Part shown: one piece after another, positions 1-64,000 of the stretch
Layout of the letters: each line of letters begins with the position of its first letter
How positions within the stretch are numbered: the stretch's first letter is position 1
DNA from: an uncultured Acidobacteriota bacterium
GTDB taxonomy: Bacteria > Acidobacteriota > Thermoanaerobaculia > Multivoradales > SZUA-115
DNA: 64,000 bases
Reading direction: 5' to 3'
Assembly (NCBI GenBank): GCA_963805975.1
Contig: CAWDVR010000004.1
Location: forward strand, 525,069-589,068
Position numbers and translations under genes: made by a program
The notes under the pieces: model-generated
Told to the model about the DNA's origin: nothing
The model's database searches: none
The model's input: the letters and a program-made list of their open reading frames with translations, nothing else

Positions 1-223
1 CGTCGAGTGCCTGCGGCGAGTCGGTGCGGGCGAGGTCTCACCCGGCGCCTGGACGCCGTCCAAAGCCTTCGGCGCCGATTTCGTCGCTACGCTGCCGGGT
101 GTCCAGGTGGGTGAGGTGGTCCGGAAGGAAGGCTCCCGGTGATGGTGGGGGCCATGGCTTGCCTCGCTCACGCGCTTGTCCGAGCCGGTTGATTCTGTTT
201 GCTGAGTTCGAGAGGATCTGGCC

Positions 224-424
224 ATGAAGCTCAAGGTTGTCGTACATGAGGCAGAAGAGGGCGGTTATTGGGCCGAGGTGCCTGCGATTCCTGGCTGCGC
301 CACCCAGGGAGAGACTTTCGAGGAGCTGCTGCAGAACCTCTACGAGGCGGTCGAGGGTTGTATGGCAGTGGATCTGGAACCATCGGCTACCGATGGCGAG
401 CGGGTCATAGAGATCGCTGTGTGA
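224..424 (+). CDS. hicB: HicB-family antitoxin (UPF0150, RNase H-like fold)
   Basis: 66-aa ORF with the typical HicB N-terminal sequence (KLKVVVHEAEEGGYWAEVPAIPGCATQGETFEEL). Its stop overlaps the GTG start of the downstream HicA-like ORF. Confidence 0.7.
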   Translation: MKLKVVVHEAEEGGYWAEVPAIPGCATQGETFEELLQNLYEAVEGCMAVDLEPSATDGERVIEIAV

Positions 425-627
425 AGCAGCTTTCGGGTCGTGATCTCGCGCGCCTCGTCGAAAGACATGGTTGGGCACTGTTGCGGATCCACGGCAGCCA
501 TCACATCTACGGCAAGACCGGCAGCAAGGCTCGCCTCTCGATCCCGATCCACGGGAGCCACCCGCTCAAGACCGGCCTGCTCCGGTATCTGTTGAAGACA
601 GCCGGAATCAACGAGCAGGATCTGTAA
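421..627 (+). CDS. hicA: HicA-family mRNA interferase toxin (YcfA-like)
   Basis: 68-aa product carrying the HicA signature (LVERHGWALLRIHGSHHIYGKTGSKARLSIPIHGSHPLKTGLL). GTG start overlaps the hicB stop (GTGTGA). Confidence 0.7.
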   Translation: MKQLSGRDLARLVERHGWALLRIHGSHHIYGKTGSKARLSIPIHGSHPLKTGLLRYLLKTAGINEQDL

Positions 628-696
628 CCCGCGCTCCCGAGCCGGGCGACCCACAAGCCCCCTGCTCCAAACCCGACACTAACGCGCCTCTTAAGC

Positions 697-1038
697 TCAC
701 GGGTAGTTCGGGCACTGCATCACGCACTCCCGGTAGCGGTCGTGACAGGCGTCGATGCACTCGTCGTCGAAGGGCGGGCACTGGTGCTGGATACAGCACT
801 TGCGCTCGTTGAAGCAGCTCGCGCAGGGGTTGGGCGAGCAGAAGTAGGGTGGCGGGAGTGTTTTGGCCTCGGCAGCCGGCGCGAGTAGCGCGAGCAGCAC
901 CGGGTCGGCGGCTGGGATCGGCTGGGATTCCGCCAACGGGACTGGTTCTCCGGAAGAGGGCGCCGCCGGCGCGATGTCGGCAGACGCAGTGAGAACCACG
1001 AAAAGGGCGGGGACGAGGGCGAGCAAGGCTTTTTTCAT
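697..1038 (-). CDS. small secreted cysteine-rich protein (hypothetical)
   Basis: ATG with AAGGAAG Shine-Dalgarno about 10 nt upstream. N-terminal signal peptide (MKKALLALVPALFVVLTASA). The C-terminal 50 residues contain 12 Cys (CSPNPCASCFNERKCCIQHQCPPFDDECIDACHDRYRECVMQC). Divergent from the metal ABC transporter operon. Confidence 0.5.
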   Translation of the reverse strand: MKKALLALVPALFVVLTASADIAPAAPSSGEPVPLAESQPIPAADPVLLALLAPAAEAKTLPPPYFCSPNPCASCFNERKCCIQHQCPPFDDECIDACHDRYRECVMQCPNYP

Positions 1039-1203
1039 CAGGACACTTCCTTTGTCCAAGGGGGTGCCGGCGGAGGGCCTCGGGGAGACCGCCCTCGGCC
1101 GCGGTCTGCTCGAGGTGGTGAGCTGCTACGGAAGGGTCTTGCCCTGCTGTGCGTGAGAAGGGAGGGCTTGCGTCTTTTGCCAGGTCGAGAGTATGATTTT
1201 GGC

Positions 1204-2129
1204 ATGTCAAAAAGATGGGTTCTCCTCCCTGCCCTGCTGAGCTTCCTCGCCGCCTGCAGCGGCGATCCTGCTTCCAAGCCCTCCTCCTCCCGCCAGGGGC
1301 CGATCAAGGTCGTCGCCACCACTGGCATGATCGGCGACGCCGCGAAGCGCATCGCCGGGGACCTGGCCCAGGTGGAGGCGCTGATGGGCCCGGGGGTGGA
1401 TCCACACCTCTACAAGGCCAGCGAGAGCGACGTACGCAGGCTCTCGGAGGCCGATCTGATCCTCTACAACGGTCTCCACCTCGAAGGGAAGATGGGCGAC
1501 ATCCTGGTCAAGCTGGCGCGGACGCGCGCGGTGGTGGCGGTGTCCGAGACCATCCCGCAGGGGGAGCTTCGGGAGCCGCCCGAGTTCGCCGGCCAGTACG
1601 ACCCGCACATCTGGTTCGACGTCCGGCTCTGGTCGCGCACGCTCGACCCCATTGCCGAGGCCCTGGCCGGGCTCGACCCGGCGAACGCCGAGGCCTTCCG
1701 CTCCAACGCCGCACGCTACCGGGAAGAGCTCGGCGAGCTCGACACCTGGGTGGCAGGGCGTATCCTCGAGATCCCGGAAGGCCAGCGCGTGCTGGTCACC
1801 GCGCACGACGCCTTCGGCTACTTCGGCCGCCGCTACGGTATGAAGGTGATGGGCCTGCAAGGCATCAGCACGCTCTCCGAGGCGGGGCTCAGGGACGTGG
1901 AGCGCGTGGTCGACGAAGTGGTCGCCAGCGGAATCAAGGCGGTGTTCATCGAATCGTCCGTGCCGCGGCGCTCGATCGAAGCCGTCCAGGGGGCCTGCCG
2001 CGCCCGCGGGCGCGAGGTGGCGATCGGCGGCCAGCTCTTCTCGGACGCCATGGGCGCCCCCGGCACCGACGAGGGCACCTACCCCGGCATGGTGCGGGCC
2101 AACGTCAACACCATCGTGGAGGCCCTGAA

Positions 2130-2133
<4 letters not shown>
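1204..2133 (+). CDS. metal ABC transporter substrate-binding lipoprotein (TroA/ZnuA/MntC cluster-9 family)
   Basis: Lipobox ([10 protein letters not shown]). Family-typical motifs ([29 protein letters not shown]). First gene of a four-gene operon with overlapping stops and starts. Confidence 0.85.
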
Positions 2134-2996
<863 letters not shown>

Positions 2997-2997
2997 G

Positions 2998-4275
2998 GTG
3001 GAGCTGACCTTCTCGGCCCGAAACGTCCTGGTGGGCGCGAGCCTGCTGGGGATCGCCGGCGGCGTGCTGGGCGGCTTCGCGCTGCTGCGGCGGCAGAGCC
3101 TCCTGGGTGACGCGCTCGCCCACGCGGCGCTGCCGGGCGTGTGCGTGGCCTATCTCCTCACCCACAGCAAGAGCCCGGCACCGCTCCTGGCCGGTGCGCT
3201 GGTGGCGGGTCTCCTGGGCGCTCTCCTGATCCTCGCCGTGCGCCGCTTCTCGCGCATCAAGGAGGACGCGGCGATCGGCATCGTGCTGTCGGTCTTCTTC
3301 GGCGCCGGGATCGTGCTCCTCACCCACATCCAGAAGCTGCCGTTCGCCAACCAGAGCGGGCTCGACAAGTTCCTCTTCGGGCAGGCGGCGACTCTCATGC
3401 CGCGCGACATCGTGGTGATGGCCGTGCTGGTGACCCTGGTGCTCGGCACCACCTTCCTGTTCTTCAAGGAGCTCAAGCTGCTGGCCTTCGACCGCGAGTT
3501 CGGCGCCAGCCTGGGCTATCCCATGCGGAGCATCGAGATCCTGCTCACTCTGCTCCTGGTGGTGGTCGTCGTGGTGGGGTTGCAGACCGTGGGCGTGGTG
3601 CTGATGGTGGCGACGCTCGTCACCCCCGCGGCCGCCGCCCGCCAGTGGACGGACCGGCTGGGGCTGATGCTGCTCCTGTCGGCGGCGATCGGCGGCACCT
3701 CGGGCGCCGCCGGGGCGCTGCTCTCGGCGAGCGTCGAGCGCCTGCCGACCGGGCCGACGATCGTGCTGCTGTCGAGCGCGGCGCTGGTCGTCTCGCTGGT
3801 CTTGGCACCCCGTCGCGGGCTCCTGCAAGCGTTCCTGAAAGACCGGCGGGTGGCGACCCGCATCCGGCGCGAGAACCTGCTCAAGGATCTCTATGTCTGG
3901 ACCGAGCGGGGGAGCGGTCAGGGCGACCACTGGCTGCACTGGCCGGACCTCATGGGCACGCGCGGCCAGAGCGGCGGGCAGGTCTCCTCCGTGGCGAGGG
4001 CGCTGGCGAGGAATGGGCTCGCCGAGACCAGCGGACGCGGCGTGCGGTTGACGGCGGAGGGCCTGGCCGCGGCCCAGGCCGTGGTGCGGAGACACCGGCT
4101 GTGGGAGGTGTACCTGACGCGTCGCCTGGAGCTGCCGAGCGACCACGTGCACCGCGACGCCGAGGTAATGGAGCACGCGCTCACCGACGACGACGCGGCC
4201 GAGCTCGAAGAGCTGCTGGGCTCGCCCACCGTCGACCCCCACGGCAGCCCGATCCCGCCGCGGAGGGTGGCATGA
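2998..4275 (+). CDS. metal ABC transporter permease (ABC-3 family) fused to a C-terminal DtxR/MntR-like metalloregulator domain
   Basis: N-terminal ~280 aa form a TroC/ZnuB-like polytopic permease. C-terminal ~140 aa align along the full DtxR N-terminal region: wHTH (QVSSVARALARNGL...GVRLTAEGLAAAQAVVRRHRLWEVYL) plus metal-binding/dimerisation helix (DHVHRDAEVMEHALTDDDAAELEELLGSPTVDPHGSPIP). GTG start. Confidence 0.8.
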   Translation: MELTFSARNVLVGASLLGIAGGVLGGFALLRRQSLLGDALAHAALPGVCVAYLLTHSKSPAPLLAGALVAGLLGALLILAVRRFSRIKEDAAIGIVLSVFFGAGIVLLTHIQKLPFANQSGLDKFLFGQAATLMPRDIVVMAVLVTLVLGTTFLFFKELKLLAFDREFGASLGYPMRSIEILLTLLLVVVVVVGLQTVGVVLMVATLVTPAAAARQWTDRLGLMLLLSAAIGGTSGAAGALLSASVERLPTGPTIVLLSSAALVVSLVLAPRRGLLQAFLKDRRVATRIRRENLLKDLYVWTERGSGQGDHWLHWPDLMGTRGQSGGQVSSVARALARNGLAETSGRGVRLTAEGLAAAQAVVRRHRLWEVYLTRRLELPSDHVHRDAEVMEHALTDDDAAELEELLGSPTVDPHGSPIPPRRVA

Positions 4276-5381
4276 GCCCGACGCTGGTCATCCTCGTGGT
4301 GGGCGCCCTGGTCGCCGCCTCCTGCGCTCTGGTCGGCGCGTTCCTGGTGCTGCGCCAGATGGCCCTCCTGGGCGACGCCATCAGCCACGCCGTGCTGCCC
4401 GGCATCGTCCTCGCCTTTCTCCTGACCGGCGATCGGAGCACGCTTCCGATGGTGCTCGGGGCGGGAGCCTTCGGCGTGCTGACGGTGCTCCTGGTGGAGC
4501 TCTTCAACCGCACGCGCCGGCTGCGCGAGGACGCCTCGATCGGCGTCGTGTTCCCGGCCCTCTTCGCCTTCGGCGTGCTGCTGGTCAGCCGCTACGCGGC
4601 ACAGGTCGACCTCGACCTCGACTGCGTGCTCTACGGCGAGATCGCCTACGCGCCCTGGGACCTGCTCTATGCCGGCGGCCGCTCGCTCGGGCCCAAGGCC
4701 CTGTGGATCAACGGCACGGTGCTGGCCGTGAACGTGGCCATCGTGCTCCTCTTCTACAAGGAGCTCAAGCTCGCCACCTTCGACCGCGAGCTGGCCGCCG
4801 CGCTCGGCTTCCTGCCGGCCGCTCTCCACTACCTCCTGATGAGCATGGTGTCGATCACCGTGGTGGGCGCCTTCGAGAGCGTGGGGGCGATCCTGGTGGT
4901 GGCGATGCTGATCGTGCCGCCGGCCACCGCCTATCTCCTCACCGACCGGCTCTCGCGCATGCTGCTGCTCTCGGCGGCGCTCGGCGTGGCCTCGGCCGGC
5001 GGCGGCTACGCCATGGCGCGCTGGCTCGACGCCTCGATCGCCGGCTCCATGGCCACGGTGGCGGGCGCCATGTTCCTCCTCACCTTCCTGCTCTCGCCGC
5101 GCTACGGCCTCGTGGCGCGGGCCGTCCGCCACCGGCGGCTGACGTTCGCCACCGCCGACCAGCTCGTGATGCTCCACCTCTCCCACGGCAGCGAGGGCCT
5201 GCCGAAGGCCGAGGTCGTCCGCCGCTTCGCCTGGCCGGCGCGGCGCCTCGAAGCGACGGTCCGCCGCCTCGCTGCCCGCGGCTGGATCGAGGCCAACGGC
5301 TCGGGCTTGAAGCTCACCACCACCGGCGCCACGGCTCTCGAAGCCAGCGGCCAGGCGGTGCTGCGGCACCAAGGGACGTAG
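4272..5381 (+). CDS. metal ABC transporter permease (ABC-3 family) with C-terminal winged-helix (DtxR N-terminal-like) extension
   Basis: TroD/ZnuB-like permease with ATG overlapping the upstream stop. C-terminal ~90 aa (LVMLHLSHGSEGLPKAEVVRRFAWPARRLEATVRRLAARGWIEANGSGLKLTTTGATALEASGQAVLRH) resemble the DtxR-family wHTH but lack the metal-binding domain. The track ORF 3141-5381 is an artefactual extension. Confidence 0.75.
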   Translation: MSPTLVILVVGALVAASCALVGAFLVLRQMALLGDAISHAVLPGIVLAFLLTGDRSTLPMVLGAGAFGVLTVLLVELFNRTRRLREDASIGVVFPALFAFGVLLVSRYAAQVDLDLDCVLYGEIAYAPWDLLYAGGRSLGPKALWINGTVLAVNVAIVLLFYKELKLATFDRELAAALGFLPAALHYLLMSMVSITVVGAFESVGAILVVAMLIVPPATAYLLTDRLSRMLLLSAALGVASAGGGYAMARWLDASIAGSMATVAGAMFLLTFLLSPRYGLVARAVRHRRLTFATADQLVMLHLSHGSEGLPKAEVVRRFAWPARRLEATVRRLAARGWIEANGSGLKLTTTGATALEASGQAVLRHQGT

Positions 5382-5382
5382 G

Positions 5383-5565
5383 TCAGGCCGCTGTCTGCTT
5401 CTCGGGCTCGTATGGTGGTGAGACGAGAAATCGGTCGCGATACTGCTCCTGCATCTCCATGTAGTAGGCGACCAAGCGCTCTGGATCGTGATCGAACCGG
5501 GCCGAGATGCGGTGGCGCACCTCACGCACCTCGTCGATCACCGGATCAGCCTTACTCGGGATCAT
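5383..5565 (-). CDS. small hypothetical protein, putative antitoxin-like partner of the upstream PIN-like gene
   Basis: 60-aa ORF overlapping the 3' end of the PIN-like gene by 14 nt. Helical, charged sequence. Function inferred from context only. Confidence 0.4.
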   Translation of the reverse strand: MIPSKADPVIDEVREVRHRISARFDHDPERLVAYYMEMQEQYRDRFLVSPPYEPEKQTAA

Positions 5566-6109
5566 CGGCGCCTCCCAGTAGCTCGAGTGGTGTCACCATC
5601 GCGGGCACGAACAGGCCAAGCATGGTGTTCACACGGCGAATGTGCCCGAACTTGTTGGCGTTGGCAAGATGCTGGCAGTTCCAGGTAACCAGAAAGTCGC
5701 ATTTGTGGTACGAGGCGAGTGCCAGGTGGAGCACGTCTCCGCCAGGATTGGCGGGCATGATCTTGTGGCCGATATAGGCGGTAACGATCTCCGCGATCGC
5801 CGGCTCGATCGGGAGCAGAGGAAGGTCGGCCAGTAGACCGAGCCGGAGTGCACTGCGTTCTTGTGGGGCCGCCGCCAACTCGTCCAGCACGGCAGGGCTC
5901 GTAACGAGGTCATACCGATCGATGGCGCCGCTCCACCACTCGCGAGTCCATTCCCGGCGAACTACGATGTCGGGTGCAGTCCGAGCGTCATGGTAAAAGC
6001 TCGGAATCGTGGTCTCGACGTAGACCCGCGGCTTGCTCACGCGGCCAAGATAGCACCTGCCCCGCAGCTTTCTCCTGTGTTCAGCGGAGACGCAAACGGC
6101 CGAGGTCAC
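5552..6109 (-). CDS. PIN-like domain protein (putative toxin/RNase); start codon uncertain
   Basis: C-terminal motif (ASYHKCDFLVTWNCQHLAN) resembles the VapC/PIN C-terminal region. N-terminus (RVYVETTIPSFY) resembles a PIN-like beta1 strand. An alternative GTG start near 6040 is preceded by AGGTG. Confidence 0.5.
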   Translation of the reverse strand: MTSAVCVSAEHRRKLRGRCYLGRVSKPRVYVETTIPSFYHDARTAPDIVVRREWTREWWSGAIDRYDLVTSPAVLDELAAAPQERSALRLGLLADLPLLPIEPAIAEIVTAYIGHKIMPANPGGDVLHLALASYHKCDFLVTWNCQHLANANKFGHIRRVNTMLGLFVPAMVTPLELLGGADDPE

Positions 6110-6150
6110 CCCCGGCCGTGAGCTGAGTAGGTCACCCTCCGTCTTTTACT

Positions 6151-9100
6151 TCACGGCACCGGCTTGGTGGGCACGGAGTCGTAGTGCTCCTGGGTACGCA
6201 CCGGGTCGGCCGGGCGGACCGGGAGCTTCTTGGGGTTGGCGGCGATGGCCTTCATCACCTCCGCGATGCCGCGCTCGAGCTGCGGGTCGCGGCCGGCGAT
6301 CACCGACTGCGGGTCGTTGGCCACCTCGATGTCCGGCGCCACGCCGTACCCTTCGATGATGTACTGGCCGGAGACCGAGGCCGAGGCGCTCTCCGGCACG
6401 AAGACCTGGCCGCCGTCGACCAGGGGCCCGCGGCCCGAGATGCCGACCACCCCGCCCCAGCTCCGCTTGCCGATCAGGGGACCCAGGCCCGCCTGGCGGA
6501 ACATGTAGGGAAAGATGTCGCCGTCCGAGGCCGAGGTCTCGGAGATCAGGCAGGCCATGGGGCCGTAGAAGGTGGCGACCGGGTAGGTGCCGGCCAGCTC
6601 GTCCGTGCGGCCGAAGTCGGTGCCCAGGAGGCGCCGCGACAGCCGCTCGATGAGCATCGGCGAGACGTTGCCGCCGCCGTTGCCCCGCACGTCGACCACC
6701 AGCCCTTCCTTGCGGATCTGACCGTAGTACCACTTGATGAACTCGCGGATGCCGTCCTCGCCCATATCGGGGATGTGGAGGTAGCCCACCCGGCCGTTGG
6801 TGGCCTTGTCGACGCGCTCGTAGTTCCTGGTCACCCAGTCGAGATAGATGAGCGGCGTCTCGCTCGAAATCGGCCGGAAGGTCACCTTGCGGGAGCCTTC
6901 GAGACTGGGCTTGGAGTGGACCGTCAGCTCCACCGGCCGGTCCGCCTTGTTGCGCAGCAGCCGGTAGGGGTCGTCATTGCCTTTGAGCTCGACGCCGTCG
7001 ATCTCCAGCACGTAGTCGCCTTCCTTCACCTCGACGCCGATCTCGGTGAGCGGCGAGCGGTAACGGTCCTCGCTGTTCTGGCCCGCGAAGATGTGGGCGA
7101 TCTTGTACCTGCCCGCGGCGCGGTCGAGCTCGAAGCGGGCGCCCGGCAGCGCCACGCGCGCCCGTTCCGGCAGGTCGAAGTCGCCGCCGGCGATGTAGGC
7201 GTGGGAGATGTTGAGCTCGGCGATCATCTCGCCGATCACGTAGTTCAGGTCGGAGCGGTGGGCGACGTGCTGGAGGAGCGAGCGGTAGCGCTCGCCGATC
7301 GCCTGCCAGTCGTAGCCGTGCAGGTTGGCGACGTAGAACCAGTCACGGAAGCGCCGCCAGACCTCGTCGAAGATCTGCCGCCACTCCTCCTCGGGCACGC
7401 GGTCCACCATCATCCCGGCGGTCGACACCGTCTTCTTGCTGTCGTCGCCGCCGGGCTTGGCCTCGTAGACGTTCCAGCGCTCACCCTGGTGCACGAGGAC
7501 CTTGGAGCCGTCGGCGGAGAGTGAGTAGCCCGAGGTGTCCTTGGCGAGCACGTGGAACTCGCGGTCCTCGAGCGAGTAGACGTGGAGCGAAGGCTGGTCG
7601 TAGCTGTCGCGGCCGTAGAAGAACGCGCCGCCCTTGACCAGCAGGAGGTGTCCCTCCTTGGCGGCGAGGGCGAAGTAGTTGTCGGCCTCGACCGGCACTC
7701 GGGCGACGCGCTGCTCGATCCCGTCCCAGTCGATCTTCACCGGCTTCCTGGCGGGCTTGGCGTCGCCTTCCTTCTCGTCGTCGCCCTTGCCCTTCTCGTC
7801 CTTCTTGTCCTTGTCTTTCGGGTCCTTCTCGTCGCCGGGTTTCTCGGCGTCCTTCTCTTCTTTCTTGTCGACGGTCACTTCGTCGCTCTCCGGCGGGAAG
7901 GGGTGCGGCGTTCCCTTGGCCAGGGCCACGACGTAGACCTCGGTCGCACGATTGGTGACGAAGTTCCATTCGATGAACGAGATCTGCGGAGCGTTGGCGG
8001 CGTCGGCCAGGTAGTAGAGATACTGGCCCTTGGGATCCCAGACCGGGTTGTACTCGCTGCCGAGAGCGCCCGTCACCTGGCGCTTCTTGCCGTCGGCCAG
8101 GCTCCAGATGTGCACCGAGCGGAAACCGGACGCTTCCGCCAGGCTGAACGCCAGGTAGGCGCTGTCCGGGGACCAGGTGTAGTCGCCCACCTGCCCGCGC
8201 AGGTCGTCGGCGACCTGCACCACTTTGCGGTCGGCGATGGTCAGCACGTAGACCTTGCCGTCCTTGTCGGCGAAGGCGAGGCGCTTGCCGTCCGGCGACC
8301 AGACCGGCTGGTAGCGCATCGCCTTGCCGCCGGTGGTTAGCTGTACCGGCTTGCCCTTGCCGCTCTGGTCGAGGAGATAGATCTCCTCTTCACCCGAGGC
8401 GTCGGAGATGTAGGCGAGCTGCGAGCCGTCCGGCGACCAGTTGGCGGCCTTCTCGTGCGATTTCGGTGACTGCGTCAGGTTGCGGGTCGGGCCCTTCTCG
8501 ATCGGCGCCGTGAACAGGTCGCCGCGCGAGGCGAAGGCGACGCGCTCGGCCTTGGGAGAGAGATCGAAGCTCTCGATGTCCTCGCCGGCCGGTACCCGGG
8601 ACGGCCGCTTGTAGACGCCGTCGTCCGGCACGAAGATCGAGATCGCCTTGGCCTGTCGCGCCTTGGTGTCGTAGACCGAGAGCTCGCCGCCCAGCTCGTA
8701 GACGATCTTGCCGGTAGCCTCGTCGGCGCTCGCCCAGCGCACGTCCCAGGAGGTGCTCTTGGTGAGCTGCTCGGCCTCGCCGGGCTTCAGGTCCTGCGCG
8801 TAGAGGTTGAGCGTGCCGTCGCGGTCGGAGACGAAGTAGAACTTGTCGCCGATCCACATCGGGTCGCGGTCGGTGCGTGGAGTGTTGGTGAGGTTGGTGG
8901 CCTGACTGCTCGCCAGGTCGTAGAGGTAGAGATCCTGCGCCCAACCGCCCTGGTACCGCTTCCAGGTGCGGAAGTCGCGCGCCAGCGGCGAGTAGACCAG
9001 TTTCTTGCCGTCCGCCGAGAAGGCGCCGGCACCCGAGGTGGGCATCGGCAGGGGCTCGGCCAGGCCACCGGTCGCGGGCACGGTGTAGAGGCGGCTGTCC

Positions 9101-9543
9101 GAGATGTCCCAGGTGTCCGAGAAAGCGCGGAACAGCACGCTCTTGCCGTCCGGCGTCCAGCCGTAGACCTGGTGATCGTAGCCCCAGCGCGGGGGCAGGG
9201 GGCCCACGGCGGGGTAGAACGTGAGCTGCTTGGGCACGCCGCCGGCGGTCGGCACCACGTACACCTGCTCGTCGCCGTCGTACTGGCCGGTGAAGGCGAT
9301 CCACTGGCCGTCGGGCGAGAACCTGGGGAAGATCTCGAGGCCGGGATGGGCGGTGAGACGCCGGGCCGCGCCGCCGCCGGCGGGAGCCAGCCAGAGGTCG
9401 CCCGCGTAGACGAAGGCCACGGTGTCGCCATGGATGTCGGGGAAGCGCAGCAACTTCGTCTGCGCGGCCGCCGGGGCGGTCAGGCCGAGGCTCAAGCCCA
9501 AGCCCAGGGCCGCGCTGATCGAGATCGATCGAAATCGGGACAT
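6151..9543 (-). CDS. tricorn protease homolog (peptidase S41B) with N-terminal signal peptide
   Basis: 1130 aa. Signal peptide, then TolB/WD40-like beta-propeller repeats, a PDZ-like region and a C-terminal S41 peptidase domain (motifs [21 protein letters not shown]). Contains a K/D/E-rich low-complexity insert. Confidence 0.85.
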
Positions 9544-9744
9544 GCTTTATCTCCAGGTTAGGTCGTCGAGCTTACTACGATTGTCGGCGGAGAAGGTTGC
9601 CGGCGGGTTTGCGGCCCCCCGGCTTATACCCTATGCTTGCAGCCGCTTGCGGCTCCCCGAGCACCACGGAAGCTAGCGTCTAAGACTACACAGCTCCTAA
9701 GGCTATAAATCCCGCCGCTCCACGCTGGGAGAAGGGCTCTCTCG

Positions 9745-10725
9745 ATGGAGATTCACGACCACATCCTGCAAACGCTCGGCAACACGCCGCTCGTCCGACT
9801 GTCGCGGTTCTCGCGCCACGGCGCGCCGCTCGCCGCCAAGATCGAGTCCTTCAACCCCGGCTCGAGCGTCAAGGACCGCATCGGTCTGGCGATGATCGAG
9901 GCGGCCGAAGAGGCCGGCCAGCTCCAGCCGGGCGGCCTGATCGTCGAGCCCACCTCCGGCAACACCGGCGTGGGGCTGGTCATGGCGGCGATCCTCAAAG
10001 GCTACCGGCTGATCTGCACCGCGGCCGAGAAGATCCCCAAGGAGAAGGTGGCGCTGCTCGAGGCCTACGGCGCCAAGGTCATCATCTGCCCCTTGGACGT
10101 CGAGCCCGACGACCCGCGGTCCTACTACAAGGTCGCCGAGCGCATCCGCGACGAGGAAGGCGCCTTCCTGCCCTACCAGTACTACAACCAGGCCAACCCC
10201 GGGGCCCACTACAAGACCACCGGCCCCGAGATCTGGCGCCAGACCGACGGCAAGATCACGCACTGGGTGGCCGGCATCGGCACCGGCGGCACCCTGACCG
10301 GCTCGGCCAAGTTCTTGAAGGAGCAGAACCCCGCGATCCGCGTCATCGGCGTCGATCCGGTGGGCAGCATCTACGCCTACTACCAGCACCACGGCGTGAT
10401 GCCGCCGCCCGAGGAGCAGGGCACCTATCTGACCGACGGCATCGGCGGCTCGATCAAGGCCGAGTCCGCCTGGCTCGAGTACGTGGACGACATCATCTCG
10501 ATGGACGACAAGACCGCGTACCAGACGACGCTCGAGCTGGCGCGCACCGAGGCCATCTTCGGCGGCTCCTCGAGCGGCGCCGCCGCGGCGGGAGCGCGCC
10601 GCATCGCCGCGGAGCTGCCGCCGGAGGCCCTGGTGGTGACGCTCTTCCCGGACTCGGGCGAGCGCTATCTGTCTCGCCTCAACGAGGAATGGATGCGCGC
10701 CAAGGGACTCCTCGACGAGCCCTAG
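9745..10725 (+). CDS. cysK: PLP-dependent cysteine synthase / cystathionine beta-synthase family enzyme
   Basis: PLP-lysine motif (SSVKDRIG), glycine-rich loop (GIGTGGTLTG) and fold-type II PLP enzyme architecture. 326 aa. Assignment as CysK versus CysM versus CBS is not resolvable from sequence alone. Confidence 0.8.
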   Translation: MEIHDHILQTLGNTPLVRLSRFSRHGAPLAAKIESFNPGSSVKDRIGLAMIEAAEEAGQLQPGGLIVEPTSGNTGVGLVMAAILKGYRLICTAAEKIPKEKVALLEAYGAKVIICPLDVEPDDPRSYYKVAERIRDEEGAFLPYQYYNQANPGAHYKTTGPEIWRQTDGKITHWVAGIGTGGTLTGSAKFLKEQNPAIRVIGVDPVGSIYAYYQHHGVMPPPEEQGTYLTDGIGGSIKAESAWLEYVDDIISMDDKTAYQTTLELARTEAIFGGSSSGAAAAGARRIAAELPPEALVVTLFPDSGERYLSRLNEEWMRAKGLLDEP

Positions 10726-10743
10726 CTCACGAAGGACGAAGGA

Positions 10744-11226
10744 ATGGCGATCTCAGCCGAAGACTACCGGGACGCCTTGCGCCACTTTCCCGCCGGGGTC
10801 ACCATCCTGACAGTGCGGGTCGGCGAGGAGATCCACGGCCTGACCGTCTCCGCCTTCGCCTCGGTGTCGCCCGCGCCGCCACTCGTCGCCGTGATCATCG
10901 ACCTCCGCCACCACGCGCACGAGCTGCTCGAAACGGAAGGGGCGGCCTTCGCCGTCAACGTGCTCGCCCACGACCAGCAGGAGCTCTCCAACCGCTTCGC
11001 CTGGACGCCCAGCGAGGAGCGCTTCGGCGCCGGCCGCTGGACGACGGCCGTCACCGGCGCGCCGATCCTCGAAGATGCCCTCGCCTGGCTCGACTGCCGG
11101 ATCTACGGCCGTCACCCGGCGGGCAGCCATTCCATCTACGTCGGCGAGGTGCTGGCGAGCGGCGTGCCGAGGAACGAAGTGCAGCCGCTCGTGTACTGGA
11201 ACCGCGACTACCGAAACCTGGCCTGA
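10744..11226 (+). CDS. flavin reductase family protein (NAD(P)H:flavin oxidoreductase, HpaC/RutF-like)
   Basis: 160 aa with family-typical motifs (FPAGVTILTV, GLTVSAFASVSPAPPLV, HSIYVGEV). Confidence 0.75.
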   Translation: MAISAEDYRDALRHFPAGVTILTVRVGEEIHGLTVSAFASVSPAPPLVAVIIDLRHHAHELLETEGAAFAVNVLAHDQQELSNRFAWTPSEERFGAGRWTTAVTGAPILEDALAWLDCRIYGRHPAGSHSIYVGEVLASGVPRNEVQPLVYWNRDYRNLA

Positions 11227-11235
11227 GGAGGCCCC

Positions 11236-12513
11236 ATGCGGCGAGCGATCGGCACCTTGGCAACGTGGACGGCGCTCGCTTGCGCCGCGGGTGCCGCAGC
11301 CGGAGAGGACCAGGGCTCGACCATGGAGCGATTCCGTTCGCTGTTGCGCGAAGCGCCGCTCACCGACGGCCACAACGACCTGCCCTGGGCCTTGCGCGAC
11401 AAGTACGGCGGCAAGCTCGACACCGTCGACCTGCGCCAGGATCTCTCCTCCGGCGAGAAGGCCCTCCAGACCGACATCCCCCGCCTCGCTCGAGGCGGTG
11501 TCGGCGCGCAATTCTGGTCGGTCTACGTGCCGGTCGATCTCGCGGGTGCAGCGGCTGTCGCGGCGGTGTTCGAGCAGATCGACCTCGTCCACCGGCTGTG
11601 CGCCCGCTACCCCGAAACCTTCGAGCTGGCGCTCACCGCCGCGGACGTCGAGCGGATCGCCAAGACCGGGAAAATCGCCTCGCTGATCGGTATGGAAGGC
11701 GGGCACTCGATCCACGAGTCTCTCGCCCTGCTGCGCCGCGCCTACGACGCCGGCGCCCGCTACATGACGCTCACTCACTGGGCGGCGACCGGCTGGGCCG
11801 ACTCGGCCACGGACGCGCCCAAGCACGGCGGCCTGACGCGCTTCGGCGAAGAGGTGGTGCGCGAGATGAACCGGCTCGGCATGCTGGTCGACCTCTCGCA
11901 CGTCTCGGCCGAGACGATGCACGACGCGCTCGCCGTGGCGGCTGCGCCGGTCATCTTTTCGCACTCCTCGGCACGGGCTTTGACCGCACATCCCCGCAAC
12001 GTGCCGGATGACGTCCTGGCGAAGCTCCGGGACAACGGCGGCCTGGTGATGGTGACCTTCGTGCCGGCCTTCGTCAGCGAGGAGGTGCGCGCCTGGGAAG
12101 CGGACGAGGCGGCGGAGAAGGCGCGGCTCGACGTGCTGCATGTGGGCGACCCCGACGGAAACAAGCAAGCCCTCGCGGCCTGGACAGGATCGCACCCGGC
12201 GCCCCAGGCCACGCTCGCGCAGGTCGCGGACCACCTGGACCACGTGCGCAAAGTGGCGGGCAGCGATCACGTGGGCGTCGGCTCGGACTTCGACGGCATC
12301 GAGCGCGGACCGGTCGGGCTGGAGGACGTCTCGACCTACCCGGCGCTCTTCGCCGAGCTCTCCCGGCGCGGCTGGTCCGACGAGGATCTGCGCAAGGCGG
12401 CCGGCGGCAACCTCCTGCGGGTCCTCCACGAGGCCGAGCGCACCGCGGCCCGCCTGCGCGCCGAGCGGCCGGCCTCGGAGGCGAAGATCGGGGATCTGGA
12501 CAAGAGCGAGTAG
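11236..12513 (+). CDS. membrane dipeptidase (peptidase M19 family), secreted
   Basis: Signal peptide followed by M19 motifs ([28 protein letters not shown]). Confidence 0.85.
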
Positions 12514-12531
12514 GGGCCGAGGCGGGCTGCT

Positions 12532-13911
12532 TCAGCGCCGGCTGCCGGGCTCGATTCGTTGGCTGCCGGATTGGGCTGCCAGGTCGAGTGCCAGGATCTT
12601 TTCCTTGTCGCGTACGAAGAGAGTGGTCGAGACCAGGGTGGGGAGCGTCCAGGCGTGTGGCGCCGCGATCTTGGTGGCGGCCAGGAACTCGAACTCTTGC
12701 GGGGAGACCCGGGCGAGTGCCAGCCTGCCGTCCTCGGTGAGGAAGAGGAGCTTGCCGTCGGCCCACAGGGCCTGCGCCTTGTGAAAGCCCGCCTCCTGCC
12801 AGGTGACCTCGCCGGTCTTCCAGCGGACGGCGGCGAGCCGCGAGGTGTCGTTGCCGCCGATCGAGCCGTAGAGGAAGTCGCCGCGACAGTGGAGTGTCCA
12901 GTGCGACGTCCTGAGCTTTGGGCTGAACCAGAGCTCCTTGACCCCGAGACCGCCCTTCCCCGGCTGGATCTCGAGGAGGCGCCCCCCTCCGGTGTCGAAC
13001 TGGCTGCTGATCCAGAGGTGGTTTTCGTCACACCGGACCGCCGGCGTCAGGTGGTTGCCGTTGTTGAAGGGGATCGCGTGCTTCCAGAGCGTCTTGCCGG
13101 TGACGGGATCGAGAGCGACGACGCCCTCGGGCTCGAAGTAGATGTAGTGCTCGCGACCCGCGATGCGAGTGAGGGTCGGCTGCGCGTAGCTGACGCCGCC
13201 GGGCCCGCTCTTCCACACCACCGAGCCGTCGGCCGGGTCGAAGGCGACGACGGCGGCCTCGTCTCCTCCGACCAGGGTGAGGATGGTGCCGTTGTAGGAG
13301 AGTGGGCTGCCCGAGTATCCGTACTCCTCGACTCGCTTGCGCCGGCCGAGCTCACGCGGCAGATCGTGTTTCCAGGCCACCGCACCCGTGCGCGCGTCGA
13401 GCGCCCGCATCCTGCCCGAGATGCCGATGCCGACGACCTTGTTGGCGACGAACAGGGGAGTCGAGTTGGGGCCCAGGCCGAAGCTGTGCTCCATTTCCGG
13501 CCAGTAGCTCGGCGTGTCGCGTTGCTCCCATAGAGTCGAGCCGGTCCGGGCGTCGAGCGCCACGATCACGTCCTCGGTGCCGTCGCGAAACATGGTGAAG
13601 AGCCGTCCGCCCTCGTAGAGGATCGAGGAGTAGCCACCCCCCAAGGACCGTTGCCAGAGCCGCCGCGGGCCGTCCGCGGGCCACTCCTCGGCAAGCGCGC
13701 CCGCACCCGCGGTGAAGTCGCCTCCGGGGCCCGCCCAGCTCAGCCAGCCTTCGGGTCCGCCGCCCGGTGCCACGGGCTGGCCGGGAGCAGCGCCGCGCTC
13801 CCGGCCGCCGGCGATCAGGGACACGAGGAGAACGAGGGCCACCGCCACTGCCAGGCGGACTAAGCGAACACCCCGGGACACCTGCGCGCGAGCCGGAATC
13901 ACAGCGTGCAT
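12532..13911 (-). CDS. PQQ-like beta-propeller repeat protein (BamB-like), membrane-anchored
   Basis: Start at MHAVIPARAQ followed by a hydrophobic anchor, then repeated ALDARTG...W/LWK PQQ-type blades. The track ORF extends falsely to 14670 through the antisense strand of the next gene. Confidence 0.75.
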   Translation of the reverse strand: MHAVIPARAQVSRGVRLVRLAVAVALVLLVSLIAGGRERGAAPGQPVAPGGGPEGWLSWAGPGGDFTAGAGALAEEWPADGPRRLWQRSLGGGYSSILYEGGRLFTMFRDGTEDVIVALDARTGSTLWEQRDTPSYWPEMEHSFGLGPNSTPLFVANKVVGIGISGRMRALDARTGAVAWKHDLPRELGRRKRVEEYGYSGSPLSYNGTILTLVGGDEAAVVAFDPADGSVVWKSGPGGVSYAQPTLTRIAGREHYIYFEPEGVVALDPVTGKTLWKHAIPFNNGNHLTPAVRCDENHLWISSQFDTGGGRLLEIQPGKGGLGVKELWFSPKLRTSHWTLHCRGDFLYGSIGGNDTSRLAAVRWKTGEVTWQEAGFHKAQALWADGKLLFLTEDGRLALARVSPQEFEFLAATKIAAPHAWTLPTLVSTTLFVRDKEKILALDLAAQSGSQRIEPGSRR

Positions 13912-13928
13912 CTCCTGAGCCTCCAGCA

Positions 13929-14945
13929 CTATCCGTCGACCTGCAGCACGATCTTCCCGAAGTGCTTCCCCGCGGCCATGCGGTCGAGAGCGGCGCGCGC
14001 TTCGGTCCACGGCAGCGCCGAGTCGACGACCGGCCGCAGGCCCTGGGCCGAGAGCGCGCGGTTCATGGCCTCGAAGGACTCCCGGTCGCCCACCAGGATG
14101 CCCTGGAGGCGCACCCGCTGCATGAAGATCGGCACGATCGACAGCTCTGCCGCGCCGCCGGCCAGCACGCCGATCAGCGCAATGGTGCCGCCGAACCGCA
14201 CGGCGGCGAGCGACTGCGCGAGCGTGCCGGCACCGCCGACCTCGAGCACCAGGTCGGCTCCCCGGCCTTCGGTCAGCTCCTTGACCCGCACGCCCCATTT
14301 CGGGGTCGAGCGGTAGTTGATCGTCTCCCAGGCGCCCAGCGCTCGGGCCCGATCCAGCTTCTCGTCGCTTCCCGAGGTGACGATCACCCGCGCCCCGGCG
14401 AGCTGGGCGAGCTGCAACGCGAAGATCGAGACGCCGCCGGTGCCCTGCACCACCACGGTCTCTCCGGGCTGTACGCGGCCCTCGGTCGAGAGCGCGTTCC
14501 AGGCCGTGACCGCGGCGCAGGGCAGGGTCGAAGCCTCCTCGTAGCTCAGGTGCTCCGGGATCGCCACGCAGCCCTGCTCGGAGAGCACGATCTCCTGGGC
14601 CAGCGTGCCGTCGAGCGGCCCGCCGAGCGTGGCGCGCACCTTCTCGCGGCTGGGCTCCCCGGCGATCCACGGCGGCGCGAAGATCGGCATCACCCGGTCT
14701 CCGAGCTCGAAGCGCTCCACGCCTGGCCCCACCGCCACCACCTCGCCGGCGCCGTCCGAGCAGGGGATGAACGGCAGCGGCTGGCGCGGGTTGTAGAGGC
14801 CCTGGATCATCATCAAATCGCGGTAGTTGAGCGACACGGCGCGGATCGCCACCCGCACCTGCCCGGGCCCGGGCTCCACTTGCGGGCGCTCGGTGAGCAC
14901 CAGGTGGTCGAGCCCGAAGGCTCCTTGAACCTCGAAGGCTCTCAT
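13929..14945 (-). CDS. zinc-binding alcohol dehydrogenase / NADPH:quinone oxidoreductase (MDR family)
   Basis: Start at MRAFEVQGAFG. MDR-family motifs (cofactor loop VQGTGGVSIFALQLAQLAGARVIVT). ATG overlaps the downstream VapC stop region. Confidence 0.8.
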   Translation of the reverse strand: MRAFEVQGAFGLDHLVLTERPQVEPGPGQVRVAIRAVSLNYRDLMMIQGLYNPRQPLPFIPCSDGAGEVVAVGPGVERFELGDRVMPIFAPPWIAGEPSREKVRATLGGPLDGTLAQEIVLSEQGCVAIPEHLSYEEASTLPCAAVTAWNALSTEGRVQPGETVVVQGTGGVSIFALQLAQLAGARVIVTSGSDEKLDRARALGAWETINYRSTPKWGVRVKELTEGRGADLVLEVGGAGTLAQSLAAVRFGGTIALIGVLAGGAAELSIVPIFMQRVRLQGILVGDRESFEAMNRALSAQGLRPVVDSALPWTEARAALDRMAAGKHFGKIVLQVDG

Positions 14946-15424
14946 TCGGGCTCGTGGACGAAGTGGGTGGGCGGGCCGCCGGTGGGGTAGAGGTCGGAAG
15001 CCAGGAGAGTGAAGCCCTCGTGGAGACTCAGCTTCCTGTCGAACGTCACGGTGTCGGAGCAACCGGCCAGCCTGCCGATCTCTCCCACGAGGTAGTCGGA
15101 GAACCCGGCTTTCCCGTCTCGGTACAAGACGAGAGCGTTTCTCACGGCATCATGGCTCTCGAGCAGGAAGACGCGGCTCTCGAGGATGCCTTCGATCAGC
15201 TCCGTGATCGACGACCGCTCGAAAGCATAGCGCCCACGTTCGAGCGTCCAGACCAGCTCGCATAGCGCGACCGAAGTGATGAACCCACCTTCACGCTGGA
15301 TCTCCAGGTCGTAGAAGAAGTCCCTGACCAGCGGGAACTGTGCCGGGTCGTCAGCCGTGAAGTACCGGACGAGTAGGTTGGTATCGATCCCGCGCAATTC
15401 AGTGGCCTCGCCGGATACGGTCAT
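14942..15424 (-). CDS. vapC: PIN-domain toxin VapC
   Basis: PIN-domain motif (GIDTNLLVRYF) with conserved acidic residues, immediately downstream of an AbrB/SpoVT-type antitoxin. The ATG start overlaps vapB by 26 nt; an in-frame TTG nine codons downstream of the ATG (about 15397) would remove the overlap. Confidence 0.75.
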   Translation of the reverse strand: MTVSGEATELRGIDTNLLVRYFTADDPAQFPLVRDFFYDLEIQREGGFITSVALCELVWTLERGRYAFERSSITELIEGILESRVFLLESHDAVRNALVLYRDGKAGFSDYLVGEIGRLAGCSDTVTFDRKLSLHEGFTLLASDLYPTGGPPTHFVHEPE

Positions 15425-15665
15425 CCTCGGAGGTCACGTAGTCGATGATCACCTGGTCCAACTCCTCCTGCGTCATCGGCTTCATCCCCGGCCGGTGAAG
15501 CAGGCCGGCCAGTTCCCTGACCGAGCGACCCAGACGCCGCAGCCGGACCCGGCCGTCTTTCTCCATGGTGAACTCCAGCCGGTCGCCGTCCCTGGCACCG
15601 AGGAAGTCCCGGACCTCTTTGGGGATCGTGATCTGGCCCTTGCTACTAACAGTTGCGGTTGGCAT
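15399..15665 (-). CDS. vapB: AbrB/SpoVT/MazE-family antitoxin VapB
   Basis: Swapped-hairpin barrel motif (SSKGQITIPKEVRDFLG). 88 aa. Confidence 0.8.
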   Translation of the reverse strand: MPTATVSSKGQITIPKEVRDFLGARDGDRLEFTMEKDGRVRLRRLGRSVRELAGLLHRPGMKPMTQEELDQVIIDYVTSEDDRIRRGH

Positions 15666-15702
15666 ACCCTCTCCTTACTCAGGGTAAGGAGAGGGTACCA
15701 CG

Positions 15703-17151
15703 CTATTGCCCGTCTTTGGGAGCCCGTGCCCGGCCGAAGCCGGGTTCCATTTCGGCTGCGGCGTAGGCGAAGACGGCGTGGGCGGCCACGTTCTGTTGGA
15801 GGCCGGCCTGGTCGACCTGCGCCAGCGTGTCGTTGACCGTGTGGTGGACGTCGAAATAGAGAGTGGTGTCCTGCCAGAGGCCGAAGAGCGGGACGCGGGC
15901 AGCCGTCATGGGGGAGAGGTCGGCGCCGCCCTGGCCGTCGTTGTTGCCGCGGGCGATGCCCAGGGGCGCCAGCAGCCGCGCCACCGTCTCGACCGCCGGG
16001 AGGGCCGCTTCCTCGACCCCCGAGGTGAAGGACCACAAGGCCCCCGAGCCGAGGTCTGCCTCGACGGCCGCCACGTGCCGGGCGAGCTCCGCTTCGTGCG
16101 CCGCGGCGTAGGCTCGGGCGCCGGAGAGCCCGAACTCCTCGTTGGCGAAGAGCACCACGCGCACCGTGCGGCGCGGGCGGACGGGCAGCTCCGCGATCAG
16201 CTTGGCGGTGGCCATGACGATCGCACAGCCGGCGCCGTCGTCGAGGGCGCCTTGGCCCAGGTCCCAGGAGTCGAGATGGGCGCCGAGGAGCACGATCTCC
16301 TCCGGCTTCTCGCGGCCACGGATCTCGCCGATCACGTTGGCGGACTGGGCATCGGGGAGCACGCGGGTGGTGAGGCGCAGGCGGAAGCGCACGGTCTTGC
16401 CGCTCTTCGCCTGGGCGGCAACGAGGTCCGCGTCCGGGTTCGAGAGCGCTGCGGCCGGGATTCTCCGGACCCCCTCCTGCTCGCGGGTGGCGCCGGTGTG
16501 GGCGATGCGGTTGTCGGAGGTGCCGGCGGAGCGGATCAGCAGGGCCACGGCCCCCTTCTTCGAGGCCTCGGAAGGGCCGGCACCGCGCTTGGCGACCGCG
16601 CGTCCGTAGCCCGAGGCGTCGCGCGTCGGCTCCATCCTGCCGTCGATGAACACGATCTTGCCGGCGGCCCCGCCTTCCGGCAGAGCCCGGAGCGCGTCGA
16701 GCGAATCGACGTACAGAACCTCGGCTTCGATTCCCGCCGGCGGGGTGGCGACGCTGCCGCCCAGCGCCGCGAGCACCACGGGCTGCGGGTAGGGCGCGAC
16801 GATCTCGCCGCTCCCTTCGCCGCGCTCCCAGTGCGGCACGGTCACCGGCTCGGAGCGCACCTGCTCGAAGCCCAGCTCGCGGAGCTTGGCGAGCGCCCAC
16901 TGAACGGCCCGTGCGTCGCCGGGCGAGCCGGCCAGCCGGGGGCCGACCTCGACCGAGAGCGAGCTCACGAGCTGGTAGGCGAGATCGCTCGTCCCGGCTC
17001 GTTCGCGCAGGGCTTCGGCTGTACGCGCCAGCTCGTCGGCAGTGGGCGGGGCCACCTCGGCGGCGCCGGAGAGCGACCAGGCCGCGGCGAGCGCCGACGC
17101 CACGGCGAGGACGGCACCGGTCCGCCACGGGCGATTGCGCAACGCTCTCAT
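15703..17151 (-). CDS. M28 family aminopeptidase with PA domain, secreted
   Basis: Signal peptide. PA-domain-like region and M28 metal ligands (HLDSW, DDGAGCA, NEEFGLSG). Confidence 0.8.
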   Translation of the reverse strand: MRALRNRPWRTGAVLAVASALAAAWSLSGAAEVAPPTADELARTAEALRERAGTSDLAYQLVSSLSVEVGPRLAGSPGDARAVQWALAKLRELGFEQVRSEPVTVPHWERGEGSGEIVAPYPQPVVLAALGGSVATPPAGIEAEVLYVDSLDALRALPEGGAAGKIVFIDGRMEPTRDASGYGRAVAKRGAGPSEASKKGAVALLIRSAGTSDNRIAHTGATREQEGVRRIPAAALSNPDADLVAAQAKSGKTVRFRLRLTTRVLPDAQSANVIGEIRGREKPEEIVLLGAHLDSWDLGQGALDDGAGCAIVMATAKLIAELPVRPRRTVRVVLFANEEFGLSGARAYAAAHEAELARHVAAVEADLGSGALWSFTSGVEEAALPAVETVARLLAPLGIARGNNDGQGGADLSPMTAARVPLFGLWQDTTLYFDVHHTVNDTLAQVDQAGLQQNVAAHAVFAYAAAEMEPGFGRARAPKDGQ

Positions 17152-17582
17152 GTTCCCTCCTGGACGAGCGCGGAGACGAGCTTTGCCGCCAGCTCCTGGC
17201 CGGCCTCCGCCTCCAGCCGCCCGGCCCGCCAGTCGATGTCGAGGCCGCTGCCGGCGAACTTGGGGATCAGGTGGAAGTGGACGTGCATCACCACCTGGTG
17301 CGCGGCGCTGCCGTTGTTCTGCAGCACGTTGTAGGCCGTGGCACCGGTCACCCGCTTCACGGCCCGCGCGAGGCGCGGCAGCACGCGGCCGATGGCGGCC
17401 CCGGCCTCGTCGGAGAGCTCGTCGAGCTGCGCCCGGCGCTCTTTTGGGATCACCAGCAGGTGGCCCCGCGACAGCGGGTTGATGTCCAGGAAGGCGAGCA
17501 CGTGCTCGTCCTCGTAGACGCGGTGGCAGGGGATCTCGCCGTCGAGGATGCGGTCGAAAATGGTGCGTTCGCGGTCGCTCAT
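17148..17582 (-). CDS. HIT family protein (histidine triad nucleotide hydrolase)
   Basis: Histidine triad (HVHFHLIP) plus family motifs (IFDRIL, CHRVYEDEHVLAFLDINP). Confidence 0.9.
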   Translation of the reverse strand: MSDRERTIFDRILDGEIPCHRVYEDEHVLAFLDINPLSRGHLLVIPKERRAQLDELSDEAGAAIGRVLPRLARAVKRVTGATAYNVLQNNGSAAHQVVMHVHFHLIPKFAGSGLDIDWRAGRLEAEAGQELAAKLVSALVQEGT

Positions 17583-17704
17583 AGAGATTTCTGGCGGTGG
17601 TTTTGGTGTCCGCTCGTCCGTGCGCCTATGATAGTAGTAATTCGCGCCCGGCAGCCCCCGGACTGAATCACGCGGGCCGAATCAATGCGGGCCGGAAGCT
17701 CGGC

Positions 17705-18082
17705 ATGACCTCAATCCCCCAGGATCGCAGCGCCCTGCCGCGAGCTCGCTCGCTGGTCGCTCTCCTCCTCGCGCTGCTCTGCCTGCTGAGCACGGCCGAG
17801 CTGCACCGCGACCACTCGCTGCTCGACGATCACTCGTCGGCCGATCTCGGGTCCGCCGGTTGCCACCCGACGCTCGCGACGCACCTCGAGCCACCTCACG
17901 AGCCCGGTTCCCGGGAGTGTCCGGCCTGTCTGCTCCGTCTCGTCACCCGGGGCGCGATGCTGCCCACCGAGATGGCGTTCGACGCCTCGCTCGCGCCTCT
18001 CGGGAGAGTGGCGGAGCAGGGTTTCGCCGCTCGCTTCGCGCCGCCTGTCGCGAGCCTCTCCCGCGGTCCTCCCTCCGCCTAG
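17705..18082 (+). CDS. small membrane-anchored Cys/His-rich protein (DUF2946-like?), upstream of a TonB-dependent receptor
   Basis: N-terminal hydrophobic segment (LVALLLALLCLLSTA), then His-rich region (HRDHSLLDDHSSADLGSAGCHP...HLEPPHEPGSRECPAC) containing a CxxC. Co-oriented with the TBDR 100 nt downstream. Family assignment is tentative. Confidence 0.4.
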   Translation: MTSIPQDRSALPRARSLVALLLALLCLLSTAELHRDHSLLDDHSSADLGSAGCHPTLATHLEPPHEPGSRECPACLLRLVTRGAMLPTEMAFDASLAPLGRVAEQGFAARFAPPVASLSRGPPSA

Positions 18083-18181
18083 ATCCTTCCCTTGCAGTCG
18101 CAGCCCTGTCCGGTTCCGCCGGTCGGGGTCTCCTTCGACGTCGCAAGCTCGCTCCGTCCACCGGGGCCGGGAGAAGTGATC

Positions 18182-20476
18182 ATGGCGAAGAGCCTTCAAC
18201 ACGCGCGTGTTCCGCGAGGCGTCCTGCTCGTTCTGACATCGTGGCTTGGTTTGGCCGGCGTGCTGCCGGCAGCGGCCCAGACGGCCACCGCTTCCGAGGC
18301 CCCGTCTTTCGGCGCCCTCACCGGCGAGGTCACCACCGCCTCCGGCGAGCCGGTCGAGGGTGCCGAGGTGAGCCTGGTCGATCTCAGGCGCCGCACCCGC
18401 ACCTCCGCGGACGGCAGCTTCCGCCTCGAAGGCCTGCCCGCCGGAAGCTATCTGCTCGAAGCCAGGAGCCTGGAGCACGGCGAAGGCTCGGCGCGGGTGG
18501 AGGTGCGTCCGGGAGCGGAGGCGAGCGTCCAGATCCTCGTCGACCTCGCCCGGCTGCACGACGAGGTGGTGGTGACCGCCGGCGCCTCGGCCCGGCAGCA
18601 GCTCGAGCTCGCGCAGGCGTCGACCGTGCTCTCCGGTGACGACCTCGACCAGCGCCGCGACTCGACCCTGGGCGAGACCCTGGCGCAACAGCCGGGAATC
18701 AGCTCGACCTACTTCGGTCCTGGTGCCAGCCGGCCGGTGATCCGGGGCCTGGGAGGGGACCGCGTGCGCATGCTCTCGGACGGCCTGGGGAGCGCCGACG
18801 CCTCGAACGTGAGCCCGGACCACGCGGTGTCGGTCGACCCGGCGTCGGCCGAGCGCATCGAGGTGCTGCGCGGACCTTCGACGCTGCTCTACGGCTCGAC
18901 CGCCATCGGCGGCGTGGTCAACGTGCTCGACAACCGCATCCCCGGCTACGCGCCCGAGAAGCCGTTGACCGGCAGCGTGGAGCTCTCGGCCGGCACGGTG
19001 GCCGGCGAGCGGCAGGGCTCCCTGATGCTCGAAGGCGGCGCGGGCCGTTTCGCCTGGCATGCCGACTACCTGCAGCGCGAGACCGACGATTACGAGATCC
19101 CCGGCTTCGCCGAGGCGGACCCGCAAGAGGACGAGGAGATGACCGGCGAGCTCGACAACAGCGCGCTCGACAGCGAGGCCGGGAGCATCGGCTTCTCGCT
19201 GGTGGGCGATACCGGGCTGATCGGCCTCTCGGTCAGCGGCTTCGACACTCTCTACGGCGTTCCCGGACACGAGCATGAGCACGAGGAAAAAGAGGAGGGC
19301 GGACCGGTGCGCATCGACCTCGAGCAGCGCCGGGTGGATCTCAAGGGCGAGCTCCGCCGCCCCTTCGGCCTCTGGAGCGGCGCCAGGCTGCGTCTCGGCT
19401 CGGCGGACTACGAGCATCGCGAGCTCGAAGGCGCCGAGGTCGGCACCACCTTCCTGAACGAATCGCTCGAGGGCCGCTTCGAGCTGGTGCAGCAGCGCAC
19501 CCGCGGCGGCCTCTCCGGTTCCGTGGGTGTGCAGTACTCGACGAGCGACTTCGCGGCGATCGGTGCGGAGGCTTTCGTGCCGCCCTCGACCACGGATCTC
19601 GCAGCCGTCTTCGCCTTCGAGGAGATCCAGCGCGGCAAGCTCCGCTATCAATTCGGTGGCCGTTTCGAGAACCAGCAGGTGGACGTCGACTCCGAGCTGC
19701 CGGACCGCGACCTCTCCGGCCTCTCCGGCTCGCTGGGCCTGGTCTGGGAGCCCGCGGACGACTACTCGCTCTCCGTGTCCGTGGCCCGCTCCGTGCGCCT
19801 GCCCACCGCGACCGAGCTCTACGCCAACGGCCCGCACATCGCGACCGACGCCTTCGAAGTGGGCGACCCGGACCTCGACCAGGAGACCAGCCTGGGGGTG
19901 GACGTGTCGCTGCGCAAACGCACGGGCCGCTTCACGGCGACGCTCAACCTGTTCGCCAACCGCTTCGACGACTACGTGTTCGAGCGCTTCAACGGCGAGG
20001 AGCAGGACGGGCTCGCGGTGATCGTCTTCGACCAGCAGGACGCGGAGTTCGTGGGCGGCGAGATCGAGGGCCTGGTCAACCTCTATCAGGGCGACCACGC
20101 GCATTTCGACCTGCTGTTGGGAACGGACTACGTGCGGGCCGAGCTGTCAGGCACCGGCGAGCCCCTGCCGCGCATCCCGCCGCGGCGCCACAAGCTGGGC
20201 GTGAGCTACCGCTACGACCGCCTGCGGGCCTTCGCCGAGGCGATCCGCGCCGAGAGCCAGGACCGGGCGAGCGACGAGGAGACGACGACCGCCGGCTACA
20301 CGCTGCTCAACGCCGGCATCTCGTACCGGCTCTTCCTGGGCCCCACGGTGCTCGACCTGATGCTGCGTGGCCGCAACCTGGGCGACGAGGAGGCGCGCAA
20401 CCACGTCTCGTTCCTCAAAGATGTAGCGCCGCTGCCGGGCCGGGACGTCAACCTCGGCGTGCGGCTGGCGTTCTAG
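18182..20476 (+). CDS. TonB-dependent outer-membrane receptor with N-terminal carboxypeptidase-regulatory-like domain and His/Glu-rich loop
   Basis: Signal peptide. CarbopepD_reg-like domain (GEVTTASGEPVEGAEVSLVD...). Plug-domain motifs (ETLAQQPGI, RGLGGDRVRMLSDG, TAIGGVVNV). 22-strand barrel ending in an aromatic residue. Loop sequence GHEHEHEEKEEGG. Confidence 0.85.
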   Translation: MAKSLQHARVPRGVLLVLTSWLGLAGVLPAAAQTATASEAPSFGALTGEVTTASGEPVEGAEVSLVDLRRRTRTSADGSFRLEGLPAGSYLLEARSLEHGEGSARVEVRPGAEASVQILVDLARLHDEVVVTAGASARQQLELAQASTVLSGDDLDQRRDSTLGETLAQQPGISSTYFGPGASRPVIRGLGGDRVRMLSDGLGSADASNVSPDHAVSVDPASAERIEVLRGPSTLLYGSTAIGGVVNVLDNRIPGYAPEKPLTGSVELSAGTVAGERQGSLMLEGGAGRFAWHADYLQRETDDYEIPGFAEADPQEDEEMTGELDNSALDSEAGSIGFSLVGDTGLIGLSVSGFDTLYGVPGHEHEHEEKEEGGPVRIDLEQRRVDLKGELRRPFGLWSGARLRLGSADYEHRELEGAEVGTTFLNESLEGRFELVQQRTRGGLSGSVGVQYSTSDFAAIGAEAFVPPSTTDLAAVFAFEEIQRGKLRYQFGGRFENQQVDVDSELPDRDLSGLSGSLGLVWEPADDYSLSVSVARSVRLPTATELYANGPHIATDAFEVGDPDLDQETSLGVDVSLRKRTGRFTATLNLFANRFDDYVFERFNGEEQDGLAVIVFDQQDAEFVGGEIEGLVNLYQGDHAHFDLLLGTDYVRAELSGTGEPLPRIPPRRHKLGVSYRYDRLRAFAEAIRAESQDRASDEETTTAGYTLLNAGISYRLFLGPTVLDLMLRGRNLGDEEARNHVSFLKDVAPLPGRDVNLGVRLAF

Positions 20477-20480
20477 GGCA

Positions 20481-21077
20481 TCAACCCCTGCCCGGCTGCG
20501 GTTGGGGAAAGCCGTGCTCCAGTCGGAGGCGGTGGAAGGTGGTGAGAGCCACCACCGGGGCTCCCCGGTCGGGCACCACGTCCACGGCGCCGGCCGCGAG
20601 CGCGGCGGCGAACAGCGGCCGGAGGGCCCGTTCCATGGTGTTGACGCCGGGGCGGAGCGGGCTGATCTCGAGGCGCGTGGTGAGCCCCTCTCGCGCCAGG
20701 CTCGCCAGGGCAGAGAGAACGGACCTGGGGTCGGCGGCTCGCGGGTCCAGCCGGCGGGCGAGCTCGAGGTCAGCCGCCGGCAGGGAGAAGGTGAGGGTCA
20801 CGGCATGGTGCTGGTCGAGCTCGCGGAGCAGGGCGAGGTCGGCAAGCACCCGGGGCGAGCCGGTCAGCAGAGAGATCTCGCGGCCCTCGAAGGCGAGCAG
20901 GCCTTCGAGACGCCTGTGGGTTGCCTCCGCGAGCTCGGCCGTGCCGTAGTCGTCGGGCCGCAGGGCGGCGGGCCGACGTGCACTGGCCGGCGCCCGGAGG
21001 ACGGACCAGCGGGAGCTGAAGGGTGGAGCATCGAGGGGCAGCGCCGAAGAGTGAGACCAGAAGCCGACATCCGTCAT
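20481..21077 (-). CDS. hypothetical protein (possibly a truncated remnant)
   Basis: 198-aa ORF convergent with the TBDR. Loosely resembles C-terminal parts of larger enzymes and lacks recognisable N-terminal catalytic motifs. Low confidence that it is an intact gene. Confidence 0.3.
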   Translation of the reverse strand: MTDVGFWSHSSALPLDAPPFSSRWSVLRAPASARRPAALRPDDYGTAELAEATHRRLEGLLAFEGREISLLTGSPRVLADLALLRELDQHHAVTLTFSLPAADLELARRLDPRAADPRSVLSALASLAREGLTTRLEISPLRPGVNTMERALRPLFAAALAAGAVDVVPDRGAPVVALTTFHRLRLEHGFPQPQPGRG

Positions 21078-21165
21078 CTTACGCCTCGTTTCTATCTTTG
21101 TAGCGCTCTATTTACGCCCATCTCTCGAGCTTGTCAAGCTCCTCCCATGGATTAGGATCGTGCCC

Positions 21166-21990
21166 ATGCCCGAGCTGCCGGAGATCGAGGTTCTGAAGCG
21201 GAGCCTGGCGCCGCGCCTGACCGGGGAGGTGATCGAGCGCGTCGAGGTGCGCGACCGGCGGCTGCGGGAAGCGGTCCGCGGCGCCCACCTCGCCCGGACC
21301 ACCGCCGGGCGTGAGGTCGTCGGCCTGCGCCGGCGGGCCAAGTACCTGTTGATCGACCTCGCGGGCGGCCAGACCCTCGTCATCCACCTCGGCATGAGCG
21401 GGCGGCTGACACTGGTCGATGCCGGCGAGCCCCTCGAGCCCCACGAGCACCTGGCCTTCTTCCTCGCCTCCGGCCAGCGCCTGCGTTTCCGCGATCCGCG
21501 GCGCTTTGGGCTCGCCCTGGTAGTGCCCACGGAGAAGCTCACGAGCGACCGCAGGTTCCGGGGCCTGGGCATCGAGCCGCTCGAGGAAGGCTTCTCCGGG
21601 GAGACGCTGGCCGCGGCGGCCCGCCGCCGTCGCGGACCGGTCAAGAGCTTCCTGATGGACGGCAGGATCGTGGTAGGCGTCGGGAACATCTACGCCAGCG
21701 AGTCGCTCCACCTGGCGGGGATCCACCCGACGCGTTCCGTGGCCCGGATCTCGCTCCCGAGCTGGGGGCGTCTGGCCGAGGCGGTGAAGGCGATCCTGAA
21801 CCGGGCGATCGAGCAGGGCGGTACGACCTTGAACGACTTCGCGGACGGCGAGGGCAACTCCGGCTACTTCCAGGTCTCGCTCGGCGTCTACGACCGCGAG
21901 GGCGCGGCCTGCACGCGCTGTGGCCGGCTCGTGCGGCGCATCGTCCAGGCGGGCCGCAGCACGTACTACTGTCCCGGCTGCCAGCGCTAG
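21166..21990 (+). CDS. mutM: formamidopyrimidine-DNA glycosylase (Fpg/MutM)
   Basis: N-terminal MPELPEIE with catalytic Pro2. H2TH region. C-terminal zinc finger (CTRCG...YYCPGCQ). Confidence 0.9.
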   Translation: MPELPEIEVLKRSLAPRLTGEVIERVEVRDRRLREAVRGAHLARTTAGREVVGLRRRAKYLLIDLAGGQTLVIHLGMSGRLTLVDAGEPLEPHEHLAFFLASGQRLRFRDPRRFGLALVVPTEKLTSDRRFRGLGIEPLEEGFSGETLAAAARRRRGPVKSFLMDGRIVVGVGNIYASESLHLAGIHPTRSVARISLPSWGRLAEAVKAILNRAIEQGGTTLNDFADGEGNSGYFQVSLGVYDREGAACTRCGRLVRRIVQAGRSTYYCPGCQR

Positions 21991-22028
21991 TCGCAATACC
22001 GTTCACTGAAGCCTCTTTGCTCGTCATT

Positions 22029-22056
22029 CCCGCGAAAGCGGGGATGACGGCAGGAA
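22029..22056. terminator. GC-rich hairpin with GAAA tetraloop downstream of mutM (REP-like)
   Basis: CGTCATTCCCGC-GAAA-GCGGGGATGACG forms 12-bp arms with one U-G pair. Shares a GTCATYC motif with the repeat element at about 34.2 kb. Confidence 0.5.
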
Positions 22057-22143
22057 GCGAAGAGCTCGATTGGAGGACAGTCGCTCAGTGAACAGTGTTG
22101 GCGCTAGCCACGGGTACGGAAGGCCGGCGTACAATCCCTGGCC

Positions 22144-22791
22144 GTGAGCGCTTCCCCGGAAACCACCATGCGCCCCGTCGTCCTCGGCGTCGCCGGCGGC
22201 ACCGGCTCGGGCAAGACCACGGTGGTGCGGGAGATTCTCGCCGCGGTGGGCGCGGAGCGCATCGCCTTCCTCGAGCAGGACAGCTACTACCTCGACGTCG
22301 TGTGGGGGAGCGCCCAGGAGCTCAAGGCGCACAACTTCGATCACCCGGACTCGCTCGACAGCCCGCTGCTCACCGAGCACGTGCGTGCCTTGAAGGCGGG
22401 CCAGGCGGTCGAAGTGCCGATCTACGACTTCGTGATCCATCGCCGGCGGCAGGAAGCCCGCCGCGTGGAGCCGCGGCCGGTGGTGCTGCTCGAGGGCATT
22501 CTGCTCTTCGTGGAACGCGAGCTGCGCGACCTCCTGGACTTCAAGATCTACGTCGACACTGACTCGGACCTGCGGCTGATCCGGCGCCTGAAGCGCGACA
22601 TGCAGGAGCGCGGGCGGACGTCGGACGACATCCTGCGCCAGTACCTGGAGACCGTGCGGCCCATGCACCTCGAGTTCGTCGAGCCCTCGAAGCGCTGGGC
22701 GGACGTCATCATCCCCGAGGGCGGCGAGAACCAGGTCGCCCTCGACATGGTGGTGGCCCGGGTCGAGCAGCTGTTGGGCGCGGGGATGTAG
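22144..22791 (+). CDS. udk: uridine kinase
   Basis: P-loop (GVAGGTGSGKTT) plus uridine/cytidine kinase motifs (FDHPDSLD, DFKIYVDTDSDLRLIRRLKRD). The true start may be the internal Met MRPVVLGV. Confidence 0.9.
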   Translation: MSASPETTMRPVVLGVAGGTGSGKTTVVREILAAVGAERIAFLEQDSYYLDVVWGSAQELKAHNFDHPDSLDSPLLTEHVRALKAGQAVEVPIYDFVIHRRRQEARRVEPRPVVLLEGILLFVERELRDLLDFKIYVDTDSDLRLIRRLKRDMQERGRTSDDILRQYLETVRPMHLEFVEPSKRWADVIIPEGGENQVALDMVVARVEQLLGAGM

Positions 22792-22798
22792 CTTCCGG

Positions 22799-22828
22799 CC
22801 CCCTCGCCCCGCTTGCGGGGAGAGGGTT
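22799..22828. terminator. bidirectional intrinsic-terminator-like hairpin between convergent udk and a secreted-protein gene
   Basis: CCCTCGCCCCG-CTTG-CGGGGAGAGGG: 11-bp arms, 10 of 11 paired. No U-tract, consistent with a high-GC genome. Confidence 0.45.
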
Positions 22829-22846
22829 GGGGTGAGGGGCCTTCAG

Positions 22847-23353
22847 CTACTTCTTGAGCGCCACTGTGAGGCTCTTCGCGAGCGGCAGGCCCGGCACGGC
22901 CTCGAGCGGCTCCCAGGTCTCGACCCCCGCGGCATCCGGCCCGACTTTCATCCACCGCGCCTCGGCGAGCGTCACCTCGACTGTCATCTTGCCGTCCGCC
23001 GGCGCCGGCCGGCCGGTCTCGCTCGCCCAGAAGTTGTACAGCTTGAGCTCCGTGACCTGGCCCGGTGCGAGGGCTTGCAGGAACATCTGGTTGCGGTAGA
23101 CGGGGAGCTCGTGGCCGGCGGCCGTGACCTTGAAACGCAGCATCGAAGCCGGCTTGTCGCCCGCGTTCCGGAGCTTCAGGCGCAGGCGGCAGAGCGTCGT
23201 CGCGGTCGGCGCCGCGGGCTCGAGCACGATCTCCTCGATCGCCAGCGCCGAGACGGGCGGGGGCGGGGCCTGTGCCGCGCCCTGCGAGGTCCCGAAAAAG
23301 GCCAGCAGCACGGTGGCGAGCAGGACGGCGACGGCGGGTCGGTGGGCGTGCAT
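22847..23353 (-). CDS. secreted hypothetical protein (CARDB-like beta-sandwich?)
   Basis: Starts at MHAHRP with signal peptide (AVAVLLATVLLAFFGTSQGAAQA). 168 aa. The track ORF is extended upstream through antisense sequence. Confidence 0.55.
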   Translation of the reverse strand: MHAHRPAVAVLLATVLLAFFGTSQGAAQAPPPPVSALAIEEIVLEPAAPTATTLCRLRLKLRNAGDKPASMLRFKVTAAGHELPVYRNQMFLQALAPGQVTELKLYNFWASETGRPAPADGKMTVEVTLAEARWMKVGPDAAGVETWEPLEAVPGLPLAKSLTVALKK

Positions 23354-23404
23354 CGGTGGGATCTTACCCGCTTTGAGAGGCGCCGCGGCTGCTAGCATGG
23401 CGCG

Positions 23405-24085
23405 ATGAAGGAAGGCATCGGATCGATCCTCCGCCCCGCGCAGGAGCGCTACCTGGAGCGGCTGCTGCCGCCTCGCCAGGCGCTCCTGGCCGAGATGGAG
23501 GCGCACGCGGCCCGCGAGGAGGTGCCGATCTCCGACCCGGAGGTCGGGCGCCTCCTCGAGGTGCTGGCCCGCGGCCGCGGCGCGAGGCGCATCGTCGAGG
23601 TCGGCACGGCGATCGGCTACGGCACGCTCTGCCTGGCCCGGGGCGCGCCCGAGGCGAGAGTGCTGTCGATCGACAACGATCCGGCGCGCCTCGCCCTGGC
23701 GCGCGGCTATCTGGAACGAGCCGGAGTGATGGAGCGGGTCGAGCTGGTCGAGGGCACGGCGCTCGAGGTACTGCCGAACCTGGCACCGGGGATCGACCTC
23801 GCCTACGTGGACGCGGTCAAGACCGAGTACCGGCGCTACCTCGACCTGCTCCTGCCGAACCTCGCGGTGGGCGGGCTGATCGTCTTCGACAACCTGCTGT
23901 GGAAGGGCTGGATCGCCGAGCCGCCGGACGAGGAGGAAGACGACTCGACCCGCGCGCTCCGCGCCTTCAACGGCTACTTGATGTCGCATCCGCAGCTCGC
24001 GGCGGTGCTGCTGCCTCTGGGCGATGGTGTGGGCCTCGCCACCAAGACCCGCCCGCTCATGACCGAGCTGGGCGGCCCCTGGTAG
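23405..24085 (+). CDS. class I SAM-dependent O-methyltransferase (caffeoyl-CoA OMT family 3)
   Basis: SAM-binding motifs (IVEVGTAIGYGTL, LSIDNDP, DLAYVDAVKTEY, GGLIVFDN). Confidence 0.85.
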   Translation: MKEGIGSILRPAQERYLERLLPPRQALLAEMEAHAAREEVPISDPEVGRLLEVLARGRGARRIVEVGTAIGYGTLCLARGAPEARVLSIDNDPARLALARGYLERAGVMERVELVEGTALEVLPNLAPGIDLAYVDAVKTEYRRYLDLLLPNLAVGGLIVFDNLLWKGWIAEPPDEEEDDSTRALRAFNGYLMSHPQLAAVLLPLGDGVGLATKTRPLMTELGGPW

Positions 24086-24150
24086 CGCGCCTGAGATCTG
24101 CTGCGTGGTCGAACTGCTGCGCTGCTGGTTTCCTGCACTAGCTCGCTACG

Positions 24151-25527
24151 CTAGCGCGGCGAGTCGGCGCGGGCGCCGACGTCGCTCGCCCGCATGCGGT
24201 GCGTGACCTCGCGCATCAGCGCCACCGTGACCTGCTCGGCGACGGCGGCCTCGCGGAACAGCAGCACGGCGGCCAAGGCCTCGCGCTCGATGTCCAGCGC
24301 CTGGAAGATCGGCAGCACCTCTTCGGCGATCTGCCGGATCTCGGCGCTCCTGCCCTGGCGGGCGTAGACCTCGGCAAGGTCGAGCGACACCGCGGCCGCC
24401 TGGGCGCTGAGGCCCTGCGCCACGAAGCCGCTGCGTGCGCGTTCCAGGCAAGCCTCGGCCTGCTGTTCCTGGCCCAGGCCGCCGGCGATGATCCCCTGCA
24501 CCCAGAGGCGCTTCTGCCGGAGTAGAGGGTCGGCGTAGATCTCGTAGAGCTCGCGGCTCTTGCTGAACAAGGCCCGCGCTTCCATGAAGCGTCCGGCGTC
24601 GGCAAGGTATTGGATGAGGTTGTGCGCGGTGCCGAGCGCCAGCCGGGGCTCGCGTTCCAAGTCCAGGAGCTTCATCGCCCCTTGCAGGGTGGAGATCGCG
24701 CGCTCGGGATCGCAGCGCTCGCGGTGGAGGTTGGCGAGGACCACCATGGCCCGGCCTGCGAGGTGGGGGTCGCCTACCCTGCGAAACGAGGCGATGGCGC
24801 GCCGCAGCAGCGGCTCCACCTCGTCCAGGCGCCGCTGGTAGAGATGGAGAGTGGCACGGCGCTGGAGATAGAGCGCCCACTCCACCGGGTCCTCGGTGCC
24901 GGTTGCCAGCAGCTCGCCGGCGCGATCGAAGGCTTCCTCGGCCCCTTGGAGGTCGGTCGCGAGACGCCGGCAGTTGCCGATGTGGACCCAGCAGCGCCCC
25001 AGGAGATCGTTGAGGATCGGCGCCTGGTAGAGCGGCGGCTCGAACCGCTCGGCGATGGCGAGGGCCAAGGTGGCGAGATCCTCGGCATGGCGGGGGTCCG
25101 TGGACCAGGCCTGAGAGCAGCGCTCGATCAGGTGCTGGGCAAGTCCCCAGCTCTGGTAACGCCGGGTGTTGCGAACCAAGACCTGCTGCCGCGCCGGAGG
25201 GTGCCGCACGAGGTCGGTGTAGAGGAAGGGAGCTTGCTCGCGCTCGCGCTCCAGGCTCTCTTGCCGCTCCGCCAGCATCTCGAGGCTCTTGGCGATCGCC
25301 GACTCGTAGATGTGGCTCTCGGCAACCGGATTTTCCGCCGGCGCCTCGTTGCCGAGCCGGGAGAGGAGGTCCGCGGTCACGGCGCGCCCCTGCGCCGTCG
25401 CCTCCACCTGCTCGCGGCACGTGGGGCAGTGGAACAGGTGCCAGCCCACCTGCACCTTCTCGCGGCGGCCGAGCCGGCCGGAGGCGAAGCGATCCAGGAA
25501 GTCCGGGTCAGGGTGTTCCCTGGGCAT
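24151..25527 (-). CDS. zf-HC2 (anti-sigma-like zinc finger) plus TPR-like repeat protein
   Basis: N-terminal HCPTCREQ putative zinc-finger motif, then about 400 aa of helical TPR-like repeats. No adjacent ECF sigma gene. Confidence 0.55.
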   Translation of the reverse strand: MPREHPDPDFLDRFASGRLGRREKVQVGWHLFHCPTCREQVEATAQGRAVTADLLSRLGNEAPAENPVAESHIYESAIAKSLEMLAERQESLEREREQAPFLYTDLVRHPPARQQVLVRNTRRYQSWGLAQHLIERCSQAWSTDPRHAEDLATLALAIAERFEPPLYQAPILNDLLGRCWVHIGNCRRLATDLQGAEEAFDRAGELLATGTEDPVEWALYLQRRATLHLYQRRLDEVEPLLRRAIASFRRVGDPHLAGRAMVVLANLHRERCDPERAISTLQGAMKLLDLEREPRLALGTAHNLIQYLADAGRFMEARALFSKSRELYEIYADPLLRQKRLWVQGIIAGGLGQEQQAEACLERARSGFVAQGLSAQAAAVSLDLAEVYARQGRSAEIRQIAEEVLPIFQALDIEREALAAVLLFREAAVAEQVTVALMREVTHRMRASDVGARADSPR

Positions 25528-25697
25528 TCAGGCTCCGTATCATCGCTTCAGGATACATCTTCTCCCTCGCGATTGAGAAGGCCGCGATGCAAAGGCATCA
25601 CGCACCGAGATCCATCGTGTTCGACGGCGCATTATACGCGCCTTCCCATTTTAAGCCAGCCGCAACTGCTTGCTGGGCTGAAGCACTGCTCTTCTTC

Positions 25698-25985
25698 TTA
25701 CGGTGCAACCCCTCCGAAGTTGGGGCTGACAGTCTGCCTCTCGACGTCGTCGGGGTGCAGGGGCACCGAGTCGTCCGGGTTCCAGGTGCTCCCGATCTTC
25801 GAGCGGTCGTCCTGGAGCCAGCGTCCGACGGGCGACTCGAGCACCCAGGCCATCACGAGCTCCCAGAGGCCGGACTCGAAGGCCGGCCGGCGGGGGGCGG
25901 CCCAGGCCGGTGCGGCCACTGCGACGCAAAGCGCGATCACCAGCGAACCGGCGATCAGTTGACGAGTCGACGAATGCATGGACAT
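25698..25985 (-). CDS. small secreted hypothetical protein
   Basis: Starts at MSMHSS with signal peptide (LIAGSLVIALCVAVAAPAWA). 95 aa. Confidence 0.4.
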   Translation of the reverse strand: MSMHSSTRQLIAGSLVIALCVAVAAPAWAAPRRPAFESGLWELVMAWVLESPVGRWLQDDRSKIGSTWNPDDSVPLHPDDVERQTVSPNFGGVAP

Positions 25986-26243
25986 CGGTGCTCTCCTCAG
26001 GTTCGGGCCCAGATTGGGCGAGTAGGTCTGTCCCACTGCCATTCTCCCCTTTTGAGCCGCTCCGAGCCCTCGGTGGGCCTGACGGCATTGCTGGGCGCAG
26101 ACATTCTCGGGCGGCAACCACTCGGAGGAGTATAAATCTTTCAGTTACTGCAGAAAGAGCAGAAGCCAACTGAGACATGATGAGCCCTCAACTAGTGAGG
26201 AGACACCAAGGGGCCAATTAGTGACAAACCGGGATCGATTAGC

Positions 26244-26924
26244 GTGTTTCATCGCGATGATAGACTGCGCCGTCTAATGCTCGTCACCGCTCCCGCCAAG
26301 ACCCGGATCTCCGAAAGCCTCGCCCGGGCGCCGGTCATCGGCGTCGTCCGCGCTGCCTCGTTCGAGGAAGGGCGGGCCCAGGCGGAGGCATTTCTCGATT
26401 CCGGCCTCGAGCTCGTGGAGATCACTTTCACGGTGCCGCGGGCGACCGCCTTGGTGGCCGAGCTCTTGGCCAGGCGGGTCGAAGGCCCCCCCTGGATCGG
26501 GATGGGGACGGTGACCAACCCGAGCCGGGTCGCCGCGGCCGTGGCTGCGGGCGCGGAGTTCCTGGTGAGCCCCAACGCGGGCCGGGAGCTGCTCGCGGCG
26601 GCGCGGGAGAGCGAGCTGTTTCTGGTCGCCGGGGCGCTGACCCCCACCGAGATCGTGGCGGCGAGCGAGGGCGGCGCCGACCTGGTCAAGGTCTACCCAC
26701 TGCCGCCGGTGGGCGGGGCCGGCTATCTGGCGACGATCCGCCAGCCGCTGGGAGATATCGCGATGCTGGCCGCCGGCGGCTTCGGAGTGGACGAGATCCC
26801 CGCCTACCGCCGGGCGGGTGCCGTTGCCTTCGGTCTGGGCTCGCCGCTCCTCGGGGCCGATCGGGAGGAGACGCGGCGGCGCGTCTCGCGCGCCCTCGAG
26901 CTGGCGCGCGGAGAGGAGGCTTGA
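26244..26924 (+). CDS. eda: KDPG/KHG aldolase (2-dehydro-3-deoxyphosphogluconate / 4-hydroxy-2-oxoglutarate aldolase)
   Basis: Family motifs (PVIGVVR, VEITFTVP, GAEFLVSPN, DLVKVYPLPPVGGAGYL). About 215-226 aa. Confidence 0.8.
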   Translation: MFHRDDRLRRLMLVTAPAKTRISESLARAPVIGVVRAASFEEGRAQAEAFLDSGLELVEITFTVPRATALVAELLARRVEGPPWIGMGTVTNPSRVAAAVAAGAEFLVSPNAGRELLAAARESELFLVAGALTPTEIVAASEGGADLVKVYPLPPVGGAGYLATIRQPLGDIAMLAAGGFGVDEIPAYRRAGAVAFGLGSPLLGADREETRRRVSRALELARGEEA

Positions 26925-27343
26925 TGAGCACGACGACACCCCCTCGGCACGTGGTCTTCGACGCCACGCCCGAGATCTTTGCCAGCGACAGCAACGGCAG
27001 CTTCTCGTTTCCGCTGGTGGTGAGCGGCAACGCCGTGATCCCTTCCAGCGACTATGACGAGGCCCGCTTCGTGGTCTCGATCTGGCATCCTTCCGGCCAG
27101 CGCTCGATCGATCTCGACCGCGCCTACGTCGAGCTGCGCGCCTGCTTCGATCAGGAAGACCAGCATTGGATCAAGCTCGCCGAGATCGAGCCGGTGGTCC
27201 CTCCCTACTCCGGCGGCGAGAGCTTCGACGGCTGGGTGGTGCTGCCGGTGATGGCGGCCGAGAGTTCCTTCGCCGTGGTCGGCAGCGGCTTCGACTCGCG
27301 GGCGCGGGTCCAGGTGCGGGCGAGCGTCTACCTCGTGGCGTAA
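26921..27343 (+). CDS. hypothetical protein
   Basis: 140-aa ORF with start overlapping the eda stop (ATGA). No recognisable family. Confidence 0.45.
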   Translation: MMSTTTPPRHVVFDATPEIFASDSNGSFSFPLVVSGNAVIPSSDYDEARFVVSIWHPSGQRSIDLDRAYVELRACFDQEDQHWIKLAEIEPVVPPYSGGESFDGWVVLPVMAAESSFAVVGSGFDSRARVQVRASVYLVA

Positions 27344-27366
27344 GGCGCGGCGGGGACGAGCGGCGA

Positions 27367-28590
27367 ATGGACCACCTGCAGCTCCTCTCCCGCCTGGCGC
27401 AGCCGGCCGGGACCAAGCTCGTCCTGCTGATCCTGGACGGCGTCGGCGACATCCGTACCGAAGAGCAGCCAGAGACCGCGCTCGAGCAGGCGCACCTCCC
27501 CAACCTCGACGCGCTCGCGGCGCGTTCCGCCTTGGGCCGCATCGTGCCCGTGGCCACCGGCATCACGCCGGGAAGCGGCCCCGGGCACCTGGCGCTCTTC
27601 GGCTACGACCCTCTCTCCACCACAGCCGACATCGGCCGCGGGGTGCTCGAGGCCCTGGGCTCGGGCCTGTTCCTCGGACCGGGCGAGGTCGCGGTGCGCG
27701 GCAACTTCGCCACCGCGGACGCCGCCGGGAACCTCACCGACCGGCGCGCCGGTCGCATCCCCACCGCGGAGTGCGTTCGCCTGGTGGAGCGGATGCGGGA
27801 GGCGATCGCCGCCCGGCCGGTCCCCGGCCTCGATGTCCTGATCGAGCCCGGTGAAGGGCACCGCTTCGTGCTCGTGCTCCGCGGGACCGGGCTCTCGGCC
27901 GAGGTCTCCGATACCGATCCGCAGCAGCTCGGGGTGCCGCCGCTCCCGCCGGAGCCGCTGGTGCCCGAGGCCGCCTCCACGGTCGAGCGGCTGCGCCAGG
28001 CCCTGCCGGTGCTCGAGGCGGCGATCGCCGGCGAGCCCAGGGCCAACCGGTTGCTGCTGCGCGGCTTCTCGGTCCTCCCTCACCTGCCGCAGATGAACGA
28101 GCTCTACCAGATGCGGCTGGGGGCGTTTGCCGGCTACCCGCTCTACCGCGGAGTGGCCGGCGCCTGCGGCATGGCGGTGGTGCCCTGCGGCAAGCGTATC
28201 GGCGAGATCCTGGACACGGTGGCCGAGCACTGGGACGGCTTCGATTTCTTCTTCCTGCACGTCAAGCAGACGGATCAGGCCGGCGAGGACGGTAACCTGG
28301 CGGCCAAGGTCGAGGTGCTGGAGGAGGTCGACGCCGCCTTGCCGCGCCTCCTCGCCCTGGGGCCGGACGTCCTCGCGGTGACCGGCGACCATTCGACGCC
28401 GGCGCCGCTCAAAGCGCATAGCTGGCACCCGGTGCCGCTCCTCCTTTTTTCGGCCGTCTGCTTTCGCGACGACGTGAGCGACTTTTCGGAGCGGACCTGT
28501 GCCGCAGGCCACCTGGGCACCTTCCCTTCGCGCGAGCTGGTGGGCCTGATGCTGGCCAACGGGGGACGGCTCAAGAAGTTCGGCGCCTGA
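27367..28590 (+). CDS. apgM: cofactor-independent phosphoglycerate mutase, archaeal type
   Basis: COG3635-type motifs (LVLLILDGVGD, GITPGSGPGHLALFGYDP, HVKQTDQAGEDGN, TGDHSTP). Start at MDHLQLL. The track ORF 27166-28590 is extended upstream. Confidence 0.8.
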   Translation: MDHLQLLSRLAQPAGTKLVLLILDGVGDIRTEEQPETALEQAHLPNLDALAARSALGRIVPVATGITPGSGPGHLALFGYDPLSTTADIGRGVLEALGSGLFLGPGEVAVRGNFATADAAGNLTDRRAGRIPTAECVRLVERMREAIAARPVPGLDVLIEPGEGHRFVLVLRGTGLSAEVSDTDPQQLGVPPLPPEPLVPEAASTVERLRQALPVLEAAIAGEPRANRLLLRGFSVLPHLPQMNELYQMRLGAFAGYPLYRGVAGACGMAVVPCGKRIGEILDTVAEHWDGFDFFFLHVKQTDQAGEDGNLAAKVEVLEEVDAALPRLLALGPDVLAVTGDHSTPAPLKAHSWHPVPLLLFSAVCFRDDVSDFSERTCAAGHLGTFPSRELVGLMLANGGRLKKFGA

Positions 28591-28640
28591 GGCTTGGTAT
28601 CATTGACTTCCTGGACCGTCTTGGCCCCCTGGAGGGCTTC

Positions 28641-29201
28641 TTGGCAGAAATGAGTGAGGCTACGGAGAAGAAGCTGTCTCTCGATCTCGACGGCACCGTC
28701 CTGGAGCTGGTCGAGGGGGACATCAGCGACCTCGACATCGAGGCCGTGGTCAACCCTGCCAACGAGTCGCTGAAGCTCGGCACGGGGGTGGCCGGGGCGA
28801 TCAAGAAGCGCGGCGGCCCCTCCATCCAGGAAGAGTGCGACCGCATCGGCGGCACGCCGGTCGGCACCGCGGTGATGACCGGCGCCGGCAAGCTCAAGGC
28901 CAAGCGGGTGATCCACGCCGTGGGCCCGCGCATAGGAGACGGCGACGAGGATCGGAAGCTCGCCGCGGCGGTGCGCGCCTCCCTGGCCCTCGCGGACCGC
29001 AACGGTCTGCGCTCGATCGCCCTGCCGGCGATCTCCGCGGGCAACTTCGGTTTCCCCATCGACCGCGCCGCCCGCATCATGCTGACCGAGATCCACCGTT
29101 ACCTCCAGGGCGGCACCAAGCTCGAGCGGGTCGTGGTCTGCCTGTGGGGCGACGAGGCTTTCGACACCTTCCGCCGCGAGCTGCGGCGGGGGTTCCGTTG
29201 A
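28641..29201 (+). CDS. macro-domain protein (ADP-ribose binding / O-acetyl-ADP-ribose deacetylase-like)
   Basis: Macro-domain motifs (VVNPANESLKLGTGVAGAI, IALPAISAGNFGFP). 186 aa. Confidence 0.85.
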   Translation: MAEMSEATEKKLSLDLDGTVLELVEGDISDLDIEAVVNPANESLKLGTGVAGAIKKRGGPSIQEECDRIGGTPVGTAVMTGAGKLKAKRVIHAVGPRIGDGDEDRKLAAAVRASLALADRNGLRSIALPAISAGNFGFPIDRAARIMLTEIHRYLQGGTKLERVVVCLWGDEAFDTFRRELRRGFR

Positions 29202-29220
29202 AGCTCTCCGGGCCCGGCTC

Positions 29221-31143
29221 ATGCTCCGCGAGCTGAAGGGCGATCTCGCCGGCCGCCTCGCGGCCCGCATCCGGGACCTCTACGGCCTGGAGCAGCAGGC
29301 GTCGCTCGAGGTGCCCCCGCGGCGTGACCTGGGCGACCTCTCTTTTCCCGGCGCCCTGCAGCTCGCCCGTGCGCTCAAGAAGAACCCGCGGGCCATCGCC
29401 ACGGAGCTGGCCGCTGGGCTCGAGCTGCCGCCGGCGGTGGCCGAGCTCAAGGTCGAGGGCGCCGGCTACCTCAATTTCTACCTGCACCGTGGCCCGGCCA
29501 TCGCGCGCCTGCTGACCGACGAGGTGGTCGCCCCGGCGCCGCGTGGCGGCAAGGTCGTGGTCGAGCACACCAACATCAACCCCAACAAGGCGGCGCACAT
29601 CGGCCACCTGCGAAACGCCGTGCTCGGTGACGTGCTGGTGCGCTGCCTCTCCGCGCTCGGCTATCCCGTCGAGACCCAGAACTACGTCGACGACACCGGC
29701 GTGCAGCTCGCCGACGTGGTGGTGGGCTTCATGGATCTGCGGGGCCTGGGCGCCGCCGCGGTCGAGGTCCTGCCCGAGCCCTTCGACTTCTACTGCTGGG
29801 ACCTCTACGGCGAGGTCGGCCGCTGGTACGAGGAGGACCCCGGCCGTCGCGGTCTCCGGCAGGCCACCCTCCACGGCCTCGAGTCCGGCCAGGGCGAGCG
29901 GGCCGAGCTCGGCCGCCTGGTGGCACGCCGGGTGCTCTCCCGTCACCTCGCCACCATGCGCCGGTTGGGCATCGGCTACGACCTCTTGACGCGGGAGAGC
30001 GAGGTCCTGGCACGCCAGTTCTTCACCCGCGCCTTCGAGCTGCTGCAAGCCTCCGGCGCGGTGCGGCTCGAGGCAGAGGGCAAGAACCAGGGCTGCTGGG
30101 TGATGCCGCTCGCCGGCAGCGAGGAGTTCGCCGGCCTCGAGGACCCGGACAAGGTGATCGTGCGCTCGGACGGCACGGTGACCTACGTGGGCAAGGACAT
30201 CGCCTACCAGCTCTGGAAGTTCGGCCTCCTGGGCCGCGACTTCAACTATCAGTTCTGGGACGAGGAGCAGGTCTGGGAGACCGCCGCGGACGGCGCCGCA
30301 GACCACCCGACCTTCGGCGGCGCCAGCCGGGTGATCAACGTCATCGACGCGCGGCAGAGCTATCTCCAGAAGATCGTCCGCGCCGGCCTCGAGTCCCTGG
30401 GCCACGAGACGCAGGCGGCGGCCTCCGTGCACTTCGCCTACGAGATGGTGGCGCTCTCGCCGGCCACCGCCCGCCAGCTCGGCTTCGCGAGCGAGGAAGA
30501 AGGCGAGGCCGGCAAGACGCTCGAGATGTCCGGCAGGAAGGGCATCGGCGTCAAGGCCGACGACCTCCTCGACCAGTTGATCGCCAAGAGCCGTGAGGAG
30601 ATTGCCCAGCGCAACCGCGAGCTCGGCGAGGAGGAGCTGGCGGACCTCGCGCGCCAGATCGCCACCGCCGCGATGCGCTTCTTCATGGTCAAGGCCACCA
30701 CCACGCGCATCATCGCCTTCGACTTCGACGAGGCCCTGGCTTTCGAGGGCGAGACCGGGCCGTACCTCCAGTACTCCTCGGTGCGGGTGCGCAACATCAA
30801 GCGCAAGCTCGGCGAGGCGGGCCTCGCCTCGCGGGTGACGGCAGCCGAGGCCGCGGTCTTGCCGGCCGCCTGCTGGCAAGACGACCTCTGGGACCTGGCG
30901 CTCGGCGTGGCGCAGTCGGCCGAGGTGGTGGAGCGGGCGGCCGACACGCTCGAGCTATCCGCCGTGGCCCGCCATGCCCTGGATCTCGCCCAGCGCTTCA
31001 ACGCGGTCTACCACCGCCATCCGATCCTGCAAGAAGAAGACGCCGAGATCCGCACCGCCCGCCTGGCCGCGGTCGAGGTCTTCGCGCGCGGCTTGCAGGC
31101 GCTGACCGGCCTTCTCGGCGTGCCGCTCCCAGAGCGGATGTAG
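29221..31143 (+). CDS. argS: arginine--tRNA ligase
   Basis: Class I HIGH motif (HTNINPNKAAHIGHLRN), anticodon-binding C-terminal DALR-type region. 640 aa. Confidence 0.9.
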   Translation: MLRELKGDLAGRLAARIRDLYGLEQQASLEVPPRRDLGDLSFPGALQLARALKKNPRAIATELAAGLELPPAVAELKVEGAGYLNFYLHRGPAIARLLTDEVVAPAPRGGKVVVEHTNINPNKAAHIGHLRNAVLGDVLVRCLSALGYPVETQNYVDDTGVQLADVVVGFMDLRGLGAAAVEVLPEPFDFYCWDLYGEVGRWYEEDPGRRGLRQATLHGLESGQGERAELGRLVARRVLSRHLATMRRLGIGYDLLTRESEVLARQFFTRAFELLQASGAVRLEAEGKNQGCWVMPLAGSEEFAGLEDPDKVIVRSDGTVTYVGKDIAYQLWKFGLLGRDFNYQFWDEEQVWETAADGAADHPTFGGASRVINVIDARQSYLQKIVRAGLESLGHETQAAASVHFAYEMVALSPATARQLGFASEEEGEAGKTLEMSGRKGIGVKADDLLDQLIAKSREEIAQRNRELGEEELADLARQIATAAMRFFMVKATTTRIIAFDFDEALAFEGETGPYLQYSSVRVRNIKRKLGEAGLASRVTAAEAAVLPAACWQDDLWDLALGVAQSAEVVERAADTLELSAVARHALDLAQRFNAVYHRHPILQEEDAEIRTARLAAVEVFARGLQALTGLLGVPLPERM

Positions 31144-31152
31144 AGTCCGCGC

Positions 31153-31683
31153 GTGGATGTTCCGCGCGTGACGAGCACCATCGCCCGCTTCTTCGAGCAG
31201 CGAGAGATCCCTTTCGCCGTGATCGGCGGCCTGGCGCTCCATGCCTACGGTCTGCCGCGTGCCACCTTCGATGCGGACTTTGCTGCCGACGCAGCCAGCC
31301 AGGTTGCGTTGATCGCGTTCCTGGAAGCCCTGGGTTACAGGACCCTTCATCAGTCAGCCGGCTACTCCAACCATCTGCATGAAGATTCCGCCTGGGGCCG
31401 GGTCGACATGGTCTATGTCCGAGACGCGACCAGCCGGCGGCTCTTCTCCGAGGTTCGCCACCTGGAGCTGCTTCCCGGATTGACCGCGCCGGTGCCTCGC
31501 CCCGAGCACCTGATCGCGATGAAGGTCCAGGCCATGGCCAATGACCCGGAGCGGGCCTTGCAGGACCTCGCCGACATCCGGCACCTGGCCGCGGTGCCGG
31601 GCGTGGACCAGGCCCAGGTGCGAGAGGCCTTCGCGAAACGGGGTCTCGAGGAGCGGTACGATGAGCTACGACCCAAAGGCTGA
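31153..31683 (+). CDS. nucleotidyltransferase-fold protein (minimal NTase / AbiEii-like)
   Basis: GG...D.D NTase signature (FAVIGGLALHAYGLPRATFDADF). C-terminal helical region (HLIAMKVQAMANDPERALQDLADIRHL). GTG start. Confidence 0.55.
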   Translation: MDVPRVTSTIARFFEQREIPFAVIGGLALHAYGLPRATFDADFAADAASQVALIAFLEALGYRTLHQSAGYSNHLHEDSAWGRVDMVYVRDATSRRLFSEVRHLELLPGLTAPVPRPEHLIAMKVQAMANDPERALQDLADIRHLAAVPGVDQAQVREAFAKRGLEERYDELRPKG

Positions 31684-31864
31684 GGCGCTCGATCTCGAGC
31701 GCGACCTGCCAACGACCCCCGAGGACGTCGCTGCTCTCCGGGCGGTCCGCCGGCTTCCGGTCTCGGCCGCTGCGTACGAGCAGTTCCTGAGATCGCTGGG
31801 CGATCTTCCCTACGAGGTGCTGCTGGCGCGGCGCGGCCCGCACGGGGAGCCGTTCGACCTCTAA
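31661..31864 (+). CDS. small hypothetical ORF overlapping the 3' end of the NTase-fold gene
   Basis: 67-aa ATG-initiated ORF overlapping the upstream gene by 23 nt. No recognisable family. Confidence 0.25.
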   Translation: MSYDPKAEALDLERDLPTTPEDVAALRAVRRLPVSAAAYEQFLRSLGDLPYEVLLARRGPHGEPFDL

Positions 31865-33135
31865 GCGCCGGGTTTCTTCTCGAACCTCGCCAGCCCGAAG
31901 AACGGGTCCACGGCACGGTCGCCGAGCACGGTGGCTGCCACCCTCTCGCCCCAGGCGGGGGCGAACTTGAAGCCGTGGCCGGAGCCGCCGCCCACCAGCC
32001 AGCAGTTTTCCGCCCGCGGGTGGCGGTCGAGGATGAAATGCGAGTCCGGCGAGCTCTCGTACTGGCAGACGCGGGTTTCGAGGAGCGGCGCCGCGGCGAG
32101 GGCGGGAAAGCGCCGGGCGAGGAGGTCGCGCGCCAGCCGGAGCGCCTCCGCCGAGGCCACGCGCTCGCCGGCGGTGGGGTCGAAGGCCTCGCCGCGGGTG
32201 TCGTCCGCTACCTTGAAGCCGCGGTGCTCGTTGCCGGGGATGCCGTAGAACAGCCGCTCGCCAACCTCGATCCAGATCGGGAACGACCCCTCCTCGAAGC
32301 GCCGGTCGCCGGCCGGCGAGCCGAAGTAGAAGACCTCCTGTCGCGTGGGACGCACCCGCTCGCCCACGACGTCGGGGAAGAGCCGGCCGAGCCAGGGACC
32401 GCAGCAGAAGACGTAGGCGTCGGCTCCGAGCCGTGAGCCGTCGCCCAGCTCGATCCCTTCCATGCCGCCGCCATTCGCACGGCCGGGCCTCACCTCGGCC
32501 TGGCGGTACTCGCCACCCGCGGCTACCAGCGCCTCGACCGCGCCGGCGCAGGCGCGGCGGGCGAGCAAGTACCCGGCCTTGGGCTCGTAGAGCGCCCAGC
32601 CGATGCCCTCGAAGCGGATCTGCGGGAAGCGGCGCGCCGCTTCCGCCGTCGAAAGCTCCTCGAAGGGAAACCCCAGCTCCTGGAGGTGCGGCCGCGCGGC
32701 GCGTACGAACTCGGCCGGGCCGCTCGCCATCCAGAGGGCGCCGGTCGGATGGTACAGGCGGCGCTGCCACCGCTCCTCGAGCTCCTGCCAGAGGGTCAGG
32801 GCCTGGGCGGCCAGCTCGACGTACACCCGGTCGCCGTAGACGCCGCGGATCACCCGCGTCTCGCCGCCGGAGCTCGACCGCGAGTTGCCCGGCCCCCAGG
32901 CGTCGACCAGGGTGACCCGCGCGCCCCGGCGCGCGAGCGCCAGCGCCGTGAAGCTGCCGAAGGCGCCGGCCCCCACCACGACCACGTGACGGCGCGGAGC
33001 GTGGGGCGTTTCGTCGTCGTCGGCCGTCTCCCTGGCAGCCGGCGAAGCCCCACTCCTGCTGGCCACCGCGGCAGGCACCGCTGCGAGCGTGGTCAGGAAG
33101 GCACGGCGCGAGAAGCCCAGCTTGTGTATTCCCAT
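31861..33135 (-). CDS. FAD-dependent oxidoreductase (DAO family; sarcosine/glycine oxidase-like) with Tat signal
   Basis: Tat motif (SRRAFLTTLAAVP). FAD-binding GxGxxG (VVVVGAGAFG). DAO-family C-terminal motifs (GGGSGHGFKFAP). Confidence 0.8.
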   Translation of the reverse strand: MGIHKLGFSRRAFLTTLAAVPAAVASRSGASPAARETADDDETPHAPRRHVVVVGAGAFGSFTALALARRGARVTLVDAWGPGNSRSSSGGETRVIRGVYGDRVYVELAAQALTLWQELEERWQRRLYHPTGALWMASGPAEFVRAARPHLQELGFPFEELSTAEAARRFPQIRFEGIGWALYEPKAGYLLARRACAGAVEALVAAGGEYRQAEVRPGRANGGGMEGIELGDGSRLGADAYVFCCGPWLGRLFPDVVGERVRPTRQEVFYFGSPAGDRRFEEGSFPIWIEVGERLFYGIPGNEHRGFKVADDTRGEAFDPTAGERVASAEALRLARDLLARRFPALAAAPLLETRVCQYESSPDSHFILDRHPRAENCWLVGGGSGHGFKFAPAWGERVAATVLGDRAVDPFFGLARFEKKPGA

Positions 33136-33325
33136 CGTGCCCGCACCCAGGTTCTCGCTGCCCTCAGAACGACAGTCGTAGTCGTCGTTTGTCGTCCGTG
33201 TCCCCGCGAGGCCCGATAGAGTCTAGCTTCAACTCGACTGCCGGACGGAGCCCGCGCGGAACATCCACCGCCGGGCCGCGTAAGGAAATGCAAAAGTCTC
33301 GCGGACGCCCGAGAGGAGAGTCCCC

Positions 33326-34054
33326 ATGCCTCAGCCCACGAAATCCACCTCCCCTTGGGTCTGGGTCGCCGCCGGCTGCGGCTGCGCCGTGCTGGTCGCG
33401 GTGCTGGCCGTCGGCGGCATGGGCTTTTTCGGCTATCGCTGGGCCAAGCAGGTCGAGAGCGAGATCAAGGACCCCGAGCAGCGCCGGGCCAAGGTGCTGG
33501 AGGTGCTCGGCGTCGAGCAGGTGCCCGCGGGCTACTTCCCGGTGATGGGAATCTCCATCCCCTTCATCATGGAGATGGCGATCCTCTCCGACCGCGAGCC
33601 CTCACCTGGCGACGCGGACACGGATCGCAACTCCTTCGACGAGCGCGGGCTCTTCTACATCGCGACCATCCAGAGCGGGCGGGACCGCCAGCGGATCCAG
33701 GACTACTTCGACGGCAAGACCAACGACCTCGAGGGCTTGCAGCAGGCGGGCCTCTCCTTCGGCCGCGGCGAAGTCGTGCGCCGGGGATCGCTCGCGCTGC
33801 CCGGCGCCGAAACGCGTTACCTCGCCGAGCGCGGCGAGGTCTCGAACCGCCACTCCTCCGGCAAGCGCAGCATCACCGCCCTCGCGCTGATCGACTGCGC
33901 CAAGGACTCCAGGATGCGGCTGGCGATCTGGTTCGGACCGGACCCGGCTCCCGATGCACCCGTGGAGAGCCTGGACCTCGCCGGCACGCCGGCCGACGAG
34001 GCGGCCCTCACCGCCTTCCTCGGCCAGTTCCGGCTCTGCGGGGCGGCTTCGTAG
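33326..34054 (+). CDS. hypothetical membrane-anchored protein
   Basis: N-terminal transmembrane segment (WVWVAAGCGCAVLVAVLAVGGMGFFGY). 242 aa. No recognisable family. Confidence 0.5.
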   Translation: MPQPTKSTSPWVWVAAGCGCAVLVAVLAVGGMGFFGYRWAKQVESEIKDPEQRRAKVLEVLGVEQVPAGYFPVMGISIPFIMEMAILSDREPSPGDADTDRNSFDERGLFYIATIQSGRDRQRIQDYFDGKTNDLEGLQQAGLSFGRGEVVRRGSLALPGAETRYLAERGEVSNRHSSGKRSITALALIDCAKDSRMRLAIWFGPDPAPDAPVESLDLAGTPADEAALTAFLGQFRLCGAAS

Positions 34055-34189
34055 ACTTGACCACGAAACCGTCGCGAGCGGTCCACATGCAAGGAGACGG
34101 AGGACCCGGCAACCGGAGCATTCTGGTGCGCCGCACTGAGAAGTTGAGAGCTTCTCCAGCCTCGCCCTTCCCGACGCGAGGCTGGAGCT

Positions 34190-34370
34190 CGACACCCCCG
34201 GTCGTCATCCGGAGCTCTCCCGCCCCACCGTCATCCTGAGCGTAGCGAAGGATCTGGGGGGTGGGAGCTGAGGTTCCAGCACGGCGATCGTCTCTCGGGT
34301 CAGAGCATCGGCGCGCCGCCCTTCCCCCCAGATCCCTCGCTCTCGCTCGGGATGACATCGGGGGTGGGTG
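34190..34370. repeat. composite inverted-repeat element (MITE/REP-like) built on a GTCATCC-GAGCG-AGCGAAGGATCTGGGGGG motif
   Basis: GTCATCCTGAGCGTAGCGAAGGATCTGGGGGG (about 34229-34260) and its imperfect inverse CCCCCCAGATCCCTCGCTCTCGCTCGGGATGAC (about 34321-34353) flank a ~60-nt spacer. A further partial copy (GTCATCCGGAGC) precedes it. Non-coding region between convergent genes. Confidence 0.5.
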
Positions 34371-34529
34371 GTGAAATCGCCAACACTCGAGGCCTGGATA
34401 CAGAATGGCACTAAATCAAGGCACGCTAAGGAGTTGATACCGCCAAGGCAGGAGTTCCCGGCACACAACGCGGCTTGCGCTTAACGAGCCCGCGGCACGA
34501 TGTCGCGGCATGGAGAAGCAGTAGGTTCC

Positions 34530-35420
34530 TCAGTCGTCGCCGTAGTCGATCTCCATCCTCTGGATCCGCCAGCCGGAGAGCACCAGCGCCACGGCGGAGA
34601 GGAGGAGCAGGCCGAGGACGGCGAGCCACGCCGGGGTGGGGTCGGTGGGCAGCGCGAAGAGCCCCTCGGAGACCGGCACCGGTGACAGCGATTTCAGGTA
34701 GTGGGTCACGGAGAGCTTCTTCAAGACGGGCGGCAGCAGGAAGTTGAACCACTCCCAGAAGTAGATCAGGGCCGCCGGCAGGATCGGGTTCTTGAGATAG
34801 AGGCCGAGCAGCAGGAAGATGGCGCCGTAGCCCAGGCAGCCGAGCGCCGTGACGGTCACGTAGGCCAGCAGGTGCCCGAACCCCGGCCCGTCGAAGAAGT
34901 GCTGGCGGATCGCCTCGCCCCCGAAAGGCAGCCGGAACAGCAGGTAGGAGACCACCGTCGAGCCGCCGAAGAGCAGCACCGTGGCGAGCAGGCCGGAGAG
35001 GAACTTCCCGGCCACCAGCACGTGACGCCGCACGGGCGAGAGCAGGTAGTAGTGGAGGCTCCGGTCCAGCACCTCGCCGCGGAACAGGTTGGTGAACACC
35101 CACACGCAGCCGAAGTAGGTCACCGTGCGCAACAGCAGGCCCTGGTAGAAGCCGGCGTAGATCCCACCTGCCCATTGCACTGTCTCGAACGGCCGGCTGT
35201 GGTACAGCGTGGCGACGGCGAACACCGCGGCGCCGGCCAGCGGCAGCAGCGCCAGCAGATAGAGCAGCAGGGCGCGCCGGCCGAGGAAGCTCTTGCGCGC
35301 CTCGAGGCGCAGGATGCCTGCCACCTGGCGCCGCCACAGGGCCCAGGGCCTCGGCACGGAGGGGGGCCGCGGCGCGGCGGGGGGCTTGGCCGCGGCCGTG
35401 GTCGTGTCCGGGGTCGTCAT
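34530..35420 (-). CDS. ABC-2 type transporter permease
   Basis: Six predicted transmembrane segments. Start overlaps the upstream ATPase stop. Last gene of the sigma-controlled operon. Confidence 0.75.
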
Positions 35421-36361
35421 GCGCGCCCTCCGTCGCCGCCGATCAGATAGTCGTACACCGCCTGCACGTCCTCGTCCTCCGGCCCCACCGCCTCGACCGT
35501 CAGGCCCTCCTCGAGCACCACGCGGTTGAGCAGCAGGTGGAAGCGGTCGGCGTCACGCGTGCGTGCGGAGAGGCCCTGCCCGTCGTCGTGGATCTTCACC
35601 TCCACCACCTCGGCCAGGCCGAACAGCCGCGCCGCCAGCACCTGCGGCCGGTCGCAGCGCACGAAGACCTGGACGGGGTGCTCGTGCATCTCGGTGCGCA
35701 CGCCCTCGATCACGCCCTCGGCCACCACGTAGCCGCTGTTCAGGAGGATCACGCGGTCCGAGATCAAATCCACCTCGTGCAGGATGTGGCTCGAGATGAT
35801 GACGTGCTGGCCCTGGGCGGCGAAGCTCTGGAAGAGGGCGATCACCTCGGCGCGGGCCATGGGGTCGAGGCCGTTCAAAGGCTCGTCGAGTACCAGCACG
35901 GAGGGCTTGTGGGCGAGGGCCTGGGCGAGCCGGATGCGCTGCCGCATGCCCTTGCTGTAGGCCGCGACCTTGCGGTGCGCGGCATCGGCGAGGTTGACGC
36001 GCTCGATCGCTTCTTCGGTGAGCGCCCGCGCCTCGGCGCTGAGGTAGCCGTGGACCTTCAGGAACGAGTAGATGAGCTGGTAGCCGGTCATGCCGCGCGG
36101 GAAGGAGTCGACCTGGGTCGCGTAGCCCACGCGGCGGAACATCTCCTCGGGATCGTCGGGCGTCAGGCCCAGCACGCTCACGCGGCCGTCGGTGGGCCGC
36201 AGGAGGCCGGTCATCAGGTTCATCAGCGTGCTCTTGCCCGCGCCGTTCGGCCCCACCAGGCCGGTGATGCCCGGCGCGATGGTGAGGTGCACCCGGTTGA
36301 CGCCGAGCACGTCGCCGTAGAACTTGGAGACGTTGTCGAAGACGATGGCGCCCTCGTTCAT
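35417..36361 (-). CDS. ABC transporter ATP-binding protein
   Basis: Walker A (GPNGAGKST), signature (YSKGMRQR), Walker B ([12 protein letters not shown]). Start at MNEGAIVF. The track ORF is extended upstream. Confidence 0.85.
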
Positions 36362-37233
36362 CGCTCCACCTCGTAGGCGCGGACCCGGCGCGTGAGCACC
36401 GCGACCGAGGCGAGCGAGACCAGGGCGAAGACCACCCAGGCCGTCACCGGCGAGGGATGCCCGTCGGGGAGCGGCAGGCCGAAGAGGCCCGCCCACACCG
36501 AGCGCAGCAGGGCCCCCACCTGGATCAGCGAGGCCCAGTCGGTCGAGAAGCTCAGGTTGAGCACCGCACCCATCGCCTGCAGCACGAAGGGCGCCGCGAA
36601 GAAGAAGAGCCGCGCCACCGGTTTCCACTTGACGGTCGCCGACACGGCGAGCGAGGTGAGCGACAGCACCAGGATCCACAGGACGGAGGACATGAAGATC
36701 GAGCCGGCGAGCCAGTAGTGCTCCCAGAACCAGTCGAAGCCGGCGAGGAAGCTCTGGAAGGAGAAGAGCAGCAGGCCCGGCACCCAGGTGACGGCGGAGA
36801 GCAGCACCGCGAGCACCACCAGCTTGCCCAGCACGTAGTCGCGGCGGGTGATGGGTCGCGCGAGATAGAGGGGCATGGCGTTGTTGCGCAGATCGGGCGA
36901 GATCAGGGCCGGGCCCACCACCATCGCCACGAAGAAGGCGAGGAAGCTCTGCGGCGCCATCACCCAGTTCCGGAAGAAGGCGGCGTCGATGCCCAGCAGA
37001 GCCTCGATCAGGGCCGCGGGCAGCTTCAGGACGTTGATCGCCTCGGCGTTGTGGGCGAGGTAGATGCGGACGCTGCCGACCAGCGGCGCCACGAAGCTGA
37101 GCACGAAGAGGGCGAGGAAGAGCCGCGAGTTGAACAGGTCCCGGAGCGCGTAGCGGGGGATGACGAAGAGCCGCGAGCGCTCGGGCGTCAGCGCGCCGGC
37201 GTAGGAGCGGTAGGTACGTCCGTACACGGCCAC
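36358..37233 (-). CDS. ABC-2 type transporter permease (start codon approximate, probable GTG)
   Basis: Polytopic membrane protein in frame with ...[16 protein letters not shown].... No in-frame ATG; a GTG overlaps the upstream ATPase stop. Confidence 0.65.
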
Positions 37234-37235
37234 GA

Positions 37236-38159
37236 TCAGCTCTCCATGGCCTTCAGGAAAATGTCCTGCAGCGAGTCGCGCTTGTAGTCGAGGCGGCGGA
37301 TCTGGATCTCCTTTTCGGCGGCGATCTGGAACAGCTCGCGGATCTCGAGGCCCTGGGGCAGCACCATCTTGAGCCGCCGCTGGCCGGAGAGCGCCACTTC
37401 CGCGCCGGCGGCCTCGGCCGCGGCGGCGAAGGCGTCGCGGTCGCCGCCGCGGGTCTCGACCAGCAGGAACTTGCGGTTGGTGCGCCGCTCCTCCTCGAGG
37501 TTCGCGTAGGTGGCGATGCGGCCCGCCTTGAGCACCAGCACCTCGTCGCAGCACTCCTCCACGTCGCGCAGCAGGTGCGAGGAGAGGATGACGTGGGCCG
37601 TGCCGCTGTCGCGCACCTCACGGATCAGCTTCAACATTCGATTGCGGTGCGGCGGGTCGAGGCCGTTGGTGGGCTCGTCGAGCAGCAGGAGCTTCGGCCC
37701 GTGGACGATCGCCTGCGCGAACTTGGCGAGCTGCTTCATGCCGAAGGAGTAGGTCTCGAGCTTTCTGTAGCGGGCCTCGCCCAGGCCGACGTAGAAGAAG
37801 GCCTCGTGCGTGCGCTCCATGGCCTCGGCGGTGGGCAGGCCGGAGAGCTCGGCCATCATGCGCACGAAGCGCACGCCGGAGAGGCCGGCGATGAACGAGT
37901 CGCGCTCCGGCATGTAGCCGATCATCCGCCGCACCTCGCGGCCATCGTCGGTGATGCTCTTGCCGAACACCCGCGCCGCGCCCGCGGACGGCGGATGGAA
38001 ACCGAGCAGGGTGTGGAGCAGCGTGGTCTTGCCGGCGCCATTCGGCCCCAGGAGGCCGATCGCCCGGCCGCCCACCTTGGCGGTGAGCTGATCCAGGATC
38101 TGGCGCGAGCCGAAGCGGACAGAAAGCCCCTCGAGCTCCAGGACGGATGGTTGGGTCAT
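37236..38159 (-). CDS. ABC transporter ATP-binding protein
   Basis: Walker A (GPNGAGKTT), signature (FSFGMKQL), Walker B ([12 protein letters not shown]). 307 aa. Confidence 0.85.
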
Positions 38160-38295
38160 GAGTGGAGAACGTCCCCCGCGCGGCCAGGTAGTGTTTCGGA
38201 GTGCCGTGTTTCGAAGTGCTGTGAAACGAAAGTGCTGTGTACCGAAGTGAGGCCCCGGAGCTTACACGAGCTTGGCTCCGGGGCCTCGTGCGGTC

Positions 38296-40983
38296 TCAAT
38301 GCTCTACGAGCTCGGCCGCCACCGGGTTTCGCGGGCCACCCAGGAGCGCCCCCAGGCCGAGGAAGCTTCCCAGGCGCGAGCCCAGGAGGCCGCCCTGGGC
38401 CGTCGACACCAGCCGGATGCGGTTCGCCTCGCCGTAGGCGCAGGTGAGGAACGGCGCCCCGAGGTCGAGGTCGGACATCGCCTGCCGCTGCTCCGGGCTC
38501 ATCCCCGGCTCGACCATCGACAGCACCTGGTTGCCGAGCGACCCCAGGTTGCCGTAGACCACGGCCGAGAAGTCCAGGTAGCCGTCCGCCGGCAGGAGCG
38601 CCTTGAAGCTCGGGGCGTCGGGCAGTGAGTACTGCGAATCGCGTACCGCGAGCGCCCGGTCGAGGAGCGCCCGGCTGGGGGCGGCGATGAAGTAGCCGCC
38701 GTCGAAGGTGTAGCTCACCTCCACCAGGGCGATCGGCGTCGAGACGCGGTAGTAGGTGCGCCCGCCGACGGTCTCCTCGCCGAGGGTCACCCCCGGCTTG
38801 CCGGCGGCGGTCGCCGCCCGGTTGGCCTCGGCCACGGCCCAGACGATCGCCTGCTGCATGCGGGCGGCGTCGTAGACCTCGGCCACCACCTTCCAGGCTG
38901 GCGTCGGCAGGGCCGGGCCGTCGAGCGCGAAGGCGATCTCGCCGCCCAGCGGCGCCGCCAGGTCGTCCACCACGCTCACCCCGTGCTCGCGCTCGAAGCT
39001 GGCCAGGTGCTCGCGGAAGCCGGGCTCGGCGGCCTCGACGAAGCGGAAGGTCTCGCCGAGGATGGTCGCCGGGTTCTCCACCACGAAGGCGGCGGCGAAG
39101 TTGGCGTCGGCCGAGATGAAGTCCAGGGTCCCCATCGCCGCCGGCGCCGCCAGCCAGGACAGCGCGCCGCTCCTCGGGCCGTCGAAGTCGAGCACGCCGC
39201 CGGTGTGGGCCACGTCCTCGTTGACCTTGCGCTCGACGATCAGGTGCTGGACGTGGTCGAGGCCGGTGAAGGCCAGGGCGCCGCGGTCGCCGTGCGTGCT
39301 TTCCGCGGCCTCGCGGTCGAGGATGCGGCCGAGGTCGATGCCCGCCAGCCATTGCGCGCCGTGCGAGTAGGACTCTTCCAGGCGCTCGCCCAGGCCGGAG
39401 CCGGCGAAGCCGCTGGCGCCGGGAGCGGCCAGCCGTGCCGCCAGGGCCTGGAGCGAGGCGAGATCCGGGGCCGCGGCGAAGAGGTCGCCCGCCGGCCACA
39501 GCAGCAGCTCGTGATGAGCGGCCGGGGCCGCAGTCGCCGGGTCGGTGACGACGCGCAGCGTGATGCCGGCCCCGCCCTCGCCGTTCAGCCGCTCGACCTC
39601 GCTCGCCAGCACGGCCGCGAACGACGCCGGGTTGGCCACCTCGGCGAGGAGCAGCGGCGCGCGCGGCTCGCGGTCCGCCGCCAGGTCCATCGCCACCACG
39701 ATCTCCTCGCCCAAGTGCTGGCCCAGGCCGGCCAGCCGCCGGATCATCTCGGCCACCTGGCGGTCGGCGCCGGAGGCGCCCACCCGCTCCTGCCACCACT
39801 CGGCCAGCACTTCGTTTCCGGCCAGGCGCTGTTCGAAGATCTGGTAGGCGTCGGCCAGCTCGGTGGTCACGTTCGGCAGTCCGAGATAGATCGCCGTCTC
39901 CGGCGGCGCCAGCGGCAGCAGGCGGCTGTCGTAGCGCAGGCCGGTCGCGGCGAGCACGCGGCTCACCTCGCGGTCCAGGGCCTTGAGCTCGGAGAGGAGA
40001 GCCAGGTAGCGCTCGCGGTTCCGGCTCCAGGAGACCTCCTGCTCGACCGAGGCCGCGGTGTTGCCCTCGCGGGTCGCCGCCTGGTCGCCGGAGTGGAGCA
40101 CCCGCTCGTCGTCGCCCTGCTCGACCCGGACCTCGCCCTCGACCACTGCCACCCGCGAGCCCTTGGTGCCGTGGTTGACCGAGAAGATCGTGCCGGTGAC
40201 CGAGACCAGGCAGTCGTCGGTGGCGACGAAGAGGTGCCCGTGCTGCTTGGCCGCCTCGACGATGATGCCGCCGCGCGCCACCCGGATCGTGGTCTCGCCG
40301 CCGCGCTCGGCCACCGAGAGGGCGGATCGCTCGCGCAGCTCCACCTTGGAGCCGTCGCCCAGGCGCACCACGGCGCCCGAGTCCTTGCCGGTGCGGATCT
40401 CCTGGCCCTCGGCGATCGACTCGCCCGGCGCCAGGGGCTTCGTCTCGTCGCCCACCAGGCGGAAGAGCTGGCCTTCGACGGCCGCCACCTGGGCGATCGA
40501 GGAGCTACGGCCCAGGAAGTCGCCCCACTGCAGCACCGCAGTGGTGCCCACGGCCACCAGCACGGCGGCGGCGAGCGCCAGCCAGCCGCGGGAGATCAAC
40601 GGCCGCGCGGCGGTCCGGCGAAAGCCCGGCTCCGCGGCGCCGCTCCGGGCCACCTTCAGAGCGCGGCGGCAGGCGATGCACTCACGGCCGTGGTCCTCGA
40701 GCAGCAGCGCCTTGGCCGGGGCGAGCGCACCCTGGAGGTAAGCGGGGACCAGCGCCTGGTAGTCGGCGCAGGCGGCGAGCTGTGCGCCGGCCTGGGCAGC
40801 GACGGCGGCCTGGGCGGGGGCGAAGGCAGGCGCCGCGACGGACTCGCGGGCCAGCCGCTCGCGCACGCGGTGGGCCGCGGCGCGCTCCAGCTCGGGGGCC
40901 AGCTCGGCGGAGGCCACGGCGGCGATGGCCGCGTCGAGCGCGGCGTCGGTCGTCTGGGGAAGATCGCGGTCACGGTCGTTCAT
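38296..40983 (-). CDS. anti-sigma factor: zf-HC2 + transmembrane + FecR domain + ~600-aa uncharacterised C-terminal domain
   Basis: N-terminal HGRECIACRR zinc-finger motif; transmembrane helix (LALAAAVLVAVGTTAVL); FecR-like region (RLGDGSKVELRERSALSV...); long uncharacterised C-terminal region. Start overlaps the stop of the upstream ECF sigma gene. Confidence 0.75.
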   Translation of the reverse strand: MNDRDRDLPQTTDAALDAAIAAVASAELAPELERAAAHRVRERLARESVAAPAFAPAQAAVAAQAGAQLAACADYQALVPAYLQGALAPAKALLLEDHGRECIACRRALKVARSGAAEPGFRRTAARPLISRGWLALAAAVLVAVGTTAVLQWGDFLGRSSSIAQVAAVEGQLFRLVGDETKPLAPGESIAEGQEIRTGKDSGAVVRLGDGSKVELRERSALSVAERGGETTIRVARGGIIVEAAKQHGHLFVATDDCLVSVTGTIFSVNHGTKGSRVAVVEGEVRVEQGDDERVLHSGDQAATREGNTAASVEQEVSWSRNRERYLALLSELKALDREVSRVLAATGLRYDSRLLPLAPPETAIYLGLPNVTTELADAYQIFEQRLAGNEVLAEWWQERVGASGADRQVAEMIRRLAGLGQHLGEEIVVAMDLAADREPRAPLLLAEVANPASFAAVLASEVERLNGEGGAGITLRVVTDPATAAPAAHHELLLWPAGDLFAAAPDLASLQALAARLAAPGASGFAGSGLGERLEESYSHGAQWLAGIDLGRILDREAAESTHGDRGALAFTGLDHVQHLIVERKVNEDVAHTGGVLDFDGPRSGALSWLAAPAAMGTLDFISADANFAAAFVVENPATILGETFRFVEAAEPGFREHLASFEREHGVSVVDDLAAPLGGEIAFALDGPALPTPAWKVVAEVYDAARMQQAIVWAVAEANRAATAAGKPGVTLGEETVGGRTYYRVSTPIALVEVSYTFDGGYFIAAPSRALLDRALAVRDSQYSLPDAPSFKALLPADGYLDFSAVVYGNLGSLGNQVLSMVEPGMSPEQRQAMSDLDLGAPFLTCAYGEANRIRLVSTAQGGLLGSRLGSFLGLGALLGGPRNPVAAELVEH

Positions 40984-41585
40984 AGCGTGGTACCTCCGAG
41001 GAGCGGTTCGAGCTCACGGCCCAGCCGGTGCCGGGTGCGGTGTAGGATGACGGCGACCGCGGTCTGCGAGGTGCCGAGCATCTCGGCGATCTCGCGGTTG
41101 CCGTGGCCTTCGAAGTAACGGAGCGAAAAGATCTCGGCGGCGCGCGGGGAGAGGGCCGCCACCTTCGAGCGCAGCCAGCCGGCGAGCTCGCGGCGGCGGC
41201 GGTCTCCCTCGGGCCCGGCCTCCGGGGCCTCGGCCAGGTCCGCGGCCACCTCGTCCAGGTCCACCGCCCGGGCGCGTTTCCTGGCCCTAAGGAGGTCGAG
41301 GGCGGCGTTGACCGCTGCCCGGTAGAGATAGCTGGCGGCGCCGGAGGAGAGGTCGATCTCCTCCTCCCGCCGGATCAGCCGCGTGAACACGGTCTGCAGC
41401 ACGTCCTCGGCGTCGGTCGCATTGCCCGTCACGCGGTAGGCGATGCGCAGGATGCGGGAGTGGTGCTGCTCGAAGAGCTCGCCCACCGCGGACTCTCCGG
41501 GAGCCTCGAAAGGCCCGGGAGGCGCGTGGGTGGGTTGGTGGACGGCGGCGATCAAGGGCTCCTCCTTCTTCGGGTCTCTAGCCAT
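40980..41585 (-). CDS. ECF (sigma-70 family group IV) RNA polymerase sigma factor
   Basis: Region 2 (ELFEQHHSRILRIAYRVTGNATDAEDVLQTVFTRL) and region 4 (SLRYFEGHGNREIAEMLGTSQTAVAVILHRTRHRL). Start at MARDPKKE, preceded by GGAGG. Confidence 0.85.
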   Translation of the reverse strand: MARDPKKEEPLIAAVHQPTHAPPGPFEAPGESAVGELFEQHHSRILRIAYRVTGNATDAEDVLQTVFTRLIRREEEIDLSSGAASYLYRAAVNAALDLLRARKRARAVDLDEVAADLAEAPEAGPEGDRRRRELAGWLRSKVAALSPRAAEIFSLRYFEGHGNREIAEMLGTSQTAVAVILHRTRHRLGRELEPLLGGTTL

Positions 41586-41855
41586 AGAACGCCTCCAGTC
41601 GCGGATTCTTACCAGGCATACGAAGATGGGGACTGGTTCGGTTCGAGCTCGCAATGCCCTGGGAGGCGCGCAGCGTTACACACGAGTAGGTACCTGGAAC
41701 TCCCACGAAATCCCTTAAATCACTGCCACTGTTGACTTTGGAGTCGGACTGAGTATGTTCTTGTCCCATGAGCTACGCCCGAGTTGCGCGCCCACTGCAT
41801 GCCCCTCGCATGCCGTGGAGCGTGCCCGAAGGCGGCCTCGAACAGGGAGGAGAGC

Positions 41856-43088
41856 ATGCGAGTCAAGTTCAGTAAAGCCACTCTTGCCAACGCGAAGCCG
41901 GGTCCGACGCGATACCTTCTTCGAGATACCCGCACCGTGGGGCTCGCACTCAAGGTTGAGCCCTCGGGCACGCGGACCTTCGTCTTCGAGTACCGAGTCC
42001 CCGGCAAGCCGTCGCAGCGCTACAACATCGGCCGCTACGGCGAGCCCTGGACTCTGGAGCAGGCCCGGGCCGAAGCCGGACGATTGCGCTCACTCGTGGA
42101 CCGTGGCCTCGATCCGCTGACCGAGCGGCGGAAAGAGGCCAGCGAGGGCCGCAGTCTGGCAGAGCTTGGCGAGATGTTCCTCGCTCACGTCGAGAAGTGT
42201 GGGCGCCGGCCTGCCACGCTCTACCGCTATCGCCGGCTCCTGAGGCAGTTCATCCTTCCGCGCCTGGGTCTGCTGCGAGTGGATCAGATCGGCGTCGAGC
42301 ACGTCGAGCGCCTCCATGGGGCTCTTCAGAAGACTCCCGTCCAGGCCAACCTGGTCTTGGTGGTCCTGGGTTGCTGCTTGACGCTGGCGGAGCGTTGGGG
42401 GTGGATCCCTCGGGGCTCGAACCCGGTGCGGTGGGTGGAGCGCTATCCGAGGCGCAGGCGCGGGGAGAAGAAGGGCGTGATGCTCAAGCCCGAGCAGATG
42501 GCTCGGCTCTTGGCGGTACTGGACGAGGAGGAGCGAGCCGGGCGTGATCCGCTCGCGATCGGTGCGATGCGGCTTGCCTTCTGGACGGGGTGGCGAGCGA
42601 AGAGCGAGATTCTGCCTCTCCAATGGGCGAACCTCGATCTCGAGGGCGGCGAGGCGAGGCTTCTCGGCACGAAACGGGCCGAGGAGGAGTACCGGATGCT
42701 CTGCGATGAAGCGGTCGCGGTGCTGCGGTCCCTGCCGCGCATCGACGGCAGCCCGTGGGTTTTCCCTGGGATCGATCCTGCGAGGCCGCGTCGAAACCTC
42801 CAGTGGTTCTGGGAGCGGGTGCGCAGGAAGGCCGGCCTGGTGGGCTTGGAGGAGCTAGGTAACTTCCGGCTCCATGACCTGCGTCACAACGTCGTCAGTT
42901 GGGACGTATCGCGCGGGGTGAGCTTGAAGGTGGCGGGCGCCAACGTCGGCCACAAGTGCCAACAGTCCACCGAGGTCTACGCCCACTTCCTGCCGGCTCA
43001 TCTAAGAGACGCGGCCAACGCGCGCTCCCAGGCCATGCGGCAGGCCCTGGAGGCCGCGCAAGGCCGCAGCGAGCAGGAGGAGGTGTGA
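41856..43088 (+). CDS. int: tyrosine-type site-specific integrase (phage integrase family, P4-like with N-terminal arm-binding domain)
   Basis: GGGAGG Shine-Dalgarno before ATG. N-terminal DUF4102-like arm-binding region. Catalytic-domain motifs (LRLHDLRHNVVS, HKCQQSTEVYAHF with the catalytic Tyr). Confidence 0.85.
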   Translation: MRVKFSKATLANAKPGPTRYLLRDTRTVGLALKVEPSGTRTFVFEYRVPGKPSQRYNIGRYGEPWTLEQARAEAGRLRSLVDRGLDPLTERRKEASEGRSLAELGEMFLAHVEKCGRRPATLYRYRRLLRQFILPRLGLLRVDQIGVEHVERLHGALQKTPVQANLVLVVLGCCLTLAERWGWIPRGSNPVRWVERYPRRRRGEKKGVMLKPEQMARLLAVLDEEERAGRDPLAIGAMRLAFWTGWRAKSEILPLQWANLDLEGGEARLLGTKRAEEEYRMLCDEAVAVLRSLPRIDGSPWVFPGIDPARPRRNLQWFWERVRRKAGLVGLEELGNFRLHDLRHNVVSWDVSRGVSLKVAGANVGHKCQQSTEVYAHFLPAHLRDAANARSQAMRQALEAAQGRSEQEEV

Positions 43089-43250
43089 GGATGCCCAGGT
43101 CCAACCAACGCGCTCTAGCAGCCCGTGGGCCGCCTGGAAGCGATGTCTGCTTCGAAGACCGCGGCCCCCAAGCCGCACCCAGAAACCAAGCGGGCCGACC
43201 GAGTGCGTGAACACCCGGCCGACCCTAGCCGACCATGGAGCCGTAACCCC

Positions 43251-43688
43251 ATGACCGACCGAGAGCAGTCTACCGCTGCCGCAATACCTCTACCCGATCC
43301 CCCTCCACCCCCCGAGGAGCCGCCCTCGCCGCCTTCGCCCTTGGATGCCTGGGAGGAGCTCCAGCCCATCCGAGAGACGTTCCTCCACCACGTGGGCAAC
43401 GCCGAGACTCAGCAGGCTCTCCGCGCGATTGGCGATTACTTCTACCAGGCCGTTCTCGAATGGCGGAACTTCCCCGACGCGGAAACACCGATCATCCTGC
43501 TGGAGCTCGAAGCCGTGGCCAAGGACGTGCGCTATCTCCAGGGCTTTCTGCACCACACGGTGGCCGACGACGGCCGGGGCACTCTGGCCGATGCCCGGTA
43601 CGAGCGCTGGCTCAAGGTGAAGGCCGAGGAGTGGGCCGACACCCTCGGCGAGGTCGCCACCGAGATCGAGAAGGCGGTGGCGGAATGA
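43251..43688 (+). CDS. hypothetical island protein (Pro-rich N-terminus, helical C-terminus)
   Basis: ORF with PLPDPPPPPEEPPSPPSP followed by a helical region. An alternative GTG start at 43125 is possible. Confidence 0.4.
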   Translation: MTDREQSTAAAIPLPDPPPPPEEPPSPPSPLDAWEELQPIRETFLHHVGNAETQQALRAIGDYFYQAVLEWRNFPDAETPIILLELEAVAKDVRYLQGFLHHTVADDGRGTLADARYERWLKVKAEEWADTLGEVATEIEKAVAE

Positions 43689-44511
43689 AGCCCGCCTGCC
43701 GGAGGTCCGAGCGCCTCCAGCGACCCACCTAGAAACACTCTCTACGCCGCCCGGGCCTCCAGGAAACAGGAGAGCCCGGCGGCTTCCCCCAGCTCTCCGA
43801 AACACGACCTGTCGGACCACTGGAGGCCACCTGAGGACGCGCTGCCGGAGGGAGGGGACTCGCGAGGCCCGCCCCAAGCTGCGGCTGGAGTGGCCGTCCC
43901 TCGCAGACTCGGGTACGCGCCAGGCGCTCCGCACGCCCCACGCCGGCGGCCCCCCTCACCTCGGCCCTGCCGCCGTCCTGGGGCGTGCTGTGGGTCGCTG
44001 TCCGGGAATGGCCATTCCCGGACCTGTCGCTCGGCCAGCCTAGCCTTGGCCCTCGCTGTGCGAGGGCTTGGACATAACGCGTGGCGCTATGTCAACTTGG
44101 GCGGGGTGTCAGGGCCTGCGGCCGGCCCCGGCTTCGGCATCTCGCCGGACACTCTATGTCAGTGTTTGTTCGCGGATTCTGAGTCAGGATCAGCAGAGTC
44201 GCTCTAAGCTCAAAGGATCTATTTACGCCGGCTTGATCGAGTGGCCTATCGGGCCTAGATTGACGGCATACGCTTAGCATGCGGTCTGGCGGACGACAGA
44301 AGGCTAGTTAGCGGACTAGCCCGACAGGGCGATCCTGACTCGCGGCGGGGCGAAGATGTCAGGGGGCGAGAACTATCCTCGCCCGAACTCGGTCCGTGTC
44401 GCAGTCACCCAACGGGTTAGCATCAGTAGCGGAACGCGCGTTCTGCGGTTCTGTCTGCTGCAGGCCCCGAGTTGGCCGACCTTTGCGATTCGAGACGATC
44501 GAACGATTCCC

Positions 44512-44703
44512 CTACCGGTCCTTGTTGCCCTTGCGGTACTTGTCGCCAGCCGCCTTATCTGCCCCATCCTTACTGACGCCTTTTCCAGAGTAGGTTGCGC
44601 CCCCTTTGTGGATCGTAGTCTTGTGAGCTTCGCCGATTCCCGTCCCGAGGAACGACGCGCTCATACGGCTGACCTTGTCCGGGCGACTACCCTTTTTGCT
44701 CAT
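44512..44703 (-). CDS. small basic Gly/Lys-rich protein (KGG-repeat stress-protein-like?)
   Basis: 63-aa ORF with a strong AAGGAGG Shine-Dalgarno 7 nt upstream of ATG. Sequence is rich in K/G/D with HKGGATYSGKG. Confidence 0.45.
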   Translation of the reverse strand: MSKKGSRPDKVSRMSASFLGTGIGEAHKTTIHKGGATYSGKGVSKDGADKAAGDKYRKGNKDR

Positions 44704-44790
44704 GGAATCCTCCTTTGATCACCGGCCGAGGGTATCACCCTCTCTGAGGCTGTGGCTTGCTGGCCACCGCTTTCTTAGACCGCTCACTTC

Positions 44791-45366
44791 TCATCGCAGT
44801 ATGGCAATTCGGGCTACAGACGCGACCAAGCTGCCGGCGCCAACCGCGATGGGTACCCACCGCTCAAGAACGGCACGCACTGAAAGAACTCGGAAGTGCT
44901 GATCGATCTCGGCACGAAAGAGCCGTGTGAACTCAGCGCGCTTCCCGCCCAGCCAGACCTCGAACTCTTCAGGATTCTCGTCTGGTTCCGGCGCGAGATT
45001 CGTGTACTGAGCGGCTAGCCTTGCGGCGGAACTTGAAAAGACACGCTCGCGGTCCATGGCCCAAGCCTTTAGATCGGCCGTGCTGTAGATCCAGAATGCC
45101 GTCAGTAAGTAGATCTGCACCGCGCAGAGAACTCCAAGCAGTCTGCCGGTATCACCGGCCGAGAGTTCGACGCCCAATGCATCGATCCTGGAGGGGATCA
45201 CCCCTCCAACCGCGACCACGAGTTGCGTAACGCTGACGGTTAGCAATGCCCGCCTCTCTTTGCGCGACTCCTCTGACAGAGGATCTACGAGGGCCCTCGC
45301 CTCAGTGATTTCGGCCCGTTCTTCCTTTTCCCAGATCTTCGGCATCGGTTCCTCATTGCCGGCCAA
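44791..45366 (-). CDS. hypothetical membrane protein (two predicted transmembrane helices), island cargo
   Basis: 191 aa. Transmembrane segments LLTVSVTQLVVAVGGVI and LLGVLCAVQIYLLTAFWIY. Lies 25 nt downstream of the preceding cargo gene on the same strand. Confidence 0.5.
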   Translation of the reverse strand: MAGNEEPMPKIWEKEERAEITEARALVDPLSEESRKERRALLTVSVTQLVVAVGGVIPSRIDALGVELSAGDTGRLLGVLCAVQIYLLTAFWIYSTADLKAWAMDRERVFSSSAARLAAQYTNLAPEPDENPEEFEVWLGGKRAEFTRLFRAEIDQHFRVLSVRAVLERWVPIAVGAGSLVASVARIAILR

Positions 45367-45391
45367 CGGCTACCCGTCTGATCGCGTGGCG

Positions 45392-46246
45392 TCAGCCGCT
45401 CGCTCCAGCCGGTTGATTGGGCATCTTTAGGGCGCCCTTCTCTTCAGGCCAAGCTCGCTCAAACCAAGAATAGTGAGCTCCGTCCGGATCCTCGAAGTCT
45501 TCGCACGCCACCCAGATCTCCGCCTCGGGCCTCCTCGCTAGGCTCGCGACCAAGGCTCTCCACCAGGCTTCCCCGGCGTGTGCAACGGAGCCTTGCGGAT
45601 CAAGCAGCACGACTTGGCGATCGTTGCTGTACGCCGCAAACTTTTTCATGGCCGAGGCAAGGAGTCTCTCGAGCTCAGCTGTGAGCTCCGCGGGAATCGG
45701 CCTCGGCGCCTGCCACATCTCCAGCGGCAGCAGGAATCTCACGCTGGTCTCGTGGGCGTACTCATCAAGATCTGATTCGCGAAGGTGCCGCAGACTCCAG
45801 TTCGGCTGGCCCCTCTTCTCGATCCCCTGGCCAGCCTCCAGAACCGACCAGTGCTCTGCAACGATTCGTGCCATCTGCCCCACCGTCTCCTCAATCTCCG
45901 CTCTCCGAGTAGGCCGATCGCCGGATATTGCGAGCTCATAAGGGCCATCGAGCACGGCAGTTGGGAGAGCTGCACGAAGGGCACCAATCAGGGCATGATC
46001 TGACGAATGTCGGACTACGTACTCGGCCGGCCACACAAGGCACTTCCGCTCGATAACCATCCGACCCCTGCATCGGTCGCAGTACAGTGCTTCAGGCTGG
46101 GGCGTATCCCGGATCCGTATGTCGAGACAAGTGACGTGCTCATACGCAGAGCCCTCGACATCGTTAAGCTGTTCGACTAAGGGCTGAACGCGCCAGAACT
46201 CGCAACCGCCACTCTCGGGTAAACAGCTCATTAGTCCCCCACGCAC
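45392..46246 (-). CDS. hypothetical protein with N-terminal Cys cluster, island cargo
   Basis: 284-aa ORF in the lower-GC region. N-terminal C...C / CxxC arrangement (CLPESGGCEFW...CDRCRGRMVIERKC). No recognisable family. Confidence 0.45.
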   Translation of the reverse strand: MRGGLMSCLPESGGCEFWRVQPLVEQLNDVEGSAYEHVTCLDIRIRDTPQPEALYCDRCRGRMVIERKCLVWPAEYVVRHSSDHALIGALRAALPTAVLDGPYELAISGDRPTRRAEIEETVGQMARIVAEHWSVLEAGQGIEKRGQPNWSLRHLRESDLDEYAHETSVRFLLPLEMWQAPRPIPAELTAELERLLASAMKKFAAYSNDRQVVLLDPQGSVAHAGEAWWRALVASLARRPEAEIWVACEDFEDPDGAHYSWFERAWPEEKGALKMPNQPAGASG

Positions 46247-46821
46247 GTCGCGCCCAAATCAGTGCTCTGCATTGGACGGTCCAGGCCTCCAGGATCCTTG
46301 AGATCCTCACTTGTTCGTCGAGGTCCTAGAGGGGTTAGGGCTATGTCCATGCGAATCGATTTCGGATGCCAGTACTTAGCAGCATTCTACGCCTACTTGA
46401 ATAAGAGTCAACGAGGCCGAGAGCCCTGGCTTGGTGCCTCGCCCCAAGACCCCGCCTGAGCTCGCTATCGCTCGGCTCTTCCGGCTGCATGAAGAGCGAC
46501 TGAAATACGGTTCACATTTGAACCTTGGTCTCTCTGTCTCACCTCTGGTACCTCTTTGCCCCATGCGCGGAGCCTGGATACCCAACCTCTCGGAGCTTGT
46601 CCGTTCAGCCCTCTTGGAGCGTCCCTCTCAGCGACCGCGGGGGGCCGAGGACGAATCTCGCCCCCTACAGCAAGCTCCTGCGTCCAGCCTCCTCGCCGTC
46701 GGTCGGTCGCTGCGAGTCAACTTCTTGCCGCCGCCTGGGCTCCGAAGAGGAGCCACCGGCAGCAAAGCATTGCCTTGGAGGGTAAGCGACGGATTTCTCC
46801 TCTGGCTCGGGCTCACCGTTC

Positions 46822-46953
46822 CTGACGACGAAGCAAGCCGCCGCGTACCTGCGCCTGGAGCCCAGCACGCTCGAGAGCTGGCGTTCCGTCGGAGGCGGCC
46901 CTGTGTTCCACAAGCTCGGCGGGCGCATCTACTACACCCGCGCCGACCTCTAG
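46822..46953 (+). pseudogene. AlpA/excisionase-family HTH (MerR-like) ORF lacking a canonical start; possibly degenerate xis
   Basis: Translation (F)LTTKQAAAYLRLEPSTLESWRSVGGGPVFHKLGGRIYYTRADL matches the excisionase/AlpA HTH_17 pattern. An in-frame TAA lies about 13 codons upstream of the HTH with no ATG/GTG/TTG between (only a CTG at 46822). The ORF stops right after the conserved RADL. Confidence 0.45.
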
Positions 46954-47116
46954 GCTTGGATTGAGTCCCGGCGTTGCCGATCGACTGCCGAGCACTGGGC
47001 GAGAAGGTCAAGGGATCGTCCTACCGAGCGCTCCGGCTTCCTCGGTCGAACCTCGAAACCGTAACGGTCGGGTGCTGCCGGCCGGTGCCGCTCCGAAGGA
47101 CTCGGAGGAGTCGGCC

Positions 47117-50100
47117 TCACCGCCGCAGGCGTACGCGGGCCTCCTCGCCTTCTGCCAGCACGTCTCGAATCCAGTGACCTGCCCGCTGCGCGATGCTGCG
47201 CCCGAGAGACAAGCTCCAGGTCACGGCGATGTCGAAGGCACGGGGAGCAGCTTCCGCCGAAGCGCGAGCCAGGTTGCCCAAGTGGGAGGCTGCCGCATCG
47301 GGTGGCAATCCACGACTGGAGGCGACCTCGACCCAGGCCGCTCGCCAGGCCAGCTCTGAGACGTCCCGTGGCGGCCGGCCGGGCTCGGGAAGCTCTGCGA
47401 AGGCACGCTGTTGGCCGTCGAGGTGCCGGAGCCAGGTCACGGCCTCGGCCGAGTTGGCGAAGAGCCTGACGGCCTCCTCTGGCCGCAGAGCCTCGCCTCC
47501 GGCGAGCCGCTTCGCCCGTTCCAGGATCTCGGGGGTCAACCGCGCCAGCGCGTCGAGGCCGGCGCGCGGGTCCTCGGTCGGCCTGGCCATGGGCAGTGTG
47601 ATTCGGTGAGCGGGGATCTCGATCAGGAGAGCCGCATTCAGCCGGCGCAGGGCCTCGGGGGAGAGGTCCCCGGCAGCAACCCGCGAGGTGATCTCCGCCA
47701 ACCGCTCGCGGGCCGTGGCCGATTGGATGGCGAGGGCCTCTTCCACGGCTGCCCGCTCCGAAGACTCGACCCGCCACCAGCCGTAGCCGCGAAGCGCCTC
47801 GGCAGGCTCCTGGCGCGTGAGCTCACGGAGCTTCTGCTCCGCACTCGCCGGCCGGGCCTCTCGCGCTTCCGCGCGCTCCAGTAGGAGCTGGGCGACGGTT
47901 CGCTCCTGCAACGACTCCACGGCTTCCGGCCAGCGCTGGGCAAGCCCTCCTTCTGCGCGCAGCCTCGTCCAGTGCGCCTCCAGCTCGCCGAGGTGGGCGC
48001 GACACTCGGCGACGGAAGTCGAGGCGCCTGCCGGCGCCTGGGGCGAAAGCCCAAGCTGGATCAAGAGCCGCGCTTCCCGCCGAATCAATCGCTCGTAAGC
48101 GTTCCAGGTCTCGTCGGGCCGCTCGCGTTCCAGGAGTGCCCAGCCGAAGCGCTCTCGATGGAGGGAGAGCTGTACCAAGGCCAGCCGCGAGTACGCATGC
48201 TCGGCCTGCTCCATCTCTCCCCGAGCGAGACTGTAGGTGTGAGCGAGCGCCTGATAGGCGGAGATCCTCTCCAGTGACGGGGCCGCTTCGATGCTCGCCG
48301 CGGCCGTCTCCACCCGCTGCCAAGCCGAAAACATCTTCCCGCGCGCATCCTCGAAGGCTTGCCGAGCCTCGCGAAGCCTGCCGGCAAGCTCGCCCTCGAC
48401 TACCAGCAACCGGTCTCCAGCCTCCCGCGATCCTCCTGGCTCCCGGGCCAGTGCTTCGGCGATCACCTCCCGATTGACCCTCTGGGCTCGTGCGAGAAAG
48501 TCGTCCACGGGCTCGTAGGTCCCAGCGGCGCCTGGGTCGTGAGGAGACCGCCGCTCTGGAAGTGACAAACGAGCTTCGATGCCGCCCAGACGGCCCGGAG
48601 ATGGAAAGTCAACGCGGGAGTAGTGGAGCGGGATCTCCGCGCGAGCGAGAGGCGCTTCGAGGCGTGGAGTGTCCAAACGTCGTAGCCGCTCGTGTAGATC
48701 CTCGCGGCGTTCGCTGCGCAGCCCGTCGAGCCAGGGCCGCGACGCCGAGAACGGCTCCTCCCGTACCTCGGCAAGCCTCACTCGGACCCGCTCGCCAGCC
48801 GCTTCGAACGAGGTTCCGGGGAGTCGGATGGCATCTCGGAATATGCCCCGCGGCTCTGCGATGCCGAAGCGGTCCGCGAGGCCCTGGCGCAACGCCTGCT
48901 CCTCGTCCTGCGAGAGGGCCTGATGGCTTCGTAGCCACAGGTCATAGCGCTCGCCCGCACGAACCAGGACGGCCGGCTCGAAGCCATGATGGCGCAGAGT
49001 GACCACCTGCTCGGCGGTCAAGTCGCGAAAGGCCACCCTGCGGGACCGGTCCTCGCCGATCCGCCGCGCCAGAATCGCAGCCGCTCCCGAGCGCTCTGCC
49101 CGGCGGGCCTCGGTGAGCGCCTGTTGGAGGGTCAGGCTGCCCCGCGATGGGTCGAGCAAGCGAGCCTCGACCCGCTGCAAACCCTCTGCGGCCTCCTTGG
49201 GGCTCAAGGGCAGCACGATGTAGCTTCCTCCCGGCATGGAGCGGTCCGTGCGAAGCCAGTCGAGCGAGACGAGCTGCCGGGCCGGCAGCTCCGGCCGTTG
49301 GTTGAGCTGCCGCAGATCCTCGGCGCCGTCCGGCTCGTGTTGCAGAGCCTTGCGAAGCCTCCGAGGGCGGGAGCCCTGCTCGGGTGAGCCTTGGGAGGGA
49401 GCACTACCTGCCAGACGAAGCACCTGCTCCCGGTCGCGACCGGGATCGTAGGCGAGCTGGAAGGTGGAGACGAGCTTGCCTGCGCGGAAGGCTCGACCGA
49501 GCTGCGACCCCTTGAAGGCTATGCCATCGCGCGAGAAGGAGATCCCTCTTAGCTCACCATCCTTGTCCAAGAGTACGTGCGTCGAAAACCCTCGGGCTCG
49601 TAACGTCGCCAGAAACTCAGCAAGGGTCCGTGCGTCCCTCGCCACCTGGGCCACTTCCACCTGAAACACGGCCCGCATCGACTCCTCACCCTGCGCGGCG
49701 CGCTTCATCTCGCCTTGGCTGGGACTCTTGAGGAACGCCGCCTCGGGCGGTTCGACTCGCACGAGGTTCCATCGGTTCTCGATCTCGCGGGCGATCCGTA
49801 CACAGCGCAGCTTGTCGAAAGCCTCGGAGATTGGCTGGCCCTCCCAGGTCGTCGGTGTGGTCACGAGGTGCACGTGGTCGTTGTCGGTGTCCTTGTGGAG
49901 GAAGGCCACGTAGGGCGCTTCGCCGTAGCCCATCCTTTGGAGGAAGAAACGCACCGCCTCTCGCATCTCGTCGTCCGGCCGATGCTCGCCGGTCGCGTAC
50001 GAGAGGACGAAATGCTTCACGAACTGCTTCTTCCTGGACCGATAGGTACTGTTGACATCCGTGATCCAGCTCGCCCACTCGCTGGGGGTGGAGCCTGGGA

Positions 50101-50200
50101 TGTTGGCGTCCAAGAGAAAGGCGTTGGGTCGTGCCGTGCGCCCAAGGTAGTCGATCAGCCGCCGAGGCTGCGAGCCCACCTTGCACAGCTTCACGATCAC
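47117..50200 (-). CDS. MobA/VirD2-family relaxase (mobilisation nuclease) with ~700-aa C-terminal extension
   Basis: N-terminal relaxase domain (FVKHFVLSYATGEHRPDDEM...APYVAFLHKDTDNDHVHLVTT) including the His-rich metal-binding motif. 1027 aa. Start overlaps the mobC stop. Confidence 0.8.
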   Translation of the reverse strand: MIVKLCKVGSQPRRLIDYLGRTARPNAFLLDANIPGSTPSEWASWITDVNSTYRSRKKQFVKHFVLSYATGEHRPDDEMREAVRFFLQRMGYGEAPYVAFLHKDTDNDHVHLVTTPTTWEGQPISEAFDKLRCVRIAREIENRWNLVRVEPPEAAFLKSPSQGEMKRAAQGEESMRAVFQVEVAQVARDARTLAEFLATLRARGFSTHVLLDKDGELRGISFSRDGIAFKGSQLGRAFRAGKLVSTFQLAYDPGRDREQVLRLAGSAPSQGSPEQGSRPRRLRKALQHEPDGAEDLRQLNQRPELPARQLVSLDWLRTDRSMPGGSYIVLPLSPKEAAEGLQRVEARLLDPSRGSLTLQQALTEARRAERSGAAAILARRIGEDRSRRVAFRDLTAEQVVTLRHHGFEPAVLVRAGERYDLWLRSHQALSQDEEQALRQGLADRFGIAEPRGIFRDAIRLPGTSFEAAGERVRVRLAEVREEPFSASRPWLDGLRSERREDLHERLRRLDTPRLEAPLARAEIPLHYSRVDFPSPGRLGGIEARLSLPERRSPHDPGAAGTYEPVDDFLARAQRVNREVIAEALAREPGGSREAGDRLLVVEGELAGRLREARQAFEDARGKMFSAWQRVETAAASIEAAPSLERISAYQALAHTYSLARGEMEQAEHAYSRLALVQLSLHRERFGWALLERERPDETWNAYERLIRREARLLIQLGLSPQAPAGASTSVAECRAHLGELEAHWTRLRAEGGLAQRWPEAVESLQERTVAQLLLERAEAREARPASAEQKLRELTRQEPAEALRGYGWWRVESSERAAVEEALAIQSATARERLAEITSRVAAGDLSPEALRRLNAALLIEIPAHRITLPMARPTEDPRAGLDALARLTPEILERAKRLAGGEALRPEEAVRLFANSAEAVTWLRHLDGQQRAFAELPEPGRPPRDVSELAWRAAWVEVASSRGLPPDAAASHLGNLARASAEAAPRAFDIAVTWSLSLGRSIAQRAGHWIRDVLAEGEEARVRLRR

Positions 50201-50598
50201 GGCGACTCTCCAGCCGCCCTCTCGCCACCCAGCACGGCGAAGATTGTCTCCAGGAGCAGCCGAAGCCTCTCGAGGGTCGGAGCCAGGGCCTCCGGCGCCC
50301 GATGGGTGTAGGTGAGGACGAGAAGTTGGTTGAGATTGTTGCCCAGCCGGTTGAGCTCCCCGATCAGGCGCAGGTCGACCGCGGAGCGTGCGGGGCGCAC
50401 TCGGTGTCGCAGTCCTAGCTCTCGGAGGTAGGAGGAGACCGCCAACCCTGCCGCAGTAGCCGACTCCTCAAGCGTAGCGAGCTCCGTGGGTGAGAGCCGA
50501 ACTCGACAACCGAGGTTGCGCCGCTCAGGCTCGGGCAACTGGGGCCGGCCTCGCTGGCGAGGTCGGACACCCGATCCTTGGCGCAGTGTGTCGCTCAA
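50197..50598 (-). CDS. mobC: MobC-family relaxosome accessory protein
   Basis: Signature (LIGELNRLGNNLNQLLVLTY) plus N-terminal RHH-like region (VRLSPTELATLEESA). 133 aa. Confidence 0.8.
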   Translation of the reverse strand: MSDTLRQGSGVRPRQRGRPQLPEPERRNLGCRVRLSPTELATLEESATAAGLAVSSYLRELGLRHRVRPARSAVDLRLIGELNRLGNNLNQLLVLTYTHRAPEALAPTLERLRLLLETIFAVLGGERAAGESP

Positions 50599-50639
50599 CT
50601 CGTCGCCACTCCGGGACCGGGGCAGGAGCGCTCCTCACT

Positions 50640-50830
50640 TTGCGGCTGGTCAAATTTACGGCCGTAAACGCGGCCCGATAGTCGAGGGGTCCAGCCTGAA
50701 AAATTTTGGCCCCAAAATTCGCACAAGTACCTCAGCGAGAGCTGTTCGGTTAGGACTCGCCGGCGTGAAGTTGAAATCGGTCCGCTTCCGTTTACGGTTC
50801 GTAAATCTGCGCCATCGTCTCGGCGAGCGC
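50640..50830. promoter_or_regulatory. candidate oriT / mob promoter region with two related palindromes
   Basis: Perfect 14-bp palindrome TTTACGGCCGTAAA (50664-50677) and related GTTTACGGTTCGTAAAT (50790-50807) immediately upstream of mobC, the usual oriT position. Confidence 0.45.
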
Positions 50831-51255
50831 GGTGGGTCAGAACTCGCCGCAGAAGCCTCTTCCCGAGCGGAGCGAGCGCTTCCGGGGGTCCAGGGGCTCG
50901 CCCCTGGCAAGCGGCCCGTGAGCTTGCGAGCGGGGGTTTTTCGTGCAACGAAAAAACAGCTTGCTCGTCTGCTCCGGATGCGCTCACGAAGGCAGGCTAC
51001 GGTGGCTTCGACAAACCGCGCAACTGTCGGACCGAGGAAGAAAGAAGAGGTTGTATCGAGCTCCTGGAAACCTGATGAATTTCACTCCGTCGAGGAAGCG
51101 GCAGGCACCTCGCTCCAAGGATGCTTACGGGCGCTGAAGACCAATTGAGAGGAGACGGTGGCCCCCAGGCCCGACCCTTGGTGTGTAACTAATGGGCAGC
51201 AATGCAGCACGCACGTGGAGGTGGGTTGGTTTGGATTTGCTAGCATGCGGCAATC

Positions 51256-54200
51256 GTGAACAACCTGGCGGCGGCAGAGAGGCGGGTCGAAGATGCGTTG
51301 CGCACCAGACTGGAACATCTGGACCTCGGAGACCTAGCCCTAGAGCGCTTACCCACGCGCCTGCGAGAGCTCACTCATCTCCGAGTCTTGGCTCTGGGAT
51401 GCCTCCGACTGAGAGACGATGGGACTTTCGAGTGGGACAGCGATAGACAGCCTCCGTCCTTTTCCGACCTGTCAGCCTTGGCCGGGCTCCAAGGACTTCA
51501 GAGTCTGAACCTCAGCTACTGCGGGGGCGTGACGGACCTGTCTGCCTTGGCCGGGCTCCAAGGCCTCCAGAGGGTGGACCTCAGCTACTGCGGGGGCGTG
51601 ACGGACCTGTCTGTCTTGGCCGGGCTCCAGGGCCTCCAGAGCCTGAACCTCAGCTTCTGCAAGGGCGTGACGGACCTGTCTGTCTTGGCCGGGCTCCCAG
51701 GCCTCCAGAGCCTGTACCTCAGCGGCTGCGAGGGCGTGACGGACCTGTCTGTCTTGGCCGGGCTCCCAGGCCTCCAGAGCCTGTACCTCAGCGGCTGCGA
51801 GGGCGTGACGGACCTGTCTGTCTTGGCCGGGCTCCCAGGCCTCCAGAGCCTGGACCTCAGCGGCTGCGAGGGCGTGACGGACCTGTCTGTCTTGGCCGGG
51901 CTCCAAGGCCTCCAGAGCCTGAACCTCAGCGGCTGCGAGGGCGTGACGGACCTGTCTGTCTTGGCCGGGCTCCAAGGCCTCCAGAGCCTGTACCTCAGCG
52001 GCTGCGCGGGCGTGACGGACCTGTCTGTCTTGGCCGGGCTCCAAGGACTCCAGAGCCTGAACCTCAGCTCCTGCGCGGGCGTGACGGACCTGTCTGTCTT
52101 GGCCGGGCTCCAAGGACTCCAGAGCCTGAACCTCAGCTTCTGCAAGGGCGTGACGGACCTGTCTGTCTTGGCCGGGCTCCCAGGCCTCCAGAGCCTGTAC
52201 CTCAGCGGCTGCGAGGGCGTGACGGACCTGTCTGTCTTGGCCGGGCTCCCAGGCCTCCAGAGCCTGTACCTCAGCGGCTGCGAGGGCGTGACGGACCTGT
52301 CTGTCTTGGCCGGGCTCCCAGGCCTCCAGAGCCTGGACCTCAGCGGCTGCGAGGGCGTGACGGACCTGTCTGTCTTGGCCGGGCTCCAAGGCCTCCAGAG
52401 CCTGAACCTCAGCGGCTGCGAGGGCGTGACGGACCTGTCTGTCTTGGCCGGGCTCCAAGGCCTCCAGAGCCTGTACCTCAGCGGCTGCGCGGGCGTGACG
52501 GACCTGTCTGTCTTGGCCGGGCTCCAAGGACTCCAGAGCCTGAACCTCAGCTCCTGCGCGGGCGTGACGGACCTGTCTGTCTTGGCCGGGCTCCAAGGAC
52601 TCCAGAGCCTGAACCTCAGCTTCTGCAAGGGCGTGACGGACCTGTCTGTCTTGGCCGGGCTCCAAGGCCTCCAGAGCCTGGACCTCAGCTACTGCCGGGG
52701 CGTGACGGACCTGCCTGGCTTGGCCGGGCTCCAAGGCCTCCAGAACCTGGATCTCAGCTTCTGCCGGGGCGTGACGGACCTGTCTGTCTTGGCCGGGCTC
52801 CAAGGCCTCCAGAGCCTGGACCTCAGCTACTGCCGGGGCGTGACGGACCTGTCTGCCTTGGCCGGGCTCCAAGGCCTCCAGAGCCTGAACCTCAGCTCCT
52901 GCCCGGGCGTGGCGGACCTGTCTGCCTTGGCCGGGCTCCAAGGCGTCCAGAGCCTGAACCTCAGCGGCTGCGAGGGCGTGACGGACCTGTCTGCCTTGGC
53001 CGGGCTCCAAGGCGTCCAGAGCCTGAACCTCAGCGGCTGCGAGGGCGTGACGGACCTGTCTGCCTTGGCCGGGCTCCAAGGCCTCCAGAGCCTGAACCTC
53101 CGTAACTGTAAGGGCGTGACGGACCTGTCTGGCTTGGCCGGGCTCCAAGGCCTCCAGAACCTGAACCTCAGCTCCTGCCCGGGCCTGATGGACCTGTCTG
53201 CCTTGGCTGGGCTCCAAGGCCTCCAGAGCCTCGACTTCAGCGACCGCCAGGGTGTGACGGACCTGTCTGCCTTGGCCGGGCTCCAAGGCCTCCAGAGCCT
53301 GAACCTCAGCGACTGCCTGGCCGTGACGGACCTGTCTGCCTTGGCTGGGCTCCAAGGCCTCCGGAGCCTGAACCTCTACTCCTGTCGGCCGCCGATCGAA
53401 AACACCGTTCTTCGGAACCTGGTGGCAAGCCCTCGGCTAGCGAGCCTCATCTGCGACGAGGGGGAGAGCATGCCGCGAGAGGTTCTCTCGCATGAGTCCG
53501 ATGAAGACTGTCTCCCACGTCTCCGTAGCTTCTTCGCTGAGATCGACCGAGGCGCAGAGGCGGAGCGGGAAGTGAAAGTGATCCTGCTAGGCAACGGCTG
53601 TGTTGGGAAGACTCAGCTCTGTCGTCGGTTTCGCGATCAGCCTTTCGACGAAGCGATTGGATCGACTCACGGAGTCCAGATCTGGCGGGACGAGCTCCGA
53701 CTCCCATCGCGTGGCGAGCCAGAGAATGCATTTCAGGTGAACTGGTGGGACTTCGGCGGACAGGACATCTACCACGGCACGCATGCGCTTTTCCTACGCA
53801 GTCGCGCCGTGTTCCTGCTTCTCTGGACCCCACAGCTCGAGAACCGCGACGAATACACGGAGCAGGGCATCCCGCTACGCAACCAACCCCTTGCCTACTG
53901 GCTGGACTACGTCCGTACTCTGGCTGGCGACGGCAGCCCCGTGATTGTGGTGCAAAGCAAGTGCGACACCTTCAAGCACGAGCTCTCAGCTCCGAATAGG
54001 CCCGAGGGACTCGAATTCTTCCGCTGTTGCGCCTACAGTGCCGTCACGGATTTTGGCAGAGAAGTTCTCGAAGTCCAGCTCCGCGAAGCGGTGCGCTTCC
54101 AGCTTGAGAAAACCGGCTCTCTAGCCATCGGACACGCTCGCGCTGAGGTTCGCCGCCGGCTCTATCAGATGCGCAGCGAGGACCAGGAACAAAGACCAGA

Positions 54201-55743
54201 GGATCGTCGGCACCGCACTCTAACTCTGGACGAGTTCCGCAGCCTCTGCGAGGAGGTGGGCGGCATTGCCTCGTGGGAGCATGCCCTCGACTACTTCCAC
54301 CACACCGGCGTGGTCTTCTATCGCCCGGATCTCTTCTCCAATCGCATTCTCCTCGATCAGGACTGGGCGCTCGAAGCGATCTACACCGTATTTCATCGCG
54401 GCCGAGCCGCGCGCTGGCTGCGGGACTCTGGGCGCTTCAGCCGCGAGGATCTCTCGATGATGGCCTGGCAACAGCATTCGGTGGAGGAGCAGAAGCTCTT
54501 CCTCGGGCTGATGGAGAGCTGCGGCGTGTGCTTCGCATGCGGTACCGCTTCCCTGGGGGAGACGATCTATGCGGCGCCGGACCTGTTACCACTGTTTTCG
54601 GCTGTGCAAGGGCGGCTCTTCGGCTGGAAGGACGACCCCCAAGCACCGTCCTTGTGGCTCGAGTATCAGTTTTTTCACCCCGCAGTGATTCGCGGCCTGA
54701 TGAGCGCGATCGGCCGCCAGGCGGGAGAGGCCGCCGAGTATTGGAAGTATGGGTTCCGGCTCTGGGATCGCAAGCGAGATGCTCAGATCCTGATCCAGCA
54801 GCATGACACGAGCACCAACGAGACACCGGGACAGGGAGCCCTGGAGCTGACGGCGCAGGGCCGTGATGCACTCGGCCTTCTCCGCGGGATCTGGAAGGAG
54901 ATCCGGCAACGTCAGATTGGCGAGCCGCCCGAGGAGTTCCTGAGCCTGGAGGGCGTGACCGTTTCGCGCAGCGCCATGGCCAACGCCATGGAGGGCCAGA
55001 CGCACGCGACGGATGGACGAGTGGTGCCTGTTGCGCCGTTCGCAGCCTTCTTCGAGGACCGCGAGCCCGAAGCCACCGGCGGGAGACGGCCCACCGAACT
55101 CCGGCTCGACTTCGATCCCGGTATCCCTCCAGCGGGGGAGAAACTGCCGGAGGTGTTCATCTCCTACGCTTGGGGGGACGACAGCATGGAAGGACGTGTG
55201 CGGACCGAGGTGGTTGAGCGTCTGTGCGCGGCGTTGAAGATGGATGGCTTTGCACCGGTGCGGGACCGAGAGGCTCTGCGGCCGGGCGAGCTCATCTCTG
55301 CCTTCATGAAGCAAGCGGCAAGAGCCAACCACGTCGTGGCCGTGATCAGCGACAAGTACCTGCGCTCACCGTACTGCATGTTCGAGATCCACAGGATCTA
55401 CCAGCAGTGCGAAGCCGAGGCGGAGAGGCTGGCAAGGCGCGTCCTGCCGATCGTCTTACCCGACGTTCGGCTGGCGACTTTCGAGGAGCGAGCCCCGTAT
55501 CTGCGCCTGTGGTCTCGGCGTGAGAAGACGCTCGGGAAGCTCATCCGCGACCCGGAGCTGCATCCCAGTGAGGCCTCCTGGACCGAGTACCGCCTTGTTC
55601 ATGACTTCGCCCACCACGTCGACTCAATCCTCGGCTTCATCCAAGATGTTCTGATGCCCCGGAGGCTTGAGGTTCAGCTCGAGAATGGCTTCGAAGCCGT
55701 GAGGGAGGCCCTACGAAGGCGGATCGCGAGGGATGGAGCGTAA
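51256..55743 (+). CDS. ROCO-family protein: N-terminal LRR array - Roc GTPase - COR - C-terminal TIR domain
   Basis: 1495 aa. About 27 tandem 23-aa LRRs (consensus DLSVLAGLQGLQSLNLSGCEGVT). Roc GTPase with P-loop GNGCVGKT, switch II WDFGGQ and G4 SKCD. About 350-aa COR-like region. TIR domain (EVFISYAWGDD...VAVISDKYLRSPYCMFEIHRIY) with the Glu at the position of the catalytic Glu of TIR NADases. Confidence 0.85.
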   Translation: MNNLAAAERRVEDALRTRLEHLDLGDLALERLPTRLRELTHLRVLALGCLRLRDDGTFEWDSDRQPPSFSDLSALAGLQGLQSLNLSYCGGVTDLSALAGLQGLQRVDLSYCGGVTDLSVLAGLQGLQSLNLSFCKGVTDLSVLAGLPGLQSLYLSGCEGVTDLSVLAGLPGLQSLYLSGCEGVTDLSVLAGLPGLQSLDLSGCEGVTDLSVLAGLQGLQSLNLSGCEGVTDLSVLAGLQGLQSLYLSGCAGVTDLSVLAGLQGLQSLNLSSCAGVTDLSVLAGLQGLQSLNLSFCKGVTDLSVLAGLPGLQSLYLSGCEGVTDLSVLAGLPGLQSLYLSGCEGVTDLSVLAGLPGLQSLDLSGCEGVTDLSVLAGLQGLQSLNLSGCEGVTDLSVLAGLQGLQSLYLSGCAGVTDLSVLAGLQGLQSLNLSSCAGVTDLSVLAGLQGLQSLNLSFCKGVTDLSVLAGLQGLQSLDLSYCRGVTDLPGLAGLQGLQNLDLSFCRGVTDLSVLAGLQGLQSLDLSYCRGVTDLSALAGLQGLQSLNLSSCPGVADLSALAGLQGVQSLNLSGCEGVTDLSALAGLQGVQSLNLSGCEGVTDLSALAGLQGLQSLNLRNCKGVTDLSGLAGLQGLQNLNLSSCPGLMDLSALAGLQGLQSLDFSDRQGVTDLSALAGLQGLQSLNLSDCLAVTDLSALAGLQGLRSLNLYSCRPPIENTVLRNLVASPRLASLICDEGESMPREVLSHESDEDCLPRLRSFFAEIDRGAEAEREVKVILLGNGCVGKTQLCRRFRDQPFDEAIGSTHGVQIWRDELRLPSRGEPENAFQVNWWDFGGQDIYHGTHALFLRSRAVFLLLWTPQLENRDEYTEQGIPLRNQPLAYWLDYVRTLAGDGSPVIVVQSKCDTFKHELSAPNRPEGLEFFRCCAYSAVTDFGREVLEVQLREAVRFQLEKTGSLAIGHARAEVRRRLYQMRSEDQEQRPEDRRHRTLTLDEFRSLCEEVGGIASWEHALDYFHHTGVVFYRPDLFSNRILLDQDWALEAIYTVFHRGRAARWLRDSGRFSREDLSMMAWQQHSVEEQKLFLGLMESCGVCFACGTASLGETIYAAPDLLPLFSAVQGRLFGWKDDPQAPSLWLEYQFFHPAVIRGLMSAIGRQAGEAAEYWKYGFRLWDRKRDAQILIQQHDTSTNETPGQGALELTAQGRDALGLLRGIWKEIRQRQIGEPPEEFLSLEGVTVSRSAMANAMEGQTHATDGRVVPVAPFAAFFEDREPEATGGRRPTELRLDFDPGIPPAGEKLPEVFISYAWGDDSMEGRVRTEVVERLCAALKMDGFAPVRDREALRPGELISAFMKQAARANHVVAVISDKYLRSPYCMFEIHRIYQQCEAEAERLARRVLPIVLPDVRLATFEERAPYLRLWSRREKTLGKLIRDPELHPSEASWTEYRLVHDFAHHVDSILGFIQDVLMPRRLEVQLENGFEAVREALRRRIARDGA
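51472..53360 (+). repeat. tandem 69-bp coding repeats (LRR units) organised in a 483-bp higher-order unit
   Basis: Marker CAGCTTCTGCAAGGGCGTGACGG recurs at 51651, 52134 and 52617 (483-bp spacing, 7 LRRs per unit), with near-identical DNA between copies. The antisense ORFs 51472-53355 and 51585-52628 are artefacts of this repeat. Confidence 0.9.
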
Positions 55744-56157
55744 GTTCACCTTCCGCCGGACGCGATGAGAACGGGCCTTGATGACACCCTGCTGCCCTAC
55801 TGAAGGGTCGCCAGAGAAGTAGACATCGACCGCGACTTGAGAACCCTCAAGATCGCATGCTGAGCGCATGCCGATGTCGCGCGGCAAGAGAATGCCTTCG
55901 CCGCCATCTCAGGAAGTTATAGATTCGATGGGGGCTTAGCGTGGCCCTCATCCGAGCCGTTCATCTCATACTGAGATCGCAGCGTTACCCGAAGGGGGCG
56001 TCGAGCACCGCATCAGGGCCTTGCGAGCTCGAACCGAACCGCCAGACCGGGTGTGCTTGGTTCCCGCGCCGGCCCTCGTGTACGCTTTCCATGCATGGCC
56101 GTGCATGAACGTTTTTCTTTCCCTCTTTGCCGTCTATCTACCCTGGAGGCCCTCACC

Positions 56158-57033
56158 TTGAGACGGACCCACACCGCTTGGCAAGTGCTCCGCCTGCTCG
56201 TCCCCGCTCTCGTCCTGGTCGCTGCCTCGGCCGCCCAGGCCCAGGAAGAAAAGAAGCTCGGCTGGTCCGACACCGCCGAGCTGGCGCTGGTGGCCACCGC
56301 CGGCAACTCGGAATCGTCCACCCTCGGCCTCAAGGACACCCTCTTCCACGGCTGGGAGAACGCCCGCTTCCAGCTCGACCTGGGAGCGCTGCGGGCCAAG
56401 ACCAGCACCTTCAGCCGGACGGCGATCGGCACCGGCGCCGGGGACTTCGTGCTGATCGAGGACGAGGAGAGCAAGCTCACGGCCGAGCACTACTTCCTGC
56501 GCGGCCGGTATGAGAGGGACCTCTCCGCGGCCTTCTACTGGTTCGGGGGCGCCGGCTGGGAGCGCAACGAGCTCGCCGGCTTCAGGAGCCGCACCTCGGC
56601 CGTCGGCGGCGTGGGCCGGGTGTGGCTCGCCGGCGAGACGGCGCGCTTCAAGACCGACGCCGGTCTCACCTTCACCGACCAGGACGATGTCACGGACAAT
56701 CCCGCCGCCGACTCCCAGTTCCTGGGCGTTCGCCTCTCCTACGACTACTGGCGCAGGCTCACTGCCTCGACCGAGTACGCGAGCGTGCTGATCGTGGACC
56801 TGAACGCGGACGAGACCGACGACCTGCGCGCCGACTTCACCAATTCGGTGGCAGTGTCGATGTCCGAGCGCCTGGCTCTCAAGGCAGGCCTGCAGCTCCT
56901 GTTCGACCACCAGCCGGCCCTGGCCGCGGTGCCGATCATCCGCCCCGACGGCACCCCGACCGGTGCCGTGGCCTTCGCCGAGCTCGACGACCTGGACTCG
57001 ATCTTCACCGTCTCCCTGGTCGCCAGCTTCTAG
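56158..57033 (+). CDS. outer-membrane beta-barrel protein, DUF481 (YdiY-like); start TTG (or ATG at 56095)
   Basis: GGAGG 10 nt upstream of TTG gives a typical signal peptide (RRTHTAWQVLRLLVPALVLVAASAAQA). DUF481-like alternating beta-strands, ending in F. Confidence 0.7.
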   Translation: MRRTHTAWQVLRLLVPALVLVAASAAQAQEEKKLGWSDTAELALVATAGNSESSTLGLKDTLFHGWENARFQLDLGALRAKTSTFSRTAIGTGAGDFVLIEDEESKLTAEHYFLRGRYERDLSAAFYWFGGAGWERNELAGFRSRTSAVGGVGRVWLAGETARFKTDAGLTFTDQDDVTDNPAADSQFLGVRLSYDYWRRLTASTEYASVLIVDLNADETDDLRADFTNSVAVSMSERLALKAGLQLLFDHQPALAAVPIIRPDGTPTGAVAFAELDDLDSIFTVSLVASF

Positions 57034-57038
57034 ATCTC

Positions 57039-59495
57039 TTACTCGCGGCCCAAGGCGTCCACCGGCTCCACTGCCGCGGCGCGGCGCGCCGGCAGGTAGG
57101 TGGCGGCCACGGAAACCGCCAGCAGCACCACGGCGACCGCGGCCAGGGTCGGCGGGTCGGTGGGCTGGACCTCGAAGAGCAGGCTCTTCATCCAGCGCAT
57201 CAGGACGAAGGAGGCGGCGAGGCCCAGGGCCACGCCCGCCGCCGCCACGCCGAGACCCTGGGCGAGCACCATCCTCACCACCTGCTGCCGCGCGGCGCCG
57301 AGCGCCATGCGCACGCCGATCTCCCGCGTGCGCTGCGAGACGAGATAGGAGATCACGCCGTAGATCCCCACCGCGCCCAGCAGCAGGGCGGCGCCGGCGG
57401 CGATCGACAGCAGCAGCATCGTGAAGCGGGTGCGGGCCATGGAGGCCGCGGTGACTGCGTCCATGGTGCGCAGGTTGGCGATCGGCACCTTGGGATCGAC
57501 TGCCCACACCGCCTGGCGCGCGGCGGCGGCGAGGCTCTCGGGCGCTACACGGGCCTTGACGGCGATCGACATCACGCGCGGCAGCCAGCCGACCGCGCCG
57601 CCGTCCCGGCCGGTGACCGGGTAGTAGAGGAGGTCCACCGGCGCCTTGGTGAGCGCTTCGTGCCGCACGTCGGCCACCACTCCGACGATGGTCAGCCAGT
57701 TCTCGCCGTCGCCCAGGCCGGGCTGCATCCGCTTGCCCAGGGCGCTCTTGCCGGGAAAGAACTTCTTGGCGAAGGTCTCGCTCACCACCAGGGCGCCGCT
57801 CTTGTCCACGGCGTCGGACGGTGCCAGCAAGCGGCCCTCGATCGCCTCGATGCCCATCGCCTCGAAGTAGCCGGGAGTGGCGCGCAGGTTGGGGACGATG
57901 GGCGGCAGGTCGTTCGGCGCCCGCGGATAGTCCTCGAACGCCATGCCGGACCAGGAGCTGCCGTTGGTGAGCGGCACCGAGGAGGCGGCGCCGGCGTGGG
58001 TGACGCCGGGGAGCGCGCGCAGGCCGTCCAGCACCTGGGTGTAGAAGCGCTCGACCGACGCCGCGTCCCGGTACTCCACGTCGTTGAGCGCCACGCGGAA
58101 GGTCAGCACGCCGGCGGGGTCGAAGCCGGGATCGACCTGGGCGAGCCGGGTGAAGCTCTTGAGCATCAGGGCCGAGCCCGCGGCGAGCACCAGCGCCAGC
58201 GCGAGCTGCGAGGCGACCAGCACGTTCCTCGCGCGGTGCCGCTCGCGGCCCACGGTGGCGCCGCGCGAGCCGTCGCGCAGCGTCGAGTTGATGCGCGCGT
58301 CGCCCTGGCGGAGAGCGGGGAAGACGCCGAACACCAGGCCGCAGGCGAGCGACAGCGCCGCCGTGAAGGCGAGGGCCCGGCCGTCGATCCCGATCTCGTC
58401 CAGGCGCGGAATGCTGCCGGGGTCGAGGGCGACCAACGCTTCGAGGCCGAGGCGGGCCAGGAGGAGGCCGAGGAGGCCGGCCGCCACGGTCAGCACCAGG
58501 CTCTCGAGAAGGGAAGACAGCGCGATCTGCCGCCGGCCGGCGCCGAGCGCGGTGCGCACCGCCACTTCCTTGGCGCGGCCCTCGGCGCGCACCAGGAAGA
58601 GGTTGGCCACGTTGGCGCAGGCGATAAGCAGGATGAGGCCGACGCTGCCCAGGAGGATCCACAGCAGCGTGCCCACGTCGCCCACCACGTCGTCGGCCAG
58701 CGGGCGCACCAGGGTCTTCATCTGCGCCTTCTCGAGCAGCTCGCGCGAGAGGTCGCCGGGGAAGAGCTCGGGGAGCCGCAAGAGCAGCGGGTCGAGCTCG
58801 GCCTTCGCCGCCGCCACCGTCACGCCGGGCTTCAGCCGGGCGATGCCGGAATAGTTGAAGTCGTCGTCGTCGGCCTTGGCGGGGTCGATCTCGAGCGGCA
58901 GCCAGAGCTCGACGTCCTTGGCCGGAAAGCGGAAGTCGGCCGGCAGCACACCGATCACCCGCCGGGCAACGCCGTCCACCTGGAGGGTGCTCTCGAGCAC
59001 GGCCGGGGCGCCGCCGAAGCGCTGCTTCCAGGCGCGTTCCGAGATCAGCACCACCGGCTCGGCCCCCGGCAGCTCCTCGTCCTCGCGGTAGAGGCGGCCG
59101 AGCATCGGCTGCACCCCGAGCACCGGGAAGAGCGATGCCGACGTGGCCGCGGAGGGGATGCGCGCCGGCTCGCCCTCGCCGGTGACGTTCGAGCTCTGCT
59201 CGGCGTAGACGGCGAGATCGTCGAAGGAATGGTTGTTCTGGCGGTAGAGAAGGTAGGTGGCCTCGCTGTGCTCGAACTGCGGCATGTTGAGGCCGGGCGC
59301 CGTGTGCCAGACGCTCACCAGCCGCTCCGCGTCGCGGTAGGGCAAGGGCTCGAGCAGCACCGAGCTCACGACGCTGAAAATGGCGCTGTTGGCGCCCAGC
59401 CCCAAGGCCAGCGTCAGGATGGTGACGACGGTGAAGCCCGGGGTCTTCCACAGGCGGCGGAGGACGGGCTTGAGTGACGGCAGGGCGTGGTCCAT
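57039..59495 (-). CDS. FtsX-like ABC transporter permease with duplicated FtsX domains (MacB-like, acidobacterial duplicated orphan permease type)
   Basis: 818 aa. N-terminal MacB-like periplasmic region followed by two FtsX 4-transmembrane modules. No adjacent ATPase gene. Confidence 0.8.
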   Translation of the reverse strand: MDHALPSLKPVLRRLWKTPGFTVVTILTLALGLGANSAIFSVVSSVLLEPLPYRDAERLVSVWHTAPGLNMPQFEHSEATYLLYRQNNHSFDDLAVYAEQSSNVTGEGEPARIPSAATSASLFPVLGVQPMLGRLYREDEELPGAEPVVLISERAWKQRFGGAPAVLESTLQVDGVARRVIGVLPADFRFPAKDVELWLPLEIDPAKADDDDFNYSGIARLKPGVTVAAAKAELDPLLLRLPELFPGDLSRELLEKAQMKTLVRPLADDVVGDVGTLLWILLGSVGLILLIACANVANLFLVRAEGRAKEVAVRTALGAGRRQIALSSLLESLVLTVAAGLLGLLLARLGLEALVALDPGSIPRLDEIGIDGRALAFTAALSLACGLVFGVFPALRQGDARINSTLRDGSRGATVGRERHRARNVLVASQLALALVLAAGSALMLKSFTRLAQVDPGFDPAGVLTFRVALNDVEYRDAASVERFYTQVLDGLRALPGVTHAGAASSVPLTNGSSWSGMAFEDYPRAPNDLPPIVPNLRATPGYFEAMGIEAIEGRLLAPSDAVDKSGALVVSETFAKKFFPGKSALGKRMQPGLGDGENWLTIVGVVADVRHEALTKAPVDLLYYPVTGRDGGAVGWLPRVMSIAVKARVAPESLAAAARQAVWAVDPKVPIANLRTMDAVTAASMARTRFTMLLLSIAAGAALLLGAVGIYGVISYLVSQRTREIGVRMALGAARQQVVRMVLAQGLGVAAAGVALGLAASFVLMRWMKSLLFEVQPTDPPTLAAVAVVLLAVSVAATYLPARRAAAVEPVDALGRE

Positions 59496-60053
59496 GGTCG
59501 GGCTCCTCGAAGCGTCGCGCGGCGGCGCTGCGGACTAGAACGAGCGGTGGGAGTGCGCCGTGAAAAGGCGGCGGTTTTCAGTGGGTGCGAAACCCACCCG
59601 GCAACTGGTCGCTCCAGCCGGTAGCAATCGGAGCGGTGGTGGAGGCAACGAAGCCATCGAAGCCTTCGATGAAGAGGGTCGCCTTGGGCGATCCGGCGAC
59701 CCTGCAGGCCGAAACGTGAGTGAACGCCGAGCAAGCCTCGAAACGTTCGATGTGGGAGCCGACCCGTTTTCCATTCGGGGAAGGCCGTGGTTCCTGGACG
59801 GGATGAGCGACAGCATCCAGGGGTCCCACCGGGGTACTGGCGTCGGCATGCAGGGAAGAGGGAACCGAGCGCAACACGGGAAGCCCCAGCGGTGCCGGAG
59901 CGTGTCCGGCAACCGACAGCCCGCGAGGGTCGGGTTGGGCCGTCTGGGGTGGCGGGGAGGCCCGTAGTAGCGAGGAAGCCGGGTAATGCCGGTGGAGCGA
60001 AGGGGCCTCAGGGCAGGGTCAACGCAGGACGTAGCGAGAGCCGGAGATTGGCG

Positions 60054-61379
60054 GTGAGCCTACAACCTCCACCCAAGGTTCGGAAGCTACAGGCGGCGTT
60101 GCACGCCAAAGCGAAGGGAGCGCCCGGCTACCGCTTCTACGCGTTGTACGACAAGGTGCACCGCGAGGACATCCTGGAGCTCGCCTACCGGAGTTGCGCC
60201 GCCTCGGGCGGCGCGCCGGGGGTGGACGGGGTGACCTTCGAGGCCATCGAGACGTACGGGGTGGCGAGGTGGCTGGGGGAATTGGCGCAGGAACTCAGGA
60301 AGAAGGAGTACCGACCGCAGGCCGTACGGCGGGTCTTGATCCCCAAGCCGGACGGCAGGCAGAGGCCGTTGGGCATCCCGACCGTCCGGGACCGCGTGGT
60401 GCAGACGGCTGTAGTGTTGGTCTTGGAGCCGATCTTCGAGGCCGACCTCCAGCCCGAGCAGTACGCCTACCGGGAGGGACGGAGCGCGCTGGATGCGGTC
60501 CGCCGAGTCCACTCGCTGCTCAACACCGGACATCGAGAGGTGGTCAACGCGGATCTGAGCGGCTACTTCGACAGCATCCCGCACGCCGAGCTGATGACCT
60601 CGGTGGCCCGCCGCATCAGCGACCGGTGGATGCTCCACCTGATCAAGATGTGGCTCCAGGCGCCGGTGGAAGAGGCCGACGGGCGGGGGCGCAAGTGTCG
60701 GACGACCCGCAACCAGGACGAGGGCCGGGGCATTCCGCAAGGGGCTCCCATCTCGCCGCTTTTGTCCAACCTCTACATGCGCCGGTTCGTCCTCGGCTGG
60801 AAGGTGCTCGGCCACGAGGGCCGGCTCGACGCGCACATCGTCAACTATGCCGACGACTTCGTGATCTGCTGCCGCGGCAACGCCCAGGAGGCGATGGCTG
60901 CGATGCGGGGCATGACGGAGCGGCTGAAGCTGGCGATCAACGAGTCGAAGACCCGGCTCGCACGGCTCCCCGAGGAATCGGTGGACTTCCTGGGCTACAC
61001 CATCGGTCGCTGCTGGTCGCCGAAGACAGGCCGGGCCTACATCGGCACGCGCCCGTCGAAGGCGCGGGTCCAGCGGGTCTGCCGCGAGATCAGCGAATTG
61101 ACCAGCAGCCGGTGGCAGCTGCTCGACGTCCAGGACCGGGTAGCGCGTCTGAACCACCTGATGGTGGGGTGGGCGAACTACTTCCGCCTGGGCCCGGTCA
61201 GCAGGGCCTACAACACCGTGGACACCCACGCCTGTCGTAGGCTGCGCCAATGGCTGCGGCGCAAGCACAAAGTGCGGGGTCCGGGCTACGCACGCTTCTC
61301 GGACAAGTACCTGCACGAGGATCTCGGCCTCGAGCGCCTCACCGTGCGCACCCGCAGCTTCCCGTGGGCGACCGCGTGA
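60054..61379 (+). CDS. ltrA: group II intron reverse transcriptase/maturase (intron-encoded protein)
   Basis: RT0-RT7 motifs (PKPDGRQRPLGIPTVRDRVVQ, DLSGYFDSIPH, YADDFVICC with the YADD catalytic motif). Maturase X domain (GWANYFRLG). No HNH/En domain. GTG start with GGAG 8 nt upstream. Confidence 0.85.
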   Translation: MSLQPPPKVRKLQAALHAKAKGAPGYRFYALYDKVHREDILELAYRSCAASGGAPGVDGVTFEAIETYGVARWLGELAQELRKKEYRPQAVRRVLIPKPDGRQRPLGIPTVRDRVVQTAVVLVLEPIFEADLQPEQYAYREGRSALDAVRRVHSLLNTGHREVVNADLSGYFDSIPHAELMTSVARRISDRWMLHLIKMWLQAPVEEADGRGRKCRTTRNQDEGRGIPQGAPISPLLSNLYMRRFVLGWKVLGHEGRLDAHIVNYADDFVICCRGNAQEAMAAMRGMTERLKLAINESKTRLARLPEESVDFLGYTIGRCWSPKTGRAYIGTRPSKARVQRVCREISELTSSRWQLLDVQDRVARLNHLMVGWANYFRLGPVSRAYNTVDTHACRRLRQWLRRKHKVRGPGYARFSDKYLHEDLGLERLTVRTRSFPWATA

Positions 61380-61391
61380 TGTCCTGTCCGA

Positions 61392-61424
61392 GAGCCGGAT
61401 GCGGGAGATCCGCACGTCCGGTTC
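61392..61424 (+). ncRNA. group II intron domain V (catalytic hairpin)
   Basis: GAGCCGGAUGCGG-GAGA-UCCGCACGUCCGGUUC: AGC triad, 2-nt bulge and GNRA-like loop as in canonical domain V. Confidence 0.8.
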
Positions 61425-61627
61425 GACGAGCGGGGAAGAGGAGACGGAGCTATGGCGGAGACTGAGGCACCGGCACTACGGCGAAAGCCGCCGGCAACAG
61501 CTACTCCCTCGGCCTGGAGCTACCGCGCCTCTCCTCGACTCTACGGCCTGGGTTTCGTCGCCGCCGGGCTTGACGCTTGCGCATTGCGTTGATAGAGGTC
61601 CGTCAAATAGGCGGAGGTCTGACAGCC

Positions 61628-63973
61628 ATGGAAGCCATGCGGGCGCGAATCGCCCATATCTCGGACCTGCATTTCGGCGTCGGTGTCGAGGAAACCACTC
61701 TGGCGATGCTGCGCCAGATCCTCCTCGACCAGGCCCCGGACGTCCTGATCGTCTCCGGCGATCAGGCGCACCAGCCCTTTCCCTGGCAGATGCGCAAGGC
61801 GGCGAAGTTCCTGGAAGACCTGACCCGCGACCTGCCATGGCGGGTGCCGCGGGTGGTGGTGATCCCCGGCAACCACGACTACAAGCTCTGGGGCAACGTC
61901 GGCCTGCGGCGGCTGACCCGTGTTCCCTATGCCGTGTACTTCGAGCAGCAAGGCTTGGCCAAACGATGGTGGCAGCGGTTGGGGGACTACCTCTCCCTGT
62001 CGGCGAACGCCTTGTGGCCGGGCGGCCGGCGGCTTCGGGATGGGCTCGAGGTGCAGGAGTACGCCGACCTCGGGGTGATCGTGACGGCCTTCAACTCCAA
62101 CACCCTGGCGGAGATGATGGCGGCCGGGCGGGTGGAGCGCGAGATCCTGCGCCAGTTCGCCGAGTACGCGACCTGGCGGCAGTCCCGCCTCTCCTTCGAC
62201 TTCCAGTTCAAGATCGCCGTTGTGCACCATCATCCGGCGCCCATCGCCTTCATGCCGGACGGCGCGCTCGGCCGGCTGCAAGAAAGCTTCATGGTCTTCT
62301 ACAACGCCGGCACTTTCCTCTACCTGGTGGACTTGCACGGGTTCCACCTCGTCCTTCACGGGCACAAGCACTTGGCGGGGCTGAGCCGGGTCAGTCACCC
62401 GGCGAGCAGCGGGCCGGGCGAAGTGGCGGTGGCGGCGGCGGGGTCGGCGGCCCATCCTCACCCGGACGACAGCCGGGGCAATCACCTGAACCTCATCGAC
62501 CTCTTCGAGGACGACACCGCCCGGCTGACCTCCTGGTTCTTTTCATCGGCGGTGCTGAAAAAGGTGCCGGAGACCCTCAACGTCTCACTGCACGACCTCA
62601 CAGAAGTGCAGCGCCGGCGGCATGCGATCTACAGCAAGCGCCGCGGGTACTCCTTCTCCCGCCTCGAGAAACGGGTGGCGATCACGGTGGACGGCTATAG
62701 CCTGACCCAGGAGTCGTTCCACGGCCTGCGCGTCACGATCGAGACGGGGATCTCCGACCTTCCTCTCGACCGGCGCACCTCGAGCCCCTGCTACCTGCGC
62801 GGCGCAAGCCTGCTCTCCAGCTCGCTTCCCTTGCTGGAGATCTCCCTCCCGCCCGGCCAGAGCGGCTTGCGCAGTTTGGTGGGCCGCTTCGAGCTGGGAC
62901 GGCGATGCCTGCCGAACCGGGAGCCGTTCGACTTTGCCTTTCAATATCTTCTAATGAACGGCCATGCCTTGAGCGCTCAGGAGTTCCAGCGGCGCTACGT
63001 CGACGCTCCCCTGTCGGCCGAGTACTCGACCATCACCTGCGAGCACGCCTGCGAGGAGCTGACGCTGTTCGTCGAATTTCCGAACGAGGGCCACCTCGAG
63101 GGCCTCCGGTATAGCGCTGCGGCCCTCTACCTCCCGGCTCCGCTGCGCGAGCTCGACGTCGACCCCGACGATGACCTCAAGCTGCACGCCACTGAATCCG
63201 AGCGGGCCGCGACCGGCTTGCGAAAGGAGGGCCGCTGCCTGGTGCTGCGGGTGGTCCGTCCGGTGCCTGGCTTTATGTACCGCCTCAGTTGGAAGTTCCG
63301 GGCCGAGCAGAACCCGAAGCGGCCGCCGCTCGAGATCGAGACCACGGCCTTTGCCGGCCAGAGGAAGCTCCTCGAAGCGGCCAGGGGCGCCGCTACTCGC
63401 GACCCCGTGGCCCAGGCTCACTACGCTCAGATCTGCGGGTTGGTCGACGTGCTGGCCAAAGAGCTCCAGCAGCAGCTCGGTGCGCGGGAGGAGCTCGAGG
63501 CGAGCGTCATGGTCTTCGACGAAGCCGCGTTGAAGCTTCGCATCGTCGCCGCCAACTTTGGACACATCGACGAGCTGGCGCGGGTCGAGCTGATCTCGGG
63601 CGAGGGCTGCGGAGGTTTCTCTTTCGAGAAGGTGCGGACGCTCCTCTTCCACCCGAGCCGCGACTCGATCGGCTACTACATCCGAGCCGCCGAGTATGCC
63701 GCGGTCAAGCCAGGGGCCGGAGCGCTGGTGGACCAGGACTACCTGGTCACCATCCCGTGGCTCTATCCGGCCGAGTGGCCGGCGGACCCGTCGCTGCAGA
63801 AGCTCGTCGTTGGCGTCGTGAGCATCGGATCGCGCAAAGTGGACTCGCGCCTGGCCCGGCTTTTCGACCTGGGCAACGACGAATGGATGAAACTGAACCG
63901 AACGCTGCTGGATTTGACCGCCCGGTGGGGCGCTGCTATGTTGCGGTTCGTGAGAGAGGAACCAAACCCATGA
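61628..63973 (+). CDS. calcineurin-like metallophosphoesterase fused to a large (~480 aa) uncharacterised C-terminal domain
   Basis: GGAGG then ATG. N-terminal MPE motifs (IAHISDLHFG, VSGDQ, GNHD, VVHHHP, HGHKH). The C-terminal ~480 aa has no recognisable family. 782 aa. Confidence 0.7.
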   Translation: MEAMRARIAHISDLHFGVGVEETTLAMLRQILLDQAPDVLIVSGDQAHQPFPWQMRKAAKFLEDLTRDLPWRVPRVVVIPGNHDYKLWGNVGLRRLTRVPYAVYFEQQGLAKRWWQRLGDYLSLSANALWPGGRRLRDGLEVQEYADLGVIVTAFNSNTLAEMMAAGRVEREILRQFAEYATWRQSRLSFDFQFKIAVVHHHPAPIAFMPDGALGRLQESFMVFYNAGTFLYLVDLHGFHLVLHGHKHLAGLSRVSHPASSGPGEVAVAAAGSAAHPHPDDSRGNHLNLIDLFEDDTARLTSWFFSSAVLKKVPETLNVSLHDLTEVQRRRHAIYSKRRGYSFSRLEKRVAITVDGYSLTQESFHGLRVTIETGISDLPLDRRTSSPCYLRGASLLSSSLPLLEISLPPGQSGLRSLVGRFELGRRCLPNREPFDFAFQYLLMNGHALSAQEFQRRYVDAPLSAEYSTITCEHACEELTLFVEFPNEGHLEGLRYSAAALYLPAPLRELDVDPDDDLKLHATESERAATGLRKEGRCLVLRVVRPVPGFMYRLSWKFRAEQNPKRPPLEIETTAFAGQRKLLEAARGAATRDPVAQAHYAQICGLVDVLAKELQQQLGAREELEASVMVFDEAALKLRIVAANFGHIDELARVELISGEGCGGFSFEKVRTLLFHPSRDSIGYYIRAAEYAAVKPGAGALVDQDYLVTIPWLYPAEWPADPSLQKLVVGVVSIGSRKVDSRLARLFDLGNDEWMKLNRTLLDLTARWGAAMLRFVREEPNP

Positions 63974-64000
63974 ACCCCACCTGGGACCCAGCCGAAGCAG

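What the first reader, a model, noticed from the sequence alone, without database searches (positions are those of the whole stretch)
2998..5381. Both permeases of a metal ABC importer are fused to DtxR/MntR-type DNA-binding domains (full domain on one, wHTH only on the other)
Permease 1 (2998-4275) ends in about 140 aa that align along the whole DtxR N-terminal module. This includes the wHTH, the RKHRL-like helix, and the metal-site positions, where the DtxR H79/E83/H98/E105/H106 equivalents are conserved and the Cys102 position is acidic (RDAEVMEH), as in Mn-sensing MntR-type regulators. Permease 2 (4272-5381) ends in a related wHTH that stops exactly where the metal-binding region would begin. 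DtxR-family proteins act as dimers, and the two permeases form a membrane heterodimer. This arrangement would bring two wHTH domains together at the cytoplasmic face. That suggests a membrane-tethered, transporter-coupled metalloregulator, for example autoregulation of this operon by Mn2+/Fe2+ occupancy or by transport state, instead of a separate troR/mntR gene. No stand-alone DtxR-family gene is present in the operon. I do not know how widespread this fusion is, so the novelty is uncertain.
Basis: partly seen in the sequence, partly recalled or inferred. Interest (0 to 1): 0.7.

Follow-up and report, generated by a model that had tools for sequence, protein, structure and literature searches.

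The report
Metal importer permeases with DtxR domains
Both membrane subunits of a manganese/iron-type ABC importer carry domains derived from the DtxR metal-sensing repressor, a fusion type already known from Chlamydia (YtgC-YtgR) and widespread, but here the domains look more like built-in metal sensors of the transporter than like the repressor of the operon.

Summary
Permease 1 (2998-4275) is an ABC-3 permease followed by a complete two-domain DtxR module (winged helix plus metal-binding/dimerisation domain, no SH3 domain). All six core metal ligands are present. Permease 2 (4272-5381) ends in a homologous winged helix only.

The fusion is not new. It is the architecture of Chlamydia YtgC-YtgR, reported in 11 phyla, and at least 99 of the best 150 50%-identity cluster representatives carry it.

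The idea that the fusion replaces a separate regulator is not supported for the family. In 13 of 20 loci with the same architecture, a canonical DtxR/DR2539-like gene lies within 6 kb of the operon, in 12 of them divergently just upstream. A conserved palindrome (TTTTGnCATGnCAAAA) sits on the start codon of the first gene, and it is also present in the window (1197-1212).

The free regulator's recognition helix is nearly invariant. The DNA-reading surface of the fused domains varies freely, while their metal ligands are about 97% conserved.

My best reading (confidence about 0.4, inferred) is a transporter-attached cytoplasmic metal sensor giving post-translational feedback. A YtgR-like released repressor remains a serious rival.

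The truncated domain on permease 2, and winged-helix-only extensions on both permeases in other phyla, appear undescribed.

The parts
1168..1197 (+). Promoter-like element: TTGCGT (1168-1173), 18-nt spacer, TATGAT (1192-1197). The ATG at 1204 is the 7th nt after the -10 hexamer, so the mRNA is probably leaderless.
   Evidence: The sequence was read. The same layout, with a consensus TTGACA -35 hexamer, is conserved in 15 related loci when aligned on the start codon. The generic promoter scan did not flag it, because only 3 of 6 positions of the -35 hexamer match. This is an inference, not a mapped transcription start.
1197..1212 (.). 16-bp palindrome TTTTGGCATGTCAAAA centred on the start codon of the first gene. 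It is the candidate operator of a dimeric DtxR-family regulator.
   Evidence: It is the only match in 64 kb with up to 2 mismatches; 0.01 are expected. It sits at the same position in 15 related loci, and L015 has a perfect 20-bp palindrome. Of 34 matches with up to 2 mismatches in 938 kb of loci, 25 lie at operon starts. A related TTTAGGCATGCCTAAA type occurs in loci whose permeases lack the metal domain.
1204..2133 (+). Substrate-binding lipoprotein of the ZnuA/cluster A-I family.
   Evidence: Pfam ZnuA at E 1e-79. NCBIfam AztC, MntC and EfaA models match below their cut-offs.
2130..2996 (+). ABC ATPase subunit.
   Evidence: Pfam ABC_tran at E 4.5e-29. The best NCBIfam model is the Mn transporter ATPase MntA (Deinococcus type), at E 2e-74 and below its cut-off.
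2998..3819 (+). Permease 1, membrane domain (residues 1-274; ABC-3 family, PsaC-like, 9 predicted helices).
   Evidence: Pfam ABC-3 at E 7e-68. PDB PsaC 7kyp/7kyo at E 5e-36 by sequence and Foldseek E 4e-14. Secondary structure comes from the model.
3820..4050 (+). Permease 1, DtxR-type winged helix (residues 275-351): long helix 275-305 including N293 (M10 equivalent), helix 315-322, 'recognition' helix 326-338, hairpin 342-351.
   Evidence: hhalign to free DtxR starts at DtxR residue 5. Model secondary structure is, and the superposition on DR2539/IdeR. This is the least conserved region of the protein (major-residue frequency 0.58 against 0.81-0.83 elsewhere).
4051..4275 (+). Permease 1, DtxR metal-binding/dimerisation domain (residues 352-425) with H366, E370, H385, E389, E392 and H393. 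There is no SH3/FeoA domain.
   Evidence: Pfam Fe_dep_repr_C at E 1.9e-25. The ligands are conserved in 131-133 of 135 diverse fused domains; H98 is H in 111 and D in 21, and C102 is E in 104 and D in 28. Invariant columns are listed.
4272..5096 (+). Permease 2, membrane domain (residues 1-275; ABC-3 family). Its start overlaps the P1 stop (ATGA).
   Evidence: Pfam ABC-3 at E 6e-52. The overlap was read.
5097..5381 (+). Permease 2, winged-helix-only extension (residues 276-369). It is homologous to the P1 winged helix and ends at the DtxR RKHRL-equivalent position. Invariant or near-invariant residues are H302-L303, R318-F319-W321 and H366 (positions derived by offset from the A1 alignment).
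   Evidence: hhalign gives 98.3% to the P1 module and about 90% to free DtxR. The AlphaFold model has pLDDT 83.2. Foldseek neighbours are winged-helix proteins.

Best explanation
The locus is a four-gene Mn2+/Fe2+-type ABC importer of the ABC-3 (PsaBCA/MntABCD/YtgABCD) kind: binding protein, ATPase, permease 1 and permease 2.

Shown here. Permease 1 carries a complete, metal-competent DtxR two-domain module on its cytoplasmic C-terminus. Permease 2 carries a homologous winged helix without the metal/dimerisation domain.

Also shown. The promoter has a conserved palindrome on the start codon of a probably leaderless mRNA. In most relatives a canonical free DtxR/DR2539-like repressor with an invariant recognition helix is encoded next to it.

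Inferred. Transcription of the operon is controlled by such a free repressor, which in this genome would be encoded outside the window. The permease-borne modules are not the readers of that operator. They act in place as cytoplasmic metal sensors of the transporter. When Mn2+/Fe2+ fills the H366/E370/H385 and N293/E389/E392/H393 sites, the module changes conformation, as DtxR proteins do on activation. Through the short conserved APRRG connector and the long helix that follows the last membrane helix, this would restrain the permease pair and slow import. That would be feedback ('trans') inhibition, with the winged helices re-used as protein-docking elements.
For: 1. Metal sensing is the property under selection. 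In 135 diverse fused domains the ligand positions are 131-133/135 conserved, with H98 as H/D and C102 as E/D. The metal domain is as conserved as the membrane domain in the close clade (0.81 against 0.83).

2. The DNA-reading face is not under selection. In the close clade the helix2-helix3-wing region is the least conserved part of P1 and P2 (0.58). Surface positions 37-40, 42-44 and 47 have no consensus. The wing Tyr (Y in 31/33 free regulators) becomes G/D/N/E in the fused domains. In the closest solved relative, DR2539, the contacts with DNA are made by residues Ala37, Pro38 and Ala39 and by Tyr59 (paper 10.1101/2024.02.12.579695).

3. Across 16 loci that share the same operator, the free regulator keeps ALKVAPGTVTAMVKTLADSG…PYSGVRLT. 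The P1 helix reads SGGQVSSVARAL, TGGELTRSARPL, GRRRLSALARSL and so on.

4. The operator type persists in loci whose permeases have no metal domain at all. Free DtxR genes accompany the operon in 13/20, 7/9 and 15/29 loci of the three architectures.

5. A winged-helix extension of about 91-98 aa is kept on both permeases across many phyla even without the DtxR metal domain. There it carries its own conserved His/Glu/Asp clusters. This points to a transporter-linked, metal-related role of the extension itself.

6. There is only one dimerisation domain per P1-P2 pair, and only a 5-residue conserved connector between the last membrane helix and a 31-residue helix.

7. Single-chain membrane-DtxR-membrane proteins exist (P0242).
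Against: There is no experimental evidence for feedback inhibition in any ABC-3 importer, and none for a regulatory domain on the membrane subunit. The known cases, MetNI and ModBC, carry it on the ATPase (my knowledge).

The only characterised member of this architecture, chlamydial YtgC-YtgR, is cleaved, and its C-terminal domain binds the ytg promoter and represses it in a metal-dependent way.

The helix-turn-helix region of the fused domains keeps a net positive charge (+2.5 against +1.4 in free regulators), so DNA binding is not excluded.

No free DtxR gene is present in this 64 kb window or within 6 kb in 7 of 20 loci.

A variable recognition helix could also mean lineage-specific targets elsewhere in the genome.

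The geometry of the module relative to the ATPases was not modelled.
Confidence: 0.4

Rival explanations
1. YtgR-like autorepressor. The C-terminal module of P1 is released by proteolysis (or acts while tethered), dimerises, binds Mn2+/Fe2+ and represses the operon at the 1197-1212 palindrome. This is what happens in Chlamydia trachomatis YtgC-YtgR. The P2 winged helix would be an accessory or a relic.
For: The architecture and gene order match YtgABCD, where cleavage and metal-dependent promoter binding were shown experimentally (PMC5599777, PMC6504234, PMC7755916). The two-domain DtxR fold is complete, with ligands and a well-conserved dimerisation domain. A palindromic operator is present and no free DtxR gene lies in the window. 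The helix-turn-helix region has a net positive charge.
Against: The operator is conserved across loci in which the P1 recognition helix varies freely, while a free regulator with an invariant helix is encoded next door in 12 of 20 loci. The residues that DR2539 uses to contact DNA are not kept. The operator type also occurs where the permeases lack the metal domain. The five loci without an adjacent free regulator show no convergence of the P1 helix towards the VAPGTVT type.
Confidence: 0.27
2. Partner or anti-repressor of the free regulator. The P1 dimerisation domain forms a heterodimer with the soluble DtxR-like repressor at the membrane, sequestering or releasing it according to metal load or transport state. 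This would resemble MalK-MalT or PtsG-Mlc.
For: The free regulator co-occurs with fused P1 in most loci. The two dimerisation/metal domains are similar (hhalign 99.9%, shared RHRLxE…HxxAExxEH…DPHGxPIP motifs). There is a single, highly conserved dimerisation domain per transporter with no obvious partner.
Against: There is no direct evidence for it. 7 of 20 loci lack a nearby free regulator. It does not explain winged-helix-only extensions on both permeases, which have no dimerisation domain.
Confidence: 0.12
3. Metal acceptor or buffer at the exit of the translocation pathway. The module binds the imported ion and hands it on, or protects the cell locally, without signalling to DNA or to the transporter.
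For: The metal ligands are conserved and the module sits at the cytoplasmic face. His/Glu clusters occur in the winged-helix-only versions.
Against: The DtxR fold is a conformational switch, and the strong conservation of the whole second domain, including non-ligand surfaces, exceeds what a simple binding site needs. There is no precedent.
Confidence: 0.08
4. Non-functional relic of an old gene fusion.
For: The winged-helix surface is variable, and P2 has lost the second domain.
Against: The extensions keep their length and their core and ligand residues across at least 99 clusters at 50% identity and many phyla. The open reading frames are intact, with overlapping start and stop codons that suggest translational coupling.
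Confidence: 0.03

Closest known systems
Chlamydia trachomatis YtgC-YtgR (CT069/CTL0325) of the ytgABCD operon
   Same: An N-terminal ABC-3 permease is fused to a C-terminal DtxR-like domain of about 139 aa with conserved metal ligands and no SH3 domain. It is the third gene of an operon ordered binding protein, ATPase, permease, permease. The fusion was reported in 11 phyla.
   Different: In Chlamydia the domain is cleaved off and is the only known iron-dependent repressor of the cell. Here most relatives also encode a canonical free DtxR next to the operon, the fused recognition helix is not conserved, and the partner permease carries a second, truncated winged helix, which I found described nowhere. 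I could not compare the sequences directly, because YtgC is in no accessible collection.
Free DtxR-family Mn/Fe sensors: Deinococcus radiodurans DR2539 (8pvt/8pw0), IdeR, DtxR, SloR, TroR
   Same: The two-domain fold is the same: 1.5-1.8 A over about 131 residues and 34-39% identity. The ancillary and primary ligand sets are the same, with E at the Cys102 position as in the Mn sensor.
   Different: The fused module is tethered to a membrane protein and has no SH3/FeoA third domain. M10/D11 is replaced by Asn. The Ala-Pro-Ala start of helix 3 and the wing Tyr59 used by DR2539 on DNA are not kept.
PsaBCA (Streptococcus pneumoniae) and other ABC-3 Mn/Zn importers
   Same: The membrane domain fold and family are the same (7kyp), as are the cluster A-I binding protein and the ATPase.
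   Different: PsaC (282 aa) has no C-terminal domain. The median ABC-3 protein is about 251 aa (PMC8346216). Here the two permeases are 425 and 369 aa.
Trans-inhibited ABC importers MetNI and ModBC (my knowledge, not tested here)
   Same: A cytoplasmic domain binds the transported substrate and locks the transporter when the cell is replete. This is the logic I propose.
   Different: In those systems the regulatory domains sit on the ATPase subunits and form a symmetric dimer. Here they sit on the membrane subunits, are asymmetric (full plus truncated), and derive from a transcription factor.
Bacillus subtilis MntC (YtgC), recalled as 435 aa beside a 295-aa MntD and a free MntR
   Same: If my recollection of its length and domain content is right, it would be a second case of a fused permease coexisting with a free regulator.
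   Different: This is unverified. The only paper found that lists MntC/MntD (PMC11466899) does not describe the domain.

Membership tests
ABC-3 / Mn-Zn-Fe chelate uptake ABC importers (TC 3.A.1.15) | Membrane subunits match the ABC-3 family model | tested here: met
   PF00950 at E 7e-68 for P1 and 6e-52 for P2. PsaC is the best solved match.
ABC-3 / Mn-Zn-Fe chelate uptake ABC importers (TC 3.A.1.15) | Cluster A-I (ZnuA-type) binding protein and ABC ATPase in the same operon | tested here: met
   PF01297 at E 1e-79 and PF00005 at E 4.5e-29. The genes are contiguous or overlapping from 1204 to 5381.
ABC-3 / Mn-Zn-Fe chelate uptake ABC importers (TC 3.A.1.15) | Metal specificity (Mn2+, Zn2+ or Fe2+) | tested here: inconclusive
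   The NCBIfam Mn models (MntA/MntC of Deinococcus, EfaA) and the Zn model (AztABC) all match below their cut-offs. The E/D at the Cys102 position and the DR2539-like regulator suggest Mn/Fe.
DtxR/MntR family metalloregulators | N-terminal winged helix-turn-helix of DtxR type | tested here: met
   P1: hhalign covers DtxR residues 5-137 at 99.9%, and the model superposes on DR2539/IdeR. P2: 98.3% to the P1 winged helix and about 90% to DtxR, with an AlphaFold winged helix. Pfam PF01325 itself does not reach significance on either protein.
DtxR/MntR family metalloregulators | Metal-binding/dimerisation domain (PF02742) with ligands H79, E83, H98, C/E102, E105 and H106 | tested here: met
   Met for P1: E 1.9e-25, with all six ligands present and conserved in the family. 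Not met for P2, which ends before this domain.
DtxR/MntR family metalloregulators | Conserved DNA-reading residues on helix 3 and the wing | tested here: not met
   The surface positions are variable in the fused domains but nearly invariant in co-located free regulators. The wing Tyr is absent.
DtxR/MntR family metalloregulators | Metal-dependent dimer binding to a palindromic operator | not testable with these tools
   A palindrome exists at 1197-1212, but which protein binds it needs a gel-shift or ChIP experiment.
YtgC-YtgR type permease-repressor fusion | One polypeptide with an N-terminal ABC-3 permease and a C-terminal DtxR-like domain, encoded in the importer operon | tested here: met
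   The architecture is as described in PMC5599777 and PMC6504234.
YtgC-YtgR type permease-repressor fusion | Proteolytic release of the repressor domain | not testable with these tools
   Only a 5-residue connector and a continuous helix follow the last membrane helix in the model. No cleavage motif is known for YtgC.
YtgC-YtgR type permease-repressor fusion | The fused domain is the regulator of the operon (no separate DtxR regulator) | tested here: inconclusive
   No free DtxR gene lies in the window, but 13 of 20 loci with the same architecture have one within 6 kb. The rest of the source genome could not be searched.
YtgC-YtgR type permease-repressor fusion | Sequence orthology to YtgC | not tested
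Trans-inhibited ABC importers (MetNI/ModBC type) | Cytoplasmic substrate-binding regulatory domain on the transporter | tested here: inconclusive
   A metal-binding module is present and conserved, but it sits on the membrane subunit rather than the ATPase. No effect on transport has been shown.

The most novel reading that the evidence does not exclude
The DtxR-derived modules on the two permeases are no longer transcription factors. They form an asymmetric cytoplasmic metal-sensing gate that shuts the importer when Mn2+/Fe2+ is replete. The winged helix would have been re-used for protein docking. The winged-helix-only extensions with His/Glu clusters, found on both permeases in many other phyla, would be a second version of the same device. 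This would be the first feedback-inhibition mechanism for ionic-metal ABC importers, and the first one built on the membrane subunits.
Probability: 0.35. Interest if true: 0.72.

Novelty: new variant of a known kind. Interest (0 to 1): 0.45.

Why it matters
The basic fusion is already known from YtgC-YtgR, so the finding is not a new class. Three points would interest people who work on metal homeostasis.

1. The fusion commonly coexists with a canonical free DtxR repressor and its operator. The chlamydial model, in which the fusion is the regulator, therefore may not generalise.

2. Selection keeps the metal sites but not the DNA-reading face. That makes a post-translational, transporter-level role directly testable.

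3. The partner permease, and both permeases in many phyla, carry a truncated winged-helix domain that appears undescribed.

How Mn/Fe ABC importers are switched off quickly when the metal becomes toxic is an open question. This family offers a concrete candidate mechanism.

Tried and rejected
- Searching the 5.8-billion-protein collection with the P2 extension alone (102 aa) found nothing, because the word index gave only 23 candidates. I obtained the homologues from full-length P2 and from translated loci instead.
- Exact look-ups of the window's own P1, its binding protein, and P0121 (100% identical to P2) found no record. The source genome therefore could not be identified or searched for a free DtxR gene. 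The closest relatives are Thermoanaerobaculia (Acidobacteriota) genomes assembled from metagenomes.
- Cluster names for ten distant representatives gave only generic 'metal ABC transporter permease' labels.
- Thompson et al. 2012 (PNAS; PMC3387080) is not held. Its content is cited through the review PMC5599777.
- The AlphaFold-database Foldseek library was unavailable, so I could not look for annotated proteins with the same two-domain architecture, such as B. subtilis MntC or chlamydial YtgC.
- The generic inverted-repeat tool (maximum arm distance 12) reported only a GC-rich 9-nt palindrome at 1093-1104 and missed the operator. The operator emerged from aligning the promoters of related loci.
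- The generic promoter scan did not flag the operon promoter.
- I considered a Mn riboswitch, but Rfam finds none in the window, and the mRNA is probably leaderless.
- I considered that the His at the M10-equivalent position depends on whether P2 has an extension. I rejected this as confounded by phylogeny.
- The relative geometry of the module, the partner permease and the ATPases could not be examined. Only monomer predictions were possible, and no coordinates are returned.


Full report
**What is there**

The first 5.4 kb of the window encode, on the + strand, a compact operon.
- 1204-2133: a ZnuA-family binding lipoprotein.
- 2130-2996: an ABC ATPase.
- 2998-4275: permease 1, 425 aa, with a GTG start one base after the ATPase stop.
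- 4272-5381: permease 2, 369 aa, with an ATGA overlap with the P1 stop.

Both permeases belong to the ABC-3 family. Their closest solved relative is the pneumococcal Mn permease PsaC. PsaC has nine membrane helices and tolerated a C-terminal GFP fusion (PMC8346216). Together with the very basic sequence after the last helix, this places both C-terminal extensions in the cytoplasm.

**Check of the observation**

P1 residues 352-420 match Pfam Fe_dep_repr_C at E 1.9e-25. The last 157 residues match solved DtxR-family proteins. The best is the Deinococcus Mn sensor DR2539 at E 7e-20, followed by IdeR, DtxR, SloR and ScaR.

A profile of 40 fused domains aligns with a profile of 33 free DtxR proteins at probability 99.9% over DtxR residues 5-137. 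That range is the whole winged-helix plus dimerisation/metal module. The AlphaFold model of full-length P1 (pLDDT 78.7) has the expected helix-helix-helix-hairpin-helix-helix-helix order after residue 275. Its C-terminal module superposes on the DR2539-DNA complex at 1.5 A over 132 columns (39% identity).

The ligand equivalents are all present: H366, E370, H385, E389 (the Cys102 position), E392 and H393. N293 sits at the Met10 position. There is no SH3/FeoA domain.

The P2 extension gives only weak hits by itself. Its family profile matches the first 92 residues of the P1 module at probability 98.3% (E 2e-14) and matches free DtxR residues 14-70 at about 90%. AlphaFold gives a confident winged helix (pLDDT 83). 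P2 ends at …AVLRHQGT, the position of the DtxR RKHRL motif.

**How common, and is it known?**

The fusion is neither rare nor new.
- All 120 best hits in the 5.8-billion-protein collection have both domains.
- Among the best 150 representatives of 50%-identity clusters, 99 carry the full module with the metal region and 24 more carry part of it.
- In reference genomes the full module occurs in Acidobacteriota (Thermoanaerobaculia, Holophagales), Planctomycetota, Myxococcota, Chloroflexota, Zixibacteria and Ignavibacteriales.

The architecture is that of Chlamydia trachomatis YtgC-YtgR. There the third gene of ytgABCD encodes a permease fused to a DtxR-like domain. That domain is cleaved off and represses the ytg and trpBA promoters in an iron-dependent way. 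The original study is reported to have found such fusions in 11 phyla (PMC5599777, PMC6504234, PMC7755916).

I found no description of a winged-helix domain on the partner permease.

**Context in relatives changes the interpretation**

I translated 83 related loci and classified them. There are three main architectures:
- full module on P1 plus winged helix on P2, as in the window;
- full module on P1 and no extension on P2;
- in many other phyla (Poribacteria, Rhodothermales, Thermodesulfobacteriota, Chloroflexota and others), a winged-helix-only extension of about 91-98 aa on both permeases. These extensions are homologous to the window's (hhalign 96-99.5%).

One genome (Ca. Uabimicrobium, L022) has the full module on both permeases.

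A canonical free DtxR gene (Fe_dep_repress + Fe_dep_repr_C + FeoA, about 220 aa) lies within 6 kb in these proportions:

| Architecture | Loci with a free DtxR gene within 6 kb |
|---|---|
| Full on P1 + winged helix on P2 (as in the window) | 13 of 20 (12 divergent, immediately upstream) |
| Full on P1 + no extension on P2 | 7 of 9 |
| Winged helix on both | 15 of 29 |

So for the family, the fusion does not stand in for a separate regulator.

**The operator**

I aligned the promoters of the 16 closest loci on the start codon of the first gene. They share a -35 hexamer (TTGACA; TTGCGT in the window) and a -10 hexamer that ends six bases before the ATG. That spacing suggests a leaderless mRNA.

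They also share a palindrome, TTTTGnCATGnCAAAA, centred on the start codon. In the window it lies at 1197-1212. It is the only match in 64 kb, where 0.01 are expected.

It is present whether or not a free regulator is adjacent. A closely related palindrome (TTTAGGCATGCCTAAA type) sits at operon starts in loci whose permeases have no DtxR metal domain at all, often just upstream of the free regulator gene that opens the operon.

**Who reads the operator?**

In the 11 loci of this set that have a free regulator, its helix 2, helix 3 and wing are almost invariant (ALKVAPGTVTAMVKTLADSGLV-YEPYSGVRLT). In the same loci the equivalent stretch of P1 has no surface consensus: SGGQVSSVARALARNG, TGGELTRSARPLVADG, GRRRLSALARSLAASG, APGRLEAAARALETED.

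Among 120 close P1 homologues (68-98% identical), conservation by region is as follows:

| Region of P1 | Major-residue frequency |
|---|---|
| Membrane domain | 0.83 |
| First helix of the module | 0.79 |
| Helix 2, helix 3 and wing | 0.58 |
| Metal/dimerisation domain | 0.81 |

P2 behaves the same way (0.83 against 0.58).

Across 135 diverse fused domains the ligands are 131-133/135 conserved. Positions 37-40 and 42-44 are not conserved. The wing Tyr (Y in 31/33 free regulators) is replaced by G/D/N/E. In DR2539 the DNA contacts are made by Ala37, Pro38 and Ala39 and by the wing Tyr59.

Selection therefore keeps the fold and the metal sites of the fused module, but not its DNA-reading face. 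The most conserved surface features of the two winged helices lie elsewhere: RIRRENLLKDLY and LMGxRGQ in P1, LHL and RRFxW in P2.

**Most likely mechanism**

Shown: the importer, the domain architecture, the conserved metal ligands, the conserved operator, the free regulators in relatives, and the relaxed DNA-reading surface.

Inferred: the operon is repressed through the 1197-1212 palindrome by a free DR2539/MntR-like protein encoded elsewhere in this genome. The permease-borne modules act in place as cytoplasmic metal sensors that feed back on transport. They are coupled to the membrane domain through the conserved APRRG connector and the long helix 275-305.

Further points in favour:
- there is only one dimerisation domain per P1-P2 pair;
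- a winged helix persists on both permeases in lineages that lack the DtxR metal domain, and there it has its own conserved His/Glu/Asp clusters (IHLLNHEG…E…HL-EHLRW and QHxDxxHxH);
- single-chain membrane-DtxR-membrane proteins exist.

I give this 0.40.

**Rivals**

- **A YtgR-like released or tethered autorepressor (0.27).** It has the only experimental precedent, and it fits the absence of a free DtxR gene in the window. It does not fit a variable helix read against a conserved operator.
- **Heterodimerisation with, or sequestration of, the free regulator (0.12).** It would explain the lone, highly conserved dimerisation domain, but not the winged-helix-only forms.
- **A metal acceptor or buffer role (0.08).**
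- **A relic (0.03).** This is contradicted by the conservation.

**Comparison and novelty**

P1 is a new member of the known YtgC-YtgR type of fusion. Three features make the locus a new variant of a known kind rather than a new class:
- an asymmetric pair, with a full module on one permease and a truncated one on the other;
- frequent coexistence with a canonical regulator and its operator;
- evidence that the DNA-reading surface is not constrained.

Membership in the DtxR family is met for fold and metal sites, and not met for the conserved DNA-contact residues. The functional features that define YtgR, cleavage and promoter binding, cannot be tested with these tools.

**Limits**

- The source genome could not be searched beyond the window.
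- Only monomer models without coordinates were available.
- The transcription start is inferred from spacing.
- Counts of adjacent regulators depend on 6-kb flanks.

Noticed in passing
window 1168-1212: The promoter layout implies a leaderless mRNA: the -10 hexamer TATGAT ends 6 nt before the ATG at 1204. A 16-bp palindrome, TTTTGGCATGTCAAAA, is centred on the start codon. The second codon is the rare TCA in a genome of about 69% G+C, which suggests a constraint at the DNA level. The layout is conserved in 15 related loci.
   Followed up: yes
L039-L083 (e.g. L050 5866-8000, L053 5932-8210): In Poribacteria, Rhodothermales, Thermodesulfobacteriota, Chloroflexota and others, both ABC-3 permeases carry winged-helix-only C-terminal extensions of about 91-98 aa. 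They are homologous to the window's and carry conserved His/Glu/Asp clusters (IHLLNHEG…E…HL-EHLRW; QHxDxxHxH). These may form an alternative metal site. I found no description of them.
   Followed up: partly
L022 5911-8579 (Candidatus Uabimicrobium sp. HlEnr_7 chromosome): Both permeases carry the full DtxR-like module including the metal/dimerisation domain. No free DtxR gene lies within the locus. This could be the ancestral symmetric state, or a true intramolecular DtxR dimer.
   Followed up: no
proteins P0242 (824 aa), P0243 (806 aa), P0254 (760 aa): These are single-chain proteins ordered permease-DtxR module-permease, or permease-permease-DtxR module. In P0242 the module is followed by an Ala/Pro-rich linker of about 100 aa. 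I did not check whether they are real fusions or gene-calling or assembly artefacts.
   Followed up: partly
related loci, P1 residue equivalent to DtxR Met10: The residue is Asn in 26 of 27 loci where P2 has a winged-helix extension, but His in 6 of 10 loci where P2 has none (Ignavibacteriales/Zixibacteria). This is probably phylogenetic, but it could reflect a ligand exchange.
   Followed up: partly
window 4272-5381, P2 residues 297, 302 and 366: P2 keeps a near-invariant Gln at the Met10-equivalent position (EQLLLLHL), an invariant His in LHL, and a roughly 90% conserved His three residues from its C-terminus (LRH), one position off the DtxR His79 equivalent. These could be ligands supplied in trans to the P1 module.
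   Followed up: no
window 697-1038 (-): A divergent 113-aa open reading frame with a signal peptide and a Cys-rich C-terminal half (…CSPNPCASCFNERKCCIQHQCPPFDDECIDACHDRYRECVMQCPNYP) has no Pfam match. It occupies the position where relatives have the free dtxR gene.
   Followed up: partly
window 59579-61544 (+): A group II intron: Rfam group-II-D1D4-4 at 103.6 bits (59579-59719) and Intron_gpII at 41.2 bits (61390-61544).
   Followed up: no
window 224-627 (+) and 5383-6109 (-): Two probable toxin-antitoxin pairs flank the operon. One is HicB-like/HicA (224-424, 424-627). The other is a PIN-domain protein (5552-6109) with a small upstream reading frame (5383-5565). A tricorn-type protease follows at 6151-9543 (-).
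   Followed up: partly

Follow-up and report, generated by a model that had tools for sequence, protein, structure and literature searches.

The 14.3-kb segment at positions 41669-55988 of the window, the 64-kb stretch of Thermoanaerobaculia (Acidobacteriota) chromosome that was analysed, is very probably an integrated integrative mobilizable element (IME), belonging to a Thermoanaerobaculia family of islands centred on a tyrosine integrase of P4-like type. It looks like an ordinary element of this kind, of which the present copy is partly decayed. An initial annotation had proposed an IME here on the basis of a tyrosine integrase at the left end, a degenerate excisionase helix-turn-helix ORF, a MobC and MobA/VirD2-type relaxase pair with palindromic oriT-like sites upstream, and a ROCO-TIR gene among the cargo. 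All the named genes were found (Table 1), and five relatives lack the element at the orthologous locus. The annotated drop in GC content is likewise borne out, with a value of 0.595 across 44140-46430 compared to 0.648 for the whole element and 0.698 for the host, and the tetranucleotide distance along 42-56 kb is 2-4x background. No tRNA or tmRNA genes occur in the 64-kb window, consistent with the non-tRNA target that had been suggested.

Table 1. Features of the element and its flanks (window coordinates)
Feature	Position	Strand	Basis or remarks
FecR-type anti-sigma gene	38296-40983		Follows the ECF sigma gene; outside element
ECF sigma factor gene	40980-41585	-	Left flank, outside element; Pfam and NCBIfam matches; orthologs with kept synteny in L006-L015
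Left filler	41613-41668		Window-specific, outside element; holds left 27-nt inverted-repeat arm (41635-41661)
Putative attL core, CGCAGCGTTAC	41669-41679	+	Includes the GTTA at which conservation starts, invariantly, in four related elements
Integrase-proximal arm (P')	41680-41855	+	Conserved in 5 loci
Tyrosine integrase (int), P4-like, N-terminal Arm DNA-binding domain	41856-43088	+	PF13356 (Arm-DNA-bind_3) 2.8e-16; PF00589 (Phage_integrase) 5.7e-16
orfA, conserved partner gene of the integrase family	43251-43688	+	Mechanical ORF starts at 43125
Block B, promoter region and first 60 codons (44038-43859)	43868-44139	-	94 % DNA identity to L001 12409-12680, inverted
Two low-GC hypothetical cargo genes	44791-45366; 45392-46246	-	ORFs; GC 0.595
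Excisionase (Xis/HTH_17-like) pseudogene	46804-47010	+	Translation; phrog_66
Relaxase, 1027 aa, MobA/VirD2-type nuclease domain, MOBP-like	47117-50200	-	PF03432 1.2e-19, 71 bits
NikA-like ribbon-helix-helix relaxosome accessory protein	50197-50598	-	PF21983 2.2e-19
Candidate oriT region	50599-51014		Hairpin scan; block Y conserved in L001
Block Y (within candidate oriT region)	50854-51014	inverted vs L001	84 % identical to L001 11959-12117
LRR-Roc-COR-TIR protein, 1495 aa	51256-55743	+	Pfam LRR, Roc, COR-A, TIR_2
Distal arm (P)	55744-55977	+	L001 homology; tandem GCATGC pair 55855-55860 and 55866-55871
Putative attR core, CGCAGCGTTAC	55978-55988	+	Exact 11-mer copy
Right filler	55989-56064		Window-specific, outside element; holds right 27-nt inverted-repeat arm (56014-56040)
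DUF481 gene	56159-57033	+	Right flank, outside element; Pfam; synteny with L006, L012
MacB/FtsX permease	57039-59495	-	Follows the DUF481 gene; outside element

The 11-mer CGCAGCGTTAC occurs in exactly two copies in the window (0.03 expected by chance), the right one where it had been annotated and the left one off by one from the annotated 41670-41680. Any direct k-mer of at least 11 nt is shared between the two junction zones with a simulated P of 0.036, and the 11-mer repeat by itself is therefore weakly significant. It is the comparison with related elements that makes a convincing case for the 11-mers as the putative attL and attR, as the initial annotation had them. BLAST homology with the closest relative, a 10.7-kb element (locus L001), begins exactly at 41675 and extends for 2.2 kb. 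Across four independent elements, whose integrases are 70-81 % identical, homology starts exactly at the GTTA inside the left 11-mer, with GTTA invariant and all sequence to its left unrelated. At the other end, 55824-55949 and L001 20416-20541 are homologous (z=10.1) and similarity is gone past the right repeat (z=-0.9), with the right 11-mer lying just beyond the end of this right-arm homology. A compact 4.3-kb element (locus L002) is bracketed by the 16-nt direct repeat ACTGGCAAGAGCACGT (9806-9821 and 14116-14131), which overlaps the GT of its GTTAG boundary in a geometry matching that of the window 11-mers; no clean direct repeat was found at the ends of the L001 element. Furthermore, GCATGC pairs at 11-nt spacing occur in the 64 kb only at 41797/41808 and 55855/55866 (0.155 pairs expected by chance), ~115 nt inside each 11-mer, and L001 bears such pairs at both ends (9942/9953 and 20448/20459). 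The tandem pair in the integrase-proximal arm (41797-41802 and 41808-41813) is a candidate arm-type or operator site, and a conserved sigma-70-like int promoter (TTGACT-16-TATGTT; 41732-41759) was predicted in the same arm by promoter scan.

The integrase reading frame is intact, with the R...HxLRH...Y residues visible, and its product matches the phrog_1 integrase (9e-48) and homologs at 63-81 % identity. Downstream, orfA shares 87 % identity with the gene following int in L001 and 45-68 % with two L002 copies, and has no match in Pfam, PHROG or PADLOC. The excisionase frame (46819-46950) has no ATG, GTG or TTG start after the upstream stop codon and runs into an in-frame TAG (46951-46953). 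With the TAG read as Asp it matches the phrog_66 excisionase (4e-10), and its alignment to two intact L002 proteins (59-62 % identity) continues through the stop codon, a single substitution amid otherwise conserved sequence. In the relaxase, Tyr18 lies within LIDYLGR, the metal motif HKDTDNDHVH is found at residue 102, and the C-terminal region of ~700 aa is uncharacterised. The NCBIfam TraI_MobP_relax and MobB models match it below their cut-offs (far under the equivalog cut-offs), and plasmid relaxases in PLSDB are 28-31 % identical. The accessory protein matches the NikA-like family PF21983 and not Pfam MobC, with weak NCBIfam MobA, MbpA and TraJ matches; the gene adjoining the most similar plasmid relaxases upstream is annotated as 'relaxosome protein MobC', and the earlier MobC label is thus acceptable. 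Six perfect hairpins (starts 50624, 50655, 50702, 50791, 50890 and 50937) precede nikA, two sharing the motif TTTACGG..CGTAAA, while a motif scan of this candidate oriT region recognised no RP4-type nic motif. No coupling-protein or type IV secretion genes were found in the element, and a Pfam search gave no match for any of its remaining ORFs, conjugation-pore families included. Among the cargo, the LRR-Roc-COR-TIR gene incorporates an array of 28 LRR units of 69 nt (51328-53490) with a perfect recent seven-unit duplication (51634-52180 = 52117-52663). Its homologs number more than 500 (50-66 % identity), and Thermoanaerobaculia have many members of this family, frequently in the chromosome. 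The products of the two low-GC genes match no Pfam, NCBIfam, PADLOC or PHROG family.

Alignments show the element to be a mosaic that has undergone rearrangement. Compared with L001, 7.1 kb of its interior (43868-51014) lie in inverted orientation; in L001, blocks Y and B are only 290 bp apart and no relaxase is encoded anywhere in the 10.7 kb. The block B gene encodes 181 aa in L001 and is truncated in the window (92 % amino acid identity over 60 codons). The compact L002 element comprises int, orfA and xis only, and window positions 46271-46417 match not this int element but L002's host element, which also has a weak NikA-like gene. The island could accordingly have arisen when a small island with int, orfA and xis, of the type seen in L001 and L002, fused with a mobilization module of other ancestry (relaxase, NikA, oriT and neighbouring genes; 44140-50853). 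Integrase and mobilization genes would in that case not have evolved together as one IME, and the latter may be relics or passengers. This is a genuine possibility, at somewhat under an even chance, but it would alter the history of the element and not its present nature: the module lies wholly inside the att cores and so moves with the element anyway, the relaxase and nikA frames are intact, and modular mosaicism as seen here is normal for IMEs (PMC5704250, PMC5357655). Given the xis pseudogene, the inverted segment and the truncated gene, autonomous excision by the present copy has probably been lost or become very inefficient. The chances are nearly even that decay has gone further, leaving a fixed, immobile remnant in which the repeats are relics of integration and the ROCO-TIR gene is now a plain chromosomal gene; besides the two xis lesions, the truncation and the inversion, the ordinary chromosomal context of the closest ROCO-TIR homolog points this way. 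The int, relaxase and nikA frames and the catalytic motifs are nevertheless intact, both 11-mers are still identical, the TAG in xis is one substitution in otherwise conserved sequence, and directionality could be provided by a factor acting in trans. Moreover, the element is missing from locus L014, the nearest relative (sigma factor 97 % identical), and acquisition is therefore recent. Satellites and prophages commonly have P4-like integrases, and in L001 the neighbouring element encodes AlpA and a DUF927 primase-like protein, yet a self-transmissible ICE, prophage or phage satellite is very improbable: the 14.3 kb encodes no capsid, terminase, primase-helicase, VirB4 or VirD4-type protein, the functional PHROGs matches are confined to the integrase and the Xis remnant (the NikA-like protein falling in a function-unknown family), and the family signature is missing from the viral contig collection.

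The flanking ECF sigma and DUF481 genes are divergently transcribed, as annotated, but insertion between them was not clean. Flanking synteny without the element is kept in about five relatives (named loci L006, L007, L008, L012, L014 and L015), which retain the sigma and anti-sigma genes and, where visible, DUF481 and MacB (77-93 % amino acid identity to the window for the L006 flanking genes); no int, relaxase or ROCO gene occurs at the locus in those named. The empty-site comparison that had been recommended confirms absence of the element, but recovered no true empty site among the relatives, all of which carry instead a 283-aa gene that is missing from the window site. Homology to L014 stops at 41612 and that to related elements begins only at 41675, while orthology to L006 upstream of DUF481 restarts at ~56065 (score 21 versus a shuffle mean of 8.9, sd 1.25). 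Relative to these nearest relatives, novel DNA thus spans 41613 to ~56064, 56 and ~76 nt past the repeats. These ~130 nt of extra DNA are palindromic: fillers and core fold, on the reconstructed site, as a ~140-nt unit whose 27-nt arms are complementary at 26 of 27 positions and occur nowhere else in the window. The acquired unit might then be the larger 41613-56064, replacing the ancestral gene in a single event, with the 11-mers internal to it and the 27-nt repeats either transposon-like terminal or subterminal repeats or part of ~60-75-nt donor flanks that came with the IME on each side. Its breakpoints (41612/41613 with L014, ~56064/56065 with L006) are symmetric, 22-24 nt outside each inverted-repeat arm, the outermost 9 nt per side also pair in the fold, the novel DNA extending past both att cores is bounded by the inverted repeat, and simple Int-mediated insertion does not explain the missing ancestral gene. 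This larger unit is nonetheless unlikely, considering that the element has no transposase gene, that no target-site duplication could be read at the outer breakpoints, that strict alignment does not lengthen the inverted repeat, and that a search of the JGI metagenome collection found no match to its arm. The four related elements also lack any counterpart of 41613-41674, and elsewhere in these genomes there are element-free palindromic units of the same shape but unrelated sequence.

For the preferred IME bounded by the 11-mers, a mode of transfer can be proposed from the gene content. Int would bind the core GCAGCGTTAC and probably also arm-type sites, the GCATGC pairs, and recombine a circular attP with a chromosomal site bearing the same 11-mer. 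Between the ECF sigma and DUF481 genes, this site would have lain in the spacer of the ~140-nt palindromic unit. For transfer, the relaxosome would form from the NikA-like protein and the MOBP-like relaxase at an oriT among the hairpins that precede nikA. One strand would then be nicked and guided by these proteins through a mating pore supplied by a co-resident conjugative element, on which transfer is predicted to depend because the window element encodes neither coupling protein nor type IV secretion genes.

Bacteroides NBU1 and Salmonella SGI1 are IMEs with a tyrosine integrase and their own relaxase. The window element resembles these in its integrase, Xis-type directionality factor, relaxase and small ribbon-helix-helix accessory protein, in the adjacent hairpin-rich candidate oriT and absent mating-pore genes, and in its short flanking direct repeats, adaptive cargo and mosaic modular build. 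It differs from them in its host phylum, in its non-tRNA site (an 11-bp core within an intergenic palindromic unit), in its inactivated xis and predicted mobilization, and in the size, uncharacterised C-terminus and low identity to any PLSDB plasmid relaxase of its own relaxase. With the P4-type (Arm-DNA-bind_3/DUF4102) islands it shares a two-domain integrase, encoded at one end and reading inward, and repeated motifs in both arms, as expected of arm-type sites. Classical P4-type islands target tRNA or tmRNA genes at their 3' ends and have repeats of 15-25 bp, whereas the family of the window element uses a different non-tRNA site in each of four cases and has repeats of 11 and 16 nt in its two cleanly bracketed cases. 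The only PADLOC match of the LRR-Roc-COR-TIR protein to a known defence system is a weak one, to bSEFIR on the TIR domain, and a role of the protein in defence is putative. Its likeness to prokaryotic ROCO proteins and TIR-domain NADase immune proteins (Chlorobium Roco, Thoeris ThsB and plant TNL receptors such as RUN1) lies in a sensor-like LRR array, a Roc GTPase with a COR domain for dimerisation, and a TIR domain at the C-terminus, where a Glu lines up with the catalytic one of RUN1. The protein is plausibly an NLR-like NAD-consuming sensor (for NTP-dependent conflict systems, see PMC7159879), the gene for which is carried, like many defence genes, on a mobile island.

The initial annotation had proposed an integrative mobilizable element (IME) of about 14.3 kb between two divergently transcribed chromosomal genes. 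The flanks are divergent as described: the ECF sigma and FecR anti-sigma genes form a pair that runs on the minus strand, and DUF481 runs on the plus strand. The 11-mer CGCAGCGTTAC, which had been put forward as attL and attR, occurs exactly twice in the 64-kb window; the repeat is real and its right copy was correctly placed, but the left copy had been placed one base off. A shared direct k-mer of at least 11 nt between both junction zones was obtained in 3.6% of simulations. By itself the 11-mer barely exceeds chance, and the case for the ends therefore rests on related elements. Integrase homologs sharing 63-81% identity were found, and five integrase-homolog loci (L001, L002, L003/L004, L005 and L016) were compared. 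The window and the 10.7-kb element of L001 share BLAST homology over 2.2 kb, starting precisely at 41675, where the left 11-mer reads GTTAC. GTTA is invariant in the four-element alignment; the sequences left of it are unrelated, each of the four elements occupying a different context. Tandem GCATGC pairs with 11-nt spacing are found only twice in the whole window (0.155 pairs expected by chance), 118 nt (left) and 112 nt (right) inside the two 11-mers. L001 has the same pairs, and the left pair is invariant in 5/5 of the integrase-homolog loci. The right arm of the element is homologous to that of L001 (z=10.1), with window and L001 unrelated beyond the right 11-mer (z=-0.9). Both ends are therefore bracketed, by the left-junction, right-arm and GCATGC comparisons, independently of the 11-mer.

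The compact 4.3-kb element of L002 has the same geometry as that in the window, with a 16-nt direct repeat (ACTGGCAAGAGCACGT) whose right end overlaps the GT of the GTTAG boundary. Four left junctions, the right-arm comparison and the L002 repeat thus validate the placement of the 11-mer, and its position is the expected crossover region of the integrase family. No clean direct repeat could be found at the ends of the L001 element (z=0.8), extension of the 11-mer with mismatches gave no significant gain, and the family signature TTGACTTTG-N52-56-CTGCATGCCNCNCGCATGC had 0 matches in the metagenome and viral collections. The window contains neither a tRNA nor a tmRNA gene, in agreement with the non-tRNA target suggested previously. 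Excision would be predicted to yield a circle with the attP junction ...CATACTGAGAT-CGCAGCGTTAC-ACACGAGTAGGTACC... and a repaired attB reading ...GCCCTGGGAGGCG-CGCAGCGTTAC-CCGAAGGGGGCGTCG....

A scan of the genome collection with the anti-sigma protein returned eight orthologous loci and placed the host in the Thermoanaerobaculia. At the L006 locus the flanking genes share 77-93% amino acid identity with those of the window, in the order MacB-DUF481-[gap]-sigma-anti-sigma, and none of the integrase, relaxase and ROCO genes is present. Comparison with relatives, which had been recommended as a means of finding the empty site, showed that the element is absent from L006, L012, L014 and L015, but it yielded no exact empty site, since in relatives the position is taken by an ancestral gene. 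This gene, which fills the L006 gap and codes for a 283-aa secreted protein, is divergent from and adjoins the sigma gene; L006, L007, L008 and L012 all have it at this position, and the window lacks it. An ECF-like promoter (GGAAC-N15-CGTAA) lies ahead of the L006 copy. The nearest relative, L014 (sample SRR23911157, sigma 97% identical), keeps the ancestral sequence beyond TTCTTAC, which puts the start of the window-specific DNA at 41613, 27 nt upstream of the sigma ATG. On the right side, the window becomes orthologous to L006 again at ~56065 (score 21 vs a shuffle mean of 8.9 ± 1.25), and short ancestral remnants persist on both sides. Outside the att cores, 56 nt (left) and ~76 nt (right) are foreign to both the ancestral locus and the conserved element. 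With just 27 nt of ancestral sequence upstream of its start codon, the sigma gene must now have its promoter in foreign DNA. Two short-read contigs stop close to a junction or site, that of L014 72 nt upstream of the sigma gene and that of L016 26 nt left of its GTTAC. Assemblies that break where insertions are polymorphic would be expected to show this pattern.

The extra DNA contains a 27-nt inverted repeat, the arms of which (26/27 complementary) are unique in the window. Folding of the site after in silico removal of the element gives a single long hairpin (-43 kcal/mol, z=-5.2) with the 11-mer in its 43-nt spacer. The inverted repeat is not part of the conserved element, because four relatives are without it. 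Most probably, a palindromic unit of 140 nt had already replaced the ancestral gene in the intergenic DNA, and the element then integrated into the spacer of this unit; less probably, the IME and its palindromic flanks arrived together. A transposon with 27-nt terminal inverted repeats is unlikely, as 41613-56064 contains no transposase domain and there is no target-site duplication, nor any direct repeat outside the arms. The idea that the arms supply the flanking genes with -35 elements of ECF type (GAACC) was dropped, because on the left the distance to a CGT -10 element is wrong by one and the right side has none. Extension of the inverted repeat with mismatches gave no significant lengthening, its arm GGTTCGGTTCGAGCTCGCAA had 0 matches in the JGI metagenome collection, and no significant inverted repeat flanks the L002 element.

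Palindromic units with long stems (arms of 18-26 nt, spacers of 50-100 nt) are also found elsewhere in the window and in other Acidobacteriota loci; their sequences are mutually unrelated, and they have the same shape as the unit at the insertion site. Both units of L017 are intergenic and lie on either side of a chromosomal ROCO-TIR homolog. There is a slim chance that the integrase family picks its targets not by sequence alone but by structure, being drawn to long palindromic units in intergenic DNA at their loops or spacers. Such structure-guided choice would account for GTTA being all that its four known sites have in common, and for the central position of the copy here in a palindrome with a 27-bp stem. 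If true, the family would be a general shuttle placing immune-type cargo into the regulatory intergenic DNA of Thermoanaerobaculia, with the ROCO-TIR gene as such cargo here and a UvrD/PD-(D/E)XK nuclease and a ubiquitin-like Bub system in L001.

Coordinates of the element, its insertion site and features of the compared loci
Feature	Locus	Position	Remarks
Palindromic unit	Window	34243-34342	
Ancestral remnant, left	Window	41586-41612	
Inverted-repeat arm, left	Window	41635-41661	
att core, left	Window	41669-41679	
GCATGC pair, left	Window	41797/41808	
Tyrosine integrase gene	Window	41856-43088	
orfA	Window	43251-43688	+ strand
Imperfect inverted repeat, left copy	Window	43808-43852	
Block B	Window	43868-44139	
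GC trough	Window	44.1-46.4 kb	
Part of xis region matching L002 host element	Window	46271-46417	
HTH frame of the xis pseudogene	Window	46819-46950	
Relaxase gene	Window	47117-50200	- strand
Relaxase C-terminal extension	Window	47117-49300	residues 300-1027
nikA	Window	50197-50598	- strand
Block Y	Window	50854-51014	
Imperfect inverted repeat, right copy	Window	50970-51014	
ROCO-TIR gene	Window	51256-55743	1495 aa
LRR segment with 547-nt identity	Window	51634-52663	
Right arm	Window	55824-55949	
GCATGC pair, right	Window	55855/55866	
att core, right	Window	55978-55988	
Inverted-repeat arm, right	Window	56014-56040	
Ancestral remnant, right	Window	56065-56158	
Group II intron	Window	59579-61544	
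group-II-D1D4-4 (Rfam)	Window	59579-59719	104 bits
Reverse transcriptase/maturase ORF	Window	59787-61379	RVT_1 + GIIM
Intron_gpII domain V/VI (Rfam)	Window	61390-61544	
Back-to-back integrase genes	L001	8049-10001	
27-nt direct repeat	L001	9492-9518 and 9792-9818	
GCATGC pairs	L001	9942/9953 and 20448/20459	
Counterpart of block B	L001	12409-12680	
Counterpart of right arm	L001	20416-20541	
Region of DUF6094 gene and compact element	L002	8480-14131	
16-nt direct repeat	L002	9806-9821 and 14116-14131	
283-aa secreted-protein gene	L006	8225-9073	
Palindromic unit	L008	1429-1554	
Palindromic unit	L013	2549-2683	
Palindromic units	L017	7526-7611 and 11080-11220	

The tyrosine integrase recognised at the left end carries an Arm-DNA-binding domain, with PF13356 and PF00589 both above their cut-offs, and its sequence contains the catalytic residues R...HxLRH...Y. 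The excisionase HTH gene is degenerate, as initially described, lacking a start codon and containing an in-frame TAG. It matches the excisionase family phrog_66 if the TAG is read through, and shares 59-62% identity with two intact L002 proteins in an alignment that runs across the TAG. With xis inactivated, self-excision of the element has probably been lost or become inefficient.

The mobilization module comprises a MobA/VirD2-type relaxase (PF03432, 71.3 bits vs a cut-off of 24.6) and an accessory gene beside it, initially named mobC. The latter encodes a NikA-like ribbon-helix-helix protein, and the upstream gene of similar plasmid relaxases is annotated as MobC. The relaxase clearly belongs to the superfamily and is a candidate member of the MOBP family: it contains an N-terminal Tyr (Tyr18) and HKDTDNDHVH, of the form HxDxD...HxH, and its family-level matches lie below the NCBIfam cut-offs (TraI_MobP_relax, 73.8 bits vs 250; MobP1, 29.8 vs 200). 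Its relaxase domain is 28-31% identical to plasmid relaxases, mainly of Nostoc and IncQ-type plasmids, and the sole match in a PDB sequence search was a spurious one to a designed repeat protein. The relaxase has a C-terminal extension of 700 aa, the sole family signal of which is a weak, below cut-off RepB_primase match (residues 384-462, E=0.004) that hints at a relaxase-primase fusion. The palindromic oriT-like sites reported previously correspond to six perfect hairpins upstream of nikA, two of which share TTTACGG..CGTAAA; these hairpins suggest that an oriT is located there, with RP4-type and RSF1010-type nic motifs absent from this region. Pfam gave no matches for the remaining ORFs of the element, including three hypothetical proteins, so that no complete conjugation apparatus (coupling protein and type IV secretion system) was detected at this level; remote homologs may be present among the three. 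The element would accordingly depend on a helper conjugative element for its transfer, as an IME does and an ICE does not, and no such helper was identified in the window.

GC content is 0.648 for the element vs 0.698 for the host, the drop noted initially being seen as a trough of 0.595, and the tetranucleotide distance over 42-56 kb is 2-4x the background. The integrase gene and its partner orfA form a backbone common to L001 (orfA 87%) and L002. Two further blocks are shared with L001 in inverted orientation, namely B (94% identical) and Y (84% identical). These are adjacent in L001 (290 bp apart) and bracket 6.7 kb in the window, containing two hypothetical genes, the xis remnant, the relaxase gene and nikA. 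Of a gene that encodes 181 aa in L001, block B keeps just the first 60 codons. Part of the xis region matches the host element of L002 and not its integrase element. The inverted blocks, the truncated gene and the match to the L002 host element therefore characterise the island as a rearranged mosaic. The 94% identity of block B extends over 272 nt, though the two integrases are just 80% identical at the DNA level, and the block includes three hairpins, among them the perfect palindrome GTCCGGGAATGGCCATTCCCGGAC. At the breakpoints of the 7.1-kb segment inverted relative to L001 lies an imperfect inverted repeat of ~43 nt (~65% identity), which may be a relic of the inversion event. Rfam gave no match inside the element.

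On the same backbone, L001 carries a UvrD/PD-(D/E)XK protein and Multi_ubiq/ThiF/BubE genes as cargo. Two different integrase genes stand back to back in L001, so that two islands abut. Between them, copies of a 27-nt direct repeat, 300 bp apart, enclose GGTTCGAGTCCTCCAGGGTGCACCA, which resembles a tRNA 3' end but received no ARAGORN call. The compact element of L002 is inserted in the 3' end of a DUF6094 gene, itself situated in another mobile element with SSB, RadC, a second integrase and a NikA-like gene, and the L002 integrase gene is interrupted by an IS whose transposase is of the rve type.

The ROCO-TIR cargo gene encodes an LRR-Roc-COR-TIR protein, as had been annotated. The ROCO assignment is based on PF08477 (73.1 bits, cut-off 27; residues 774-904) and PF16095 (56.3 bits, cut-off 35.3; residues 982-1110), and that of the TIR domain on PF13676 (55.3 bits vs a cut-off of 28). 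The closest solved relative of the latter is the plant RUN1 TIR domain, the catalytic Glu of which is kept: the Glu in CMFEI aligns with that of RUN1 CLDEL, mutated to Ala in PDB entry 7s2z. The TIR domain is thus a putative catalytic NADase domain. For the Roc-COR-TIR part there are >500 homologs at 50-66% identity, most of them in Thermoanaerobaculia and Acidobacteriota and many with LRRs, and the closest ROCO-TIR homolog occurs in an ordinary chromosomal pst/phoU context. PADLOC recognised no known defence system on the element, giving only a weak bSEFIR match to the TIR domain alone. The LRR array consists of 28 units of 69 nt, ~90% identical overall, within which a stretch of 547 nt is perfectly identical at a lag of 483 nt. 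Seven LRR units were duplicated here in tandem very recently, which makes the protein longer than any relative among those listed.

A group II intron lies outside the element, just to the right of the MacB gene.

Mobile elements of the Acidobacteriota, an under-studied phylum, are little characterised. The loci compared here represent an integrase-borne island family in Thermoanaerobaculia with conserved ends (the GTTA boundary, the integrase promoter and GCATGC pairs ~115 nt inside), flexible non-tRNA targets and exchangeable cargo, and with the end signature further islands can be delimited in metagenome-assembled genomes. An NLR-like LRR-Roc-COR-TIR gene, of a family very common in Thermoanaerobaculia, can ride on such an island. 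Beyond the initial annotation, the comparison adds a palindromic unit where the element is inserted, the loss of an ancestral gene, an interior that is mosaic and inverted, and an end signature common to the family. Elements of this kind and their mechanism are already familiar, so the result helps annotation and is no surprise. The interpretation as an IME is supported by the element's own recombinase and relaxase, the lack of a complete conjugation apparatus, att repeats and absence from relatives, which are the structural features of IMEs as reviewed (PMC5704250, PMC5357655). A functional directionality factor is lacking, Xis being a pseudogene, and the supported class assignment is accordingly a structural one. 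The element is alike in structure to the IMEs of these reviews (PMC5704250, PMC5357655), here with a P4-like integrase and non-tRNA sites.

Follow-up and report, generated by a model that had tools for sequence, protein, structure and literature searches.

Two nearly complementary 27-nt sequences face each other across a 14.3-kb island that sits between an ECF sigma factor gene and a DUF481 outer-membrane protein gene in an uncultured Acidobacteriota-like lineage. Are these arms a signal read by the island when it integrates, a regulatory site shared by the two host genes, or something that the host chromosome acquired for other reasons? The initial annotation favored the first two readings, taking the arms to be either the integration target or an operator. 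Here, we examine the question in a 64-kb window (64,000 nt, the whole stretch of DNA analyzed) and in related loci. The closest assembled relatives are L001 (GCA_044869805.1; DUF481 81%, sigma 93%) and L004/L005 (69% and 66%). A Logan contig from SRR23911157, L014, encodes a sigma factor 98% identical to that of the window; it covers 72 nt upstream of the sigma ATG and stops 7 nt before the attachment core.

Results

The island is an integrative mobilizable element inserted at an 11-bp core

The ends of the island are marked by an exact 11-bp direct repeat, CGCAGCGTTAC, which occurs exactly twice in the 64 kb when 0.03 copies are expected. One copy is the att core of attL (41669-41679, + strand) and the other the att core of attR (55978-55988, + strand). 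The repeat had been recognized at the junctions from the start, with the left copy placed one nucleotide off. The accompanying claim, that an inserted island meets the host chromosome at these two sites, is borne out by a circular relative, an 11.4-kb contig (ENA ERZ25039550, hereafter L012) that is 95% identical to the island and whose integrase is ~97% identical to that of the window. L012 is a circular permutation of the island, with window positions 48086-55962 joined to 41674-47913: its positions 1-7839 align to window 48086-55962 at 95% and its positions 7839-9946 to window 41674-43787 at 93%, and the contig stops at window 47913, ~170 nt short of its starting point. A near-identical element exists, in other words, as a circle or as a tandem copy.

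The L012 joint, which links window 55962 to 41674, reads ...GAGCCGTTC-GTTAC-ACACGAG..., or over a longer stretch ...CTCATCCGGAGCCGTTC-GTTAC-ACACGAGTAGGTACC...; therefore, everything outside 41669-55988, both arms included, is chromosomal. There is no arm-like sequence in the attP of L012, and the arms are not part of the element. While the excised circular joint is seen in this 95%-identical relative, the joint predicted for the exact window element, ...CTGAGATCGCAGCGTTACACACGAG..., is 21 nt longer. These 21 nt, ATCTCATACTGAGAT followed by CGCAGC, occupy the right end of the island (55963-55983) and are missing from the L012 attP joint; the first 15 nt form a perfect palindrome, and positions 55978-55983 overlap the attR core. 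The GTTAC of the left core is common to the left-end boundaries of L012 and of L010, a relative with an 81% identical integrase, and the left ends of the window island and of L010 both start with GTTACA. L010 also contains back-to-back islands.

Conservative exchange cannot produce both window junctions from an attP of the L012 type, as the sequence shared on the two sides falls to 1 nt, so that the core in the attP of the window element must have been another one, CGCAGCGTTAC. Each core variant matches the site of its own host: CGCAGCGTTAC in the window, and GCCGTTCGTTAC in L012 and L001. A tRNA, a tmRNA or a known RNA was rejected as the target of the island, since ARAGORN found no tRNA or tmRNA in the window and Rfam returned no family at E <= 1 in window 40500-57500, L001, L012 or L014. 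In two samples, Logan contigs break at the att position, which suggests that occupied and empty alleles, or variants of the island, coexist in those samples.

The insert between the direct repeats is a ~14.3-kb integrative mobilizable element (IME) of the tyrosine-integrase type, and an otherwise ordinary one. The GC content of its body (41680-55977), of which L012 is the circular permutation, is lower than that of its surroundings (0.58-0.72 in the island vs 0.70-0.77 in the flanks). The integrase gene (41856-43088, + strand) starts 177 nt from attL, and a sigma-70-like promoter motif, TTGACT-16-TATGTT (41732-41759, + strand), is kept at this gene in L010, L011 and L012. The 410-aa product is a P4-type tyrosine integrase (Pfam Phage_integrase, E = 6.5e-16; Arm-DNA-bind_3, E = 3.3e-16) that is found exactly as protein P0244 on the source contig and contains TGWR, HDLRH and the Tyr in EVYAH. 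Its family is small and comes from the same kind of metagenome; scans of metagenomes and IMG/VR for further members via the conserved integrase-promoter motif gave unrelated chance matches only. The island also encodes P0246 (43251-43688, + strand), a conserved 145-aa island protein of unknown function that shares a 90%-identity cluster with copies from contigs having integrases only 63-81% identical.

Mobilization functions are represented by a MobA/VirD2-type relaxase fused to a weak RepB-primase-like region (47117-50200, - strand; Pfam Relaxase, E = 1.2e-19) and by a NikA-like relaxosome accessory protein (50197-50598, - strand; Pfam NikA-like, E = 2.2e-19). Among the ORFs scanned, several small ones of which have no Pfam match, we found no T4SS, mating-pore or coupling-protein family; transposase families, HUH transposases included, were likewise absent from the island ORFs scanned. 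The cargo is a 1495-aa LRR-Roc-COR-TIR protein (51256-55743, + strand; Pfam) with 28 tandem 69-bp LRR units at 51328-53490. PADLOC returned a weak bSEFIR match on its TIR region and nothing else, and the gene is possibly an NLR-like defense gene.

The arms form a host palindrome that relatives lack

Both arms lie in host DNA just outside the direct repeats, as had been described, 7 nt away on the left and 25 nt away on the right. They span 41635-41661 and 56014-56040, are 27 nt each, and are inverted and complementary at 26 of 27 positions. The inverted repeat itself stands, but its size and start as first annotated (27 of 28 positions, from 41633) do not, because the CT at 41633-41634 is unpaired with 56041-56042. 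With up to three mismatches allowed, these are the only two matches to the arm within the 64-kb window, compared with 0 in 100 shuffles. Each arm has an 8-bp perfect palindrome, CGAGCTCG, at its center. The left arm is 22 nt upstream of the -35-like hexamer of the sigma promoter motif, and the right arm is at the junction of a deletion that took out a 283-aa gene, described below. The 7-nt host spacer between the left arm and the core, GGAGGCG (41662-41668), carries a GGGAGG/GGAGGC motif that is common to L014 and L001 in the same place. On the other side, 25 nt of host DNA (55989-56013) separate the core from the right arm; this spacer, which begins with CCGAAGG directly 3' of the core, is without a homologue in relatives.

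Taking out the island (41680-55988) rebuilds the arm-spacer-arm palindrome that the initial annotation had predicted. It is 97 bp long, with 27-bp arms and a 43-nt spacer (7 + 11 + 25) that holds the 11-bp core 9 nt off its center. The reconstructed 107-nt site folds into a hairpin with a 27-bp stem at -40.9 kcal/mol, vs -21.9 +/- 2.9 kcal/mol when shuffled (z = -6.6). No target-site duplication was found at the outer edges of the arms, where the flanks (...GGGGACT on the left, GCCAGAC... on the right) are no more alike than shuffles; an inverted duplication longer than 27 nt was rejected on the same grounds, the outer flanks scoring 7.0 vs 7.2 for shuffles.

The arms are specific to this lineage or strain. 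Island-free relatives had been expected to carry the arm-loop-arm structure, but the 27-mer is absent from the L001 and L004 loci with three mismatches allowed, as it is from the core loci of L002/L003. In L014, the arms are poorly conserved and the CGAGCTCG center is missing. Beyond the two arms themselves, sensitive blastn turned up no copy in the window or the fetched loci. The sole other near-match in the window to the 13-nt arm center is inside a long ORF, with none outside coding sequence; a 16-nt arm-like match at 19414-19429 was set aside as chance, being inside long ORFs. Across 185,579 species-representative genomes, a set that apparently does not include the source genome, the 20-mer common to both arms occurs in two, with a single copy in each: one is a Planctomycetaceae MAG and the other a Thermoplasmata MAG, both unrelated. 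These two public-collection matches are due to chance. The 20-mer is absent from JGI metagenome contigs and from IMG/VR, and plasmids yielded no meaningful match. The concern that the annotated 28-mer might be a common dispersed repeat finds no support in the window, in the fetched loci, or in the genome, metagenome, viral and plasmid collections.

The region upstream of the sigma gene is a rearranged attachment hotspot

The left flank of the island contains the ECF sigma factor gene (40980-41555, - strand; Pfam Sigma70_r2, r4_2, ECF), after which comes a FecR-type anti-sigma gene (38296-40983; Pfam FecR). An ECF-type promoter-like motif, GTAAGA-N15-CGTTCT (41586-41612, - strand), has one exact copy in the whole window and the same spacing in L001, L004 and L014, and is most simply read as an autoregulated ECF promoter. 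Given its position at 41612-41586, the most likely start of the sigma gene is TTG 41555, preceded by a GGAGGAG ribosome-binding site, while ATG 41585 abuts the conserved -10 element; the L001 orthologue is called at 190 aa. In the right flank, the DUF481 gene (56158-57033, + strand; Pfam DUF481) starts at TTG 56158 and not, as annotated, at ATG 56095: its 291-aa product is present exactly in the protein collection (P0001), and homologues cover 100% of it. A terminator-like hairpin with a T-run (56090-56107, + strand) has no upstream gene left in the window; it is conserved, with compensatory changes, at L001 9963-9978, where it is downstream of the 283-aa gene.

In L001 and L004/L005, the sigma and DUF481 genes are separated by a gene for a 283/288-aa secreted protein. 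Its copies in L001 and L004 are orthologues (48% identity), and the gene is therefore ancestral. Tblastn found neither the gene nor a remnant of it in the 64-kb window; it was deleted in the source lineage.

L001, L002 and L003 each have a single copy of the 12-nt L012 core, GCCGTTCGTTAC, in the intergenic stretch ahead of the sigma gene (L001 8923-8934), and L004 has GTTCGTTACGGG at the place matching the L001 core. The related cores of L001 and L004 (GCCGTTCGTTAC and GTTCGTTACGGG) point the other way and are displaced by ~30 nt from the equivalent window position, and GTTAC in the window runs, with respect to the sigma gene, in the direction opposite to that in L001, L004 and L014. Since cores are found in the same intergenic region of relatives, the island family uses the sigma-upstream region repeatedly. 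Taken together, these observations make the intergenic DNA ahead of the ECF sigma gene a highly rearranged hotspot at which the island family attaches recurrently.

A possible origin of the arms in a host rearrangement

L014 is collinear with the window through the sigma promoter, the CCTCCC and the left arm (CCTCCC-GCGCCTTGC-ATCTCG-ACCG vs CCTCCCAGGGCATTGCGAGCTCGAACCG), and the left arm is therefore native DNA. It aligns with L014 positions 1-25 at 21 of 28 alignment columns, a match of modest significance given that 67 of 1000 shuffles align as well anywhere in the target. The arms are 96% alike and ~72% like their nearest orthologue; at the single arm mismatch, it is the right arm that has the L014 base. 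From these alignments, the left arm appears to be native but young in its present form, CGAGCTCG center included.

The right side of the palindrome has another history. Homology with L001 restarts at window 56048, 7 nt past the right arm, with a score as high as this in 1 of 500 shuffles. The corresponding L001 position, 9916, follows the 283-aa gene's stop codon by 7 nt. We found no counterpart of the 25-nt spacer and right arm in L001/L004, where alignments are no better than shuffles, and derivation of either from L001/L004 sequence was rejected. About 1 kb has been replaced by ~70 nt of new sequence, made up of the core, 25 nt, the right arm and 7 nt, and the right end of this segment is an inverted copy of the native 27 nt. 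No template for the remaining 43 nt was identified in L001/L004, the window or the fetched loci.

Our best explanation, to which we give about an even chance, is that the arms are the two halves of a strain-specific ~97-bp host quasi-palindrome, a functionless by-product of rearrangement that was split by the IME. The ancestral 283-aa gene would have been lost from the sigma-upstream region in the source lineage, and an inverted copy of the native left arm would have been placed at the deletion junction as the right arm, through inverted duplication or through homogenization by polymerase template switching or a similar repair error. Later, the 14.3-kb IME would have entered at the 11-bp core CGCAGCGTTAC in the spacer by conservative tyrosine-integrase recombination, splitting the palindrome in two. 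We infer this order of events, palindrome before island, and consider that the arms most likely have no function.

Template switching between inverted-repeat arms has been reported to homogenize the arms, to expand them and to invert spacers (PMC8604942, PMC13100816), and by this analogy may be the most economical known source of the arm structure. Against such an origin, a one-step switch predicts copying past the arm, while the arm similarity stops at 27 nt. No ancestral imperfect partner arm could be shown, and arms that are 96% self-complementary but ~72% like the orthologue are also expected from selection for pairing. Read as its reverse complement, GCCCCC-TTCGG-GTAACG, the spacer is similar to GCCCCCGTAACG in L001, a resemblance that would fit spacer inversion.

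Competing explanations for the arms

A functional reading that starts from the island holds that the integrase or its cofactors use a long palindrome, as a cruciform or hairpin, to locate or open the target, with the crossover core displayed in the loop. The core is indeed inside the spacer of a very stable hairpin, the L001 core also lies within short inverted repeats (7 bp and 10/11 bp), and tRNA-targeting P4-type integrases classically use symmetric stem-loop sequences. However, the attP core GCCGTTCGTTAC of the element with the ~97%-identical integrase has its match in L001 at a site with neither the arms nor any long palindrome; therefore, the arms are not needed for targeting. The 7-bp repeat at the L001 core is within chance (157 of 2000 shuffles, 8%), and an inverted repeat round the core was accordingly rejected as a feature of the family. 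Arms at 7 and 25 nt from the core are too distant to serve as binding sites of the core type. The enzyme itself is an ordinary P4-type integrase, a double-strand recombinase that has an arm-binding domain, and nothing arm-like is present in the L012 attP. We consider it improbable that the palindrome is the integration target, as had been proposed, and give very little credence to the broader idea that the island family uses a palindromic attB and shifts its core from host to host (CGCAGCGTTAC here, GCCGTTCGTTAC in L012/L001). If true, locus architecture rather than a fixed core sequence would direct this tyrosine-integrase element to its site. A single-strand hairpin recombination site was also rejected, the cognate recombinase being absent: the sole recombinase is the P4-type integrase, and there is no HUH transposase among the ORFs scanned. 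The other functional reading starts from the host genes and takes each arm to be a binding site through which the sigma and DUF481 genes, which are divergent, are co-regulated. The arms face their respective genes in the same orientation, the 8-bp perfect palindrome CGAGCTCG in each would suit a dimeric regulator, and inverted-repeat expansion near promoters can create transcription-factor sites, as one study reports (PMC13100816). Yet the arms are not conserved in L001, L004 and L014, whereas the adjacent sigma promoter motif is, and in relatives the DUF481 and sigma genes are not even adjacent, the 283-aa gene lying between them. The 13-mer at the center of the arm is without a further copy outside coding sequence in the window. 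The ECF promoter is separate from the arm, and its motif is missing upstream of DUF481 and found only at the sigma gene, so that a shared ECF promoter there was rejected. The argument from similar arm-to-start distances (48 and 54 nt) fails with the starts at TTG 41555 and TTG 56158, from which the distances are 79 nt (49 nt to the ATG) and 117 nt. A shared operator is thus very unlikely, and both functional readings fail in the comparative tests run.

Other explanations attribute the palindrome to mobile DNA. The 97-bp unit could be a copy of a repeated MITE/REP-like element, with the island targeting a sequence in its loop. Its architecture, terminal inverted repeats round a short non-coding spacer, is present here (27-bp arms matching at 26/27, 43-nt spacer), its bounds are sharp, ancestral DNA has been replaced, and REP sequences are documented targets of insertion sequences (PMC1525189). 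On the other hand, there is no target-site duplication beside the arms, a second copy was not found in the 64 kb, the 20-mer is in no related genome among the 185,579 species representatives nor in metagenome or viral contigs, and the left arm is collinear with native L014 sequence, all of which makes a repeated element quite unlikely. That the arms are the ends of a DDE transposon was rejected, since the direct repeats are inside the arms and there is neither a target-site duplication nor a transposase. The 70-nt new segment could, alternatively, be a scar of island traffic and not of a replication error, dating from an earlier integration or excision that went wrong or from tandem islands that collapsed at this hotspot. 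The new sequence starts at the att core, and this position of the core, at the boundary between native and new sequence, is a hint that an island-related event and not a replication error made the segment. The locus is a recurrent attB, the att core differs among near-identical elements, the window attR has 21 extra nt, Logan contigs from two samples break at the att position, and L010 has back-to-back islands. But inverted duplications are not made by conservative site-specific recombination, and the 25-nt spacer and right arm are unlike either island end; we regard a scar of this kind as unlikely. The remaining oddities of the locus (the 21 extra nt, the core variation, the GTTAC orientation and the contig breaks) leave a small probability for a new segment driven by the island or for a structure-dependent attB.

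Discussion

A striking 27-bp inverted repeat round an island can be a young product of rearrangement on the host side and not a recognition signal. This is a caution for att-site prediction, and the arm finding itself is of modest importance. The side results are possibly more useful: an IME of an uncultured Acidobacteriota-like lineage that has clearly defined ends, is integrated here but circularly permuted in a relative, and encodes a very large LRR-Roc-COR-TIR protein; a hotspot upstream of a sigma gene; and variable att cores that match their hosts.

Hairpin recombination sites such as integron attC, the ends of IS200/IS605 elements and the attP of the CTX phage are used by IntI, HUH Y1 transposases or XerCD, with the folded strand as the substrate. 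The site described here is similar in that it lies within an imperfect, hairpin-capable palindrome, but the enzyme is a P4-type integrase with an Arm-DNA-bind_3 domain and the target of a close relative is without a long hairpin. REP/BIME palindromes and MITEs are insertion targets for IS1397, ISPpu9 and others (PMC1525189, PMC12288879), and the likeness is that of a mobile element sitting in the spacer or loop of an intergenic palindrome. Those palindromes, however, number from tens to hundreds in a genome and involve DDE or IS110-type transposases, whereas here there is one known copy and a P4-type tyrosine integrase.

Quasi-palindrome and short-range template-switch mutations, as three studies describe them (PMC7202029, PMC8604942, PMC13100816), share with this locus near-perfect arms and clustered differences from the orthologue. 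Sharp arm boundaries and a local rearrangement nearby are further points of likeness, and the spacer is possibly inverted here, its GTTAC being in the orientation opposite to that in L001, L004 and L014. The present case differs in its ~1-kb deletion, in the 43 nt without a known template, and in that the mechanism is one that we infer.

The island itself compares most directly with the tyrosine-recombinase IMEs, whose direct repeats measure 8-60 bp (review PMC5704250). Like the elements covered there (PMC5704250), it has one tyrosine integrase, at one end, and a relaxase with a NikA-like protein, mating-pore genes being undetected; it is also flanked by short direct repeats, has a GC content below that of the host and carries cargo gene(s). 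The circular form with a joined att site is seen in its 95%-identical relative L012. It differs from these IMEs in targeting an intergenic site upstream of an ECF sigma gene rather than the end of a tRNA or housekeeping gene, in an att core that varies among near-identical elements (CGCAGCGTTAC here, GCCGTTCGTTAC in L012, each matched to its host), and in host flanks that here form a 27-bp inverted repeat.

Attachment site and integration history

At the right end of the island, a stretch of 21 nt (window 55963-55983) is missing from the joint of L012, a contig carrying a circular, 95%-identical relative of the element, and the first 15 nt of this stretch (ATCTCATACTGAGAT) are perfectly palindromic. 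The two elements have unlike att cores (CGCAGCGTTAC in the window island vs GCCGTTCGTTAC in L012), each matching the site of its own host. Short-read contigs from two independent samples break off only a few bases away from the att core, one on either side: position 1 of L014 (Logan SRR23911157), which carries the sigma gene, corresponds to window 41662, while the Logan contig encoding the DUF481 protein P0001 (ERR12035939) begins at about window 55981. Breaks of this kind are what one would expect from communities in which occupied sites coexist with empty ones, or different island variants with each other.

Another contig with an island relative, L010, encodes two different P4-type integrases back to back (8049-11236). 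The 620 nt between their genes contain a tRNA/tmRNA-like 3' fragment (...GGTTCGAGTCCTCCAGGGTGCACCA, ~9690-9722) and, at 9493 and 9792, the two copies of a 27-bp direct repeat (GTTGCTCTATCGTTGCCAGAAAACATG). The arrangement looks like two islands stacked on a single attachment site.

Flanking genes

Upstream of the ECF sigma gene, we found an ECF-type promoter-like motif, GTAAG(A/G)-N15-CGTT(C/G)T, conserved in all four loci compared: the window (41586-41612, minus strand), the relatives' loci L001 (~8867-8894) and L004 (~7530-7557), and L014 (~46-72). It occurs only once within the window, and it implies that TTG 41555, rather than ATG 41585, is the start of the sigma gene.

Between the sigma and DUF481 genes, L001 (9058-9909) and L004 (7927-8793) encode a secreted, cysteine-containing protein of 283/288 aa that has no Pfam family and whose gene is not present in the window. 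In the window, DUF481 is preceded by a terminator-like hairpin (56090-56107) made up of CATGCATGGCCGTGCATG and a T-run. Compensatory changes maintain the stem in L001 (9963-9978; ATGCGCG/CGCGCAT). The L001 hairpin is placed after the 283-aa gene and its window counterpart stands without one, which fits a deletion of this gene.

Integrase neighborhood and cargo

The integrase gene is preceded by a sigma-70-like promoter (TTGACT-16-TATGTT, within window 41732-41816), also found upstream of the integrase in L010, L011 and L012. Downstream of the promoter, in the same interval, lies a palindromic block, CTGCATGCC.C.CGCATGC, that is likewise conserved. Island relatives with integrase identity as low as 70% share the two elements, and the block may serve as the binding site of a regulator. 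Directly downstream of the integrase, a 145-aa protein (P0246, 43251-43688) matches nothing in Pfam or PADLOC. It is better conserved than the integrase, since it shares a single 90%-identity cluster with copies encoded on contigs where integrase identity is only 63-81%.

The island cargo includes a 1495-aa LRR-Roc-COR-TIR protein (ORF 51256-55743). Inside this ORF, 28 head-to-tail repeats of 69 bp (51328-53490), about 90% identical, each encode a 23-residue leucine-rich repeat. The corresponding region of L012 is present and broken into separate gene calls, including products of 1066 aa and 250 aa (TIR). Because PADLOC returned only a weak bSEFIR match, located on the TIR region, the 1495-aa protein may represent an uncatalogued NLR-like defense gene.
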